A DNA stretch of 52,249 nucleotides, from IMG/VR virus record IMGVR_UViG_3300044823_000078, positions 1 through 52,249 of that record; one strand, given 5' to 3'. A program made the translations under genes and the position numbers. The stretch is from a virus (taxonomy: Duplodnaviria > Caudoviricetes). This document shows, piece by piece, positions 1-52,249 of the stretch. Position 1 is the stretch's first letter. Every line of letters starts with the position of its first letter. Below the pieces are notes generated by a model. It had not been told where the DNA came from. It saw only the letters and a list, made by a program, of their open reading frames with translations, and did not search any database.

Positions 1-127
1 TGGCGGAAGCGGCGAGGTCGTTGGAGTCACAAGTTGTCTCAGTTATAATGTATGATGACCACGGCGAACAAGGTCAAACAACTGACCGCAATGAGCCTCA
101 CCGCCGACTACTACGCCAAGCCCTCGC
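1..127 (+). repeat. Exact 127-bp direct repeat, copy 1 (copy 2 at 43019-43145)
   Basis: Base-by-base identity; first mismatch at 128 (T) vs 43146 (C). Confidence 0.95.
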
Positions 128-187
128 TCAACTCGCCGCCGTTCGCGGTGGAAAGTAAAACATTATCAACTTAACTAAAACGACTAT

Positions 188-958
188 ATGAATTACGAAG
201 AAGCATTACGAAAAGCCGCCCTCTGCTTAAAGCTGGCGCAGTCCTCAAATACAAACGAGGCCGCGCTTGCGGCAAGCAAGGCGCAAGAAATTATAGACCG
301 ATACCAGCTCGACGTGAATCAGCTCGGCTATGATTCTGCGCAAGAAAAGTTGGACGCAGAGCCGATAGTGGATTACGGCTATGGCGACCCGCTCGACGTG
401 AGTCCGTATTCCTTTGCCGGCCATATCCGGCTCGCCAGCACGATCTCACGCCATAACGGATGCAGGATTATCCTTGGTCGCCAAGGTCAACACGCAAGGG
501 TGTTTAGAATCGTTGGCCGCCCTCGTGACGTGCAGACGGCGCGTTATATGTATGCGATGCTGAAGTCCGAGGCTGATAGGCTTACTAAGGCTTGCTGCAA
601 TGCTGGCCACTCCGCCAGTTACCGCAACCAGTTTTATATCGGAGTAGTGGATGCCATTACAATTAAGCTTGAAGAAACACGCAAGGCAACTTTCCAGAGC
701 CTACGCACCGAGCACAGTAATAACCCAATGGCACTGGTGCGTGTTAATAATGCCATTGCGAAGATGGAAAACCAATCGCTGCAAGTCCACAGCTGGATGA
801 AAGAAAAAATCCCAGGACTGCGCGCAACCCGCGCAGTTGGCAGCATCGGCTCCGAAGCTGGTTACTCAGGCCGCGAGCATGGCCGACGCGAAGGTGCATC
901 AATCCGTATTAGTAAAGCGTCAGGCTCACTCGGCTCTGGAAGAAAGGCATTACAATGA
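188..958 (+). CDS. DUF2786-domain protein
   Basis: N-terminal LKLAQSSNTNEAALAASKAQEII helix pattern; C-terminal GY-GREHG typical of the family. Confidence 0.75.
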   Translation: MNYEEALRKAALCLKLAQSSNTNEAALAASKAQEIIDRYQLDVNQLGYDSAQEKLDAEPIVDYGYGDPLDVSPYSFAGHIRLASTISRHNGCRIILGRQGQHARVFRIVGRPRDVQTARYMYAMLKSEADRLTKACCNAGHSASYRNQFYIGVVDAITIKLEETRKATFQSLRTEHSNNPMALVRVNNAIAKMENQSLQVHSWMKEKIPGLRATRAVGSIGSEAGYSGREHGRREGASIRISKASGSLGSGRKALQ

Positions 959-1133
959 ACATCTACGACCTAATCCTCGAAATTGACTACGCGAAATCCG
1001 CGCTGGAACTTCGGCGCATACGGAAGAAGGTTGTTCGAGCCTGCCCGGAGAACCTGCAAGCCGTTAACGTGGCCATTGACCAACAGTTCGCATTGCTAAA
1101 TTCGGCTGAGGTTAACCAAATTCCGAGGTGGAA

Positions 1134-1475
1134 ATGAAACGCATAATCCTCGCCATCATTCTATCCCTGCGCGGTTGCGAACCTTGTCCAGCCGCGCAGG
1201 CTCCAGACTTCGAGCGTATTGCCGATGCAATAAAGATTGCCGAAGGTTGCAATCCCCATTGGTGGTATGGAGTGCATCACAAAGGAAAGACTCCACTTGC
1301 CGAACCTGAAGCCCGCAGACGTTGCATCAATACCTTGCGCGGCCTTTGGAATCATTGCCCGGATGGGCAAGACTTCATTGGCTTCGTGGCTCCGGTTTAT
1401 TGTGGTGGAGATGAGAAGCAATGGGAACGAAATGTAAAAGCAATAATTAAAAAACAAAACAAAAAACTAAAATGA
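1134..1475 (+). CDS. Secreted small protein, possibly lysozyme-like fold
   Basis: Hydrophobic N-terminus MKRIILAIIL; IADAIKIAEG segment with a candidate catalytic Glu; W-RNV near C-terminus. Confidence 0.35.
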   Translation: MKRIILAIILSLRGCEPCPAAQAPDFERIADAIKIAEGCNPHWWYGVHHKGKTPLAEPEARRRCINTLRGLWNHCPDGQDFIGFVAPVYCGGDEKQWERNVKAIIKKQNKKLK

Positions 1476-2170
1476 AAACGACTAATAAAACCATAAGTGG
1501 TTACCACTTCACGGGAGATAAGCTTCGTAACGGCGCGGATATTCCAGTTATCGGAACTTGGCTGAAATTCAGTGGTGCAATTGTCCCATGCCAATCCGGA
1601 CTGCATATGTCCGAGCATCCGTTAGACGCATTGAAATATGCGCCCGGAAATCTACTTCACAAAGTCGAGCTTGGCGGAACATTAGTTTCACATTGTGAAA
1701 CCGAACCAACAATTGATAAGTGGTGTGGGGGCGAACGGAAAATTCTTGCAACAATTAACGCAGAAAAACTTCTACATGACTTTGCAAGATGGAATGCACT
1801 TCAAGTAATTCATTTGTGGAAAGCTCCGGCCATAGTTAAACAATATCTGGAGACCGGAGATAAGTCTATCAGGGCTGCTGCGCGGGATGCTGCGTTGGAT
1901 GCTGCTGCGTTGGATGCTGCGTGGGATGCTGCGCGGGCTGCTGCGTGGGATGCTGCGTGGGATGCTGTGCGGGATGCTGCGTTGGATGCTGCGTGGGATG
2001 CTGCGCGGGCTGCTGCGTTGGATGCTGCGTGGGATGCTGCGCGGGCTGCTGCGTGGGCTGCTGCGTGGGATGCTGCGCGGGATTGGGATGCTGCGTGGGA
2101 TGCTGCGATTGAAAAATCTCGTGCAAAGTTTTTAGAAATGGTAACTGCTGCATTTTTGGAGGCTAAATGA
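1472..2170 (+). CDS. Phage protein with DAAW/AAR tetrapeptide repeats
   Basis: C-SGLH-S N-terminal domain followed by a 12-nt repeat tract at about 1872-2107. Confidence 0.7.
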   Translation: MKTTNKTISGYHFTGDKLRNGADIPVIGTWLKFSGAIVPCQSGLHMSEHPLDALKYAPGNLLHKVELGGTLVSHCETEPTIDKWCGGERKILATINAEKLLHDFARWNALQVIHLWKAPAIVKQYLETGDKSIRAAARDAALDAAALDAAWDAARAAAWDAAWDAVRDAALDAAWDAARAAALDAAWDAARAAAWAAAWDAARDWDAAWDAAIEKSRAKFLEMVTAAFLEAK

Positions 2171-4488
2171 AAACCCTAACCTGGAGCGACGAACAAAAAG
2201 CTATCTTCGCTGAGTTCAAGAGCGGCACCCGGCATGTCGTCGTTGAGGCCTATGCCGGGACTGGCAAGACGGCCACAATCAAGGAGGCATTTAATCATTC
2301 GCCGGAACGTCGAATGCTCTACGCTGTATTCAATAAGCGTGCGCAAAAAGAGGCTGAGGCTAAAATTACAGGCGACCGCGTGGATGTTCGCACGCTCCAC
2401 TCGCTCGGCTATATGTTCATCAAGAATGTGTGGAGCAACGCCAAGGCCGATAATGATATTGAGTATGAACGTGCAGTTCAAACCTGCGGCCCCGGTGATA
2501 AGGAATACATCGGCATGGTAGTTAAGCTTGTTAGCTTCGTAAAGAATACGTGCATCAATCCGACCGAGGCCGAGATAATCCAAATCGCAAATGAGCGGCT
2601 TCAATGGGACGGAGAATCTGCCCGCGTGTTGGCCGGAGCCTGCCAGAAGATTCTTGCGCAGTCCAAAGTCCGAGACTCGCATGGCCGCATTTCCTTCGAC
2701 GACATGGTCTGGCTTCCGGTGGCAATGAACTGGGTTAAGCCTCGCTACGAATTAGTGGTCGTTGACGAGGCACAAGATATGAATACACCCCAACTGGCGA
2801 TGGCTCGGCAAGCGTCAAGCGGTCGGGTGATTGTGGTCGGTGACCGCCGGCAGGCCATCTACGGTTTCCGGGGGGCAGCAACTGACGGAATGGGAATGAT
2901 GAAAACTGTCTTGCGCGCCACTGAGTTGAAACTCACTACAACTTACCGCTGCCCAAAGGCTGTTGTGAAAGAGGCCAACTCCGTAGTCCCGGAATACCGC
3001 GCCGCTGATACCGCGCTGGAAGGCCTGGTCGCCCCTGGAAGCGTTTCAAATGCCGAGGTAGGTGATTCTATCCTATCCCGCCTAAACGCCCCCCTGATGC
3101 CCATTGCGCTTCAACTCATACGTGCAGGAAAGCCTGCAAGGATTGAGGGTCGGGATATTGGCCGGCAACTGCTTTCCATGGTGCGCACAATGAAAGCCCG
3201 GAGCGTGCCGCATTTTATTGAACGCGTTGAGGGTTGGCTTGCAAAACAAATCGAGCGGCTCGGGAAGCAGAAGAAAGCCGAGAAGCGAATTGAGCAAGCG
3301 GATGATATTGCGCAAACCCTCAAGGCTGTGGCTGAAGGCTGCAAGGGTGTAAGTGAAGTCGAGCAACGCATCCAGAATTTATTCGAGGACACTACTGCGC
3401 AGAGTCGGCCAGCAATAGTCCTTTCCTCGGTTCACAAAGCCAAGGGCTTGGAATGGCCACGAGTGTTCCTGCTGACCGAAACCTTTCGGCGCGGCAAGGG
3501 AACGGAAGAGGACAACATTTATTATGTTGCCGTGACTCGTGCAATGAAGGAATTGTATTTGGTCGGTGGAAAAGAAATTCAACTTCAAAAAACTGTAGGT
3601 ATTGGTCAATCTGCGCCAGGAACAATTCCTGGTGCTGTTCAAATTTCTCCGGCGGTTGAACCTAGTCGTCTGGACGCTTCGGCTCCAGTTCCGGTTGCTG
3701 TGATTGTTAGCACTCAACCCGCAACCGCCGGAGTTACTTTGGATAACTACCGAACCCCAACCGGGCTTATTTACCATCAGCTTGGGAATGTGGTAAAGCT
3801 CGTCGGAACGGAACACGTTTGCATCGGAGTGAACGACTGCACGGCCAAGTTTGTTCCATGCGGAAAGGTGACCCGAGTAATTGAGAATCGGTTCGATGCC
3901 GAAAAGAATCGCACTGTAGAGTTTACATCCAACAAGCAACAGAATATATGTTCAACCACCGACCCGGAGTTTATCATCCGGGTCATGCCGAAAAAGGAAT
4001 TGCAAGTTTTCCTTGACCGAGTAGCCGGTAAGTCAAAGGAAAAAACCGAAACCGGCAAACAACAAACAACCGAAGAAAATAGTATGAAGACAAAAGGCAA
4101 AGCAGTGAAATCCAAATCCAAAACATCCGACACGTTGAGCACAATCGTTGCGCTGGCCAAGTCCGGCAAGACGGAAGCCGCAATCGTGGCAGGAATTAAG
4201 AAAGCCAACGGCGGTGAAATCAGCGCGGCACAGACTTATCTTTGTGGCCGGGAATGGCGCCGGGAAAATGATATGCTCCGCAAAGGTGGGCCAATCCGTT
4301 CCACAAAGGCCGCCAAAACGCCCAGCAAGCCCGCCAAGGCTTCTAAAGCTCCAGCTAAGCCTTCCAAGGCCAAAGCGACTAAAGCCCCGGCGCGGAAGCT
4401 CCCACAGCCGCCGAAGCTGCCCGTTCCCGCGAAGCCCGTCAGCTCAACCCCGCCGCCGCGTCCCGGCTCCGACCAAACCAGCGAGTAA
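2167..4488 (+). CDS. UvrD/Rep-like SF1 helicase with long C-terminal extension
   Basis: AYAGTGKT, VVDEAQD, VGDRRQAIYGFRG, TYRCP, SVHKAKGLEW, YVAVTRA. Confidence 0.92.
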   Translation: MKTLTWSDEQKAIFAEFKSGTRHVVVEAYAGTGKTATIKEAFNHSPERRMLYAVFNKRAQKEAEAKITGDRVDVRTLHSLGYMFIKNVWSNAKADNDIEYERAVQTCGPGDKEYIGMVVKLVSFVKNTCINPTEAEIIQIANERLQWDGESARVLAGACQKILAQSKVRDSHGRISFDDMVWLPVAMNWVKPRYELVVVDEAQDMNTPQLAMARQASSGRVIVVGDRRQAIYGFRGAATDGMGMMKTVLRATELKLTTTYRCPKAVVKEANSVVPEYRAADTALEGLVAPGSVSNAEVGDSILSRLNAPLMPIALQLIRAGKPARIEGRDIGRQLLSMVRTMKARSVPHFIERVEGWLAKQIERLGKQKKAEKRIEQADDIAQTLKAVAEGCKGVSEVEQRIQNLFEDTTAQSRPAIVLSSVHKAKGLEWPRVFLLTETFRRGKGTEEDNIYYVAVTRAMKELYLVGGKEIQLQKTVGIGQSAPGTIPGAVQISPAVEPSRLDASAPVPVAVIVSTQPATAGVTLDNYRTPTGLIYHQLGNVVKLVGTEHVCIGVNDCTAKFVPCGKVTRVIENRFDAEKNRTVEFTSNKQQNICSTTDPEFIIRVMPKKELQVFLDRVAGKSKEKTETGKQQTTEENSMKTKGKAVKSKSKTSDTLSTIVALAKSGKTEAAIVAGIKKANGGEISAAQTYLCGREWRRENDMLRKGGPIRSTKAAKTPSKPAKASKAPAKPSKAKATKAPARKLPQPPKLPVPAKPVSSTPPPRPGSDQTSE

Positions 4489-4505
4489 ATCCCAAATCAA
4501 AAGTC

Positions 4506-4540
4506 GGCGCGGTCTCGCAATTGAAGGCCGCGCCACTTTC
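4506..4540 (+). terminator. GC-rich hairpin, possible terminator or processing site
   Basis: GGCGCGGTC...GGCCGCGCC stem right after the helicase stop; weak T tract. Confidence 0.35.
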
Positions 4541-4549
4541 ATTAAATTT

Positions 4550-5236
4550 ATGGACTTAATTGAAAACCAGGATTACGTTTTTGTAAAAGGGCACGGAATA
4601 AAACATCCACCCTTCGGCCACTACCTTTTATGCAGCAACGATGATGGGAGCAAAAGGAATGCCGTCGTTCCGTATATGGATGGCTTTAAGCTGCTTAACT
4701 TTTTACCGACCGATACGGTCGTTGACATCGGCGCTTACTGCGGAACATTCTTTTGCTTTGTTGATAAGTTTCGAGTTGATAGGGTTGATTTTTACGAGCC
4801 AACCATGCGCGCCTTTTATATTGCCAGCATGAATGCGGCTCGTTGTAAAAACAAAGTAGTCGGCCATCATTCAGCAATAGTCGCCGGAATTAAGCCAGTA
4901 ACTGAGTTTTATATTTCGCCAGGCATCGGTGTTACGAATAGGCTTTGGCCGGCGAGCAAGTCGCGCAAGGTCGTTATCAGCGCAACCCAATATTCCCGCG
5001 CCGTTAAAAATGCAACGGTGGTAAAGATTGATATTGAGGGTGGCGAGTATAACCTGCCGCTTGTCCAGCCGAGTCTGCGTCAAGCCTGTATTGATTTTCA
5101 TCCGATTCCTAGGAATAAACTTTGGACAGATGAGGCGGATAGTCGTATTGCAGAATTTGAAGCTGCCGGATTTACGTGCCTACTGCGCCCGACATGGAAA
5201 AATGGATGGAGCCGGGTTGCTGTTTTACGAAAATAA
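4550..5236 (+). CDS. FkbM-family SAM-dependent methyltransferase
   Basis: VVDIGAYCG, FYEP, VKIDIEGGEY motifs; ATG at 4550 preferred over the track start at 4148. Confidence 0.8.
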   Translation: MDLIENQDYVFVKGHGIKHPPFGHYLLCSNDDGSKRNAVVPYMDGFKLLNFLPTDTVVDIGAYCGTFFCFVDKFRVDRVDFYEPTMRAFYIASMNAARCKNKVVGHHSAIVAGIKPVTEFYISPGIGVTNRLWPASKSRKVVISATQYSRAVKNATVVKIDIEGGEYNLPLVQPSLRQACIDFHPIPRNKLWTDEADSRIAEFEAAGFTCLLRPTWKNGWSRVAVLRK

Positions 5237-5301
5237 CTTACTTAATATCATCTGCCCAATTTGAACTTCCAAAAATTCCCCACTTAATATAAAGTCCTTT
5301 T

Positions 5302-5520
5302 ATGAAAGTAAAAAAACCCAAAACCACATCGGGCTTTCATTGCTACCTGCCGAACGAAACAGTCCAGATGCTCAAGCAGGACTCTATCCATTTCAACAAA
5401 ACCACTTCGGAAATCTGCGCAGCTATTTACCGGACTCACTTTGCCTTTAAGACTGCGGAGCGGGCAATCGTCTATAAACTTATCCCGAAGAAAACCATTG
5501 GCAGAAAGGTGGTCGTATGA
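5302..5520 (+). CDS. Small basic protein, possibly ribbon-helix-helix DNA-binding
   Basis: FHCYLPNETVQML...TTSEI strand-helix-helix pattern. Confidence 0.35.
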   Translation: MKVKKPKTTSGFHCYLPNETVQMLKQDSIHFNKTTSEICAAIYRTHFAFKTAERAIVYKLIPKKTIGRKVVV

Positions 5521-5726
5521 TTTACATCGGACTTTCAATCGTAGCCTTCGTTTATATTGTTGCAATCCTTGCGTTAAAACATGCACCATTTCCCGAGCCG
5601 CGCGACCTGGGTTACCGTGCCGACTCGGTGCGGGCAGGAAAGCTGCCGGCAGGTTCGGTTCCTAACGTGGCCGAACCTGCCACGGATTTTATAGTTGATG
5701 AAGCCCATCACCCAAAGGGTTATTGA
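5517..5726 (+). CDS. Small single-pass membrane protein
   Basis: N-terminal hydrophobic helix; similar to the ORF at 31107. Confidence 0.5.
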   Translation: MIYIGLSIVAFVYIVAILALKHAPFPEPRDLGYRADSVRAGKLPAGSVPNVAEPATDFIVDEAHHPKGY

Positions 5727-5730
5727 TTTT

Positions 5731-6861
5731 ATGAATCGAAATAACGTCCTGACCGCCTCTCGGATGAATGCCGAGATGTCCTGCTCCCGGAAGCATTACT
5801 GGGGCAATGAAGTCGGCCTGACTAAAACTGAAGTCGGCGTTGCCTTACGCATCGGCTCCGCTTGGGCGCGTGCAATGGAAGCCCGGTGGCATGGCAAGAC
5901 TTACGAGGCGGCATTACTTGAAGCCATCCCGGACGGGATAGACCTAAATGCCTATGATTGCGCAGTAGTCTCAGCCCTGCTCGCTGCTTACTACGAAGTG
6001 TATGGCCGCAACGAGAAAGTCGGAAAGCTGCATCCTGAAGTTGAAATCCCACCACGCAAACTTGGAGTCGGTGACTTTATTGTGCGCGGAAAGTTGGACG
6101 GCCTTGGCTCATTAAAGGATGGTCGCTCAGTTATTATCGAATCCAAAACAACTTCTGCACGGCTCGATGCCTCATCTGATTACTGGCTCCGGCTATCGTT
6201 CAACCTTCAAGTGTATCAATACTTGGTCGAGGCTCGGCAGATGGGCTGGGATGTGGCCGTGATATTCTATGACGTAACCCGCAAGCCGATGATTCGTCCA
6301 TGCGAGATAAACAACCTTGACCAAAAGGGATTGAAGATTGTCGTGGATAAAAATGGAAAGAGAATTTATGCGACTAAAAAAATCAAAACTGGAAAAGGAA
6401 AGACAGCGAGAGTTCGAGAAGTTGAAGACCGAAATAAGCCAAGGCAATCTGCGGACGTATCAAAAGGTTGGGCTGTTAAATCTCATACGGAAACTCCGGA
6501 CGAATACTGCGACCGGGTTTACAAGGATGCACTTGCTCGTCCAGATTTTTACTTCGCGCGTCGGGAAATCCCTGTGATAGACCAACAGCTTGTAGCTTTC
6601 GAGCTACAACGTGAAGCGATTGCCCGACGTATCCTGCGCCAGCGCGAAGATGAGGCCGGGCTGGTTAATCCTGAAGACGCATGGCCGCGTAACGTCTCTG
6701 AGCACACTTGCAATTTCTGTTCCTACAAATCATTTTGTCTAAGCAACATTCACCCAAACATAAACAACCCACCGGAAGGTTTCGTCATACGCGACCACAA
6801 CCCGGAACTTGAAAGGATAGAACCATGCGAATCCGGCTCACCGAACGAACCCGCTGCGTAG
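5731..6861 (+). CDS. PD-(D/E)XK exonuclease (Cas4/AddB-like, Fe-S cysteines)
   Basis: GKLDG...IIESKT, Q-YQY, N-terminal Cys plus C-terminal CNFCSYKSFC. Confidence 0.85.
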   Translation: MNRNNVLTASRMNAEMSCSRKHYWGNEVGLTKTEVGVALRIGSAWARAMEARWHGKTYEAALLEAIPDGIDLNAYDCAVVSALLAAYYEVYGRNEKVGKLHPEVEIPPRKLGVGDFIVRGKLDGLGSLKDGRSVIIESKTTSARLDASSDYWLRLSFNLQVYQYLVEARQMGWDVAVIFYDVTRKPMIRPCEINNLDQKGLKIVVDKNGKRIYATKKIKTGKGKTARVREVEDRNKPRQSADVSKGWAVKSHTETPDEYCDRVYKDALARPDFYFARREIPVIDQQLVAFELQREAIARRILRQREDEAGLVNPEDAWPRNVSEHTCNFCSYKSFCLSNIHPNINNPPEGFVIRDHNPELERIEPCESGSPNEPAA

Positions 6862-7143
6862 TCAAGCAGCCGAACTATTCAATTCCAGCCAAGACTCACG
6901 CCGAGTTCAAGGCCATCGTTGAAAGCCTTTACCCGGACTTCGGCCTAGTCTTTACGAAGATGAAAGCCCGCGTCGAGCCGTTTAGTCTAAGCAGAATCAA
7001 ATTAACCTGGAAACCAATATGAATCCACAACATCGAATCAACAAAAAATCAAACCGGGAACGTCGCCTGCTTAAAAACTCAAAAGCCATGATGGATAAAC
7101 ATGAGCACGACAAGAACCGGGTTCAACCGAAAGACAAACAAAT

Positions 7144-7518
7144 ATGAGACTATCAAACGCAAAAGAGTATCTGCCATTTGTGCAAGCTGCGGCGGAAGGT
7201 AAATCAATACAGTGGAGGCCCGCCGGTAATAATTCGTGGGAAGACGCTGCCCGTTTAAACTTTGATGAGGGTTATGAGTTCCGCATCAAACCCACCCCAA
7301 CCCTGCGTCCTTGGAGACCAGAAGAAGTGCCGGTTGGGGCGCAAATACGGAGAACTATTTGTCCGATTGATAGGAATATAATTTCTGGAGTTTCGGCCTT
7401 AACAATTAGGTTGGCTGGCGACTGTTATCCTAATAAAATGAACCTGTGCAATTTAGATGAGTTTGAACACTCCCTTGACCATGGAAAAACCTGGCTTCCC
7501 TGCGGTATTATTGAATAA
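7144..7518 (+). CDS. Hypothetical phage protein
   Basis: AEGKSIQW...W...YEFRIKP pattern common in small phage proteins. Confidence 0.55.
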   Translation: MRLSNAKEYLPFVQAAAEGKSIQWRPAGNNSWEDAARLNFDEGYEFRIKPTPTLRPWRPEEVPVGAQIRRTICPIDRNIISGVSALTIRLAGDCYPNKMNLCNLDEFEHSLDHGKTWLPCGIIE

Positions 7519-7522
7519 CATT

Positions 7523-8347
7523 ATGCCATCACCTAAAATGCCCACACGTCCACCCGCTCCGCCGCAAAGTCAGCAGGCTAAATCTAAAGTTTCCTTTGCG
7601 CCAATCCCGGCCACGAAAGGCCATCGAGTCCTGCTCTACGGCCCAGGTGGTATTGGCAAGACGACCCTGGCCTGCCAAGCTCCTGGAACGGTAGCTGTAA
7701 TTGATGCCGACGAATCCCTCGGCATCCTGAAGTCCCAACTGACTGCGCAGGAAATCCAAATCCCGAAACTTGTTCCAGCATCCAACTGGGCCGAAGTCCG
7801 CACAGCCTTGCAATCGGACGGATGGAACGGAATCAACACTATCGTAATTGATACCGCCACGAAGCTCGAGGAGTGGTGCGTGGCGCATATGATTAAAACC
7901 GTAAAGCATGAAAAAGGCCACGTGGTCCATTCGATTGAAGACTACGGATTTGGAAAAGGTTTCCAGTTTGTCTTTGATACGTGGTTGAATATCCTCGGAG
8001 ACCTTGACCGTCACGTCCGCGCGGGCAGGAATGTTATCTTGGTTGCGCATGACTGCGTAAGTAACGTGCCGAATCCCAATGGTGAGGATTGGATACGCTA
8101 TGAGCCTCGGCTCCAAGACCTGAAGAGTGGTAAGGCGTCTATCAGGCTCCGCTGTAAGGAATGGTGCGACCACGTTTTATTCGTAGGTTACGACGTGGCC
8201 GTAAAGGAAAAGAAAGCGCAAGGTTCAGGGACGCGCACAATGTACACGGCCGAGCTTCCATTCTGTATGGCCAAGTCCAGGACTACGAACGAGCAGTTTA
8301 ACATCGAACTTGGTCAGGAAAATCCCTGGGAGCAAATCATTAAATAA
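7523..8347 (+). CDS. AAA_24-family ATPase (Sak4-like recombinase)
   Basis: LYGPGGIGKTT, IVIDT, YGFGKG, EWCDHVLF, AKSR; between nuclease and SSB-like gene. Confidence 0.85.
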   Translation: MPSPKMPTRPPAPPQSQQAKSKVSFAPIPATKGHRVLLYGPGGIGKTTLACQAPGTVAVIDADESLGILKSQLTAQEIQIPKLVPASNWAEVRTALQSDGWNGINTIVIDTATKLEEWCVAHMIKTVKHEKGHVVHSIEDYGFGKGFQFVFDTWLNILGDLDRHVRAGRNVILVAHDCVSNVPNPNGEDWIRYEPRLQDLKSGKASIRLRCKEWCDHVLFVGYDVAVKEKKAQGSGTRTMYTAELPFCMAKSRTTNEQFNIELGQENPWEQIIK

Positions 8348-8712
8348 AAAACTATGAAATCATCTATAAACCACCAAAATAAAATCCGTATTACTATTGC
8401 GGCAATTGCGGCGTCACTTACACCAACAATCAATCGGGTTAAGTCCGCAAGGGCGGCTGTATTAAAGCTGCTCGGTAAAATCCCCGAAGGAACGGCAACA
8501 TATAAAACGCTATGCCCGCGCGGTGCGGGTTCTGGACCTGGTAGCCATACCTTTGAACAGCAAACTGAAGTTGGCTCGCGACGGTTCGCTCGCCGTCGCC
8601 AAAAGTTTATCAAGGATTTATCCCATACTGAATGGGGCCGGCAGTTTAATTAACCAATCTCGGCTCGCGAGCCAAGAGCAAACAAAAACAACAAACGAAA
8701 GGTAAAAAGCAA

Positions 8713-9408
8713 ATGAGCAAAAACATTCCAAACGCCGGGACATATCCGGCCAAGACTACCGGTCAAATGGTCGTCTATGAAACTGAAAAGGGCGCGCTGT
8801 GCGTAGCCATTCCCGTTGAGATAATGGGAAGTGAAGTGGCCTGGCGCGGCAAGCATACAGCAACCCTCGCCAAGCAGGACGGAACTTTGATGGCGCGTGG
8901 CATCCAAGACCTGAAGACCATCTTTGGTTGGGACGGTATTGACCCGTTCGCCTTGCAGGATATTGAAGTCGGCGCGCACGAGTTTGAAATCGTGGGAGAG
9001 CATCAGGAATACACTCCGCCCGGAGATGATGCCCAGCCGGTCATGACGTTCAAGATTGTGTTCATGAATCCGCCCGGCGGCTCGTCCAAGATGCCAGCCA
9101 TGCTGGAAGGCAATGACGCGAAGGCAATCCGCACGAAGTATGCCTCGAAGTTCAAAGCCTTGTCCGGCGGCAAGTCCGCATCATCCGGCCCGCCGTCACG
9201 CAAGTCCACCGGAGCTGTTGCGCGCACTTCTACGCAAGAGGAAGTCTGGACGGCATTCGCCGCTGCGCACGAAGGCGAAGACGAAGGCGAACTCGGCAAG
9301 CAATACTGGGCCGCCGTTGCCGAAGTCGAAGGCACCGAACCTGATGCCGTCACCGGAGAACTCGACCTGAAACAATGGGGCGAAGTCGCCGTGAAGCTTG
9401 AGGTTTAA
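8713..9408 (+). CDS. Putative single-stranded DNA-binding protein
   Basis: AGTYPA start, beta-rich core, acidic C-terminus; position after the Sak4-like gene. Confidence 0.5.
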   Translation: MSKNIPNAGTYPAKTTGQMVVYETEKGALCVAIPVEIMGSEVAWRGKHTATLAKQDGTLMARGIQDLKTIFGWDGIDPFALQDIEVGAHEFEIVGEHQEYTPPGDDAQPVMTFKIVFMNPPGGSSKMPAMLEGNDAKAIRTKYASKFKALSGGKSASSGPPSRKSTGAVARTSTQEEVWTAFAAAHEGEDEGELGKQYWAAVAEVEGTEPDAVTGELDLKQWGEVAVKLEV

Positions 9409-9774
9409 TTACCGGCAAAATCATACACGACGCCGAACATTGTAGAATTATGAACCTGAAACAAAGTTGTCAATCTGCAATGCAGGCTTCCGGTAATAGT
9501 CCTGAGATTCGCTGCCGTATGATAAGACTTTAAACTATTGATTACGGAGCAGTTGGCAGACCTGTAAAACTGCCACTAATTTAATTATGAAAAAACAACA
9601 ACCATTCAAGTTGACGAAACAGTGGAAGCGACTGCGGGGCGGCATGGTGATAAAAGACGGAGACCGATTCAAGACGGCGCTCGGATGGTTGCTTGCTACT
9701 CCGTGGCCGGACCATAAGGTTGGCGATTTTCACTACCCGGACGGAAGTCCGTTCATTTACATCCGTAAAATATC

Positions 9775-10614
9775 ATGAACCAACAACTTCAACCGCTCCA
9801 GTGGAAACGATTTAAGGAGCTTGAACAAATCTGCGTCAATGGCCGTGCCGTATTCTACATGGTCGGCATGGCGCTGAATGAAATCAAGCAGGAAAAGTTT
9901 TACGAGTCGAAAGGGTTTGATTCGTTCCCGGAATACTGCGAATCAATTGGCTACTCAAGGCGCCACTGCGAGCGGTTAATCCTCGGAGCAAATGTCGTTA
10001 GCCAACTGCCTGATAATCTGCGAAGGCTTATTCAAGGTGAACACGCCGCCCGTGCCCTACTTAATATCCCGGCCAGCCTTCGTGTGGCCGCCATAGTTAG
10101 GGCTACCAGCGCCGCCACGAAGCCGGCCACTGCAAAAGCTATAAAGCAAGCCGGACCACCCCCAAGGCCACTACGGTCCAACCAGAGCGTTTTACCGCCT
10201 AAACCTGCCCCAAACCGACCTAAACCCTTGCAGCTACAACAAAAAAGTGGACCAATTGGTCCAAAAGACCGAACCGGCCTTCCCATCCCTAAAGAGGTCC
10301 TACCGACCTGGGAGCGTCGCGGAGAAATCGCCACCCTGCTTACCGACCTGTCGAAGGTCAGGACTTCCTTGCGCAAGGCTAAGGAATCCGGCGATAACCT
10401 TTTTGCTGAAGTGGACTTCACGGACAACGAGGCCAAGCTCTCGATGGTTTACGAAGATTTACAAACAGCCATGCCTCACGCCGTCTGTCCGGAGTGTAAC
10501 GGCAAGATAAAGGTGGCCGACTGCGGAGTGTGTAGTGGGCGTGGATTCGTCTCTGAATTTTATTGGCGGGTAAAAGTCCCGAACGACATCAAGGAAATCA
10601 CAGGAAGAAAATGA
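9775..10614 (+). CDS. Putative DNA-binding protein with Pro-rich linker and C-terminal zinc ribbon
   Basis: GMALNEIK...GFDSFPEYC helical N-domain; CPECNG...CGVCSGRG; internal DNA palindrome at 10248-10263. Confidence 0.55.
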   Translation: MNQQLQPLQWKRFKELEQICVNGRAVFYMVGMALNEIKQEKFYESKGFDSFPEYCESIGYSRRHCERLILGANVVSQLPDNLRRLIQGEHAARALLNIPASLRVAAIVRATSAATKPATAKAIKQAGPPPRPLRSNQSVLPPKPAPNRPKPLQLQQKSGPIGPKDRTGLPIPKEVLPTWERRGEIATLLTDLSKVRTSLRKAKESGDNLFAEVDFTDNEAKLSMVYEDLQTAMPHAVCPECNGKIKVADCGVCSGRGFVSEFYWRVKVPNDIKEITGRK

Positions 10615-10807
10615 AAGCAACTAAAGATATAGACGGAAAATTCATCTTCAATATCGGTAATGATATTTGCCGAGTATGGACAGATGAAGACGGCATCCAC
10701 ACCCAAAGGCGGTCGCGTTATGAAAATAGTTTCGTAACGCATACCGTCCAAACAATTTCATTCGAGCGCGTAGTTATTTTGGCCGAAGGCCAGATTGAGT
10801 TACCGTT

Positions 10808-11257
10808 ATGAAAATCCTCGCACTTGACCCGGCTACCCATTGCGGATGGGCGCATTCGGATGGACCTAGTGGCACCTGGGATTTGTCTATGCGCCGGGAT
10901 GAATCTGCCGGCATGAGATTGATTCGTCTGCGCGGAAAGTTAAACGAGATACTTTACTCGCAGGGCGTCGGGTTGGTTATATTTGAGGCTGCGCGGAACG
11001 CTGGGCCGCATATGCAGGGCGCACTGGTCGTCCAGTCCGAACTTCAAGGCGTAATAAAACTTTGGTGCGAAGATAACGACCTTCAATATAAGGGCGTCTC
11101 ACCAACTGAAATCAAGAAGCATGCGACCGGAAAAGGCAACGCTAAAAAAGTTCACATGATTGCGGCGGCTAAAAAGAAATGGCCAGAAGTTGAAATCGTG
11201 GACGATAACCAGGCCGATGCCATGTGGATTCTGGACTTTGCAAAAACAATTATATGA
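10808..11257 (+). CDS. RuvC-like Holliday junction resolvase
   Basis: ILALDP, VIFE, IKKHATGKGNAKK, DNQADA. Confidence 0.88.
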   Translation: MKILALDPATHCGWAHSDGPSGTWDLSMRRDESAGMRLIRLRGKLNEILYSQGVGLVIFEAARNAGPHMQGALVVQSELQGVIKLWCEDNDLQYKGVSPTEIKKHATGKGNAKKVHMIAAAKKKWPEVEIVDDNQADAMWILDFAKTII

Positions 11258-11393
11258 AAAACCTAATTAAAAGAATTTGGAGGCTACTATTCGCTAATCC
11301 AAAAACCTGTAATCATAAATGGATACGTGACGGTGACCTATATGTGAAGTGCGATAAGTGCGGAGAACTGGCTGTGTATATCGGAGGCCAATT

Positions 11394-11750
11394 ATGAATC
11401 TGACTGAACTTTCAAAACGAGTTCATGCCGCCAATGAAAAGTGGTGGCAAGACCCGCAAACTGGGTTGCCGATTAAACGGAACCGCGGAGAGTTAATTGC
11501 CCTTGAACATTCAGAGCTAAGCGAATGCCTTGAGGGCGAGCGTGAGAATCTTATGGACGATAAGCTTCCGCAATACCCGATGCCAGTAGTTGAGCAGATT
11601 GACCTTATTATTCGCGCATTAGATTATCTTGGTGGATTCTGGCCGGATGCGAACCTTGATGAAATCTTCGAGGCAAAGATGGCCTTTAATGCGCAGCGCG
11701 AAGACCATAAACACGAGGCTCGCCTTATTGCTGGTGGTAAACAATTCTGA
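11394..11750 (+). CDS. MazG-like NTP pyrophosphohydrolase
   Basis: ALEHSELSECLEG, EQIDLIIRALD, KMAFNAQR. Confidence 0.75.
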   Translation: MNLTELSKRVHAANEKWWQDPQTGLPIKRNRGELIALEHSELSECLEGERENLMDDKLPQYPMPVVEQIDLIIRALDYLGGFWPDANLDEIFEAKMAFNAQREDHKHEARLIAGGKQF

Positions 11751-12126
11751 ACTATGAAACTCTCTGAAATTCCAAAAGCCCAAAGACTAAAATTACAAAA
11801 GAAATACTTGGTATTTCATCGCTCATTCGTAAAAGAAATGATAGCCAGAACTGGGGCTATGCCGAATGAGCAATTACTTATTTGCCGCCAACAGTTTGCG
11901 AAAAAGCATAATATCGAGTTATGATTGAATCCGAAATCATAAAAGTCCAAAGCCAATTCCTTGTTTTATTTCATAACCAGCTTGCCGATTTAGAAGCATG
12001 GCCAAGTGAAAAGCTTATCGACTTACAACATCGCTCAGGCGAACTTCGGATGCACCAGGATTTTTCTATGCGCGTCTCTGGCGAAGTTAATTTTGCGGCA
12101 ACAAGCCTGATTTTGGAAAAACGATA

Positions 12127-13857
12127 ATGAAACTTCGACAGTATCAACTTACTGCGCAACAATCCACTCTGGATGGGTGGAAGGCCGGTGAGCGGACCCA
12201 GCTCGGAGTAATGCCAACGGGCTGCGGCAAGACAATAGTGTTCGCTTCACTTATCCGAGCCAAGTTTCCGAAGCGCGCAATGGTGTTAGCGCACAGACAT
12301 GAGCTTATCTGGCAGGCTCGGGATAAAATCCAACGCGTGACTGGATTTAAGGTTGATGTTGAGATGGGCGAATATAAGGCATCGGTTGACCGGGATTTAT
12401 TCCATCCGAAGTCGCAAGTTATTGTCTCGACCATCCAGACTCATTGCGCAGGCGGAGATGGTGGCGGGCGAATGGGTAAGTTTGACCCGAAGGATTTCGG
12501 GGTGTTAATCGTTGACGAAGCTCATCACGCCACCTCGCGGTCGTATCGGCGCGTGATAGATTACTATATGCAAAACCCAGACCTGGTTGTGCTCGGAGTA
12601 ACTGCCACGCCAGACAGGTCAGACGAAGAGGCTCTCGGGCAAGTATTCGGTTCAGTTGCTTTTGATTACGAAATTCTCGACGCAATTCATGATGGATGGC
12701 TTACGCCGATAGACCAGCAGATGGTTTCAGTTGAGAGTTTGGATTTCGGGAAAGTAAGGACGACAGCCGGAGACTTGAATCAAGCCGACCTGGACGCTGT
12801 GATGACTGCCGAGAAACCTTTACACGGCGTAGCAAGTTCCACGATTGATATAATCGGCGACCGTCGCGGAATAGGATTCGCAGCATCAGTTCATCATGCG
12901 CAAATGCTTTCGGAAATCTTCAACCGGCATCGTCCGGGAATGTCAGCCTTTGTCTGCGCAGGAACAGACAAGGATGAGCGGAAGAAAATCGTCTCTGACT
13001 TTGCGCGCGGAGATATTCAATGGCTTTGGAATTGTGGCGTGTTTACGGAAGGCTTCGACGACTCAGGTGTGGCCGTAATCGCAATGGCCAGGCCGACAAA
13101 GTCCCGCTCGCTCTACGCGCAGATGGCAGGCCGGGGAATGAGACCCTTAGAAAGTATAGTGCCGAGGCTTAATAACTCCTTGGCGGCCCCTTTACGGCGC
13201 GCCACGATAGCCTCCAGCAGCAAGCCAGCTTGCTTAATTATCGATTTTGTCGGTAATAGCGGCAAGCACAAGCTCATGTCAACTGCCGATATCCTCGGCG
13301 GGAATGCTTCAGACGAAGCCATCGAAGCCACAAAACTCTTTGCACGGAAACAAGGTATGCCGGTTCGGATAGCCGAACAACTCGAAGATGAAGAGGAACG
13401 TATCGAGGAAATGAAAAAGAAGCGGCTCGAAGCTGAACGCCGCAAAGCCAACCTGACTGCAAAAGCCACTTACAAAACTCAAAGCATTGACCCGTTCGAT
13501 ATTCTGCAAATTAAACCTGCCAAGGTTCGTGGATGGCATGAAGGAAAAGCACTAAGCGAAGGCCAATCAAATGTTCTACGCAAAGCAGGACTCGACCCGG
13601 CCAAGTATGATTACGCGCAAGGTTCACAATTATGCCATGCCATTATCGAAAGATGGCATGATGACCGATGCACACTTAAACAAGCCGGACTACTTGAGCG
13701 TTGCGGATGGTCAAAGCAGGAAGCAACTGAAATGAAATTTAAGGACGCCTCCGTGGCGATAGACCGCGCCGCAAAGAATAACTGGCATAAACCCGCCGAC
13801 TGGAAGCCAGCACCGAAGGTAGTATTGGCGGACAACAATGATAATGTTCCGTTTTAA
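12127..13857 (+). CDS. SF2 DEAH helicase
   Basis: LRQYQ, PTGCGKT, DEAHH, TATP, TEGFD, QMAGRG. Confidence 0.93.
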   Translation: MKLRQYQLTAQQSTLDGWKAGERTQLGVMPTGCGKTIVFASLIRAKFPKRAMVLAHRHELIWQARDKIQRVTGFKVDVEMGEYKASVDRDLFHPKSQVIVSTIQTHCAGGDGGGRMGKFDPKDFGVLIVDEAHHATSRSYRRVIDYYMQNPDLVVLGVTATPDRSDEEALGQVFGSVAFDYEILDAIHDGWLTPIDQQMVSVESLDFGKVRTTAGDLNQADLDAVMTAEKPLHGVASSTIDIIGDRRGIGFAASVHHAQMLSEIFNRHRPGMSAFVCAGTDKDERKKIVSDFARGDIQWLWNCGVFTEGFDDSGVAVIAMARPTKSRSLYAQMAGRGMRPLESIVPRLNNSLAAPLRRATIASSSKPACLIIDFVGNSGKHKLMSTADILGGNASDEAIEATKLFARKQGMPVRIAEQLEDEEERIEEMKKKRLEAERRKANLTAKATYKTQSIDPFDILQIKPAKVRGWHEGKALSEGQSNVLRKAGLDPAKYDYAQGSQLCHAIIERWHDDRCTLKQAGLLERCGWSKQEATEMKFKDASVAIDRAAKNNWHKPADWKPAPKVVLADNNDNVPF

Positions 13858-13860
13858 CTT

Positions 13861-14328
13861 ATGAGCCAACCACCACCGAGGCCGAATAAATTAACAGGGC
13901 CGCCGCCGAGGCCGCCGAAAAAGTTCCAGTTACATATTCAGAGGGACTTAATCGAGCCGGCCACTGAAGATGGTCAAGCTCCAGGCTATACGTCGAAGAT
14001 TCTAGCTCCGATTTACAAGCCGAGCGGAAAGAAGCCGGACATACTAGAACTGCTTAACCAGTCGAAAGCGAAAGCGTTAATTGGGAAGATTCTAGCGTCG
14101 AAGGTTTCTGAAGCCGAAAAGAAGTTCCTGGTCGAGGCGGCAAAGCGGCATAATGTTTTTTACTATAAGCTAATTGCAAATTATTATGCGCAGTCCTCTC
14201 CGGAAATGCAGGCATTAATGGAACAGTCGGCACTTGTCATTATTGACTTCGATAAGGCAATCGAAAGCGGTTACATAGATTTTAACGAAGAGGTTGAGGA
14301 GTTATACAAACGTGAAACAGGCCACTGA
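13861..14328 (+). CDS. Conserved phage protein, likely partner of the adjacent glycosyltransferase
   Basis: YTSKI-APIY-P...FL--AA-RH-VF-Y...SALVIIDFDKAI pattern; overlaps the next gene. Confidence 0.55.
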   Translation: MSQPPPRPNKLTGPPPRPPKKFQLHIQRDLIEPATEDGQAPGYTSKILAPIYKPSGKKPDILELLNQSKAKALIGKILASKVSEAEKKFLVEAAKRHNVFYYKLIANYYAQSSPEMQALMEQSALVIIDFDKAIESGYIDFNEEVEELYKRETGH

Positions 14329-15430
14329 AAATTTCTGCATCTTTATTTTAAGTCGAGGCCGGCCCGACAGCATGGCAACGTGCAGCCTGCTTGAGCGGTA
14401 TGGATACGACGGCCCGCTCTTTATACTGTTAGATGAAGACGATAAGACGAGGGATGAATACCACGCCAGGTACGGAGATAAAGTCATCGTAATTAAAACT
14501 CCATCTGCGCAGAGCAATCTGGATAGCTTTGATAACTTCGGAAAACACGCAGTCCTGCACGGCCGCAATGTGTGTTTCGATATCGCCGAGTCGCTGGGTT
14601 ACAAATACTTTCTGCAACTTGATGATGATTATACTGGGTTTGGGTTTCGGTTTCCAGAACCGGAATTAAAGAATGTCCACGGCGGAATAAAGTGGTCGTG
14701 GGTTATGACTAGGAAAACACTTAACGAAGTAATTCGGGCAACGATTCGGTTATTTATTAAAACTGGAGCATCTAGTATCGCCTACTCTCAGGGCGGCGAC
14801 TGGATGTCGGCAAGTTCGGGAAGCTCTGCATCGTTTTCGTTCCGTAAGTGCATGAACTCGTTCTTTTGCTCAACAAGCCGAAGGTTTAATTTCATCGGAC
14901 GCGCAAACGAAGATGTAAATACCTATACATTACTCGGAAGTCGCGGGCTTTTATTTCTAACCTTACCGCATTTCCAAGTATGCCAGCGCACGACCCAAAA
15001 ATGTAAAGGCGGCACCACAGACGTATATCTTGATGAAGGCACATATGTTAAAAGTTTTTATTCGATACTCTGCGCGCCAAGTTGTGTTAAGATAAAAATC
15101 ATGGGCAGCGCGCGGCGAAGGTTGCATCATAAGATTAACTGGGATACAGCTGTTCCAATGATTCTAAGTGAACAGCATAAAAAGGAAAAGGGCGGCGCAC
15201 GTGAAATAGTTAACGAATGGCCGGAAACTTCTGAATCGGATTTATTTACCAGAATGCAGTATCGTGATGTTTTAATTAAACCGAAAGTGGTTATAAAGCG
15301 CCGAATTAAAACCGCTGAACAACTTTTACCGAAGAAAAAAAGCATAGAGATTACGACAGAATTTGTAGACCACTTTGCCGGCCGTGGATTTTATCGTAGT
15401 CCGAAAGCCGATATCCAACCAAACTTATGA
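14312..15430 (+). CDS. GT-A glycosyltransferase, TAGT/GREB1-like (DNA-modification type)
   Basis: FILSRGRP, GRN, LQLDDDY (DxD), MNSF, NEDV, GGTTDVY; GTG at 14312 follows GAGGAG. Confidence 0.7.
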   Translation: MKQATENFCIFILSRGRPDSMATCSLLERYGYDGPLFILLDEDDKTRDEYHARYGDKVIVIKTPSAQSNLDSFDNFGKHAVLHGRNVCFDIAESLGYKYFLQLDDDYTGFGFRFPEPELKNVHGGIKWSWVMTRKTLNEVIRATIRLFIKTGASSIAYSQGGDWMSASSGSSASFSFRKCMNSFFCSTSRRFNFIGRANEDVNTYTLLGSRGLLFLTLPHFQVCQRTTQKCKGGTTDVYLDEGTYVKSFYSILCAPSCVKIKIMGSARRRLHHKINWDTAVPMILSEQHKKEKGGAREIVNEWPETSESDLFTRMQYRDVLIKPKVVIKRRIKTAEQLLPKKKSIEITTEFVDHFAGRGFYRSPKADIQPNL

Positions 15431-15624
15431 ACTGTGAAAAATGTGGAAAAGAAATACCGCAAGAGCGATTAGAAATCCTACCGAATACAACTACATGCGT
15501 TGCCTGCTCAACCGTTAAGCGCGTGAAGGGCAATATGGTATTTGAGAAGAAGATGGCTTCGGAACTAATCCTGCGGTCAGCTGATTCCATAAACCCATCC
15601 AAAGGCTCAACGTTTAGAAAGTAA
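15427..15624 (+). CDS. TraR/DksA-type C4 zinc-finger protein
   Basis: CEKCGKEIPQERLEILPNTTTCVAC. Confidence 0.85.
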   Translation: MNCEKCGKEIPQERLEILPNTTTCVACSTVKRVKGNMVFEKKMASELILRSADSINPSKGSTFRK

Positions 15625-15625
15625 T

Positions 15626-15820
15626 ATGAGCCGACCTCCGCCGCGTCCAAAATCAAGGCCGCTAATCAAGATGCAACTGAACCGGCTATTCGATAGCGAA
15701 GACGAGATGAGACAATTCGTAAAGTCCCAGATGCCGGGCACGTTAATCATCAAGAAGTGGAAGGTGGAACAATTTGCCTGTGAAGTATTGTATAAACCAC
15801 AACCGAAAGGAACAAAATGA
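15626..15820 (+). CDS. Hypothetical protein with N-terminal PPPRP
   Basis: Tightly packed ORF. Confidence 0.5.
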   Translation: MSRPPPRPKSRPLIKMQLNRLFDSEDEMRQFVKSQMPGTLIIKKWKVEQFACEVLYKPQPKGTK

Positions 15821-15978
15821 AAGTCAAAGAACTAATCGAAGAACTTCAAAAATGCAACAAGGACGCCGATGTAGTGGTCGGTGACTTTAATCTTGTTGTT
15901 GGTGTTGATTCTGGTATTCCATCCAGTTGCGTCCAGCCTGTTACTCTCGAAACTGAATACTCTCGAAACTGAAGAACA

Positions 15979-16824
15979 ATGAGCAGTGAGGGAAAAATCT
16001 GGAAGCGGGTATCGGTCGAGAATCCTTGCCCGATATGTTGCAGCACGGACTGGTGCCAATTCGGCGACCGCGCAATGAAGTGCATGCGGGTCGAGTCTCA
16101 ATTCCCATGCAAGAGTGGCGGATTTTATCACCATTACGATAAACTAAATCCAGACTTCCTTCCGAAGCAACGGCGTGAAACTCAAGTCAAAAAGATTGAC
16201 GCCTTCGGCTTGATGCAGAAGTTCCGAGCCAAGACCGAACCGCACATGTTTAACTGCCTCACCAAAGACCTTGGAGTGACGCCAGAATCGCTTATGGGGC
16301 TTCAATGTGCCTGGGCACAGGAATATAAGGCTTGGGCATTCCCGATGAAGGATGGAACGGATACAACGATTGGGATACGTCTGCGGAATCAGGCTGCATT
16401 TAAGTGGGCAGTGACCGGAAGCGCGCAGGGCATATTCATCCCGAATACCGAACCGCAGCCGATTGTTTACCTGCCGGAAGGCCCGACCGATACTGCTGCG
16501 TGTTTATCCATTGGACTCTTTGCAATTGGCCGCCCGAATAATATCTGCGGAGCTGAGATGATTAAAGTTGCAATGAATCGGCTCGGAATCCATAAGGCCG
16601 TAATCATTTCTGATAATGATGAGATGAAGCGCGATAAGTTTTCGGGCCGCGAGTGGAGACCGGGCATCGTCGGCGCGCTTCAGTTGAAAAAGGAACTCGG
16701 AGTCCAGTCAGTTATTTGGGTGCCACCGTCGCCGCTCAAGGATATTCGGGAGTTCGTGCAGAAGGGCGGACACCGAGTCATTATCGAATCACAAATACGG
16801 AATAAAGTTTGGAGCAGGAAATGA
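15979..16824 (+). CDS. Primase-like protein (Zn-binding domain + TOPRIM)
   Basis: CPIC...WC...C; EGPTD and SDND TOPRIM motifs; KDIRE. Confidence 0.8.
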   Translation: MSSEGKIWKRVSVENPCPICCSTDWCQFGDRAMKCMRVESQFPCKSGGFYHHYDKLNPDFLPKQRRETQVKKIDAFGLMQKFRAKTEPHMFNCLTKDLGVTPESLMGLQCAWAQEYKAWAFPMKDGTDTTIGIRLRNQAAFKWAVTGSAQGIFIPNTEPQPIVYLPEGPTDTAACLSIGLFAIGRPNNICGAEMIKVAMNRLGIHKAVIISDNDEMKRDKFSGREWRPGIVGALQLKKELGVQSVIWVPPSPLKDIREFVQKGGHRVIIESQIRNKVWSRK

Positions 16825-17020
16825 GAATTGGACTTCCACCTAAACCGATACGCCGATGCGCCGAGACTGGAAACAGCTTTCATTATTTGACTATTATGAA
16901 CAATGCGACCGGGGAGAAATTTGAAAACCAAGTGTATTGCAAAGACTTTGCGCAAGCCATTTGGTATGCTCGTAAAACCTGGAGCAATAAACAACTATGG
17001 ACAATCATTCCGAAACATAA

Positions 17021-17386
17021 ATGAAACCCGATGCCTACATGCCGATGTATTGGGCGGAGTTTTGGGCAGCAGTGGATGGCCAGCCCGATAACATTATCCT
17101 CGGTTATGAACGGGCCATGTCGCATTACTGGCAGCACAATCATTGCGCAGGCTTAAGGGACGACTCTGAATTTCTCCGCAGGCTGTGCCGCATTGAACGT
17201 GAAGATTGGGAAGCGGCAATGGCCATTATATTCGATAACGACAAATTCTTTACGCTCGGCGAGGATAACTTATGGCATCAGAAACGGTGCCGACAAGAGT
17301 GGGACTGGGCGATTGAAAAATACAATAAGGCGGTCGAGAATGGAAAGCTCGGCGGATACCGGAAACACAAACGAAGGAGACAATAA
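17021..17386 (+). CDS. DUF1376 (YdaU-like) protein
   Basis: YMPMY--EF, GY...YW, LR-D...L-RL, W-QKR pattern. Confidence 0.65.
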   Translation: MKPDAYMPMYWAEFWAAVDGQPDNIILGYERAMSHYWQHNHCAGLRDDSEFLRRLCRIEREDWEAAMAIIFDNDKFFTLGEDNLWHQKRCRQEWDWAIEKYNKAVENGKLGGYRKHKRRRQ

Positions 17387-17510
17387 CGAATCAAGCTCTG
17401 CCACGAGTGGTGGGCGGAGCGCAACAAATGAAACCAAACCGTAAAATTAACGCGATGCCGCCAACTGGAAGGGACACCACTCGTTGTGCAGCAGCGCGTT
17501 GTTAGGAAGC
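17381..17510 (+). other. attC-like site 1
   Basis: TAAC 17384-17387; inverted repeat ACGAGTGGTG 17403-17412 / CACCACTCGT 17475-17484; GTTAGG at 17501. Confidence 0.65.
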
Positions 17511-17515
17511 GTCTT

Positions 17516-17749
17516 ATGGCAGACATAAAAAATAAAGCACCTGAAAATGTAATCGGAAAATACTTCGTGGACTGTGCCGAATGTATTGACTGTGACCTAT
17601 GCAATGAAACCGCCCCGAATAATTTTGGCCGCAACAGCGACAAGGCATATTCATTCGTCAGCAAGCAGCCGACAACGCCAGAGGAAGAAAAGCTCTGCCG
17701 TGAATCAAAGGAAATATGCCCAGTAGAGGCCATCGGGGTAGCTTCCTAA
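17516..17749 (+). CDS. Single-cluster ferredoxin (4Fe-4S/3Fe-4S)
   Basis: CIDCDLC...CPVEAI; bracketed by GTTAGGAAGC and GCTTCCTAAC. Confidence 0.9.
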   Translation: MADIKNKAPENVIGKYFVDCAECIDCDLCNETAPNNFGRNSDKAYSFVSKQPTTPEEEKLCRESKEICPVEAIGVAS

Positions 17750-17794
17750 CGACAAGCTGAGGCGTGCTGTGACCGACAACCAACAAAGGTAAAT

Positions 17795-17956
17795 ATGACA
17801 AATGATAATTGCAAAACTGAGAAAGTGTGGTGCTACGTTTCGCTTGTGGCCCTTGGTGTAACTTTGGGCTGCATCATCACAGGAAACGGCTCTAGTGCAA
17901 TCGCCGCTTCCATTATTTTCGCAACGTCGGTCTATGGGTATGAGCACCAAACCTAA
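17795..17956 (+). CDS. 53-aa membrane peptide (below the ORF-track cutoff)
   Basis: MTNDNCKTEKVWCYVSLVALGVTLGCIITG...AIAASIIFATSVYG; stop lies in CCTAAT. Confidence 0.45.
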   Translation: MTNDNCKTEKVWCYVSLVALGVTLGCIITGNGSSAIAASIIFATSVYGYEHQT

Positions 17957-18113
17957 TTCGCCGATAAAACGCCGATATGCAGAGGGATGGTGCGAAGGAA
18001 AATACTTCTGCATCCAAGTCGCCGCCGGAGAAACGATGACGCAACTTAAAAAGCACTTCCGAGAAACGGTGGGGCATGATCGTATAAATGTGTGGCGGTG
18101 GTTTTGGGCCTAA
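17940..18113 (+). CDS. Small hypothetical cassette-like ORF
   Basis: Stop codon is the TAA of GCCTAAC. Confidence 0.4.
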   Translation: MSTKPNSPIKRRYAEGWCEGKYFCIQVAAGETMTQLKKHFRETVGHDRINVWRWFWA

Positions 18114-18217
18114 CGCTGCCCGATGAGCCACGTCGGACTAATGACTTTATGAAACCTGAACTCGAAGTGAATAAAACTGGACGCCCAACCGACGTTGGCT
18201 CCGGCGACTGGTTAGGT
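18108..18217 (+). other. attC-like site (best conserved)
   Basis: GCCTAAC 18108-18114; GAGCCACGTCGG 18125-18136 pairs with CCGACGTTGGCTC 18189-18201 with one extra base; GTTAGGT 18211-18217. Confidence 0.8.
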
Positions 18218-18251
18218 GTCCGGTCAACTGAAACAAAATCGAACATAAAAT

Positions 18252-18452
18252 ATGGACTCAACTAACTCACTAACTGTCTGCGAGGTGAACGGTAAAAGCC
18301 GCTCGGAACTCGAAGAACTGCCGCGCTGCGAAATCCGCAGTCATTGGAACGACAACGATCTCGTCGTCGTGCAAATCCTCAACCAAGTCGTGACGCTGCG
18401 AGCGCGTGAAATCATCGCTGCCGTCTCAAACTCAACCAACATCCCGCGCTAG
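18252..18452 (+). CDS. Hypothetical cassette-borne protein
   Basis: Lies between GTTAGGTGTCC (18211) and GGATGCCTAAC (18452-18462). Confidence 0.6.
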   Translation: MDSTNSLTVCEVNGKSRSELEELPRCEIRSHWNDNDLVVVQILNQVVTLRAREIIAAVSNSTNIPR

Positions 18453-19103
18453 GATGCCTAACGACGGAGCTATGCCGCGCTGACAAACCAAAAACGATAT
18501 GGGAAATATACCCCCAAAACCCCTCCTAAAAAGGCTAGTTTTAAGGCCAACTAAAAGTAGCGACCCTAGTAGCCACCCTACTAGCTTATCTACGTTTGCA
18601 GCTACTAGCTCCACTAGTAGCAATAAGAGTATAAGACAGGGCTGCGCAAGGAAAAAGGTTTGGCTCTTTGCTTTTAGCCCACCCCCACTCTCCTTGCTCC
18701 CAAAGCATCTATCCGTAACCCAGCCAGCATCCGTCCCGTTCTGGGAACATTCACTGCTTCGTAAAATGGATTTATTATTAAGCAGTCCGATTGGATTCAC
18801 GTATCTGTCCGTATTAAGGAAGCGGTCGTTGGATTATCGGAGGGCAGGTGCATCTGAATCCTGGAGGCTGGCCGCACGCGACTTGTATCACGCGCTGGGA
18901 TTCGATTTGAGCCGTCCGATGCCCGAGAAGCCTAAAAGGTTAGGGGCGGGGCTAATGAGGCCGCCAGTACGCGTCCAGGCTCCAAGAATAAGCGGTGTGG
19001 TGCCGCCCCGTCCGGACAAACGCAAGGAATCTTTTACTGGAAAGGTTTCAAGCTAGGGCTTAGAACAGTCCTGACTGTAGCTATAATTTTCTAAAAAACG
19101 AAT

Positions 19104-19613
19104 ATGTTAAAAGCGAAACGTAAAAGCGGCCACAGCGGACGCGTTAGAATACAGTGGCCAACACTCACTGGAGCGGCGGCGTTTTGTGGATTGACCGGCG
19201 CGCCCGAAAGCGTAGTGAAGTATTTACGTGCGGACGGGAAGTGCGATGCCTTTTTGTCAAATAACCGGATTCATTCACTGAAAATGATTCGTGCGGTATT
19301 CGGAGAATTGCTTAAAGCCGGAGAACTTCCGAGCGGCATTGCCACGCCTCAAGACTGGAAAGCACTGGAACAGGCGCGGCGCGAATCAATCAAACGGAAG
19401 CACGATGAGAAGCTGTTTATGTTGACCGCCGATGCTATGCGCCAGGCCAGTCAAGCGATGGCCTTGACCTTTGTGGAATGGGAACGTCTTGCCCGAGAGC
19501 TTCCACCAGCAGTGGCAGGACTTGCGGCGGATGAGGTTGGCGAACGGATGACGGTGGAGATTGAACGGATGCGGAAAACATTAACCAAGAAGTTTATGGA
19601 GATTGGAAAATGA
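19104..19613 (+). CDS. terS: Putative terminase small subunit
   Basis: Directly upstream of and overlapping terL; helical Nu1-like layout with LPP-VAGL. Confidence 0.6.
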   Translation: MLKAKRKSGHSGRVRIQWPTLTGAAAFCGLTGAPESVVKYLRADGKCDAFLSNNRIHSLKMIRAVFGELLKAGELPSGIATPQDWKALEQARRESIKRKHDEKLFMLTADAMRQASQAMALTFVEWERLARELPPAVAGLAADEVGERMTVEIERMRKTLTKKFMEIGK

Positions 19614-21571
19614 CTAAATCCCCACCACCAAATCCTTTTCGGGTTGTGCATCAAATCTTCGCCAACTCAATTCCTGCGCCACCCCCAGCAGATATAGTCG
19701 AGTGGGCAGAACGGATTGGGATAAAGGTGGACGGGCATTCATTTGACTCTGCGCGCAATCCTAGAATCCTCGACCCAATGCGCGCAATGTGTGATTCTCG
19801 GACTCGTATCGGGACTTTAATCAAGCCCGTGCAGGACGGCGGCTCAACTGCCGGTGAAGTTGTTTGCGCATACTGGGCCGCATTCTTTACCGGACTGATT
19901 CAATACAACTGGCAGGATGATGACAAGGCGAAGGATAGATGGTTCGACCGGATTAAACCTACCCTTGATTCCTGCGCAGACATTCGCAGAACCGGTGGGC
20001 GATTCTCCGAGACTATTTGCGAGGCCCGCTATGTTAATTCAACCGTGCGCGTCCAGGGCGTATTCAATGAATCGTCCCTCGACTCCGATACGATACCACT
20101 TCAACTGAATGAGGAAATCCATTTATGGAAACCTGGCTTTCTTGGAAAGGCGCGGCGCAGACAGACTCAAGTTTGGAATGCGAAGGCGCTCGACATATCA
20201 AATGCCAGTAACATCGGCGACCAACTCCACTCGGCGTGGCAGGACGGAACGATGCAAGAGTGGGAAATCTTTTGTCCGAAGTGTGGAAGTTATCACGCAA
20301 TGCACTTCCGCTGGAATCCAGACAAGCCGGAACTTGGCGGGCTGCGTTATAATACTGATGGATGCCGGATGAAAGATGGACGGTTCGATTATAACCGGCT
20401 GGAACATACGATACGCTACCAGATGCCGTGCGGTCATGAAGTCAAGGACACAGCCTCAGACCGGCGCAACTTAAAAGGCTGGTGGTCGCTTCCAAGGAAC
20501 GAAGGAGCGCACGTCTCGCACCGCTCTTGGAACTATGAGGGTGTGTCCTGCGAGGCAATTAGCTGGCTTGCGCTGATTCAGGAATGGCATTCGGCGGTCA
20601 GAGCATTGAAGGCTGGAGACATTCAGCCTATGCGCAGGTTCGTTACTGAGCGTGAATGCAAATTCTGGTCTGAAGAGTCTATCCCGTTCTCCGGCGTGGT
20701 GATAGTGAATAAAATGTTGACCAAATCCCGTAAAGGTTTGAAAGGCCGCGCGGCGCGGTTCTGGTTTGCGGACAAGCAAAAAGGATATGTTCACAAAGGC
20801 CAGTTCGTCCATTACTGGTTGGTGATTCGTGATGTGATGAAAAACTGCGACAGTCAGTTGGTGTTCGAGGGATTGGTCCAGACGGATGCCGACTTGCTTG
20901 CAAGGTTGGCCGAACACGACTGTGTTCCACAAAGCGGCGCGGTTGATTGCGGCTGGGATAGGGAAAATGTTTTACAGCTTTGCTACCGGAACAACTTCAA
21001 TGCACAGACTTCATCTGCGCAGGAAAAGTTATTTTTCCACGTGCTTGACCGGACGTATAAAATTTACTCGAAGCCGGAAGGATTACATAAGCAGTTGAAA
21101 GTTCCGCCGAAGTTTGATTACACGCAGCTAAGGAATATGGACGGTTCAATCGAATACATTCCAAATCCCGAAGAGCCGATGCACTGGGCAATCCACAAGG
21201 TCGGCTCACTGAAACTCTTGAAGTTTCTGCGTGGCCACAAAGAGCTGGTTGAAAAGAATGGCGGAACGGATTTTATCAAGTGGGAAGTTCCGGGCGATGT
21301 GAGTGATGAATATAAACGCCACATGGAGTCCTGGGAATTCACTACCCGGAAACGGGTCGGAACAAACGAGACGGTGGAAGTCTGCCGGCAAAGGTTTGCA
21401 GACGACCATATGTTGATGTGCGAAGCTGGAATCGCAAACCTGATGGCGATGGCTCCGCATCCAGACTTCCCGACAATATCAATCCTGTCTGTGCGGCTTG
21501 CGCAGATGGGAATCACCGAAGATGTGGTCGGCGGTAAACAATCAACAACAACTGAGGAGGAAAAGAAATGA
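19610..21571 (+). CDS. terL: Terminase large subunit, GpA family
   Basis: I-EWAE, KPVQDGGST, LNEE, CPKCG, VDCGW, DHMLMCE. Confidence 0.88.
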   Translation: MTKSPPPNPFRVVHQIFANSIPAPPPADIVEWAERIGIKVDGHSFDSARNPRILDPMRAMCDSRTRIGTLIKPVQDGGSTAGEVVCAYWAAFFTGLIQYNWQDDDKAKDRWFDRIKPTLDSCADIRRTGGRFSETICEARYVNSTVRVQGVFNESSLDSDTIPLQLNEEIHLWKPGFLGKARRRQTQVWNAKALDISNASNIGDQLHSAWQDGTMQEWEIFCPKCGSYHAMHFRWNPDKPELGGLRYNTDGCRMKDGRFDYNRLEHTIRYQMPCGHEVKDTASDRRNLKGWWSLPRNEGAHVSHRSWNYEGVSCEAISWLALIQEWHSAVRALKAGDIQPMRRFVTERECKFWSEESIPFSGVVIVNKMLTKSRKGLKGRAARFWFADKQKGYVHKGQFVHYWLVIRDVMKNCDSQLVFEGLVQTDADLLARLAEHDCVPQSGAVDCGWDRENVLQLCYRNNFNAQTSSAQEKLFFHVLDRTYKIYSKPEGLHKQLKVPPKFDYTQLRNMDGSIEYIPNPEEPMHWAIHKVGSLKLLKFLRGHKELVEKNGGTDFIKWEVPGDVSDEYKRHMESWEFTTRKRVGTNETVEVCRQRFADDHMLMCEAGIANLMAMAPHPDFPTISILSVRLAQMGITEDVVGGKQSTTTEEEKK

Positions 21572-21815
21572 GTAAACCGCCGCCCAGACCTGGAAAAGAA
21601 ATAAACGTCCTTAGCCTTGGAGCTGGAGTCCAAAGTTCTGTAATGGGACTAATGGCCGCATGCGGAGAAATAACACCAATGCCGGAAAATGTGCAGGCGT
21701 CCCGTATTTACATTCTAGCGCAATTCCATTAGGTAATGTAGATTTTTTTACCGAAGAGGATAATGGCCAAATGAATATGTTTAATAATGAATGTGAAGGG
21801 ATGTGTGGGGTATGA
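21568..21815 (+). pseudogene. Internally deleted PP-loop (PAPS-reductase-like) gene
   Basis: N-terminal VLSLGAGVQS joined out of frame to C-terminal YLHSS-IPL...FNNECEGMCGV*. Confidence 0.65.
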
Positions 21816-21994
21816 CCCTCTCACCCCGCCAACGCCAAGTCATACTCCTCGTTTGTTCTGGTCTGGCGAATAAGCAGATTGCCGACCGGCTTGGCATTTC
21901 GGAGAATACGGTCAGCAATCACATGAAGATGATTTTCCGAAAGCTGAAATGTTGTTGTCGGGCACAGGCGGTAGCGAAATGGCTAAGGAGATAA
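21812..21994 (+). CDS. Stand-alone LuxR/GerE-type HTH regulator
   Basis: LSPRQRQVILLVCSGLANKQIADRLGISENTVSNHMKMIFRKL. Confidence 0.92.
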   Translation: MTLSPRQRQVILLVCSGLANKQIADRLGISENTVSNHMKMIFRKLKCCCRAQAVAKWLRR

Positions 21995-21996
21995 TG

Positions 21997-22014
21997 TTGG
22001 ACCAATTGGTCCAA
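21997..22014. promoter_or_regulatory. Perfect 18-bp palindrome TTGGACCAATTGGTCCAA, candidate operator
   Basis: Self-complementary; 17 bp recur at 10248-10264. Confidence 0.6.
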
Positions 22015-22064
22015 GCGTGTAGTCATAAATGGCCATACGGATAGCTAAAAATGTTTAGTGTTTT

Positions 22065-22099
22065 GGTAGTAGCTACATCTAGCTACTACCATTTTTTTT
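22065..22099 (+). terminator. Hairpin with T tract ahead of the head genes
   Basis: GGTAGTAGCTA-CATC-TAGCTACTACC followed by ATTTTTTTT. Confidence 0.6.
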
Positions 22100-22120
22100 G
22101 TCTTGGCTTAAAGTTCTTAC

Positions 22121-22582
22121 GTGGATTCTAATACAGACGACTTGGCTGCGTTCCTTGACCGCGCTTGGAATAATGCTAAGGATGGTGCCAATGCCCTGCC
22201 GGAACAACTTTCCATTGAACAACAGGCTGCGTTAAATTTCATTGCCCCGATAGGTTCGGTCATTTCGGTTTCTAAAAACTCTACTTCCCAATCTTCCGGC
22301 GGATATAATCCAGGCAACCTTACGCTGCGGCAGGTGGTCGGAATCTGGACCAAGCTGATTGAGTTGTATGATGAAGTCAAAGCAAGGATAGTTTCGGCAG
22401 CGGCCTGTGATTCGGTTGTGCTTCCTGACGGATTTGATTTTGATGGCCCAGTGTATCAAGTAATGAAAAGCACTCTAAAAGTTTCAGGCCGGGTCGCTAC
22501 TAGTCCAGACTTGCGAGACCTGCGCGTTCCACTTTCTCGAACCGAGACTCTTGAATTTAATGTGGTCGGTTATATTCCATGA
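22121..22582 (+). CDS. Hypothetical protein in the gpW (head completion) position
   Basis: Between terminase and portal; GTG start. Confidence 0.45.
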   Translation: MDSNTDDLAAFLDRAWNNAKDGANALPEQLSIEQQAALNFIAPIGSVISVSKNSTSQSSGGYNPGNLTLRQVVGIWTKLIELYDEVKARIVSAAACDSVVLPDGFDFDGPVYQVMKSTLKVSGRVATSPDLRDLRVPLSRTETLEFNVVGYIP

Positions 22583-24381
22583 GAAAAACCACACAACATA
22601 AATCTCGTAAACCAAGCCGAACGCGCATGATTCAAAATGAGTCTCGTGCGATTGCTTTACTTTCAATTACAAACCCACGCCAGGTTCAGTTTGCGCCGCG
22701 TAATGAGCGCAGGTTAGTTGAGCGTGCGGTGAAAACTCTTTGCTTCGGTTCAAAGCCTCACCTTGTTCGTAACTGGTATGAATCCGGGAATCCTTATTCG
22801 GACGGTTCGCGCTCATACTTGCCGGAAGTCTTAACCGATGCACGCTACGACCAGAATCAAATCACTCGGCGTGAAGCAATGCGCCGGATGCGTTACTGGG
22901 AGCAAAATTCAATCTTCGTAAAACGTGGACTTGATGTTAGCGAGCAGTATGTAATCGGCACGCATTGTCCAGTGGTAACTTCACTTTCCACGAATACGGA
23001 TTGGGCGGCTCAGGCTGAGATTGTTTTCCACGAGATGTGCCAGAATGCCGGACTCGATGGTGAATCCATTTTCTCATTACTCTGTGTTGGCCATCGTCGG
23101 AAGAAAGTTGACGGAAATGTTCTGTTCGTTCAGACGAGCAGGCCCGGCTCGGTTACTATTCGGCGCGGAACAAAATACGAAACCCTACTCGGAGTGATGC
23201 GGCCCTGTTACCAGATGGTTGAATCCCATCGCGTCGGGACTCCGTTCGCCATGTGGCAGGAAGAAGGCCAAGACATTTTCGATGGTATCGAATACGGAAT
23301 TATTTCGACTCAGCTTCCCGGCGGACAATCGGTTGAACATAAAGTCAAGACCTGCTACTGGGTGAATGAATCTGCAAACGTCTTTTCGGTTCAACAGGGT
23401 TTCACCAAGGTGCCGGTTCAGTTCGCTTATTATGCTGCGCAGGCTCATCGGGTAAACGAACCGCGCAGCATGACTGATTTTTACGCCGCAGAGCCGACAC
23501 TTGCATTGCTCGAAGACATGCTCAAGTTGGAAATGAAAGCGCAGGAAGTCCAAAGCGATATTTCGTTGTTCATTACGAATGGGGCCGGGCAGGAAGTGAA
23601 GCCTGGCATGCAATCAACCTTGGCCGCTCTCGGTGTGAAGGTAACTGCCGGCGCGAACGGTGCTAATCCGGTGGTGACTACGAACGACATCGAGAAAGTC
23701 AAAACCATTTATGAAAAAATCTGGGGTGGGCGCACGGCTGTTGGTCGAACCGGAGACACACTTGCGACCGTTGCTCCGAATCGTCCTGCTGAAGCGACCC
23801 TTAATCTATGGAACTTCCTTATTGATTCGTTTTGCGCCGCTAGTGGCTTTCCCCGTTTGCTTATCTTTCCCAAATCCCAGATGAAAGGGCAGGGCACGGA
23901 AGTCCGCGCCGAAATTGAAGCTGCCAATGCGATGTTCATCAAGGAGTTTAACCAAATCTGGAAACCATTTATCCATCAAGTCTGGGAATACTTTATGGGC
24001 TGGGCAATCCGAAATGATGAGCGTGTGAAAAATGCTCCAGCGGATTGGATGAACATAGATGTTTCCCATCCGCGCTCGATAGTGGTTGACCTTGGTTATG
24101 CTACTGCCGAAACAATTTCATTCTTGGCCGCAGGCCTTATTAACCTTCACCAAGTCGCCCAACAATTCGGGACGACACGTTCTAAAATCATAGCCGGGGC
24201 GGTCAAGGATGTTTTTGATATAAAGCTTGCGTGTCAGGAAATGGCCAAGCTTCCGCAGTATAAAGGAATTGAAGTGGATGCCGCCGAAATCCGGGCAAGC
24301 CTTGGCGATGCTGCGCAAAAGTTGGCATCGAGTAATGCGGCTAGCGAAACATCGGCAATATCCGCGAATAGTGAATTATGA
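22579..24381 (+). CDS. Portal protein, lambda family
   Basis: WYES...R--MRYWEQN...YVIG...VDGNV...DGIE; position between terminase and protease. Confidence 0.8.
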   Translation: MRKTTQHKSRKPSRTRMIQNESRAIALLSITNPRQVQFAPRNERRLVERAVKTLCFGSKPHLVRNWYESGNPYSDGSRSYLPEVLTDARYDQNQITRREAMRRMRYWEQNSIFVKRGLDVSEQYVIGTHCPVVTSLSTNTDWAAQAEIVFHEMCQNAGLDGESIFSLLCVGHRRKKVDGNVLFVQTSRPGSVTIRRGTKYETLLGVMRPCYQMVESHRVGTPFAMWQEEGQDIFDGIEYGIISTQLPGGQSVEHKVKTCYWVNESANVFSVQQGFTKVPVQFAYYAAQAHRVNEPRSMTDFYAAEPTLALLEDMLKLEMKAQEVQSDISLFITNGAGQEVKPGMQSTLAALGVKVTAGANGANPVVTTNDIEKVKTIYEKIWGGRTAVGRTGDTLATVAPNRPAEATLNLWNFLIDSFCAASGFPRLLIFPKSQMKGQGTEVRAEIEAANAMFIKEFNQIWKPFIHQVWEYFMGWAIRNDERVKNAPADWMNIDVSHPRSIVVDLGYATAETISFLAAGLINLHQVAQQFGTTRSKIIAGAVKDVFDIKLACQEMAKLPQYKGIEVDAAEIRASLGDAAQKLASSNAASETSAISANSEL

Positions 24382-25835
24382 AAAAACTTTTTAACTTTCT
24401 TTGGGGCAGCATCGAAGTGGTTAACTCTGCCGGCGGCCCGTCCCAAATGGCCATCTACGATACTATCGGTAAAGACGACTTTTCTGGCGGTGGTATTACC
24501 GGGGCTGATTTTTCCCAAGCGCTGAACTCGGCAAATAACATGCAGGACTTGCACATCCACGTGAACTCGAAGGGCGGAGATGTTCATCACGGAATGTCAA
24601 TGCGTAATGCTTTGAAAGCTTGGAAGAACAAGACCGGGCGCAAAGTAACGACTATCATTGATGGTATAGCGGCCTCCACTGCTTCCTGGGCCTTCCCCAC
24701 AGCCTCCGATGAGGTAAAAGCCTATAAAGGGAGCCAAGTCTTTGTTCACGAAGCCATGGCGCTGGCGGCCGGTTCGGCGGAGAACTTCCGGGACACGGCA
24801 GACATCCTCGATAAGACTTCGATGCAGATTGCGGATATGTATGCCGAGAAGTCCGGCAAGCCGGCATCCATGTGGCGCAACAAGATGAAGTCCGGTTCAC
24901 TTATGACCGGCGATGAGGCAATGGGCGAAGGCTTAGTGGATTCGATTATCGACGGCAACGCTACCAACTTTGGTCCGTGGGTTGAGACCGTGAAGCAACA
25001 GCTGGTGATTCAGAATCAGTTGTTAAACTTCAATGAGAATCACGACGAAAAGGGACAGTTTGCCACCGGAGTTGCTGAAGCAAAGCAATTAAGCAGTAAG
25101 GCATACAAGGCAAGTGCAAAGGCCAATAAGTCTCAAAAGGAAATCGATCACGGTGACGCTATGCGCGCCCACGAAAAAGCTGGCAAGGCGTGGTTCAAGT
25201 TAGAAAAACAAGACCCAAGTTTGCGGGCTGAAAAAGGCGGGTATGAATCTGACCGCTCAGTTGAACATTCAACCTATGCCGAAGAGCATAGAATGTCAGG
25301 AAATGTAAAAGAAGATTTTAACATTCCTGAACATAAAAACCAAATTTCATCCGCTCCCACGCAGGGCGCGGAGAACGACAAACAAAACGAAAGTGAAAAA
25401 CAGTTGGTGATTCAGAATCAGTTATTGAATTACAATGAGAATCATGACGAGGGTGGGCGATTCTCTGAAAGTATGTCATCGGCGTCAGCCGATGCAGATT
25501 CAAGGGCAGCCGAGGAAGCGTCCCACGATGCTGATGAACATGACCGAGCCGATAAACATCAAAACGCCGCAAAGTTAAACCGCGATGCCGCAAAAAGTCA
25601 TAGCGCTGTCGCTAAAGAATATCCCAAGGGAAGCAGCGACCGCTCGCGCCACGAAAGAATGGCAACTGAACATCGCCAAGCCGCAAGTTGGCATGCAACA
25701 TTTTCTAAAAATCAAATTTCTTCCGCTCCCACGCAGGGCGCGGAGAATCTGGACACGATTAAACTGATTTTGAATTTTAATCCGCCAGAGAAAAGCGCGC
25801 TCGATTTAATTAGCTCTGCCGTCGCAGGGCAGTAG
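24378..25835 (+). CDS. ClpP-type prohead protease with repeat-bounded C-terminal modules
   Basis: IYDTIG, VNSKGGDV, IDGIAASTAS, FVHE, YAEKSG, GLVDSI. Confidence 0.9.
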   Translation: MKKLFNFLWGSIEVVNSAGGPSQMAIYDTIGKDDFSGGGITGADFSQALNSANNMQDLHIHVNSKGGDVHHGMSMRNALKAWKNKTGRKVTTIIDGIAASTASWAFPTASDEVKAYKGSQVFVHEAMALAAGSAENFRDTADILDKTSMQIADMYAEKSGKPASMWRNKMKSGSLMTGDEAMGEGLVDSIIDGNATNFGPWVETVKQQLVIQNQLLNFNENHDEKGQFATGVAEAKQLSSKAYKASAKANKSQKEIDHGDAMRAHEKAGKAWFKLEKQDPSLRAEKGGYESDRSVEHSTYAEEHRMSGNVKEDFNIPEHKNQISSAPTQGAENDKQNESEKQLVIQNQLLNYNENHDEGGRFSESMSSASADADSRAAEEASHDADEHDRADKHQNAAKLNRDAAKSHSAVAKEYPKGSSDRSRHERMATEHRQAASWHATFSKNQISSAPTQGAENLDTIKLILNFNPPEKSALDLISSAVAGQ

Positions 25836-25867
25836 AAAACAAAAACAAAAAAACAAGGTAAACATAT

Positions 25868-27409
25868 ATGAGAAAAAAAATGGAAGCCCTGCTGAATAGT
25901 TGGCAGGTGCCGTTTACGAAAGAAAATACCGACGAAGAACTTTTTACGTTGGTTGAAAATAATAAGGCCGCGCACGCTGAAAAGATTGTGCCGCCCGTTG
26001 TGGAAAACAAAGTCACCGGCTTGAGTGCGGCTGACCAGCAAGTCTTGGCTGACCTTCGCAACCAGCTGTCCAATTCGCGCCGGAAGGAAATTCTGGGCGT
26101 GGTTGAGAAGCACGCCAGCGATGGCCGCATCCCGGTCAATGAAATCGAAAACTGGGTGAACGACGCCGTCGCGATTCAGGACAATCCGACTACTGGCAAC
26201 TCGGTTTTGAACCGCCTCGCTAAGTTGGAAGCGCACGCCCCGGGCATGGCTCCGCTCCCGATGGAAAACACCAAACTTGATGTGGTGAATGCCGACATCA
26301 AGGACATCTCGAAGGGCTTCCAGCTCCACAACGAATCTACGAAGGCATTCCAACGCGGATTGATTGATGGTGAGCGGGCGATGAAAACCATCCGCAATGA
26401 TGCGGTCGCCAAGGCGCACTTTTTCAAGAAGTTCAAGAGCCGCTTCCTGGAAGTGATGAACGCGAACACCATTGACGCCGGACTCCAGCGCCAGGTGATC
26501 CTGCAAGACGTGGTTATTCGGGACTTCGCCCGCAGGGTCATCTCGCTGAATATGTTCAGTACCGTATTCCGTGATGTGCCGCTGCAAGGTTTGGATACGG
26601 TCGAAGTTCCTTACTACGACCTGGACACATCGGCTTCTACGCCGTTTGTTTCCGGCACCGGTTACACCACCGTCGGGAATACAACCAGTTCCAAGCGTGA
26701 GATTCAAATTGGTGAAGGCACGGGCGGAACTGGTATTGTTGGCGCAGGACATTGCCGGCTCTATCAGGCTCTGGCTTTTAGCTCGCAGGAAATTGCTCGC
26801 CAGCCTTACTTGAAGGTTGCTGAGCTTGCTGGATTGAAAGCCGAGAAATTGGCCTTCGATATTTGGCAGGATATTCTGTCCGTGATTACGGTTGCCAACT
26901 TTGGTGCGGCCGCAATTACGAAGGCTGCTGCTCAGTTCGATAGTGATCAAATCGCGCTGCTCAAACTGGCCTGTAAGAAATGGCCTGAAGGTGGCCGTGG
27001 TTTAGTTCTGGATTCGGCATACGATGCGAACCTGCTCCAAGACCCGTCATTCAAGTTCGCTCTCAATGCCGCCAGCGACCTGGCCATCAAGGAAGGCCGA
27101 CTGTTCCCGCGCGTGATGGGATTTGATTATACCGAAAATCCAAATATCCCAGCAAACGGAATCAACCTGGTTGGTTTCGCAGTTTGGAAATACGCCATTC
27201 TGGTTGCCTTCGCCCCCGTTCCTCCGGTCGAGGAAGTCCGCCGCGCAGGCACGGTGTGGGAAATGATTACCGACCCGGCCACTGGTATCACCCTGGAATA
27301 CCGCCAGTTTGGTACTAATACGACCGACGTTGCCACGAACGTGATTGAATCATCCTACGGTTATGCCGCAGGACTCAAGACTGCGTTGAAGATGATTGTT
27401 TCCGCATAA
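25868..27409 (+). CDS. Major capsid protein with N-terminal scaffold region
   Basis: Follows the protease; ~200-aa helical leader then ANTID...VEVPY...GFDY-EN...GY capsid-like body; strongly biased codons. Confidence 0.8.
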   Translation: MRKKMEALLNSWQVPFTKENTDEELFTLVENNKAAHAEKIVPPVVENKVTGLSAADQQVLADLRNQLSNSRRKEILGVVEKHASDGRIPVNEIENWVNDAVAIQDNPTTGNSVLNRLAKLEAHAPGMAPLPMENTKLDVVNADIKDISKGFQLHNESTKAFQRGLIDGERAMKTIRNDAVAKAHFFKKFKSRFLEVMNANTIDAGLQRQVILQDVVIRDFARRVISLNMFSTVFRDVPLQGLDTVEVPYYDLDTSASTPFVSGTGYTTVGNTTSSKREIQIGEGTGGTGIVGAGHCRLYQALAFSSQEIARQPYLKVAELAGLKAEKLAFDIWQDILSVITVANFGAAAITKAAAQFDSDQIALLKLACKKWPEGGRGLVLDSAYDANLLQDPSFKFALNAASDLAIKEGRLFPRVMGFDYTENPNIPANGINLVGFAVWKYAILVAFAPVPPVEEVRRAGTVWEMITDPATGITLEYRQFGTNTTDVATNVIESSYGYAAGLKTALKMIVSA

Positions 27410-27479
27410 GCCACTGCCGGCTAATGGGCCGGGTGGAGGTTGCTTGACCACCCGGCTCTAATTAAAGCAAAAAACTTTT

Positions 27480-27815
27480 ATGATTGAAACAATTCTACTG
27501 GCCCGGGAACGAAAATCCGGGAAGCAGGTTGTGTTGATGGGCAGTGAGATTGAGTTTCACGTCCAGAAATCCAAGCTGCATGAGTTTGACCCAAGCGTCA
27601 ATGATGAGTTCAGCTCCGTTGGTCTTTACCAACTTGTTGCGCAAAAGAAAGTCCTGCGCTTGATGACTTCTGCCGAGGCGAAAGCCCTGGCTGATACGAC
27701 CAAAAAGCACAACGATATCCAAGCAAAAGCGGAAGCTGATGCGGTCGGTATTGAACTTGGGAAAACCGAACCGAAACAAAAGTCCAAAAAAATTAACCGC
27801 CGCGACGCGGCATAA
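27480..27815 (+). CDS. Hypothetical head-module protein
   Basis: ORF after capsid gene and hairpin 27428-27456. Confidence 0.55.
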   Translation: MIETILLARERKSGKQVVLMGSEIEFHVQKSKLHEFDPSVNDEFSSVGLYQLVAQKKVLRLMTSAEAKALADTTKKHNDIQAKAEADAVGIELGKTEPKQKSKKINRRDAA

Positions 27816-27832
27816 CAAAACAACAAACGACA

Positions 27833-28393
27833 ATGAAAAATAAAATGAAAATACTTATCGGCGTCGCGGCAGTAATGCTGGCGATGGTTACGGTAGCGCT
27901 GGCTGACAACTACGCTTCGTATTATATCAATACGACTAACCAAGTCGTAACTGCTGGCGGGGCAACCACGAACGCCCACGCCAATGTGGTGCCCGCGCTT
28001 ACTACGCAAACATTCAACTTGTCACTTACTGCCGGGAGTACTAATGGTGATGCATCCCTTTGGCCGGCTTGTCCGTTAGTTACTCAGGACAATATGTATA
28101 ATCCAAGTCGGTGGATTTCGTATCAGGGGCAAAATTCTGCAATGTCTAGCGGCACTAATACTTGCGTGACTTACGTTGAGAATTGGGCCGGGACTACGGA
28201 CGGGAGTCATTGGAACACAAACCCATGCCCGCTAATTATCATTTACAGCGAGACGGCTGGGTCTGGTGCTCAGTTAATGACTAACTTGGACTCTGGCGGC
28301 ATTCAGGGGTATTGTCTTTTTACCCGTGTCAATACCAATGCAGTTGCAGTGACCAATACGTTTGTGGGAACTGGGTTCAAGCGCGGACTTTAA
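27833..28393 (+). CDS. Signal-peptide, Thr/Asn-rich protein
   Basis: MKILIGVAAVMLAMVTVALA-D. Confidence 0.7.
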   Translation: MKNKMKILIGVAAVMLAMVTVALADNYASYYINTTNQVVTAGGATTNAHANVVPALTTQTFNLSLTAGSTNGDASLWPACPLVTQDNMYNPSRWISYQGQNSAMSSGTNTCVTYVENWAGTTDGSHWNTNPCPLIIIYSETAGSGAQLMTNLDSGGIQGYCLFTRVNTNAVAVTNTFVGTGFKRGL

Positions 28394-28398
28394 TTCAT

Positions 28399-28743
28399 AT
28401 GGGATTCTCTGATTTATTACTCGACCTTGGCTGTGCGCGGCAAATTGAAGCCGCGCACGGCGAGGCCGTTACAGTAATGAGCGGAGTTGATGCCGGAAAA
28501 ATCTTTTTGGCAGTCCGTGAAACTGAAGATGACCTTACCGTTAATATGGAGACCGGCGGAACCGACCCGCGCTCACGTCGCGTGCTTCGTTTCAGGACGA
28601 CCGGAGCTGTCCCAAGGCTATCTAGCCAGGATGTTGTTAAAACGGCCTCTGGGGACTTGTGGCGCGCAATACGGGCACCTAGAAGCGGCTATCTAACTAC
28701 TGATTTTGAACTAATTGAGATTTTGGCCGGAAAAGATACATGA
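28399..28743 (+). CDS. Putative head-closure protein
   Basis: Small beta-rich ORF (HGEAVT...GDLWR) in the neck position. Confidence 0.4.
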   Translation: MGFSDLLLDLGCARQIEAAHGEAVTVMSGVDAGKIFLAVRETEDDLTVNMETGGTDPRSRRVLRFRTTGAVPRLSSQDVVKTASGDLWRAIRAPRSGYLTTDFELIEILAGKDT

Positions 28744-30494
28744 AAAAACTATTTACCATTTTGCTGGCGGCACTGCTCGGCCTTTCTGCGCAGGCTTCAA
28801 ATGTTGTCTTTTCATTTACGAATAGCTCAACTGGCCAACTTGACACGAATGACTTTAAGATTATTCCACTTGGGCATATTCGCAATTCCGATGGAACATT
28901 TAATAACCCCGGCCTTCCATTGCGTATTCATAACCAGACTGGGGTTTCTACGAATTGGTTGGTTGCGCAGTATTATCAAATAACAAACCAGTTTATTGGT
29001 GATGGATTTTTTATCAGGTGTTCAGACTCTTCCAGCAATATCGTGATGGCTGGGGATAAGAGCATTTATTGTGGGAGCGCGAATCCTTTCATCGAGATAG
29101 TGGTGACGAATACTGTTATTATAATTTCGTCGGTGGCGACGAATGCGTTGAACGCATCCCAATCAAATGTGGTTGCGTCCGCAATTATTAACAGCGGCGG
29201 AACGAATATCACCGTCCCACCCGACACGGCGGCAGTGCTGCATCAAAGCAACGTGGTCTCGACAGCGGCGGGAAATGTGTTCACCGGGACGAACACTTTC
29301 ACCGGCCCTGTAACGACAACCAACTTAAATCTTCGGGGTAATCTAGTCATGACTGGCGACCAAAGTTACTTCGCCATGACGAATAATAGCAATGGTGGGA
29401 ATTTCTTTAGTCATTATGACATTGCTAATGCCGATACGTTTGGCGTTACACATAGTGGCGGTGAATTCTTACTTGGGATTGTCAACGATCTTTCCCAGAA
29501 ATCATACATTGATTTCAATATAGGTGGTGAATCTGAGTATGTAGCGAAGGGGGTAAACTTTGGTGACCTTGGTTCAATGACACATTCGTTTTATATCAGT
29601 GTTAACGGCTCTCCTGACCAGTTGTATGCGAGAATTTCCACTAACGGCCTTTGGGCAACGCGATTTTCCGGCAACGGCTCCGGCCTGACTAATCTTCCAG
29701 GTGTTAATATAGCTACTAATGGCCCTGACGGATCGCCACTCATGACTCAAGATACTACTATTCCATCTTCACAATTTGCAGGGTCACGGACAAACACGAG
29801 TGGAATCCCGTCATATGTTTCATTGGCGGACGTGGCAGTGGTGGCGACGAATCTTGTCGGCTCCGGCTCCGGGCTGACGAATCTGCAAGCATCAGGGGTC
29901 TCCACCAATGGCAGCACTGCCGGACAGGTGATGATAAACGGCGGCAATGGAACTGTGGTCTGGACAAATAATCAGTCAGTTGTTGCGGCGGGTGATGGCG
30001 AGACCGCCGAGACGATGACCACCAACCCCGTCACCGGACAAGTGACGTACACCTCCAACGTGAACACTAATCAGTTTCTGGCCTCAACCGGGAACTCGCC
30101 TTTCAATGGGAGTGCGATTACCAATCTCAATCTGCAAATTACCGCCTCCGTTTCGGTGCCCCTCACGAATGGTCTTGGCCTCACCAACTTCACCATCGCT
30201 GACGGGCTGACCAATCCACCGGGCTATTTGCGGGCCGTTTTGGTTTGCATCACCAACGATTCTTGCGGACTCAAAACCAATTCAGAGACCCCCATTGATG
30301 AGTTTTGTATCTACATCTCCGGTTCCAGCCGGGGGCCACTCTTCAGCGTCAGTGCCGACAGCACCGGCACCAACATCGTTTTCAATTATTGCGGCGTGGG
30401 AGGCTCCTCCGCGGCTTTTGTCTATGGTGGAACGGCAAATGTGGCCATCCAATCGTTCTCAAACTTCAAATTCAAGGCGTACTACCACCAGTGA
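28740..30494 (+). CDS. Fibre-like, TN-rich protein with signal peptide
   Basis: MKKLFTILLAALLGLSAQA-S; FSGNGSGLTNL, GSGSGLTNL and NGSAITNL fibre-type repeats. Confidence 0.65.
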   Translation: MKKLFTILLAALLGLSAQASNVVFSFTNSSTGQLDTNDFKIIPLGHIRNSDGTFNNPGLPLRIHNQTGVSTNWLVAQYYQITNQFIGDGFFIRCSDSSSNIVMAGDKSIYCGSANPFIEIVVTNTVIIISSVATNALNASQSNVVASAIINSGGTNITVPPDTAAVLHQSNVVSTAAGNVFTGTNTFTGPVTTTNLNLRGNLVMTGDQSYFAMTNNSNGGNFFSHYDIANADTFGVTHSGGEFLLGIVNDLSQKSYIDFNIGGESEYVAKGVNFGDLGSMTHSFYISVNGSPDQLYARISTNGLWATRFSGNGSGLTNLPGVNIATNGPDGSPLMTQDTTIPSSQFAGSRTNTSGIPSYVSLADVAVVATNLVGSGSGLTNLQASGVSTNGSTAGQVMINGGNGTVVWTNNQSVVAAGDGETAETMTTNPVTGQVTYTSNVNTNQFLASTGNSPFNGSAITNLNLQITASVSVPLTNGLGLTNFTIADGLTNPPGYLRAVLVCITNDSCGLKTNSETPIDEFCIYISGSSRGPLFSVSADSTGTNIVFNYCGVGGSSAAFVYGGTANVAIQSFSNFKFKAYYHQ

Positions 30495-31096
30495 CCCGCT
30501 CACTCACCATCCTTGCGTGCCTGCTGCTGGCCGGTTGCTCCGCGCCGCCGGCAAAGAGGGTTGTTACCGTTCCATCGGCTGCAATGCTTGTGCCGAAGAC
30601 CGTGGTCAACCCCGCAGTCGTGCATTGGCGGGACACCAATGGGTGCGGCTGGTCGGTGATAAACGGTAAAACGAACGGGCCGTTTTGCCCGAATCCACCG
30701 ACAACGAATCTCACCATCACCTGCACGCCGGGTGGTGTGTTCGCGGTTTCAAACTTGGTCGGACAGCAGTCCTGGCGCACGTCGAATGCTGTGCTGCAAG
30801 TGTCTGCCGGCCTCAAGACATGGGTGGACGTTGCGCCGCTGGCCGATGGAAGCGTAACCTTGGCGTGGAATGCAAGCACTGATCCAAGCGTCGCGGGTTA
30901 CAACATTTATTACGGTGGGGCCAGCGGCACATATACCAATAGGATTGACGCCGAAGGCGACACCACAGCGACCGTTTCCGGCCTGACTGTGGGAGCCACC
31001 TATTATTTTGCGGCCACAACATATTCAGCGGACGCAGAAAGCCTGTTTTCATGCGAGGTGGCGTGGACAAACAGGCCGGTTTTAACAATTCAATGA
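30491..31096 (+). CDS. Lipoprotein with fibronectin type III domain
   Basis: GTG start, lipobox LLAGC; VTLAWNAS...GYNIYYG...VSGLTVGATYYF. Confidence 0.8.
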   Translation: MTRSLTILACLLLAGCSAPPAKRVVTVPSAAMLVPKTVVNPAVVHWRDTNGCGWSVINGKTNGPFCPNPPTTNLTITCTPGGVFAVSNLVGQQSWRTSNAVLQVSAGLKTWVDVAPLADGSVTLAWNASTDPSVAGYNIYYGGASGTYTNRIDAEGDTTATVSGLTVGATYYFAATTYSADAESLFSCEVAWTNRPVLTIQ

Positions 31097-31106
31097 AAGG
31101 AAAAGT

Positions 31107-31229
31107 ATGATTATTATCGGACTGTTAATCGTAGCTGTTATCTGCCTGACTGTGGCTTTGATTCTTGCAATTAAATATGCCCCGTTCGGATACGAGGCCC
31201 AACAGCGCGAATTGAGGGGCGGTAAATAA
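31107..31229 (+). CDS. 40-aa single-pass membrane peptide
   Basis: MIIIGLLIVAVICLTVALILAIKYAPFG; a truncated copy lies at 32106-32177. Confidence 0.55.
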   Translation: MIIIGLLIVAVICLTVALILAIKYAPFGYEAQQRELRGGK

Positions 31230-31673
31230 CCATGTTTGACACTCTGGTAAATCTGTTTTCCGAATATGGGTGCGCCGTGCTCATGGTGTTGATGTTTTGT
31301 GCCGTGCTGTTCCAATGGGGAGATAAACCGAAAGGGTGAACGGATATATGACCACACTTCAAATTCGCAGTCAGGTAGGAAAACCAGTCGAAAGAAAGAC
31401 CCTTACGGAATGTCTCAAGCTTCTGGGGGTGTCGCCGGATAAAAAGCGATCCTGCAATCCAAAAGCGTTTATGCTCAAGGCAGGCAGGCAACATTCCTTT
31501 TCCGACAATTCAGAGGGCCGGTTGTATGACCTATACGAAAAAGCGCGCCCGGCTTTTTTGGGGCTGTGCAAGCGGAACCAAATTCATCTGGCCTCCAACC
31601 ACGAGACCGGAGTTTGGATAAACGCCTTGTGGTCGCGCACGGTAAAATTGTTCCGGCGCAAAGGGATTGAAAT

Positions 31674-32087
31674 ATGAATGAGACAATTATCTTGGCATTG
31701 TTTGGAGGCATTGGAATCTGTCTGATGGCCCTGGCTGGCGCCACTTACACGCTGTCCCAGCGCATGACCAAGATGGAGACCATATTTAACTTCTGGATTG
31801 AAACCATCGGCAATAAAGCGGCGAAGATTTTACACAGCCCGGGAGATTCTCTCGGATTGGACAAGTACCTTGATAAATATCTCAACGACCATCCGGCATT
31901 GGTTTTAGAGGATTGGGTTGAAATAAAACTGATGTGTGAGAAGGTGGAACAGAACCGTGAAGTAGATGCCGGGAAACGATTGATTGCCGGCTTTGTCGCC
32001 GCTGGCGCTCAACAGAAAATCTTGCTCATTACGAAAAACCTTCCCCGCCAAAGTGAACTACGAAATAACCCGGATAAACAAAACTGA
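31674..32087 (+). CDS. N-anchored membrane protein, lysis-module candidate
   Basis: One N-terminal TM helix followed by a helical region. Confidence 0.5.
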   Translation: MNETIILALFGGIGICLMALAGATYTLSQRMTKMETIFNFWIETIGNKAAKILHSPGDSLGLDKYLDKYLNDHPALVLEDWVEIKLMCEKVEQNREVDAGKRLIAGFVAAGAQQKILLITKNLPRQSELRNNPDKQN

Positions 32088-32173
32088 AATTACGAAAGTA
32101 AAAGTATGATTATTATCGGACTGTTATTCGTAGTAGCTATTATCTGCCTGCGCGCAGAATTGAGGGCCACAAA

Positions 32174-32641
32174 ATGAACTTCCCCGACGACCTATTGCCC
32201 GGCGACGTGCTGCTTTACCACGGCGACACGCTGTTCAACAAAATCACCGATATCAAAACCGGCGGCGTTGTTGACCATGTGGAAGTTTACATGGGCCACG
32301 GCTTGACCGTTGCCGCACGGCAGGAGGGTTTCAATTATTACAACTTCGACCCGAACGGGCTGGCCAAGGTTCGCCGCCCGATTGCGCCGTTTGATTTGCA
32401 AGCCGCCGAGACTTGGATTGGGCCGTTGCGGGGATTGTCCTACGACGACCCGGGGCTGTTTGAGTTTTTCAACTGGTCAATCACGAACAATGGATTCATC
32501 TGTTCGGTCGGAGCGGCGTACGTGCTTAAAATGGGCAAGGTGCTTATATTTGCCGACGACATGGACTTGAACAAGATTTCACCACGAGATTTTGATTTGC
32601 CCCGCGAACTCACAACCATCTGGACAAAGCAAAACGTATGA
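32174..32641 (+). CDS. Permuted papain-like amidase (YiiX/NlpC-P60 type), endolysin candidate
   Basis: PGDVLL, DHVEVYMG, YD, FICS (His before Cys), ISP-D. Confidence 0.75.
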   Translation: MNFPDDLLPGDVLLYHGDTLFNKITDIKTGGVVDHVEVYMGHGLTVAARQEGFNYYNFDPNGLAKVRRPIAPFDLQAAETWIGPLRGLSYDDPGLFEFFNWSITNNGFICSVGAAYVLKMGKVLIFADDMDLNKISPRDFDLPRELTTIWTKQNV

Positions 32642-32919
32642 ACAAACATTGGCAGACCAACCTTGGCGGTGCAATCGGCATGACCGGCGACGGACTCATT
32701 GGCATCGGCGTTCTCGGCGGGGCAAACCCGGCTTATCAAAAAGTATGCTGGTGGATTGCCTTGATCGGGTTTGTCATCAGCGCCATCGGCAAGGGCTTGA
32801 CCGCCCTGTTCGCCGCCGATGCCGGCACGGTGAACAACATCGCCGCTGCCGTTGACCAGATTAACCAACAGGGAGCAAGCCCAATGGCTGCGCCCTTAAC
32901 AACCAAAACAACACCATGA
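32638..32919 (+). CDS. Putative holin
   Basis: WQTNLGG start, two TM segments, FAAD end; next to the amidase. Confidence 0.6.
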   Translation: MNKHWQTNLGGAIGMTGDGLIGIGVLGGANPAYQKVCWWIALIGFVISAIGKGLTALFAADAGTVNNIAAAVDQINQQGASPMAAPLTTKTTP

Positions 32920-33476
32920 AAAAACTCACGACCATTATTCTATTCGCAGCAACCATCGGCCTGCTCTGCCTGTTCGCAGTCGGAGCAAGGGCGCAAACAT
33001 TTCAATCGTTCACAGACGGAGCTATAACCAACGGCGCGGTTGGCGGTGGCTTTTGGAGGGGCTTAACTGGAAATTACAACATCGCCAGCTATGATTATTT
33101 GTACAGCATTAACCTAACCACCAATGGTTTGAGTGCTGGACTTATACTGGGAGGTGATTATATGTGGAGTGGAAAGAAAGTTCACGAGCAGAATGACGTC
33201 AAGGGTGGATTTTCCCTTCAGTACACGATGACTCCACTCAGGTTTGCAGGAATAACAAACGTACTGCTTGTCGTAAATGGTGGAAATGCTTTGGCGACTC
33301 CGCGTCAAGCTGGTGCCAGCGTGGGTGACATTACTTATTTCGGCGCAAACTATAAAATAAACGTCTATAAGACGATTAATTTCAACATTAACCCCTCCTG
33401 GCAAATGCGCGTAGGGCAGGGAGCATTTGACAGACAGTATGTCGGCATTCAGGGGTTTTTCAGCTTGGGATTCTGA
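32916..33476 (+). CDS. Signal-peptide beta-rich protein, possible outer-membrane beta-barrel
   Basis: Signal ending ARA-Q; alternating aromatic strands; C-terminal Phe (FFSLGF). Confidence 0.55.
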   Translation: MKKLTTIILFAATIGLLCLFAVGARAQTFQSFTDGAITNGAVGGGFWRGLTGNYNIASYDYLYSINLTTNGLSAGLILGGDYMWSGKKVHEQNDVKGGFSLQYTMTPLRFAGITNVLLVVNGGNALATPRQAGASVGDITYFGANYKINVYKTINFNINPSWQMRVGQGAFDRQYVGIQGFFSLGF

Positions 33477-33541
33477 TTCTTGGGTGAGGATGGGCCTGGG
33501 CGGGTTTTTAGGTTGCCCGCTCAGGCCGTTAAAAAAAAACT

Positions 33542-34390
33542 ATGAGCGACACTGTAATTGATATGCGCGAACTCACGAGGTTAATTAGCTCTCTATGGTT
33601 TGCCATTGCCGGAAGCGGCGTTGAGCATGGCGATATGCAATCCATCTTGAAGACTGAGGCCGGCCAACTTGCCTGGGAAATATCCGAGCAGATTGGTCCG
33701 AAGACTTTAGCCGCCGGAAACAGGAAGCTGGAAAAAGATATGCGCCGGACGTTCTTTCCATTGGCCTCTGGCCCAGCGGAACAGTTCGATGGTAAGCAGG
33801 GAAAGAGTACTGACCTTTGGCTGTTCTCATATAACAAAAATGGAAACAGCTTTTTGGTCGGTGCGCATCAATCGGACATAGTTGGAAATGGAACAAATCT
33901 CAAACCAATTCTTTACGGTGATAACTCCCGCCGCGGCGCGGTGTGGGGTAGGGTTGGGAATCGCGGAAAGCAAGGCGTGGTTATCTTAAACCGCAAAGTT
34001 GTTACTGAGTCGGCTTATGCGAATCTGGCAGCCTCGATACGAAAACAATTTGGCCAGATGCGTGCATCTTTTGCGCGAACAGCTCAAGAGCTTGTCCCGA
34101 AAAAAAGAATACCGGCATGGGTTGGCGCGCAGATACAAGCTACAATCGGAAATGGTAAAAGCCTTTTTAATATGGCCGGTCTTAATAATAAAACAGACCC
34201 GTTTATTGAATTTGGAAGTCGGGCGCGTGGCGTGGTAAGTAATCCAAAGATTTCCGAGAAAATTCATAATGCCACTAAGTCAAGGATGATGGTTGTGGCC
34301 GATAAGCTTAAAAAAGTAATTAGCGGATATAAGTATCAATGGGATACTGGGCAATGCTATAAGCAGCCGGAAATAACGGAGGCCGAATGA
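33542..34390 (+). CDS. Putative neck/tail-completion protein
   Basis: Basic protein with FIEFGS; upstream of the tail genes. Confidence 0.4.
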   Translation: MSDTVIDMRELTRLISSLWFAIAGSGVEHGDMQSILKTEAGQLAWEISEQIGPKTLAAGNRKLEKDMRRTFFPLASGPAEQFDGKQGKSTDLWLFSYNKNGNSFLVGAHQSDIVGNGTNLKPILYGDNSRRGAVWGRVGNRGKQGVVILNRKVVTESAYANLAASIRKQFGQMRASFARTAQELVPKKRIPAWVGAQIQATIGNGKSLFNMAGLNNKTDPFIEFGSRARGVVSNPKISEKIHNATKSRMMVVADKLKKVISGYKYQWDTGQCYKQPEITEAE

Positions 34391-34392
34391 CT

Positions 34393-34929
34393 TTATTTTT
34401 CAAACTTCCAACGGAGCAGGTTTCCAGTACGACCGGCGCTGTATTTAGTTTCATTAGGATTTCGGAAACAAGCACCCTCGGCTCCGAGCTTACGCAGATT
34501 AGCCATATAATTTACCAGTCCGAACGGGCTTTTAATGGCCTGCCATTGGAGCCTAAACCGTCCAGGAACGGTCGAAGTCCTTTCAAGCCAGCTTCCCTTA
34601 ACTTGCGGCGCGTCGAAGGCTGTAAACGTAATGTCCGGCGTAAGCCACTTTTCACCGTGAACGACTGCCCGCATAGCAATTTTATACGCCGAATTTTCGT
34701 TACCGAATCCAATCCCACGTCCGGCATGAATTTCACCGTCCAAGTGCATATCGGGAAGGTTGCGCGCGAAACTGCGCGGCACCTGAATCTTATTTCCGGC
34801 GCGAGTCCAGAAGGATTTTCCGTCCCAATAGGCGCGGCATCCGTTCAGTTTTTCCGAGGCAAACCAGCCGACCAGCGAGCATTGCCCAATCCAATCTTGG
34901 GCCAAAATTATTTGAGACTCATCAATCAC
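34393..34929 (-). CDS. ATP-dependent ligase adenylation domain only
   Basis: SEKLNGCRAYWDG, LDGEI, FDAP, GAEG, Y--GR--NLLRWK; no OB domain. Confidence 0.8.
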   Translation of the reverse strand: MIDESQIILAQDWIGQCSLVGWFASEKLNGCRAYWDGKSFWTRAGNKIQVPRSFARNLPDMHLDGEIHAGRGIGFGNENSAYKIAMRAVVHGEKWLTPDITFTAFDAPQVKGSWLERTSTVPGRFRLQWQAIKSPFGLVNYMANLRKLGAEGACFRNPNETKYSAGRTGNLLRWKFEK

Positions 34930-34974
34930 AAGGACATAATATCATATCCTGGAAAGATGTAAACAACTATTTTT

Positions 34975-35565
34975 ATGACCTTCCAAGACTTTGCGAAATT
35001 CAACGACTTCTCGTTAATTGAGAAAGCAGTCCAGGCTTTCTTCTGCGCGGTTGACGGCGGTTCGTTTGTGGCCCCGAAAGATGATACCGACCTGACCCGG
35101 GAATCTTTTGAAGCTGGCCCGGATAACATTGCTTTTTATACCGCGTTTCAGGCTTTGACTTTTACGAAGTGCAGGCCGCGAGTATTTATCGGATTGAGTT
35201 CCGTTACAAGGCTTGCTGGCGCATACGCAATCGACCCCAACGGAAACCTGCGCGAGAAATCGTGGCGCGGCTCGATAACTTTTGGAATGATAACGAAGCC
35301 GGATTATTCTTTGCATACCCAACTTCGGGCGCAAGTGCTTTCAATAATTCAGCAAGTGCTTCCGCAAATTTCCGCCGATAATTCACTCTTTACTTCGACC
35401 GGGATAAATGATTTACTCGACCATTACCAAGTAAGCGAATTTTGGGCGCGAAACATTTCAACAAATATAATCCCGGAAGATGGAAACTATCAATCAACAA
35501 TTCCAGTCGAAATCGCTTTCTCCGTTAATCCGACCGCATGGCCGGCGGGGATGATAACAGTATAA
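34975..35565 (+). CDS. Putative tail terminator
   Basis: Size and position upstream of the tail tube candidate. Confidence 0.35.
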   Translation: MTFQDFAKFNDFSLIEKAVQAFFCAVDGGSFVAPKDDTDLTRESFEAGPDNIAFYTAFQALTFTKCRPRVFIGLSSVTRLAGAYAIDPNGNLREKSWRGSITFGMITKPDYSLHTQLRAQVLSIIQQVLPQISADNSLFTSTGINDLLDHYQVSEFWARNISTNIIPEDGNYQSTIPVEIAFSVNPTAWPAGMITV

Positions 35566-35581
35566 AACGAAAGAAATAAAA

Positions 35582-35989
35582 ATGAAAAAAAAATACATCT
35601 CACTAATTAGTATTGCGGCCATGCTTTGCTTGTCTGCATTTACTTCCAGCGCCGGGTTCGGCGGGTATGCTCCTTGGCCCATACTCTGCACGACCAATGC
35701 TCCCAACTATGTTACGAACTATGTATATGTTCAGTTGCCATCTGTGGCCTTTACCGCAACCGCAACAAATTCCACGACTCGGACCACTAACTATATTGTT
35801 CAGTCGTTCAACCCCGCCGGCGGTCAGTTTACAATTTCTGTTTCAAACACATTTGTCTATGACGCCAGTATCTACGGCACAAACTTCTCAACAAACTTTC
35901 CGGCCATATCAATCGCGACTCCGGTTTGCACCGGGTTTCAATCAGTTCCGGCGCTTTCCACCGGAACAGCTTCACAGACTGTCAACTAA
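35582..35989 (+). CDS. Signal-peptide, TN-rich protein
   Basis: MKKKYISLISIAAMLCLSAFTSSA-G; resembles 49464-49874. Confidence 0.7.
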   Translation: MKKKYISLISIAAMLCLSAFTSSAGFGGYAPWPILCTTNAPNYVTNYVYVQLPSVAFTATATNSTTRTTNYIVQSFNPAGGQFTISVSNTFVYDASIYGTNFSTNFPAISIATPVCTGFQSVPALSTGTASQTVN

Positions 35990-36008
35990 TAATTAACCAT
36001 CAAACATT

Positions 36009-36533
36009 ATGCCTATTACATCAACTCCAGTCATTCTTTATTCTCCGTCAGGTCAACCAATCGGCCCAGCCGGCGGGATTCGTGCCTTGCTTCAATTCTA
36101 CCGTCCGCCAGTTACTGCCGATGCGGCAGGACTTGTTAACCTTGCACAGCCGGTTGCGCTCGGCGCTGGCAACATTACTGTTGGTGGCCCAGTGGCAGTT
36201 TCCGAGTTGAGCCTTGAGCTTGATTCAACTACGCACGAAACCACCGGTCGCTACGGGGAGCCGAATAACGACCCAACAGTTATGCGCGGAAGTCCGAAGC
36301 TAAACTGTGGAACGTTTGTCCAGGCCGCTGGCCAACCAATGCTTGCTCCGGGCGACTTTGTTGAGCTGTCTATTGGGACGAAGCAAACATCAACCCCGGG
36401 TGCTCCGGTCTATGAGCCGGTCTCACGTTGGGTAGTTACAGGGAACAGCCTCGGCACTTCCGGGGTGAATAAGTATTCGCTCAAGCTGGAATTGGACCGC
36501 GTGAATAGTGACCCGGCGTTGAACTTGTTCTGA
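36009..36533 (+). CDS. Putative tail tube protein
   Basis: Beta-rich, 174 aa, ahead of chaperone and tape-measure candidates. Confidence 0.45.
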   Translation: MPITSTPVILYSPSGQPIGPAGGIRALLQFYRPPVTADAAGLVNLAQPVALGAGNITVGGPVAVSELSLELDSTTHETTGRYGEPNNDPTVMRGSPKLNCGTFVQAAGQPMLAPGDFVELSIGTKQTSTPGAPVYEPVSRWVVTGNSLGTSGVNKYSLKLELDRVNSDPALNLF

Positions 36534-37234
36534 TGAACAGTGCCGTAGAATTTTCACTTAATGACTTTCCAGGTTATTCCGAGGCAGTAGCAAAAGAAAA
36601 TGAGATTCGGTCTCGTGCCTGCCTCGGAATAAACGAAGTCATCTGCGGGCTGGAAGTCAAGCCGCTCTGCGCGCTTCATGTTCAGTTGTTTTCACTTGTG
36701 CGCTCCCCGTTTTTGGGCGCGTATCAAGTGGAGCAGTTGATGGATAAACCGGACATTCTGGATGACATTATGAGGTTCTTGTGGATAGTCTCGCCCATGT
36801 ATAGGCTGGAAGCCCCGCCAAAGCGTCCAGGATGGCTTCAGAGAGGCTTTGATTGGCGCAAGGTAGAAAGCCCCAGAGACCGATTTAATGTCGCCTACGG
36901 CCCAATAATGAAGCAAAAGCTGGACACAGTAATCCGGGAAATTCTCGATTATATTAATGACTCGTTTTCGGACGCGGAACCAGGTGAGAAAGATGCCAAA
37001 AGCTACTACGCGTTTGAAGTTTCTATCGCGCATGAACTTCACGAGCATTACGGCTATCGTATTGATTTCTGGAATCCATATTGTCCCGCATCAAAAAATC
37101 CACTGCTCGTTCCGTTGAAAATAGTATTCCAGCTTCGTAAGTTGCGCGCACAGATTGCCGGGGCCGCATCCGTAAATAAGTCCGACAAACTTATTGAGCT
37201 TGGATTGGCTGAGATTGCGAAAAGGAAAAAATAA
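36533..37234 (+). CDS. Putative tail assembly chaperone
   Basis: Position before the tape-measure-like gene; helical with PLK-VFQL C-terminus. Confidence 0.45.
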   Translation: MNSAVEFSLNDFPGYSEAVAKENEIRSRACLGINEVICGLEVKPLCALHVQLFSLVRSPFLGAYQVEQLMDKPDILDDIMRFLWIVSPMYRLEAPPKRPGWLQRGFDWRKVESPRDRFNVAYGPIMKQKLDTVIREILDYINDSFSDAEPGEKDAKSYYAFEVSIAHELHEHYGYRIDFWNPYCPASKNPLLVPLKIVFQLRKLRAQIAGAASVNKSDKLIELGLAEIAKRKK

Positions 37235-37237
37235 ATC

Positions 37238-38686
37238 ATGGCTGAAACGGCAGAGCAACTAATGATTCGGATGGGCTTCGATGCCACGCAAGTCAAGCTT
37301 GGGCTGGCAAAGATGCAGGCCGACAATGAAGCCGCAGCTGTCCGGGTAACTGGCATTTGGAAAAAGGCCGAGACCGACCGCCGGATGATGACTGTGGCTG
37401 AAGTTGAAAAGACTGAGGCGGCAGTTACGGTAATTGAAATTGAAGAGGCAACGCGCCGGAATCGCGCAAGGTATTTATTGCGCCAACGCGGGATTCGGCA
37501 GGAAGCAACTTTGGCCGCTGAGCAGGCTGCGGCAAATGTTTCGATGGCCGCTGGAAGTATTCCAGCAAATATGGCTGGTGGAGCCGAGAGGAAGGCTGCA
37601 TCTGCGGCCGCTTCTGGGGCTGAGGGCGCTGTTGCTGGTATAGTTGGTATGGGCGCAATACGCGGAATGATAGCTGCTGTTCGTGGGGCTTTAGTTGGAA
37701 GCTGGAATCATATGGCGATGGGGATTGTTCATACATTGACCCGGCTCGGAATGACCGCCGCAACAGCAGTATCAAGTATTCCTATAATTGGAACAGCAGT
37801 TGTTGCCGGAATTGCAATGAAGCATTATGCAAATTCAATGAATGAGGCTGAAAAAGTTTCCGAAGAGAGCGGAGTTTCTGTTCGAGAGTCTCGCGAAATA
37901 GTCAAGAAGCGCCACGCTGAATGGTTAGCCGAAAAAGCTAAGGCTGAGAAAAAAGTTCAGGACGAAAAAGATAAGTTGGACGCGGAACATGCCGCCCTAA
38001 AAAATAAATTGGACGTGGCCGAAGCTACCGGGCAAAATAAAATTAATGAGATGAGACTCAAAGAGTATAATATAATGCATGAGATGTCGCTTATGAGCGC
38101 AAGTTCGGTCGAGTATAAAAGGAAAATGATTGAGTTTGATAAGGCAGAACTCGAAATTCAGAAGCAACAAAAAGATGTTGCAAGGGAAAAGTCTGATATT
38201 GAAAAGTCCATCCACGAAAAGAAAATTGAGATTGCAAAAAGCACGGAAGAAATAAACAAGATTGGTGTGAGTGATGCAATTCCAACTCTTAATGATTTAG
38301 CCGCAAACGGCGACGGCTGGATAACCAATCAAGCAAAAAAGCATAAAGCGAATATGATGTCTGGCAATAGTCCGTTTCAGGGTGCTGCCCGTGATGCAAT
38401 ATGGTGGAAGGATGCTGAGGAGGAGGATATTAGAATGGGGCGGGCGAAGTGGACAGAGCATCGCGACAAGGCCGGCAATTTGGAAAGCACAGAGCTAACT
38501 GGTGGACAGGCCTATACCGACTTACAGAATCGGCTTAAAGCTGAAAATAAATTATCAGCGGCTGGGCTTGAGACTCCAGAAATGAAACAAGCCGCCATGC
38601 AAAAGGGCATTGACGGAATTAACGCCAATATTGCTGAGCTATTGGCCAAAGCAAAAACTGACGGAATTAAAATTGCTGACAAATGA
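37238..38686 (+). CDS. Short tape-measure-like protein
   Basis: IRMGFD start, Ala/Gly hydrophobic middle, coiled-coil C-terminal half. Confidence 0.6.
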   Translation: MAETAEQLMIRMGFDATQVKLGLAKMQADNEAAAVRVTGIWKKAETDRRMMTVAEVEKTEAAVTVIEIEEATRRNRARYLLRQRGIRQEATLAAEQAAANVSMAAGSIPANMAGGAERKAASAAASGAEGAVAGIVGMGAIRGMIAAVRGALVGSWNHMAMGIVHTLTRLGMTAATAVSSIPIIGTAVVAGIAMKHYANSMNEAEKVSEESGVSVRESREIVKKRHAEWLAEKAKAEKKVQDEKDKLDAEHAALKNKLDVAEATGQNKINEMRLKEYNIMHEMSLMSASSVEYKRKMIEFDKAELEIQKQQKDVAREKSDIEKSIHEKKIEIAKSTEEINKIGVSDAIPTLNDLAANGDGWITNQAKKHKANMMSGNSPFQGAARDAIWWKDAEEEDIRMGRAKWTEHRDKAGNLESTELTGGQAYTDLQNRLKAENKLSAAGLETPEMKQAAMQKGIDGINANIAELLAKAKTDGIKIADK

Positions 38687-39513
38687 GCACTCAAACCCCA
38701 TCTATTATTTACGAATCGGCCAAGCGGATTTTGGCCGTCGCCTGCGGCCCGCCGCGCCGAAAGTTCCTGCTGCCATCAAGTTCGCCGATTCAGTTTGCGG
38801 CCTATTCCTTTGACCAGGAATTTGAAATGCTCCTGGCCAACTTCCCGCCTGCGCAAAAGAATGTGGCCAGCAGTTCTGGTCCGTTTGCCGGGCTGCTCGA
38901 TGCGAATGCAATCCTTACGTCGTTAAGTCAGCCAACTCCGACCGGTGGCGGGAAAGGAAAGTTCACTGCATCATTTTCAATCGTTCCTGCATCTTGGGAT
39001 GATTATCAAACCCAGATTGTAAACTTCCCCGGGTGGTCGAACGTAATCGGAACAAACTTCCGAGACCTGAAGCCGTCTGAGGTGAGCGTGCGATTGCATT
39101 ATGATTACTTCGTAGTCGGAACCGTTGTCGGTGGTATTCTGGATTCAAGCGGTGCGGCAATAGCAACGGCAACTGCCAAGGGTGCCATTCCAATCCTGCG
39201 CAGGACTCCATGGTTGGCCACCTATAGTGGTGCCGTGTTGCCTAATGACGAGGCTAAATCACTCGTGCCCGCCGCCGGGGTGTCTGGTTACCAGCCAACA
39301 CTTCCAACGGTTGAGCAGTATCAAGCATGGTGCGCGATTGCTGCTGCATTTTATGCCAGTGGAACCGCCTGGGATGAAACCCACCCACCAAAATGGGATG
39401 GAGCATCTTCCACCGATGTCCTGTCTGGTCAGTTCCGGCTGGCCAACTCCAAGCTTATGGATTATGCCGGAAACATTATTGCACGGGTAACTACCTATGC
39501 CCTCGTTGAATAA
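38683..39513 (+). CDS. Putative tail-tip protein
   Basis: Follows the tape-measure-like gene. Confidence 0.4.
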   Translation: MSTQTPSIIYESAKRILAVACGPPRRKFLLPSSSPIQFAAYSFDQEFEMLLANFPPAQKNVASSSGPFAGLLDANAILTSLSQPTPTGGGKGKFTASFSIVPASWDDYQTQIVNFPGWSNVIGTNFRDLKPSEVSVRLHYDYFVVGTVVGGILDSSGAAIATATAKGAIPILRRTPWLATYSGAVLPNDEAKSLVPAAGVSGYQPTLPTVEQYQAWCAIAAAFYASGTAWDETHPPKWDGASSTDVLSGQFRLANSKLMDYAGNIIARVTTYALVE

Positions 39514-40129
39514 TCTTAACCTGCTTGGTGCGCAGATTGACCCGCCAGATAATCCTGGAACTTGGATTGGAAAACTTTGGCGCGAAAAGATTTGTACGAT
39601 ATTAACCTGCCTGCTCAAGCCGAGGCTTATAGTCCCGATTGATAATGGCAATGGTATTCCAGTCCCGCAGGATGCTATCATTACGATGGGCCGCAACGGG
39701 TGGACGGCAATGTTCCCAGCGCTGGCCGCAGCTGGAGCTATAAGCGGCGGCGGCGGGGGAAGCAACTGGCTTCGGGTAAAAGACGACCAGGGAGCATCGT
39801 TGCTTTGCCATTCTTGGGACGGAACAACCGAAGGTTCGGCTGCAATTTATGTCGCTAAACCCCAAGACTTGCGCAATACAATAGCAACCGAAAATATACG
39901 CGGGACTGTATTCACCTATTCTTACACTCTGTCTGCGGGGGCAAACGGAATGCACTTTTTAACCCGCACAGCAACTGGTGGGTCAGTAAACACAACGGAC
40001 TACATCACGAAGGATTATTTGACCAATGATGAAATATGGGCTGAAACTTGCGCGGCAATTACTCTCGACGGTCATGCCTGCTCTTTAATTGACGACAACC
40101 GAGCGGGTCGGGCCTTTGCATCTGTATGA
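39497..40129 (+). CDS. Putative minor tail protein
   Basis: GGGGG linker and IYVAKP; tail region. Confidence 0.45.
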   Translation: MPSLNNLNLLGAQIDPPDNPGTWIGKLWREKICTILTCLLKPRLIVPIDNGNGIPVPQDAIITMGRNGWTAMFPALAAAGAISGGGGGSNWLRVKDDQGASLLCHSWDGTTEGSAAIYVAKPQDLRNTIATENIRGTVFTYSYTLSAGANGMHFLTRTATGGSVNTTDYITKDYLTNDEIWAETCAAITLDGHACSLIDDNRAGRAFASV

Positions 40130-41733
40130 GTATTTACTCGGCACCACAGCGGGCGGCTAATGGGGCATTCAAGCGGTCGTTAAGTGGTGTGCGACAACTG
40201 CCTAGGAAACCGCCGATTATTGACTCCCAACTTGCAATGGCAATTCTTCGGAGAGTTGGACTTGGGAAATTCATTGGAAGCGCATCCGGTCCGACTGGAA
40301 AAGACGGAAACGGAAACCCAATTGGCGGAGGCTATTTAATTTCACCGTCCGGGCCATTGATCGAGGCCAACCCAATTTCCGGGTTTACGAATACGACCAT
40401 TGCCCCGCTCTATCAAGTGATGACCGGCTCAATTACTTGGGATAGCGGCGCATCGGCAAATCTTACGATTAGTTACGATGTGACAAATCAGGACATGTCA
40501 TACACGTATTCGTATTCTTGGAAAAGTAGTACCGTTGTCACGAACACCGCTCCAGGCTTTCCGGGATTTCTTTCCGGTGGAGATAATCCCGGCGACCCGC
40601 CGGCTATTAATCATCAAACGTATGGTCATGGCCCCGGGCCGGATTCATCCACAATAGCCGATACCAGCATTAGTTTGACGTGGAACGGCTATACGGACGA
40701 TTCGGGAGTTTATCATTTTGGATGCACGCTGGTGTTTTCTCTAAGCGACCCATTTCAAATGAGTGACTATGCGGCGGTGTGCAATGGCTTTCTTTCTCAA
40801 ATGACATTTGATGACCAGATATTTAATCCATCGAAAACTTACTCGCTTTATAATGAGACAGGTCAAAATGATTTCTGGTTCACAACGATGGCGGCAATGT
40901 TTATCAACTTTAGCCTCCCAAACAAATCGTATTACTCGACAAGTGTTTTATGGGTAAAGTACAGCAGGGAATCTGGGTATCAATTTTACATGGTACAACC
41001 GCCAGTAAATAATTCGTGTTTTATTAATTTCCCATACGGAAGCCCGTATCCGTTTAATGCAGACGTTTTAGACCCGAATACAGGACTTCCAGTAAACAAA
41101 AATAAAACAATTTTATCCGCAAGCGGGATGCCTTTTCCTCCTCCTGGGTCGGTGGTGGCTTTACCGACCGCTGGGTTTTTAGACCCCACCGCGCTTCCGA
41201 CTCCAACCGATCTCGTGGCTTATATTTGGTCGGCCAAAAGCAGCATCACCCCGCCATTCGGATTAAGCAATGGGCAGCAAATTGTGTATGACCCGGCAGC
41301 AAACTCTTTTTCAGTTGGAAGTTTTTCGTTGCCAGACACAACGTCCAAGGTTCAATTTAATCCGTCAACCGGGTTGATAATTGGAGTCTTTGATAATCCA
41401 ACTTACGTTGAGCCGGAAATAAGCCCGGGCAGCAACCCTCCGAGATTTTCACCAAACGGAGCAAGCCCAACCGCAAACGTAAAAGTTCTTACACACGGAA
41501 CGCTTTACACTTTCAATTCGGTCTCAAATAATGCTGGTGGGCAATTTTTCTCGATTCAGACTGCGACCTGGGTAGTGAATACGATTTCGGGAAATGCCCC
41601 AACATTAGTCGTCGCGCCGGACGGGAAAAGCGCAACAATAATCAGCTCTGTGGCCGCGCCATACGGCGTGCATAGTTTAGTTGTTTCTGCCGCAGGCCTT
41701 GCGTCATGGCCGTTACAGATTGAGTTTTATTAA
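40126..41733 (+). CDS. Putative receptor-binding/tail protein
   Basis: Last late gene; Ser/Thr/Pro/aromatic-rich beta composition. Confidence 0.4.
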   Translation: MSIYSAPQRAANGAFKRSLSGVRQLPRKPPIIDSQLAMAILRRVGLGKFIGSASGPTGKDGNGNPIGGGYLISPSGPLIEANPISGFTNTTIAPLYQVMTGSITWDSGASANLTISYDVTNQDMSYTYSYSWKSSTVVTNTAPGFPGFLSGGDNPGDPPAINHQTYGHGPGPDSSTIADTSISLTWNGYTDDSGVYHFGCTLVFSLSDPFQMSDYAAVCNGFLSQMTFDDQIFNPSKTYSLYNETGQNDFWFTTMAAMFINFSLPNKSYYSTSVLWVKYSRESGYQFYMVQPPVNNSCFINFPYGSPYPFNADVLDPNTGLPVNKNKTILSASGMPFPPPGSVVALPTAGFLDPTALPTPTDLVAYIWSAKSSITPPFGLSNGQQIVYDPAANSFSVGSFSLPDTTSKVQFNPSTGLIIGVFDNPTYVEPEISPGSNPPRFSPNGASPTANVKVLTHGTLYTFNSVSNNAGGQFFSIQTATWVVNTISGNAPTLVVAPDGKSATIISSVAAPYGVHSLVVSAAGLASWPLQIEFY

Positions 41734-41955
41734 TTAAGTACCCTTTATGACCCACCGCCACCCCATCCACCGCGCCGCAGCCTTGATTTAAGCCGCCAGA
41801 GGCCCGCCAAGCTCTTTTGTTCTGCGCGCCTAATCTTCTCTGCCTTTTCCGTCTCCGGCCCCTTAAAAACGGCTCGGCGGGCTTTTTATTTAACGCTTAA
41901 ACCCCTTTCATTCAAAGGGCTTTTCCGCCACAACGAAAATAAATGAAGATTTTTG

Positions 41956-41983
41956 TTTACATCCACGCGGGAGATGATATTAT
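41956..41983 (+). promoter_or_regulatory. Sigma70-type early promoter
   Basis: AT-rich upstream element, TTTACA, 16-nt spacer, TGn-TATTAT. Confidence 0.6.
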
Positions 41984-41996
41984 GTAGGTATGTTAA

Positions 41997-42325
41997 ATAC
42001 TTCTCTTTCCCTCCAAGGGAGAAAAAGTATCGGTTCCAACACCGCAAGGTTGGCGCAGAAAAGTCCGTCCCGGCCGATTGAAGAGGAAGCGAAAACCTCT
42101 AGGCTTTAAAAGGATTGGCGGAACTTTAGGACTGCGGAAAAAAACTTCCCTCGAAAGGGGACACGGCAACCGACGAATGCGAAAGCCAATAAGGTTGCAG
42201 CCGACTCCGCGAATGTGACTACTCGATTAGCTTCAAGTTCACCACCGGAACGCACCGGCAGCCGAACACGAAGCCCATTGAACTTCGTGTTTCGACTTCT
42301 GCCGCCACAAACTTCGACGGCAGAA
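41997..42325 (+). ncRNA. Candidate structured RNA/leader
   Basis: Consecutive stems with GCAA/GAAA loops and no credible ORF. Confidence 0.5.
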
Positions 42326-42345
42326 AACCGAAACACAAAACGACT

Positions 42346-42612
42346 ATGAAAAGTAAATCTCAAACCCAAACAGTTAACAATACTTCCTGGACGCCGGACC
42401 AAATAAAAGGGTTCGGATATATCGGCCGCACGGTAAATAAATGGAGAGGCCGGAGCGTTGCTCTTTATAACCACCCGTCAGACCCTGCGCGGGTTATTTC
42501 TATTGGTGTAACATTTGATGGGGACGTGGTTGTAATTGCAGACGAGTCCCGCTCGGATTGGTGCATGGCGCTGGCGGCCATTTCTGAGGGTAGGGTTTTA
42601 ACAACAGAATGA
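42346..42612 (+). CDS. Hypothetical early protein
   Basis: A-rich leader AAAACGACTATG. Confidence 0.55.
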   Translation: MKSKSQTQTVNNTSWTPDQIKGFGYIGRTVNKWRGRSVALYNHPSDPARVISIGVTFDGDVVVIADESRSDWCMALAAISEGRVLTTE

Positions 42613-42687
42613 TTCCCTCGTTCGTCCCATCCTTTGCGGTGCGGGCGACCGAAGCAATTACGCTTCACAAAATAAAACGACTAAATT

Positions 42688-43194
42688 ATGAAAACGACTA
42701 AAACATTAAAACTCTCCGGCAACATGATTGCAATTCCCATAGACAGCGCAACTGGTGACTGTGTAGTTGATGAATCGCACCATCCAAACCTAAACAAGAC
42801 GGCCAATAATCCAGACGGCTTATGCTACGCTCGTCACATCTACGACCAGCAGCAGGCGCAACGCGCAACGCCCACGCCGTGGCAGCTGGTTATTGACCAT
42901 CACCGCATTACTGGCGCGGACGGCTCAACAATTATCTACGCGAATGGACTTGGAAATTCGACAGCAAATCTCTCGAAGGCTGTTCAGGCCGTGAACGAAC
43001 ACGCTGCGCTTGTGGCGGTGGCGGAAGCGGCGAGGTCGTTGGAGTCACAAGTTGTCTCAGTTATAATGTATGATGACCACGGCGAACAAGGTCAAACAAC
43101 TGACCGCAATGAGCCTCACCGCCGACTACTACGCCAAGCCCTCGCCCAACTCGCCGCCGTTCGCGGCGGGAAAGGAATCTCTCCCGGCTCTTAA
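42688..43194 (+). CDS. Hypothetical early protein (TP-PW motif) spanning the junction
   Basis: ATPTPW...AVNEHAALV; in the circular form it would end at VRGGK* (156-158). Confidence 0.65.
   Translation: MKTTKTLKLSGNMIAIPIDSATGDCVVDESHHPNLNKTANNPDGLCYARHIYDQQQAQRATPTPWQLVIDHHRITGADGSTIIYANGLGNSTANLSKAVQAVNEHAALVAVAEAARSLESQVVSVIMYDDHGEQGQTTDRNEPHRRLLRQALAQLAAVRGGKGISPGS
43136..43176 (+). repeat. 41-bp gene-end repeat (identical at 44137-44177, variant at 118-155)
   Basis: AAGCCCTCGCCCAACTCGCCGCCGTTCGCGGCGGGAAAGGA. Confidence 0.92.
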
Positions 43195-43287
43195 TTTGCG
43201 TTCATCCGGGAGCGGCGGTTGCGCCGAAGGGCAACCCAAGCGCAGCCGCCAATAATTTAAAACAAAACCAAAACAACAAACGAAATT

Positions 43288-43857
43288 ATGTGCAAATTCA
43301 AATCTGGAATCGTGGTGTGCGACGAGCGCGAAAAAGGCGGATACCGGCTGGTGATGTCTCCGTGGACAGAATCCCACAGCGAACTGGAAACAATCTTCAA
43401 TCTCCGCGAGGGCAAGAGTCTCAATTTTGCCAAGGTGGAATTTTCGCCCGACGACATGGCGGAAGCTTACCTGGTCGAGAAATACAAGCTGAACATTGAC
43501 GAACACCGAACGCCGGAATGGTTCGACGACGAAATGAAAGAGCGAGTCACAGAAGAGATGACCGATTACATCAAAACAATCATTGTTCACGGCGACGTTG
43601 AATTGTTGATTGGTGGCCAATTCATCATTGCGCCGGACGCCAAAATCCAATGCGCCAAAGCGATGGTGATAAACGCGATGTGTGGCGGCACCTTGACCGC
43701 GATGCGGGGCGGCACCTTGACCGCGATGTGTGGCGGCACCTTGACCGAGATGTGGGGCGGCACCTTGACGGCAATCAAAAAATACTTCGACGGATTGATT
43801 GGCAAAATCAACTCAGGCGCAACCGTCATCAAAGACGAACGCAAGGAGAAGAAATGA
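43288..43857 (+). CDS. Hypothetical protein with four MxGGTLTx repeats
   Basis: MCKFKSGIV...SHSEL N-domain; 24-nt tandem repeats at 43678-43773. Confidence 0.7.
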   Translation: MCKFKSGIVVCDEREKGGYRLVMSPWTESHSELETIFNLREGKSLNFAKVEFSPDDMAEAYLVEKYKLNIDEHRTPEWFDDEMKERVTEEMTDYIKTIIVHGDVELLIGGQFIIAPDAKIQCAKAMVINAMCGGTLTAMRGGTLTAMCGGTLTEMWGGTLTAIKKYFDGLIGKINSGATVIKDERKEKK

Positions 43858-44189
43858 AACCACACAAGCGATTAATGGCCGCGATGAAAGCGGCGAAACA
43901 AATGCGTGGGAAGATTCTATTGAAGGATTGGCTTGCGCAACAACCCAAGAGCACGCGCAAAGGAGTCGCACGCGGAACGAAAAAAGCTGAGCCACCGCCG
44001 ACTCGTGACGTGAACCGCGACAGCGGAACGGACAGCGCCAACGGCGGTTGGCTCCGGCGACTTTACGGACACAACTCAACTTTTAGCTATGGCAACAAAG
44101 CTATTGTGAAAGGCGTTGACTGCGTTGCCGTTCGCGAAGCCCTCGCCCAACTCGCCGCCGTTCGCGGCGGGAAAGGAGGCGCGAAGTGA
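43854..44189 (+). CDS. Mosaic hypothetical ORF reading through an attC-like site
   Basis: ATGA-coupled start; ends in ALAQLAAVRGGK. Confidence 0.45.
   Translation: MKPHKRLMAAMKAAKQMRGKILLKDWLAQQPKSTRKGVARGTKKAEPPPTRDVNRDSGTDSANGGWLRRLYGHNSTFSYGNKAIVKGVDCVAVREALAQLAAVRGGKGGAK
43972..44066 (+). other. Degenerate attC-like site
   Basis: AAC 43976-43978; GAGCCACCGCCG 43989-44000 / CGGCGGTTGGCTC 44042-44054; final GTT core missing. Confidence 0.6.
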
Positions 44190-44587
44190 AACGGCACGAG
44201 ACAACGGTCGCGCTCGATGGGTTTGGCGTGAGCAGTATGACCGGCGACGGGAAGTGCGTTGCGCAGCCGACGCGGCACTTCGCCGGTCTCAACATGAAGT
44301 GGCTGCACTGCTCAATGTACGGCAAGCAGTTCAACAGCAGCGATGAGGCGCACTCTGCAATGCACGAGCACGGGTACAGCGAGACGTACTACTCGCGGCG
44401 GTCTGTGCCGGCTCCTGTGTTCGCGAAGCTCAAAGGCGAGCGCGAGCGCTGCAAGTTCGATGCGCTGTACCGCTTGTACAAGTGGATGGGCAGACGCGGG
44501 CTGAACCGTCGCGCAGTGCGCGACCGTCTTGTGCGGCTTGCGGCGCGTGGCAATTTCCATCCCGCAGCGAAGCAGTTCGCTGTTTGA
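44186..44587 (+). CDS. Hypothetical protein
   Basis: GTGA-coupled start; GC-rich codons. Confidence 0.5.
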   Translation: MKRHETTVALDGFGVSSMTGDGKCVAQPTRHFAGLNMKWLHCSMYGKQFNSSDEAHSAMHEHGYSETYYSRRSVPAPVFAKLKGERERCKFDALYRLYKWMGRRGLNRRAVRDRLVRLAARGNFHPAAKQFAV

Positions 44588-44902
44588 TTTTTTGTTCTTT
44601 GAAACTTTGTTCTGCGGCGACGTGGCCGGAAGGTCTTTCTGCGCGACTCCAAGACGCGCAGCTTATTCCTTCATCGGTCTGGAACTCGCCTTAGCTGGAA
44701 CCTCATAAGTCAGGACTGCTCGCCCGCACGAGAGCGACAAGCGGCACTGTTAGGCCGATATAAACGAACCGCGAAAAACTTTGCGCTCGACGCGGAGGGA
44801 AGTAAACGGCGCAAGAACGGCGCGGCGGAGTGTCCTGTGCAAGGTTACGCCTTTACTGAGGGCTGTATTTTCCTGCCTCTCCAGCAGCGGAACAAAGTTT
44901 TG

Positions 44903-44938
44903 TTGACAAGCGCGCGCGAATCGCTTATTGATTTGCTG
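44903..44938 (+). promoter_or_regulatory. TTGACA promoter, probably giving a leaderless portal mRNA
   Basis: TTGACA 44903-44908, ATG 36 nt later; same geometry at 47376 and 47924. Confidence 0.55.
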
Positions 44939-46744
44939 ATGGCGCGCAAGTCCTCACCCAAGCCGAAGGCGACGAGAGTTGCCACAGTCCGTTCTCCCAA
45001 GTCAGCGCCGTTCCAGACGCAGAAGCCCGTCACCGACCCGAAGACGACCGTTGGCGCTGGCATGTTCGCAATTACAGGCAAGGCAGCGGCAAGGCTCGAA
45101 GGGCCAGCGACGAGCACTCCGAGCGGCCCGCTTCCGTTTATGGAAGCGATTTCCGGCGACAGCGTAGTGACGCCCCAGCGGCTCTGGTACTACAAGCTCA
45201 CGCGGTTCAACCCTATCCGGCAGCTCAAGCCTGAGACGCTCGCGCACTACCTCGACCTGTTCCAGATGGGCTACCTGCGGTACTTCGACATGCTGGCCGA
45301 CGCGATTGAGCACCGCGACGCGACGCTGATGACGGTCATACCGAAGCGCAAGGCGGCGGTGAAGCGGCTGCACTGGGACGTGTTGGTCAACGAGAACTTG
45401 AGCAAGAGCGAGATGAAGGAAGCGGAGGACCAGAAGTCCGTGCTGTATGATTTCTACAACCGGGCGCGAGTGACGAGCGCGGTTGACTTGAACGTGCGCG
45501 GCATGATGCCGATGCTGTTCGACAAGATGCTGGACTGCCGAGGGCACCGGTACAGCTCGTTTGAGATTATTTGGGAGCCGGACGCGAATGGAGATTTGAC
45601 TGCGCGCTTCAACTGGGTGCCGGCGTGGTTCTTCGAGAACCGGACAGGCGCGCTGCGATTCCTTGAGATGGACTACGGCATTGACGGCAGGCCGCTCAAG
45701 GAAGGTTCGTGGCTTGTCTGCACGTCCGATGGTTTGCTTGAACCGTGCGTGGTGGCGTACATGTACAAGCACATGGCGTTGCGCGACCTCCAGATTTATT
45801 GCGAGAAGCACGCGATGCCGTCGGTCGTTGGGAAGACGGACGCGCCGGTCAATTCCGACAACCACAATGCGATGGTGAAGGCAGTCCACGACTTGGCGGT
45901 TGACTTCTCGTGCGTGATGGGGTTGAAAGACTCGATTGAGAAGATTGACGTGAGCCACGCAGGCGAACTTCCGTACTCGGCGATGGTTGACTACATGGAC
46001 CGCGCAATGGCGACGCTGTGGCGCGGCGCTGACCTCAGCACAATTTCAGGCCGCACATCGCAAGGCGGTCAAGGCGCGCTGTTGCAAGGCAAGGAAGAGT
46101 ACAACATCCAGTGCGACGACGCGCAGCTCATCTCGGAGTTCCTGAACATCCAGATTGACCCGCTGGTCATCCGCTGGCACTTCGGGAAGGACGCGAAGCC
46201 GCTGTGCTACTTCAAGCTGGTCGTGCCGCCGAACATCGAAGCGAGCACGGACATCGCAATCATAAACGCGATGCTGTCGTGGGGTGTAGATGACATTGGC
46301 CGCAAGCAGATACACGAGCACTTCGGCATCGGGAGCATGATGGACGACGACGAGGCGCTGGTCGCTCCGGCGCAGCAGCAGGCGGACATCCAAGACCAGA
46401 GCCTGTCGAAGCAGTACGGGCAGTCGCTTGAGGCGGCTGACGAGAACCGGCTCGCTGCGAACGAGCGCGTGCAGGCGGCGCTCAAGGGCGTGATGACTCA
46501 GGCGCTGGACGACATGGCGCGCGACACGTCGAAGGCGCTGGAGCCGATTGCGGTAGAGATACGGCGAGTGATGGCTCTGCATCCTGCTTTGCTGCTGCCC
46601 GCATGCCGGCAGTTGCGAAAGGACGCGCCGAAGATTCTAATGGCGGTGAACGAGAAGCCGGAGAACGCGCAAGCGCTCGCGAACGCGATGGGCAAGGCGT
46701 GGTTCCAAGGGCTGTTCGCAACAAAGAAAGGAAAACGACAATGA
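44939..46744 (+). CDS. Portal protein, Mu gp29/DUF935 family
   Basis: RFNPIR-L-P, RD--L...KRK-AV--L-W, SSFEIIW, YCEKHAMP--VGK. Confidence 0.88.
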   Translation: MARKSSPKPKATRVATVRSPKSAPFQTQKPVTDPKTTVGAGMFAITGKAAARLEGPATSTPSGPLPFMEAISGDSVVTPQRLWYYKLTRFNPIRQLKPETLAHYLDLFQMGYLRYFDMLADAIEHRDATLMTVIPKRKAAVKRLHWDVLVNENLSKSEMKEAEDQKSVLYDFYNRARVTSAVDLNVRGMMPMLFDKMLDCRGHRYSSFEIIWEPDANGDLTARFNWVPAWFFENRTGALRFLEMDYGIDGRPLKEGSWLVCTSDGLLEPCVVAYMYKHMALRDLQIYCEKHAMPSVVGKTDAPVNSDNHNAMVKAVHDLAVDFSCVMGLKDSIEKIDVSHAGELPYSAMVDYMDRAMATLWRGADLSTISGRTSQGGQGALLQGKEEYNIQCDDAQLISEFLNIQIDPLVIRWHFGKDAKPLCYFKLVVPPNIEASTDIAIINAMLSWGVDDIGRKQIHEHFGIGSMMDDDEALVAPAQQQADIQDQSLSKQYGQSLEAADENRLAANERVQAALKGVMTQALDDMARDTSKALEPIAVEIRRVMALHPALLLPACRQLRKDAPKILMAVNEKPENAQALANAMGKAWFQGLFATKKGKRQ

Positions 46745-46850
46745 GCAAAGAAGCTGCCGAATTCTACGCCAAGAAGTTCTTTCCGCACCTGCTGCTACCT
46801 CACGCGGTAGAGTGCATCAAGGCAATTCTAAACAACAGGAGAAAACGACA

Positions 46851-47267
46851 ATGAGCAAGACAATCAAACCAACGGATGCAACGAACAGCGTGTCGGTCGC
46901 GGAGGCGACGGCGCGCGGCAAGGAAGTGATGGCAGCGAATACTTGGAGCGACTCCGCTCGTGAAATGTCTGCTGAGGCTCGTAAGCGTCGAGCTAATGAA
47001 TCGCAGCATCGAGAACTCGAAGCACGAAAAGCTCATTCTCAGGCGCAACACCAAGCAGTGGCTCACGATTATTCTGCGTCTGCCCATGCGGCTTCACAAA
47101 AAGCGTTTCTTGATAATACTCCCGAAGCTCATGCGCTTGCTGCCGAACAACACCGCCAAGCTGCCGAAAAACAAGATGACGGCGGGGATAGAATGGCGGC
47201 AGGAGTTCATCGTGGTATGGCAGAACAACATGAAGGATGGGCTCAAGACCTTCGTGCAAAGAAATAA
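46851..47267 (+). CDS. His/Ala-rich helical protein with AN-TWSDSARE motif
   Basis: A-rich leader; spaced H--AA repeats; lower GC than flanks. Confidence 0.7.
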   Translation: MSKTIKPTDATNSVSVAEATARGKEVMAANTWSDSAREMSAEARKRRANESQHRELEARKAHSQAQHQAVAHDYSASAHAASQKAFLDNTPEAHALAAEQHRQAAEKQDDGGDRMAAGVHRGMAEQHEGWAQDLRAKK

Positions 47268-47344
47268 TTTCCACTCCCACGCCGCCTGCGTGTACTCGCG
47301 GGCAACACCGCCACCGGTGACTTTCAAGGCGGAGGGATGGTTGG

Positions 47345-47370
47345 GCGCGTCAGCAATGGCGCGCTTTTTT
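47345..47370 (+). terminator. Intrinsic terminator
   Basis: GCGCGTCA-GCAA-TGGCGCGC followed by TTTTTT. Confidence 0.8.
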
Positions 47371-48015
47371 ATTTGTTGACAGCGAGCGCGGACTGATTTA
47401 TGTTCGCGTCATGGTATTGCAGAACAGTGTTCAAGTTTTTGGAATATGCGGCGCGTCTTTTCAGGCGCGTAGCAGAACACGGAGCAGCAATACCGTAACG
47501 CCGCCGATTGAACACCGGCGGCGTTTTTGCTGCTGTGATTCGAGTTCATCTTCGAGCGGTCGCAATGCCACTTTACGTTCCGCAATCTTCGCGGCGACAT
47601 AAGTAGCGAAGCGCGTTCTCATCAACTGCCCATAATGCTTGGCGCACGGGATGAAACAACGGCAAGTGTGATGGCGATAACAAACCGGCTTGCTTAGAAA
47701 GTCTCCTGCGACGGAGACAAATGCTGCAACTCTCGCGCGATAGCGAAGAGCTTTGTGATGGTTAAAGTTGTGCTCACGAGTTGCTAAAAACGCCCAAGCG
47801 TGTCCTATCCGAGCGACATTCAAGAGCGAGCAAATCCGAATCGCGGGTTTGCTTTGCCAACCCAGCGGAACCTTCCAAGCGCGCATCAAGACCAAGCGTG
47901 AAAACAAATTTCAACAATTCGTGTTGACAAAGTTCGCTGAATGCTGTTTATTGCTTGCGATGGAAGGTTTGAAAGCCTGAAGTCAAGAGCCTCGCGGTGG
48001 CAGAGCAGATGAAGA

Positions 48016-49452
48016 ATGAGACCAAACCGCGAGCGCGACATTTCAGCAGCCAACGAGGACAGCACTCAGCCCGAGGAGCTGTCCATTGGCGTCTTGGTAG
48101 CGAACCAGTATTCCACGAAAGCGAAAGACAACTGGGTTCTGCTTTCCCCTTACGGCGAGTTTCCGAACGTGGTCGGGCTGCAAGTCTTCAATAAGACGGA
48201 CGCGGAGGCAATCTGCAACGAGTTCAATTCGGCGCCTTCGATTGGCGTTCGCGCTATTGGCTTGCCATGGTACGTCGGGCACCCCGACCACCCGCAGTTC
48301 AAGGAGCAGTACAAGGACACCGCCGCGAAGGGCCGCATCAAAGAGCTTGAGGCGCGCGACGACGGCCTGTGGGCGAACGTGAAGTGGAACGACGAGGGCA
48401 AGAACCTGATTACGAGCGAAGCGTTCCACGGGCACAGCGTCAACTGGCGTATGCGCCGCAACGGCGACAACGAGTACCACCCATTTTCTTTGAAGTCGGT
48501 CGGGTTCACGAACGAGCCCGGAATTCCAGTACCAGCAATCACAACCGCAAACGAAAGAACGAATATGAGCAAGCCTGACAATCAAACCGGCGTGGCGAAG
48601 AAGCCGACGCTGATGGACTACATCAAGAAGCTGACCGGCAAGGACGTTGCCAACGATGACGACGCGATGGGCGCGATGGACGGCTACGCTGCGAACAGCA
48701 AGAAGGAGCTGGCCGACCTGACGGCGAAGCACTCGGACTTGACGGCGAAGCACGGCGTCTTGCAGACCATGTGCAACTCAGTGCTGGCGAAGTACGGCGC
48801 GAACGAGAAAGGCGAGCTGCCGGAGGCTACGCTGACCACGCTCAAGGGCGTTGAATTTGCTGTGCCGGAGAAGGATTTGGTCGTCACGATGGCCAACGAG
48901 ATTTCGACTGTCCGCAAAGGCTTGGCTTCCGCGCTTGCGGTTGTCAAGGAAGCGGGCGTCGAAGTGCCGAAGGACGCTGACTTGGTTGTGCTGATAGCGA
49001 ACGAGGTCAAGACGGCTCGCGCCGGGCGCACCGCTGCGGAGCTGCTCGTGGCGAACGAGCGCAAGGCGAGCGCGGACCTGATGCTGGGCACGATGATTGC
49101 CGGCGGGTTCCTGACAAAGGCCGAAGCCGACGCGCTGCGCAAGGAGGATGGCAAGGACGTGGACTTCGCGAACGAGGCGAGCAACAAGGCGCTGGTCGGC
49201 AAGTTGTCGGGCTTGAAGCCGAAGATTGCGGTCGTCTCGACGGTCGGCAATCTTGGGCACGTCAGCTCGCAGATTCAGAAGAAGGCGGCGACAACGGCTG
49301 CCCGCACCGACTTGATTATCCAGGCGGCGAACGAGTACATGGAAGCCGAGGTGGCGAAAGGCCACAAGTGCGACCAGATGAAGGCGCACGCGCACATCGC
49401 CAAGACGCGTCCCGACCTGTTCACCGGCGACGACAAGAACATCACTCGGTAA
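48016..49452 (+). CDS. Mu-like prohead protease I with scaffold region
   Basis: PYGEF, GHPDH, AKGRIKELEARDDGLWANVKW--EG, SVGFTNEPGI; RPDLF C-terminus. Confidence 0.88.
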   Translation: MRPNRERDISAANEDSTQPEELSIGVLVANQYSTKAKDNWVLLSPYGEFPNVVGLQVFNKTDAEAICNEFNSAPSIGVRAIGLPWYVGHPDHPQFKEQYKDTAAKGRIKELEARDDGLWANVKWNDEGKNLITSEAFHGHSVNWRMRRNGDNEYHPFSLKSVGFTNEPGIPVPAITTANERTNMSKPDNQTGVAKKPTLMDYIKKLTGKDVANDDDAMGAMDGYAANSKKELADLTAKHSDLTAKHGVLQTMCNSVLAKYGANEKGELPEATLTTLKGVEFAVPEKDLVVTMANEISTVRKGLASALAVVKEAGVEVPKDADLVVLIANEVKTARAGRTAAELLVANERKASADLMLGTMIAGGFLTKAEADALRKEDGKDVDFANEASNKALVGKLSGLKPKIAVVSTVGNLGHVSSQIQKKAATTAARTDLIIQAANEYMEAEVAKGHKCDQMKAHAHIAKTRPDLFTGDDKNITR

Positions 49453-49463
49453 TCGAGGTGCCT

Positions 49464-49874
49464 ATGAGGAAGATTTTATTCGCAGCAGTTGCGGCGTGCG
49501 CGTTGCTCGCAGCGTGTGCGGTTCACGCGCAAGTAGTAGGGTTCGGCTCAGGGCAGGCACTGACCGGCACAACCAACACGCCGTCGGTGGACACGAACTA
49601 CCAAAGCGTTCTCGTCAAGAAAGTGACGCTGACTGTGTCGAGCGCGAACAGCACGACCATCACCGGGCTGATTGGGAACGTGTGGCTGACGTACACGCCG
49701 AACCAGCCGACCAACGGGGTGAACGTGGGCACGTTCACGGCGACGAACTTCACCTCAACAAACCTGACATTCATCGGATACTACACGAACCCGCCGCTGT
49801 ACACGGTGCTGCAAGCGCAGTGCGGGACGAATCAAATCCTTGCAACCGAACTTTACGGGCCGAACCAAAACTGA
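49464..49874 (+). CDS. Signal-peptide, TN-rich protein
   Basis: GAGGTG before ATG; MRKILFAAVAACALLAACAVHA-Q. Confidence 0.7.
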   Translation: MRKILFAAVAACALLAACAVHAQVVGFGSGQALTGTTNTPSVDTNYQSVLVKKVTLTVSSANSTTITGLIGNVWLTYTPNQPTNGVNVGTFTATNFTSTNLTFIGYYTNPPLYTVLQAQCGTNQILATELYGPNQN

Positions 49875-49902
49875 AACTCACAACCAAACTGACCGAACTA
49901 TT

Positions 49903-50226
49903 ATGAGCAACGAGAACGACAACTTAAAGATTGAGCAGCTAAAGAACGAGAATGAACGTCTCTCGTCCGAGTTGGACGCGGCGCAGCAGACCATTGCGCG
50001 CCAGACGCAGCAGATTGAGGACTTGAAGAGCGGCTTGGGCTCCGGCCTTGACTCACTGCCGAAGGAAGTGCGCGAGGACGCTCAGGAGCGTATGCGCGCC
50101 GGTCTTCCGAAGGATATCGCGATTGAGCGCGCGCTGGTTCAAGCGCGTCACAACAAGAATTTGGCCGCAGCGCAAGCTGAGGGCGCCACTGCAACCCCCA
50201 CTGGCAAAGGAAAAGCCAAAGCCTAG
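49903..50226 (+). CDS. Coiled-coil hypothetical protein
   Basis: Heptad-rich N-half; RMRAGL---AIE. Confidence 0.6.
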   Translation: MSNENDNLKIEQLKNENERLSSELDAAQQTIARQTQQIEDLKSGLGSGLDSLPKEVREDAQERMRAGLPKDIAIERALVQARHNKNLAAAQAEGATATPTGKGKAKA

Positions 50227-50256
50227 AAAGCCACGGCAAAACACGAAAGACAAACC

Positions 50257-50805
50257 ATGAAGCAGAAATTGATTATGCTCATCGAGGCGGCTGTCGGACT
50301 GCCGGCGGCTGCGGCTCGTTGGGTTCGGAATCGCGGCAAGGACATTGTTCTCGCTGCAAACGCGTTCACGCCTTCGACGCACGAGAAGGTCATCACCAAG
50401 TTCAGCACGGTAGCAATCGCGACCCGGTACTTGCTCGGCAAGTTCCACGGCACGGCGGCCAACGCTGCGCTCGGTCAGGTTATCACGACCACGCAGGGCG
50501 ACCGCGCGCTGTTCGTGATTCAAGACACGGTGGCAGCGGCTGACTTGACTGCCACGAGCAATTTCGCGCCGATTGGGTGCGTCATGCTTGGCGTGACAAA
50601 TGACACGGTGCCGATGGTAGCGAACGCGGCGCTGGCGGTCGGAACGGTTGTTTACCCCGACTTGGTCGGCACGGTGAACAGCTACGCAGGCGCGGGCAGC
50701 GGGACAGCGTTCCCGGTCGGCGTCATTGTAGGCCAGCCTTCGGCGCAGGCGGGCGACATTGTCGAAGTGATGAGCTGCATCGGCTTCGTCGCGTCGGCAG
50801 TCTAA
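50257..50805 (+). CDS. Putative head decoration protein (DUF2190-like)
   Basis: Directly upstream of capsid; A-AAL-VG--V...VG...AQAGDIVEV. Confidence 0.65.
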   Translation: MKQKLIMLIEAAVGLPAAAARWVRNRGKDIVLAANAFTPSTHEKVITKFSTVAIATRYLLGKFHGTAANAALGQVITTTQGDRALFVIQDTVAAADLTATSNFAPIGCVMLGVTNDTVPMVANAALAVGTVVYPDLVGTVNSYAGAGSGTAFPVGVIVGQPSAQAGDIVEVMSCIGFVASAV

Positions 50806-50844
50806 CCAACCTGAAACCAAACTGAGCGAAGGAATATAAAGACC

Positions 50845-51849
50845 ATGAAACAGGACATTTTGCAAACAGCGGAAGCGTTCGACAGCCAGCCGATTCTCAC
50901 CGACCGGATGGGCGGTAACGTGCCGGACGTGATATACGGAGCCAACGAGTCGCGCTTCATGGAAGCGACGTTCTCGGAGCCTTTGACGGCGTTCGCCGTG
51001 GGCTACAAGGACCCGGGCCAGCTCCAGGAGCTGCTCGACTTCATCGCGCCGGTCGTGCCCACGACCCGCCGGTTCGAGTATGCGTACGCGACCAACGCGG
51101 AAGAGTTCCAAGCGGAAACGAACAACGAAGACGTGCGCGGCATCGGCGCTTCGTTCAAGCGCGTTGAGTACACGACCCACAAGGCTGTGGGCGTGACGTA
51201 CAACAAAGGTTTGACCATCCGGGTTGACCTTGACAACGTGGAAGACCAGCCGCTGTGGGAGCAGATTTACACGGCGCGCATCATGCGGCGCCTGCTGCGC
51301 GCGGAAGCGCTCAGGGCGTACACGGTGCTGGCCGCTTTGGCGACCAACACGCCGCTGGTGTGGAACGCGACTGCGGGCCTCGACCCTGACCAGGACATTG
51401 CCGACTTGGTCGTGGCGTTCGCGGACTCGATGGGCATGAACCCGACGCGCGTGCTCTACGGCATCAACGCGTGGCAGGCGCGCCGCAAAGCGCACCGGGC
51501 GCAGAACACCGCCGGCGGCTTCGCTTCGTCTCAGCAGACGATTGACGAGGTTGCGGTTGGCGTGGGCGTGGACGAAGGCTTCATCAGCCGCGAGCGTTAC
51601 AGCACGAGCGCGACGGCGAAGAGCAAGATTGTGCCCTCGACGGTGCTCGTGTACATGAGCGAGGCGAACCAGTCGCCCGAGGACCCGTCCAACGTGAAGC
51701 GGTTCGTGAGCAACACGCAGGGCGGCACGCCGTTCCGGGTATTCCGCCAAGTGGTGAACGCGAAGCTCGTTGACATCACCGTGGAGCACTACTCCAACAT
51801 CCTGCCGACAGCGACGCTGGGCGTGCAGATGGCGACCATCGCCAGCTAA
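50845..51849 (+). CDS. Major capsid protein of phage 2
   Basis: LTAFAVGY, FIAPVV, W------PDQDI; position after protease and decoration genes. Confidence 0.8.
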   Translation: MKQDILQTAEAFDSQPILTDRMGGNVPDVIYGANESRFMEATFSEPLTAFAVGYKDPGQLQELLDFIAPVVPTTRRFEYAYATNAEEFQAETNNEDVRGIGASFKRVEYTTHKAVGVTYNKGLTIRVDLDNVEDQPLWEQIYTARIMRRLLRAEALRAYTVLAALATNTPLVWNATAGLDPDQDIADLVVAFADSMGMNPTRVLYGINAWQARRKAHRAQNTAGGFASSQQTIDEVAVGVGVDEGFISRERYSTSATAKSKIVPSTVLVYMSEANQSPEDPSNVKRFVSNTQGGTPFRVFRQVVNAKLVDITVEHYSNILPTATLGVQMATIAS

Positions 51850-51915
51850 CCATTGTGAGCGCGGACAGCCAACGCGCTCAAACCAATCTCCAACAATAAA
51901 GGAAAGACAAAAGAC

Positions 51916-52249
51916 ATGAGAACATTCAAACATTTGATTGCGGCTGCGATGCTCACGATTGGGCTCGCGGCAATGGCGGGACAGCCGGTGCTGCTGACGA
52001 TGAACATGGGAACGAACACGCTCCCGAACATTACCACAGGCTCTGCTACGTGGGCGGTGAACCCGTTCCTCCTAACAACTGCCTCTGGAGCGACAGTGAC
52101 AAACTTCGACTCCGAGTTCCAATCGCAGTACACGGTGTATTTCACCGCGCTTCCGACGTGGACCGGGGCGTACACCGCTGCTGGCACTCTGACGGCATCC
52201 ACGCTCGTCTCGCCAGACAGCTCGACATGGTTTGCAGGGCCGTCGTTCG
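51916..52249 (+). CDS. Signal-peptide protein, truncated by the window end
   Basis: MRTFKHLIAAAMLTIGLAAMA-G; open to the end. Confidence 0.6.
   Translation, partial: MRTFKHLIAAAMLTIGLAAMAGQPVLLTMNMGTNTLPNITTGSATWAVNPFLLTTASGATVTNFDSEFQSQYTVYFTALPTWTGAYTAAGTLTASTLVSPDSSTWFAGPSF

Follow-up and report, generated by a model that had tools for sequence, protein, structure and literature searches.

The window, that is, the whole 52,249-nt stretch of viral DNA that was analysed (a record 57% complete by CheckV), contains between positions 17379 and 18500 two complete attC-like hairpins and two truncated ones, which set a ferredoxin gene apart from three tiny ORFs (Table 1). These attC-like sites, and the inverted repeats that bracket the genes, had been noticed in an original prediction made from the letters of the window, and we confirmed them at all coordinates. 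The cassette cluster lies where that prediction placed it, between the replication and packaging modules, with a DUF1376/primosomal-like gene on its left and the terminase genes on its right. After the last truncated site, ~600 nt of non-coding DNA precede the small terminase gene. The small ORFs stop in or next to AAC boxes, as had also been noted: the TAA stop of the DUF1376 gene (17384-17386) lies inside the first such box (ATAAC), the stops at 17747-17749 and 18111-18113 are each the TAA of a CCTAAC box, and the TAG stop of ORF 18252 (18450-18452) falls 4 nt before GCCTAAC. The hexamers GTTAGG/CCTAAC are not enriched window-wide (12 found, 13.4 expected), and six of the 12 copies fall within 17501-18944.

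Table 1. Features of the cassette cluster, its borders and the lone attC copy in the window
Feature	Position	Strand	Description
DUF1376 / primosomal-like gene	17021..17386	+	Left border; Pfam DUF1376 E 5.8e-7; PHROG primosomal protein 9e-10
attC site E1, diverged	17379..17509	+	ATAAC box, 10-bp perfect stem ACGAGTGGTG/CACCACTCGT, GTTAGGA box; inverted repeat
Cassette body 1	17501..17750	+	Single-cluster 4Fe-4S ferredoxin gene 17516-17749; Fer4_13 E 5.3e-19
Truncated attC	17745..17790	+	CCTAAC-GACAAGCTGAGGC; AAC box, spacer and stem start only; without 3' arm
Cassette body 2	17795..18113	+	Overlapping ORFs 17795-17956 (53 aa, hydrophobic) and 17940-18113 (57 aa)
attC site E2, complete	18106..18219	+	R1 82.2 bits (seed member); fold -16.8 kcal/mol, z -2.15
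Cassette body 3	18211..18462	+	66-aa ORF 18252-18452 between GTTAGGTGTCC and GGATGCCTAAC
Truncated attC	18456..18500	+	GCCTAAC-GACGGAGCT; 5' part of consensus only
Small terminase gene	19104-19613	+	Right border, packaging module; PHROG small terminase, weak, E 0.007
Large terminase gene	19610-21571	+	Right border; GpA_ATPase 2.8e-10; PHROG large terminase 6e-9
Lone attC copy E3	43970..44070	+	R1 83.2 bits (seed member); in frame inside ORF 43854-44189

The inverted repeats described around two of the genes are present and carry the cassette signature. The ferredoxin gene is bracketed by GTTAGGAAGC at 17501-17510 and GCTTCCTAAC at 17741-17750, complementary at 10 of 10 positions and forming the core of a 19-nt inverted repeat that is 84% complementary (16/19), and ORF 18252-18452 is bracketed by GTTAGGTGTCC (18211-18221) and GGATGCCTAAC (18452-18462), complementary at 9 of 11 positions. 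That 66-aa ORF matched no family in Pfam or PHROG searches, and the two ORFs of cassette body 2 matched no Pfam family and gave a single weak PHROG match (E 0.005).

A hairpin family with attC-like architecture

The sites of the window belong to an element family of ~100 nt that recurs in 20 or more further IMG/VR viral contigs and that we aligned as 46 distinct copies from viral contigs. In the proposed structure 87.8% of alignment cells are paired, versus at most 38% when the partner strand is slid. Double-change cells number 105 against 42.7 in shuffles, a value reached in none of 500 shuffles; six stem columns have 10-26 compensatory changes each, and in all the 12-13 bp stem, 89% paired across the 46 sequences, contains eight pairs with compensatory changes. 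Read on the phage + strand, the family begins with a 5'-YTAAC box, a spacer of ~7-10 nt and a stem of GAGCCA plus ~6 variable bp, and continues through a variable loop of 35-75 nt, a return arm in which TGGCTC is preceded by a bulged T, CGGCGACTK as the second spacer, and a GTTAGGY box. The loop often contains a small CCGC-GNNA-GCGG hairpin, and the consensus end boxes are gcCTAAC and GTTAGGC. In one viral contig (L010), the site at 631-759 that appeared to be a left half is a complete, diverged attC.

We built a covariance model (R1) from the 46 family members and scored it on the 52 kb, both strands, with filters off. E2 is the site for which outer boxes and inner arms had been described at 18108-18217, and the description fits: GCCTAAC and GTTAGGT form the ends, and CCG-AT-GAGCCA-CGTCGG pairs with CCGACG-T-TGGCTC-CGG with extra bases. 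Its full order is GCCTAAC, a spacer, the GAGCCA-CGTCGG stem, a 47-nt variable loop, CCGACG-T-TGGCTC with the bulged T, CGGCGACTG and GTTAGGT, and its 3' 22-28 nt are identical to attC sites of the presumed hosts described below. E1, thought to be a similar site at 17381-17510, is outside the seed alignment and is recovered at 28.1 bits (E 5.6e-6); it keeps AAC and GTTAGGA, and its 5' box, CAATAAC, departs from RYYY. Two other viral contigs (L029 and L017) have sites that share 95.2% identity with E1 over 124 nt and are flanked by different sequence on both sides. The third site, E3, was absent from the original prediction; its R boxes are both degenerate (GGAAC and TTTACGG), its core is nearly identical to host sites, and E3 agrees at 87 of 88 nt with attCs next to intI in one host locus (L242). 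After these three sites the next-best R1 match on either strand scores 9.8 bits (E 1.8). Single-sequence folds of the complete sites are modestly better than those of shuffles (z -1.5 to -2.15). The window has two head modules, and E3 lies near the boundary between them.

The two sites described beforehand as showing a left half only, at 17743 and 18456, do cover just the first 20-25 nt of the family consensus. The one at 17745 has no fold (z +1.04 and +0.73) and no R1 match; the one at 18456 has no fold (z -0.46), and 22 nt of it match exactly the corresponding stretch of host and phage sites. A right half was sought for each of them and rejected, with no GTTRRR partner or complementary arm downstream.

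Several other identities for the conserved element were tried and set aside. A conserved peptide, VGSGDWLG, was rejected as the motif is read in three different frames in L010. Rfam gave no match over the window and four loci, which speaks against a known RNA family, and Rfam is without an attC family. No excess of promoter or terminator sites was found (4 versus 2.5 and 4 versus 3.3 expected). REP/RAYT or IS200/IS605-type hairpins were rejected with PF01797 (Y1/HUH transposase) matching in none of five phage records and with the host arrays adjoining intI.

Published attC sites carry R boxes of the form 5'-RYYYAAC-3' and 5'-GTTRRRY-3' at their two ends (PMC5027507), forms that the boxes of E2 and of the family consensus fit, and the stem pairing across the 46 sequences is that of imperfect inverted repeats folding as a single-stranded hairpin. 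According to the same description, the attC bottom strand has extrahelical bases opposite the AAC arm, the last of them a conserved T, with a 6-bp stem between first and last (PMC5027507). The family has a bulged T (alignment column 112) in 46 of 46 sequences, located on the + strand in the arm opposite AAC, with the 6-bp TGGCTC next to it. In our parse of the consensus the C that follows TGGCTC may be the first extrahelical base, where the usual base is G; the columns there are invariant and so carry no covariation. The polarity assumed in the original prediction is reversed: the attC bottom strand corresponds to the phage + (sense) strand, and phage cassette genes are therefore inverted relative to host and canonical cassettes. 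The spacers, 10 nt in the 5' arm and 9 nt in the 3' arm, or 7 and 5 nt if GCT pairs with GGC, compare with an unpaired central spacer of ~5-6 nt in each arm of canonical sites (PMC5027507), so that the 5'-arm spacer of 7-10 nt is above the canonical length. With a published attC range of 57-141 bp (PMC5027507), the window sites measure 101-131 nt, and family members span 86-165 nt, with a median of 108 nt among phage copies and 99 nt among host copies. The + strand of the family is purine-rich (0.54-0.55), a further agreement with published attC features (PMC5027507).

Arrays in Verrucomicrobiae and in other phages

A scan of bacterial genomes with an exact 21-nt pattern matched at least 120 stretches; among the 80 matches listed, 62 are labelled Verrucomicrobiota, with up to 14 copies per 8 kb. 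All five such MAGs examined encode TIGR02249 integron integrases (399-423 bits, against a cut-off of 265 bits), and none of 14 control genomes has a TIGR02249 match above that cut-off. The original prediction had proposed looking for the same attC family next to intI in candidate hosts, and there it is: in 8 of 8 intI-bearing stretches of 15-20 kb from the five Verrucomicrobiae MAGs, arrays (105 R1 matches) abut the 5' end of intI. In the single host locus read for these features (L240), the cassette ORFs are divergent from intI and an attI-like junction of CCTAAC with AGTTAG lies ~90 nt before it. R1 matches occur in 47 of 101 sampled genomes of the order to which the host MAGs belong, and the interiors of phage and host sites are up to 99% identical. 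Because the same attC family forms their large chromosomal integron arrays, Verrucomicrobiae (Limisphaerales / Pedosphaera-type MAGs) are the likely hosts of these phages. The idea of phages integrated in host integrons was set aside, as no TerL homologue was found in the five host MAGs.

The phage relatives carry 6-13 or more well-formed sites, and two complete phage records with terminal repeats hold larger arrays than the window. The relatives' cassettes include DNA methylase (N6_N4_Mtase), ATP-grasp and radical-SAM-like genes. As had been stated for the window, these arrays are without an integrase: no tyrosine or serine recombinase or Y1 transposase (PF00589, TIGR02249, PF00239, PF01797) was matched in the five phage records, that is, the window and the four others carrying the family, three of which five are at least 94% complete. 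IntegronFinder defines a CALIN as at least two attC sites within 4 kb with no intI nearby (PMC4889954). The window fits this definition, having two complete and two truncated sites within 1.1 kb and no TIGR02249 or PF00589 match in the 52-kb record, itself only 57% complete, and with neither model matching in any of the five phage records none of them is a complete integron.

The inverted-repeat brackets recur in these arrays. We scored the signature as pairing between the 8 nt past a GTTAG box and the 8 nt that lead up to the following site's AAC box, with duplicates removed. Phage junctions pair at a mean of 5.04 of 8 positions, and 28 of 53 (53%) reach at least 6/8, versus 4 of 69 (6%) for a site's own boxes (p 1e-6); the corresponding host counts are 224 of 302 versus 58 of 384. 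Together with the arrays beside intI in Verrucomicrobiae MAGs, these brackets bear out the layout of integron cassettes and attC sites that was first read from the window. Genes run in the orientation of their sites, including in one phage record (G004) whose two arrays are opposed. Host and phage arrays differ in polarity: among 270 host spacers, ORFs are on the - strand of the element in 184 and on its + strand in 13, and among 38 phage spacers they are on the + strand in 15 and on the - strand in 4.

No excision or insertion variant of the window locus was seen. Close relatives spanning it were absent from phage GenBank records, viral contigs and metagenome contigs; one relative (L002) begins 165 nt past the last site and so outside the cluster, and relatives with 42-58% DUF1376 identity have other genes downstream and no element. 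A host origin of the phage cargo was rejected, as tblastx of 41 phage cassette segments, the window's three included, against ~1.1 Mb of host array DNA returned no homologues. At the nucleotide level, phage-phage or phage-host spacer homologues accounted for 0 of 60 pairs, and host-host pairs comprised 19 with the same left-hand element and a different right-hand one versus 10 of the reverse, a weak lean; linkage was on these counts discarded as a test of which side of a gene owns its attC. The one recent block found in common between two phages is 879 nt long at 98%; it is flanked by an AAC box at one end and a GTTAG box at the opposite end, and a single canonical event does not explain it. 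Mismatches between the pair run 2/118, 7/654 and then 8/97, five of them directly after CTAA of CTAAC, a pattern that lends modest support to a crossover between AA and C on the + strand.

Interpretation and alternative explanations

We consider it probable that window 17379-18500 is a small phage CALIN made of host-family attC hairpins, the cassettes of which are shuffled by host IntI acting in trans. That host IntI captures and shuffles phage cargo in trans, as the original prediction proposed, is a reasonable inference, and it is the natural mechanism given that the five phage records have no recombinase of their own. During infection, the host integron integrase would fold the attC bottom strand, which here is the phage sense strand, and cut it between AA and C. 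IntI could then excise, insert and reorder phage cassettes, each cassette being an attC followed by an ORF, and a phage without an integrase would thereby gain a shuffleable region of accessory genes, in this case a ferredoxin gene and tiny ORFs. Present activity of the window cluster is less certain than its origin, because two of the four sites are truncated and the cluster is partly decayed.

This decay is the starting point of an alternative that we regard as unlikely, namely that the phage acquired the cluster, or the sites it grew from, a single time from a host integron, and that the cluster is now decaying and immobile, its genes being ordinary fixed accessory genes. Entry could have been by illegitimate recombination or by IntI-catalysed insertion at a secondary GTT site, and IntI-mediated insertion outside att sites has been described (10.1101/2022.09.11.507474). 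The two truncated and unfolded sites, the 28-bit score of E1, the loss of both R boxes in E3, which an ORF reads through, and the lack of a variant arrangement of the locus among the relatives searched all agree with a relic. Yet the brackets around the ferredoxin gene (10/10, 16/19) and ORF 18252 are intact, another phage conserves E1 at 95% identity in different surroundings and relatives have 6-13 or more well-formed sites; in G004, moreover, gene orientation tracks site orientation in opposed arrays, an indication that the system is maintained and is not debris. Less likely still, and in our view improbable, is that the hairpins are kept for mRNA processing or stability, termination or replication and that the genes are swapped without IntI, by homologous recombination between the 100-nt repeats. 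In every phage array the sites lie on the sense strand and are transcribed as part of the mRNA, and the loop frequently contains the CCGC-GNNA-GCGG hairpin; the common block ends at conserved boxes on both sides and E1 recurs with both flanks different, both of which would fit recombination at the edges of repeats. What homologous recombination leaves unexplained is that the unique 8-12 nt flanking each gene are complementary to each other and not to their own boxes, and against another purpose for the hairpins stand the missing promoter or terminator excess, the empty Rfam search and the identity of the family with the attC sites of bona fide integrons.

An assembly artefact, in which a piece of host integron was joined to a phage contig through a common repeat, is a further alternative, and we give it very little credence. 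Repeats do break assemblies, and the contigs of 6 of 6 TerL relatives end 287-972 nt upstream of TerL; for these ends a cohesive-end site was also entertained and rejected, breakage at repeats being the simpler explanation. The window moreover has two head modules with the lone attC near their boundary. Against such a joint, the cassette genes are co-directional with phage genes and opposite to the polarity of host cassettes, they have no homologue in host arrays, contigs cannot be bridged by E1 or the E2 loop, both of them rare or unique variants, and larger arrays occur in the two complete phage records that have terminal repeats.

Beyond the trans-acting CALIN, it is possible, though we hold it only tentatively, that one integrase-less lineage of Verrucomicrobiae phages keeps a mirror-image cassette pool of its own, with attC sites of the host family and genes on the bottom strand. 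Every site would then be on the sense strand, probably the lagging-strand template, and this polarity could favour frequent folding and high-rate shuffling by host IntI during infection, and captured host cassettes would be antisense and silent. Many host integron cassettes are reported to be anti-phage defences. If the proposal were true, the region would amount to a phage version of the host cassette bank, a parasitised recombination system that allows rapid exchange of accessory and counter-defence genes.

Comparison with known systems

Integrons are usually viewed as a bacterial device, and sedentary chromosomal integrons, of the Vibrio cholerae superintegron type, have homogeneous attC sites. 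The phage arrays share with the chromosomal integrons of Verrucomicrobiae the attC family, the bracket signature and small, mostly unknown cassettes. Unlike them, the phage arrays lack intI, attI and a common promoter, are short and have the opposite gene polarity, and in the sample examined no cassette content is common to the two. Systematic reversal of gene polarity was unexpected and bears on strand choice, replication and expression in integron recombination.

Promoter-early stem-loop (PeSL) mobile cassettes of T4-type phages were reportedly described by Arbiol et al. in 2010, and gene swapping by homologous recombination has been proposed for them. The likeness lies in small accessory ORFs within a hyperplastic region, with a repeated hairpin-containing element between them. 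In contrast to PeSLs, the element found here has no promoter consensus in or beside it and has integron R boxes, inverted repeats bracket each gene and the element family is common to phages and bacterial integrons.

The closest precedent is that of CALINs in virulent phages, published in 2023 by Qi et al. (PMC9892861), section 3.4 of which reports that IntI1 recombined five of six attC sites from virulent phages in vivo. In its account of these CALINs, as here, there are at least two attC sites, small cassettes and no intI, and host IntI in trans is proposed in both; DNA methylase cargo occurs in the phages of that paper and in the window's relatives (N6_N4_Mtase). Unlike the CALINs as that account presents them, the sites here match the chromosomal attC family of the presumed hosts (up to 99%), the family occurs in at least 20 viral contigs with arrays of up to 13 or more sites, the hosts are Verrucomicrobiae and the cassette genes are on the attC bottom strand. 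Relative to what that account covers, three features are new: how exactly the sites match those of the presumed hosts, how widely they occur in a phage lineage, and the inverted gene polarity. The present arrays may overlap its 17 CALINs. Earlier phage attC clusters were isolated cases with sites not tied to a host integron. Here, the near base-for-base match to the attC sites of one uncultured host clade yields a host assignment, names a candidate enzyme and makes the idea directly testable. As the sites are of their likely hosts' integron family, the host enzyme could exchange the genes of these phages for others. Were this to happen during infection, virulent phages would be able to acquire and rearrange small accessory genes site-specifically, without a recombinase of their own.

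Sites in the window and their element family

All strings quoted in the original prediction, which described an integron-type attC cassette array with no integrase, are present where it placed them. GTTAGGAAGC and GCTTCCTAAC flank the ferredoxin gene and form the core of a 19-nt inverted repeat (84% complementary), GTTAGGTGTCC and GGATGCCTAAC flank ORF 18252-18452, and 18108-18217 has GCCTAAC at its start and GTTAGGT at its end, with extra bases in the pairing of its inner arms. Four successive ORFs stop in or beside the AAC box, as had been described. The supposed left-half sites at 17745 and 18456 match just the first 20-25 nt of the family consensus and have no fold at all in single-sequence folding against shuffles; we name them truncated sites. 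Elsewhere such folds gain only modestly over shuffles (z -1.5 to -2.15). GTTAGG/CCTAAC occurs 12 times in the whole window against 13.4 expected, which is no enrichment, and six of the 12 fall in 17501-18944. Because the folds beat shuffles only modestly, the left-half places are unfolded and the boxes are not enriched overall, the window taken alone makes a case for the attC reading that is suggestive but not compelling.

Features of the window, with scores of the family covariance model (R1, whole window, filters off) for the attC-like sites
Feature	Coordinates	Description
attC-like site	17379-17509	28 bits, E 5.6e-6, non-seed
Ferredoxin gene	17516-17749	Fer4_13, E 5.3e-19
attC-like site	18106-18219	82 bits, seed member
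attC-like site, lone copy	43970-44070	83 bits, seed member
Predicted cassette unit 1	17387-17749	363 nt; attC then ORF, AA↓C cut
Predicted cassette unit 2	17750-18113	364 nt; attC then ORF, AA↓C cut
Predicted cassette unit 3	18114-18461	348 nt; attC then ORF, AA↓C cut
Head module 1	19610-27409	terminase, portal (22579-24381), protease, major head protein
Head module 2	44837-51849	portal (44837-46744), protease (48016-49452), major head protein (50845-51849)

A distantly related viral contig, L010, reached via the neighbouring DUF1376 protein (39% identity), carries at least six copies of the same ~100-nt element between small ORFs. A peptide-coding motif was rejected, since L010 has the conserved motif in three different reading frames, and the element is therefore one of nucleic acid. 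A 15-mer taken from the element matches 94 stretches of IMG/VR, about half of them chance single matches; the 55 true elements (47 distinct sequences, including one false positive) are spread over at least 20 different viral contigs. Their 46 distinct copies align to one layout: a CTAAC box, a 10-nt spacer, a stem made of GAGCCA and six further, variable pairs, a loop that also varies, a return arm in which a T bulges out ahead of TGGCTC, and then the CGGCGACTK spacer and the GTTAGGC box. RNAalifold retrieves this stem. On the stated structure 87.8% of cells are paired, against at most 38% once the partner is shifted by 1-3 columns, and double-change cells number 105 against 42.7 in shuffles (0 of 500 as high). 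TTGGCTCCGGCGACT, the search pattern, is invariant by ascertainment, and the covarying columns lie outside it.

The covariance model built from these 46 members, R1, finds three sites in the window and no further match above 9.8 bits. The site at 17379-17509, which the original prediction had called similar, is independently confirmed because it lies outside the seed; the third copy had been overlooked. Among the 'left-only' sites, which make up 63 of 641 nhmmer matches, some (e.g. L010 631-759) prove to be whole attCs. They belong to a diverged subtype that has a covarying stem and a bulged T of its own (CACCGATGCTGC ... GCAGCA-T-TCGGTG), so the family is broader than R1.

Within the 10-30 nt that follow the GTTAGGC box, just before the next start codon, phage sites but not host sites often have a short conserved stretch; it reads ..CGTGAACTGA.. 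or ..GCGATTAACGACATG (e.g. L010 2680-2712, window 18217-18240) and may act as a translation or stop signal specific to phages. The ~600 nt at 18480-19100, ahead of the small terminase gene, are non-coding, with direct repeats TAGCGACCCTAGTAGC, TAGCCACCCTACTAGC and TAGCTCCACTAGTAGC at 18558-18621 and 91% identity to the start of a related contig, L002, from 18645 on; packaging or regulatory sites may be present. The lone attC copy is crossed in frame by a 111-aa ORF (43854-44189) whose C-terminus (REALAQLAAVRGGKG) repeats that of ORF 42688-43194 (RQALAQLAAVRGGKG), and a 27-nt coding repeat arranged in tandem at 43650-43770 (GGCGGCACCTTGACCGCGATG...) yields GGTLTAM repeats in ORF 43288-43857.

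The family beside host integron integrases

One genome per prokaryotic species was scanned for an exact 21-letter pattern, giving at least 120 stretches. Among the matches listed, 62 of 80 carry Verrucomicrobiota, Verrucomicrobiae, Limisphaerales, Pedosphaera or similar labels, the remainder have other or doubtful MAG labels, and density reaches as many as 14 copies per 8 kb. Five array-bearing MAGs each encode TIGR02249 integron integrases (399-423 bits; curated cut-off 265), a cut-off passed by none of 14 control genomes. The same attC family was looked for beside intI in these candidate hosts, and R1 finds arrays in all eight 15-20 kb stretches around the intI genes (105 matches, E <= 1e-3), each stopping a few hundred bases short of the intI 5' end. 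Of 101 genomes sampled from the order containing one of these MAGs, 47 also have R1 matches.

Cassette ORFs divergent from intI are the classical integron layout, and at the host locus L240 they lie on the strand opposite to intI. There, AGTTAGATTAAG directly follows the last CCTAAC, ~90 nt before the intI ORF, a junction that appears attI-like, as expected. The same array contains an ORF (4101-4559) that we take to be IS-type transposase-like. Host arrays extend over tens of kilobases, on the superintegron scale (~659-729 kb of C2 and ~195-252 kb of C3 in genome G005), and one host genome has several intI copies, some partial.

Between phage and host copies, identity of the interiors reaches 99%, and the lone window copy matches sites beside intI at 87 of 88 positions. 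The attC interpretation is supported, the family being that of Verrucomicrobiae chromosomal integrons, and the window sites are very probably attC sites of this host family.

The window is clearly a phage, encoding helicases, an exonuclease, a glucosyltransferase, terminase, portal, protease and major head protein. Searches with PF00589, TIGR02249, PF00239 and PF01797 matched control genomes and gave no matches in the window or four other family-bearing phage records, two of them complete with terminal repeats and one 94% complete, in agreement with the predicted lack of an integrase; recombinase absence is less certain for the window than for its complete relatives because CheckV puts it at 57% completeness. 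The gene at 14294-15430 resembles phage beta-glucosyl-HMC alpha-glucosyltransferase (PHROG 842, E 4.9e-57), a hint that the phage DNA may be hypermodified. The contig has two separate head modules; two phages may have been joined into a chimera, possibly via the shared repeat at 43970-44070, or the contig may represent a phage plus satellite.

Cassette junctions and gene polarity

In integron arrays the bases just past the crossover belong to the neighbouring cassette, and their pairing partner is the next site's far box rather than the box of their own site. We scored complementarity on the 8 nt outside the conserved cores, with a site's own two flanks as control and duplicates removed. Six or more complementary positions occur in 28 of 53 distinct phage junctions (mean 5.04) against 4 of 69 controls (mean 3.13; p 1e-6), and in host arrays in 224 of 302 against 58 of 384. 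L010 provides the examples GTTAGGCTGCAT / ATGCAGCCTAAC and GTTAGGCCACAC / GTGTGGCCTAAC, and both window brackets are further examples of the signature. Homologous recombination between repeats would not produce such complementary brackets. Cassettes assembled by a host IntI acting in trans on attC sites of the host family are the likely explanation; the cluster is small and partly decayed, and the chances that it remains active in this phage are about even.

By the definition of Nivina et al. 2016 (PMC5027507), the attC bottom strand carries 5'-AAC-3' within its 5' box, and its extrahelical bases sit on the other arm and end in a conserved T; a 6-bp stem separates the first of these bases from the last. 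The phage + strand has the AAC box 5', a bulged T on the 3' arm followed by the 6-bp TGGCTC, and is purine-rich (purine fraction 0.54-0.55); because of these features it is predicted to be the bottom strand. Host arrays fit this assignment: with the element in one common orientation, host cassette ORFs lie opposite to the element in 184 of 270 spacers (13 same, 73 ambiguous), whereas phage ORFs share its strand in 15 of 38 (4 opposite, 19 ambiguous). All Pfam-supported phage genes, namely ferredoxin in the window and R2K ATP-grasp and N6_N4 methylase in relatives, are on the element's + strand, and in phage record G004 two arrays on opposite strands both have genes following element orientation. 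By this comparison of strands, phage cassette genes appear inverted relative to their attC. The attC and cassette layout originally proposed is thus retained, but not its polarity.

With the canonical AA↓C cut, a phage cassette would be an attC followed by an ORF. In the one recent block that two phages have in common (879 nt at 98%), mismatches number 2 in 118 and 7 in 654 across attC and genes; the attC that follows has 8 in 97, of which five come immediately after CTAA↓C. This single case agrees modestly with such a cassette; the block's other end lies at a GTTAG box, an end for which one canonical event does not account.

Relatives, shared cargo and known systems

No excision or insertion variant of the window locus was seen among the relatives compared: the closest, L002 (TerL 94%), begins 165 nt past the last site, and in those whose DUF1376 is 42-58% identical the downstream genes are different and the element is absent there. 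GenBank phages gave no match to the locus. A tblastx comparison of the 41 phage cassette segments with ~1.1 Mb of host arrays gave no match, and several of these segments are common to phage contigs at 42-82% identity. Five host MAGs contain no homologue of the phage terminase, and hence no sign of phage integration into integrons.

T4-type PeSL cassettes are a further system for comparison. Chromosomal cassettes are reported often to encode anti-phage defences (10.1101/2024.07.02.601686), and insertion of cassettes by integrases at places other than att sites is reported too (10.1101/2022.09.11.507474). Qi et al. (2023, PMC9892861) describe 17 CALINs (attC clusters with no nearby integrase) in phages, virulent ones included, and report that IntI1 recombined five of six phage attCs tested; phage attC clusters are therefore already a known kind. 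Three points are new here: the phage sites are nearly identical to the attC family that one specific host clade has in its chromosomal integrons, they recur across a phage lineage in arrays reaching 13 or more sites, and gene polarity appears to be systematically inverted.
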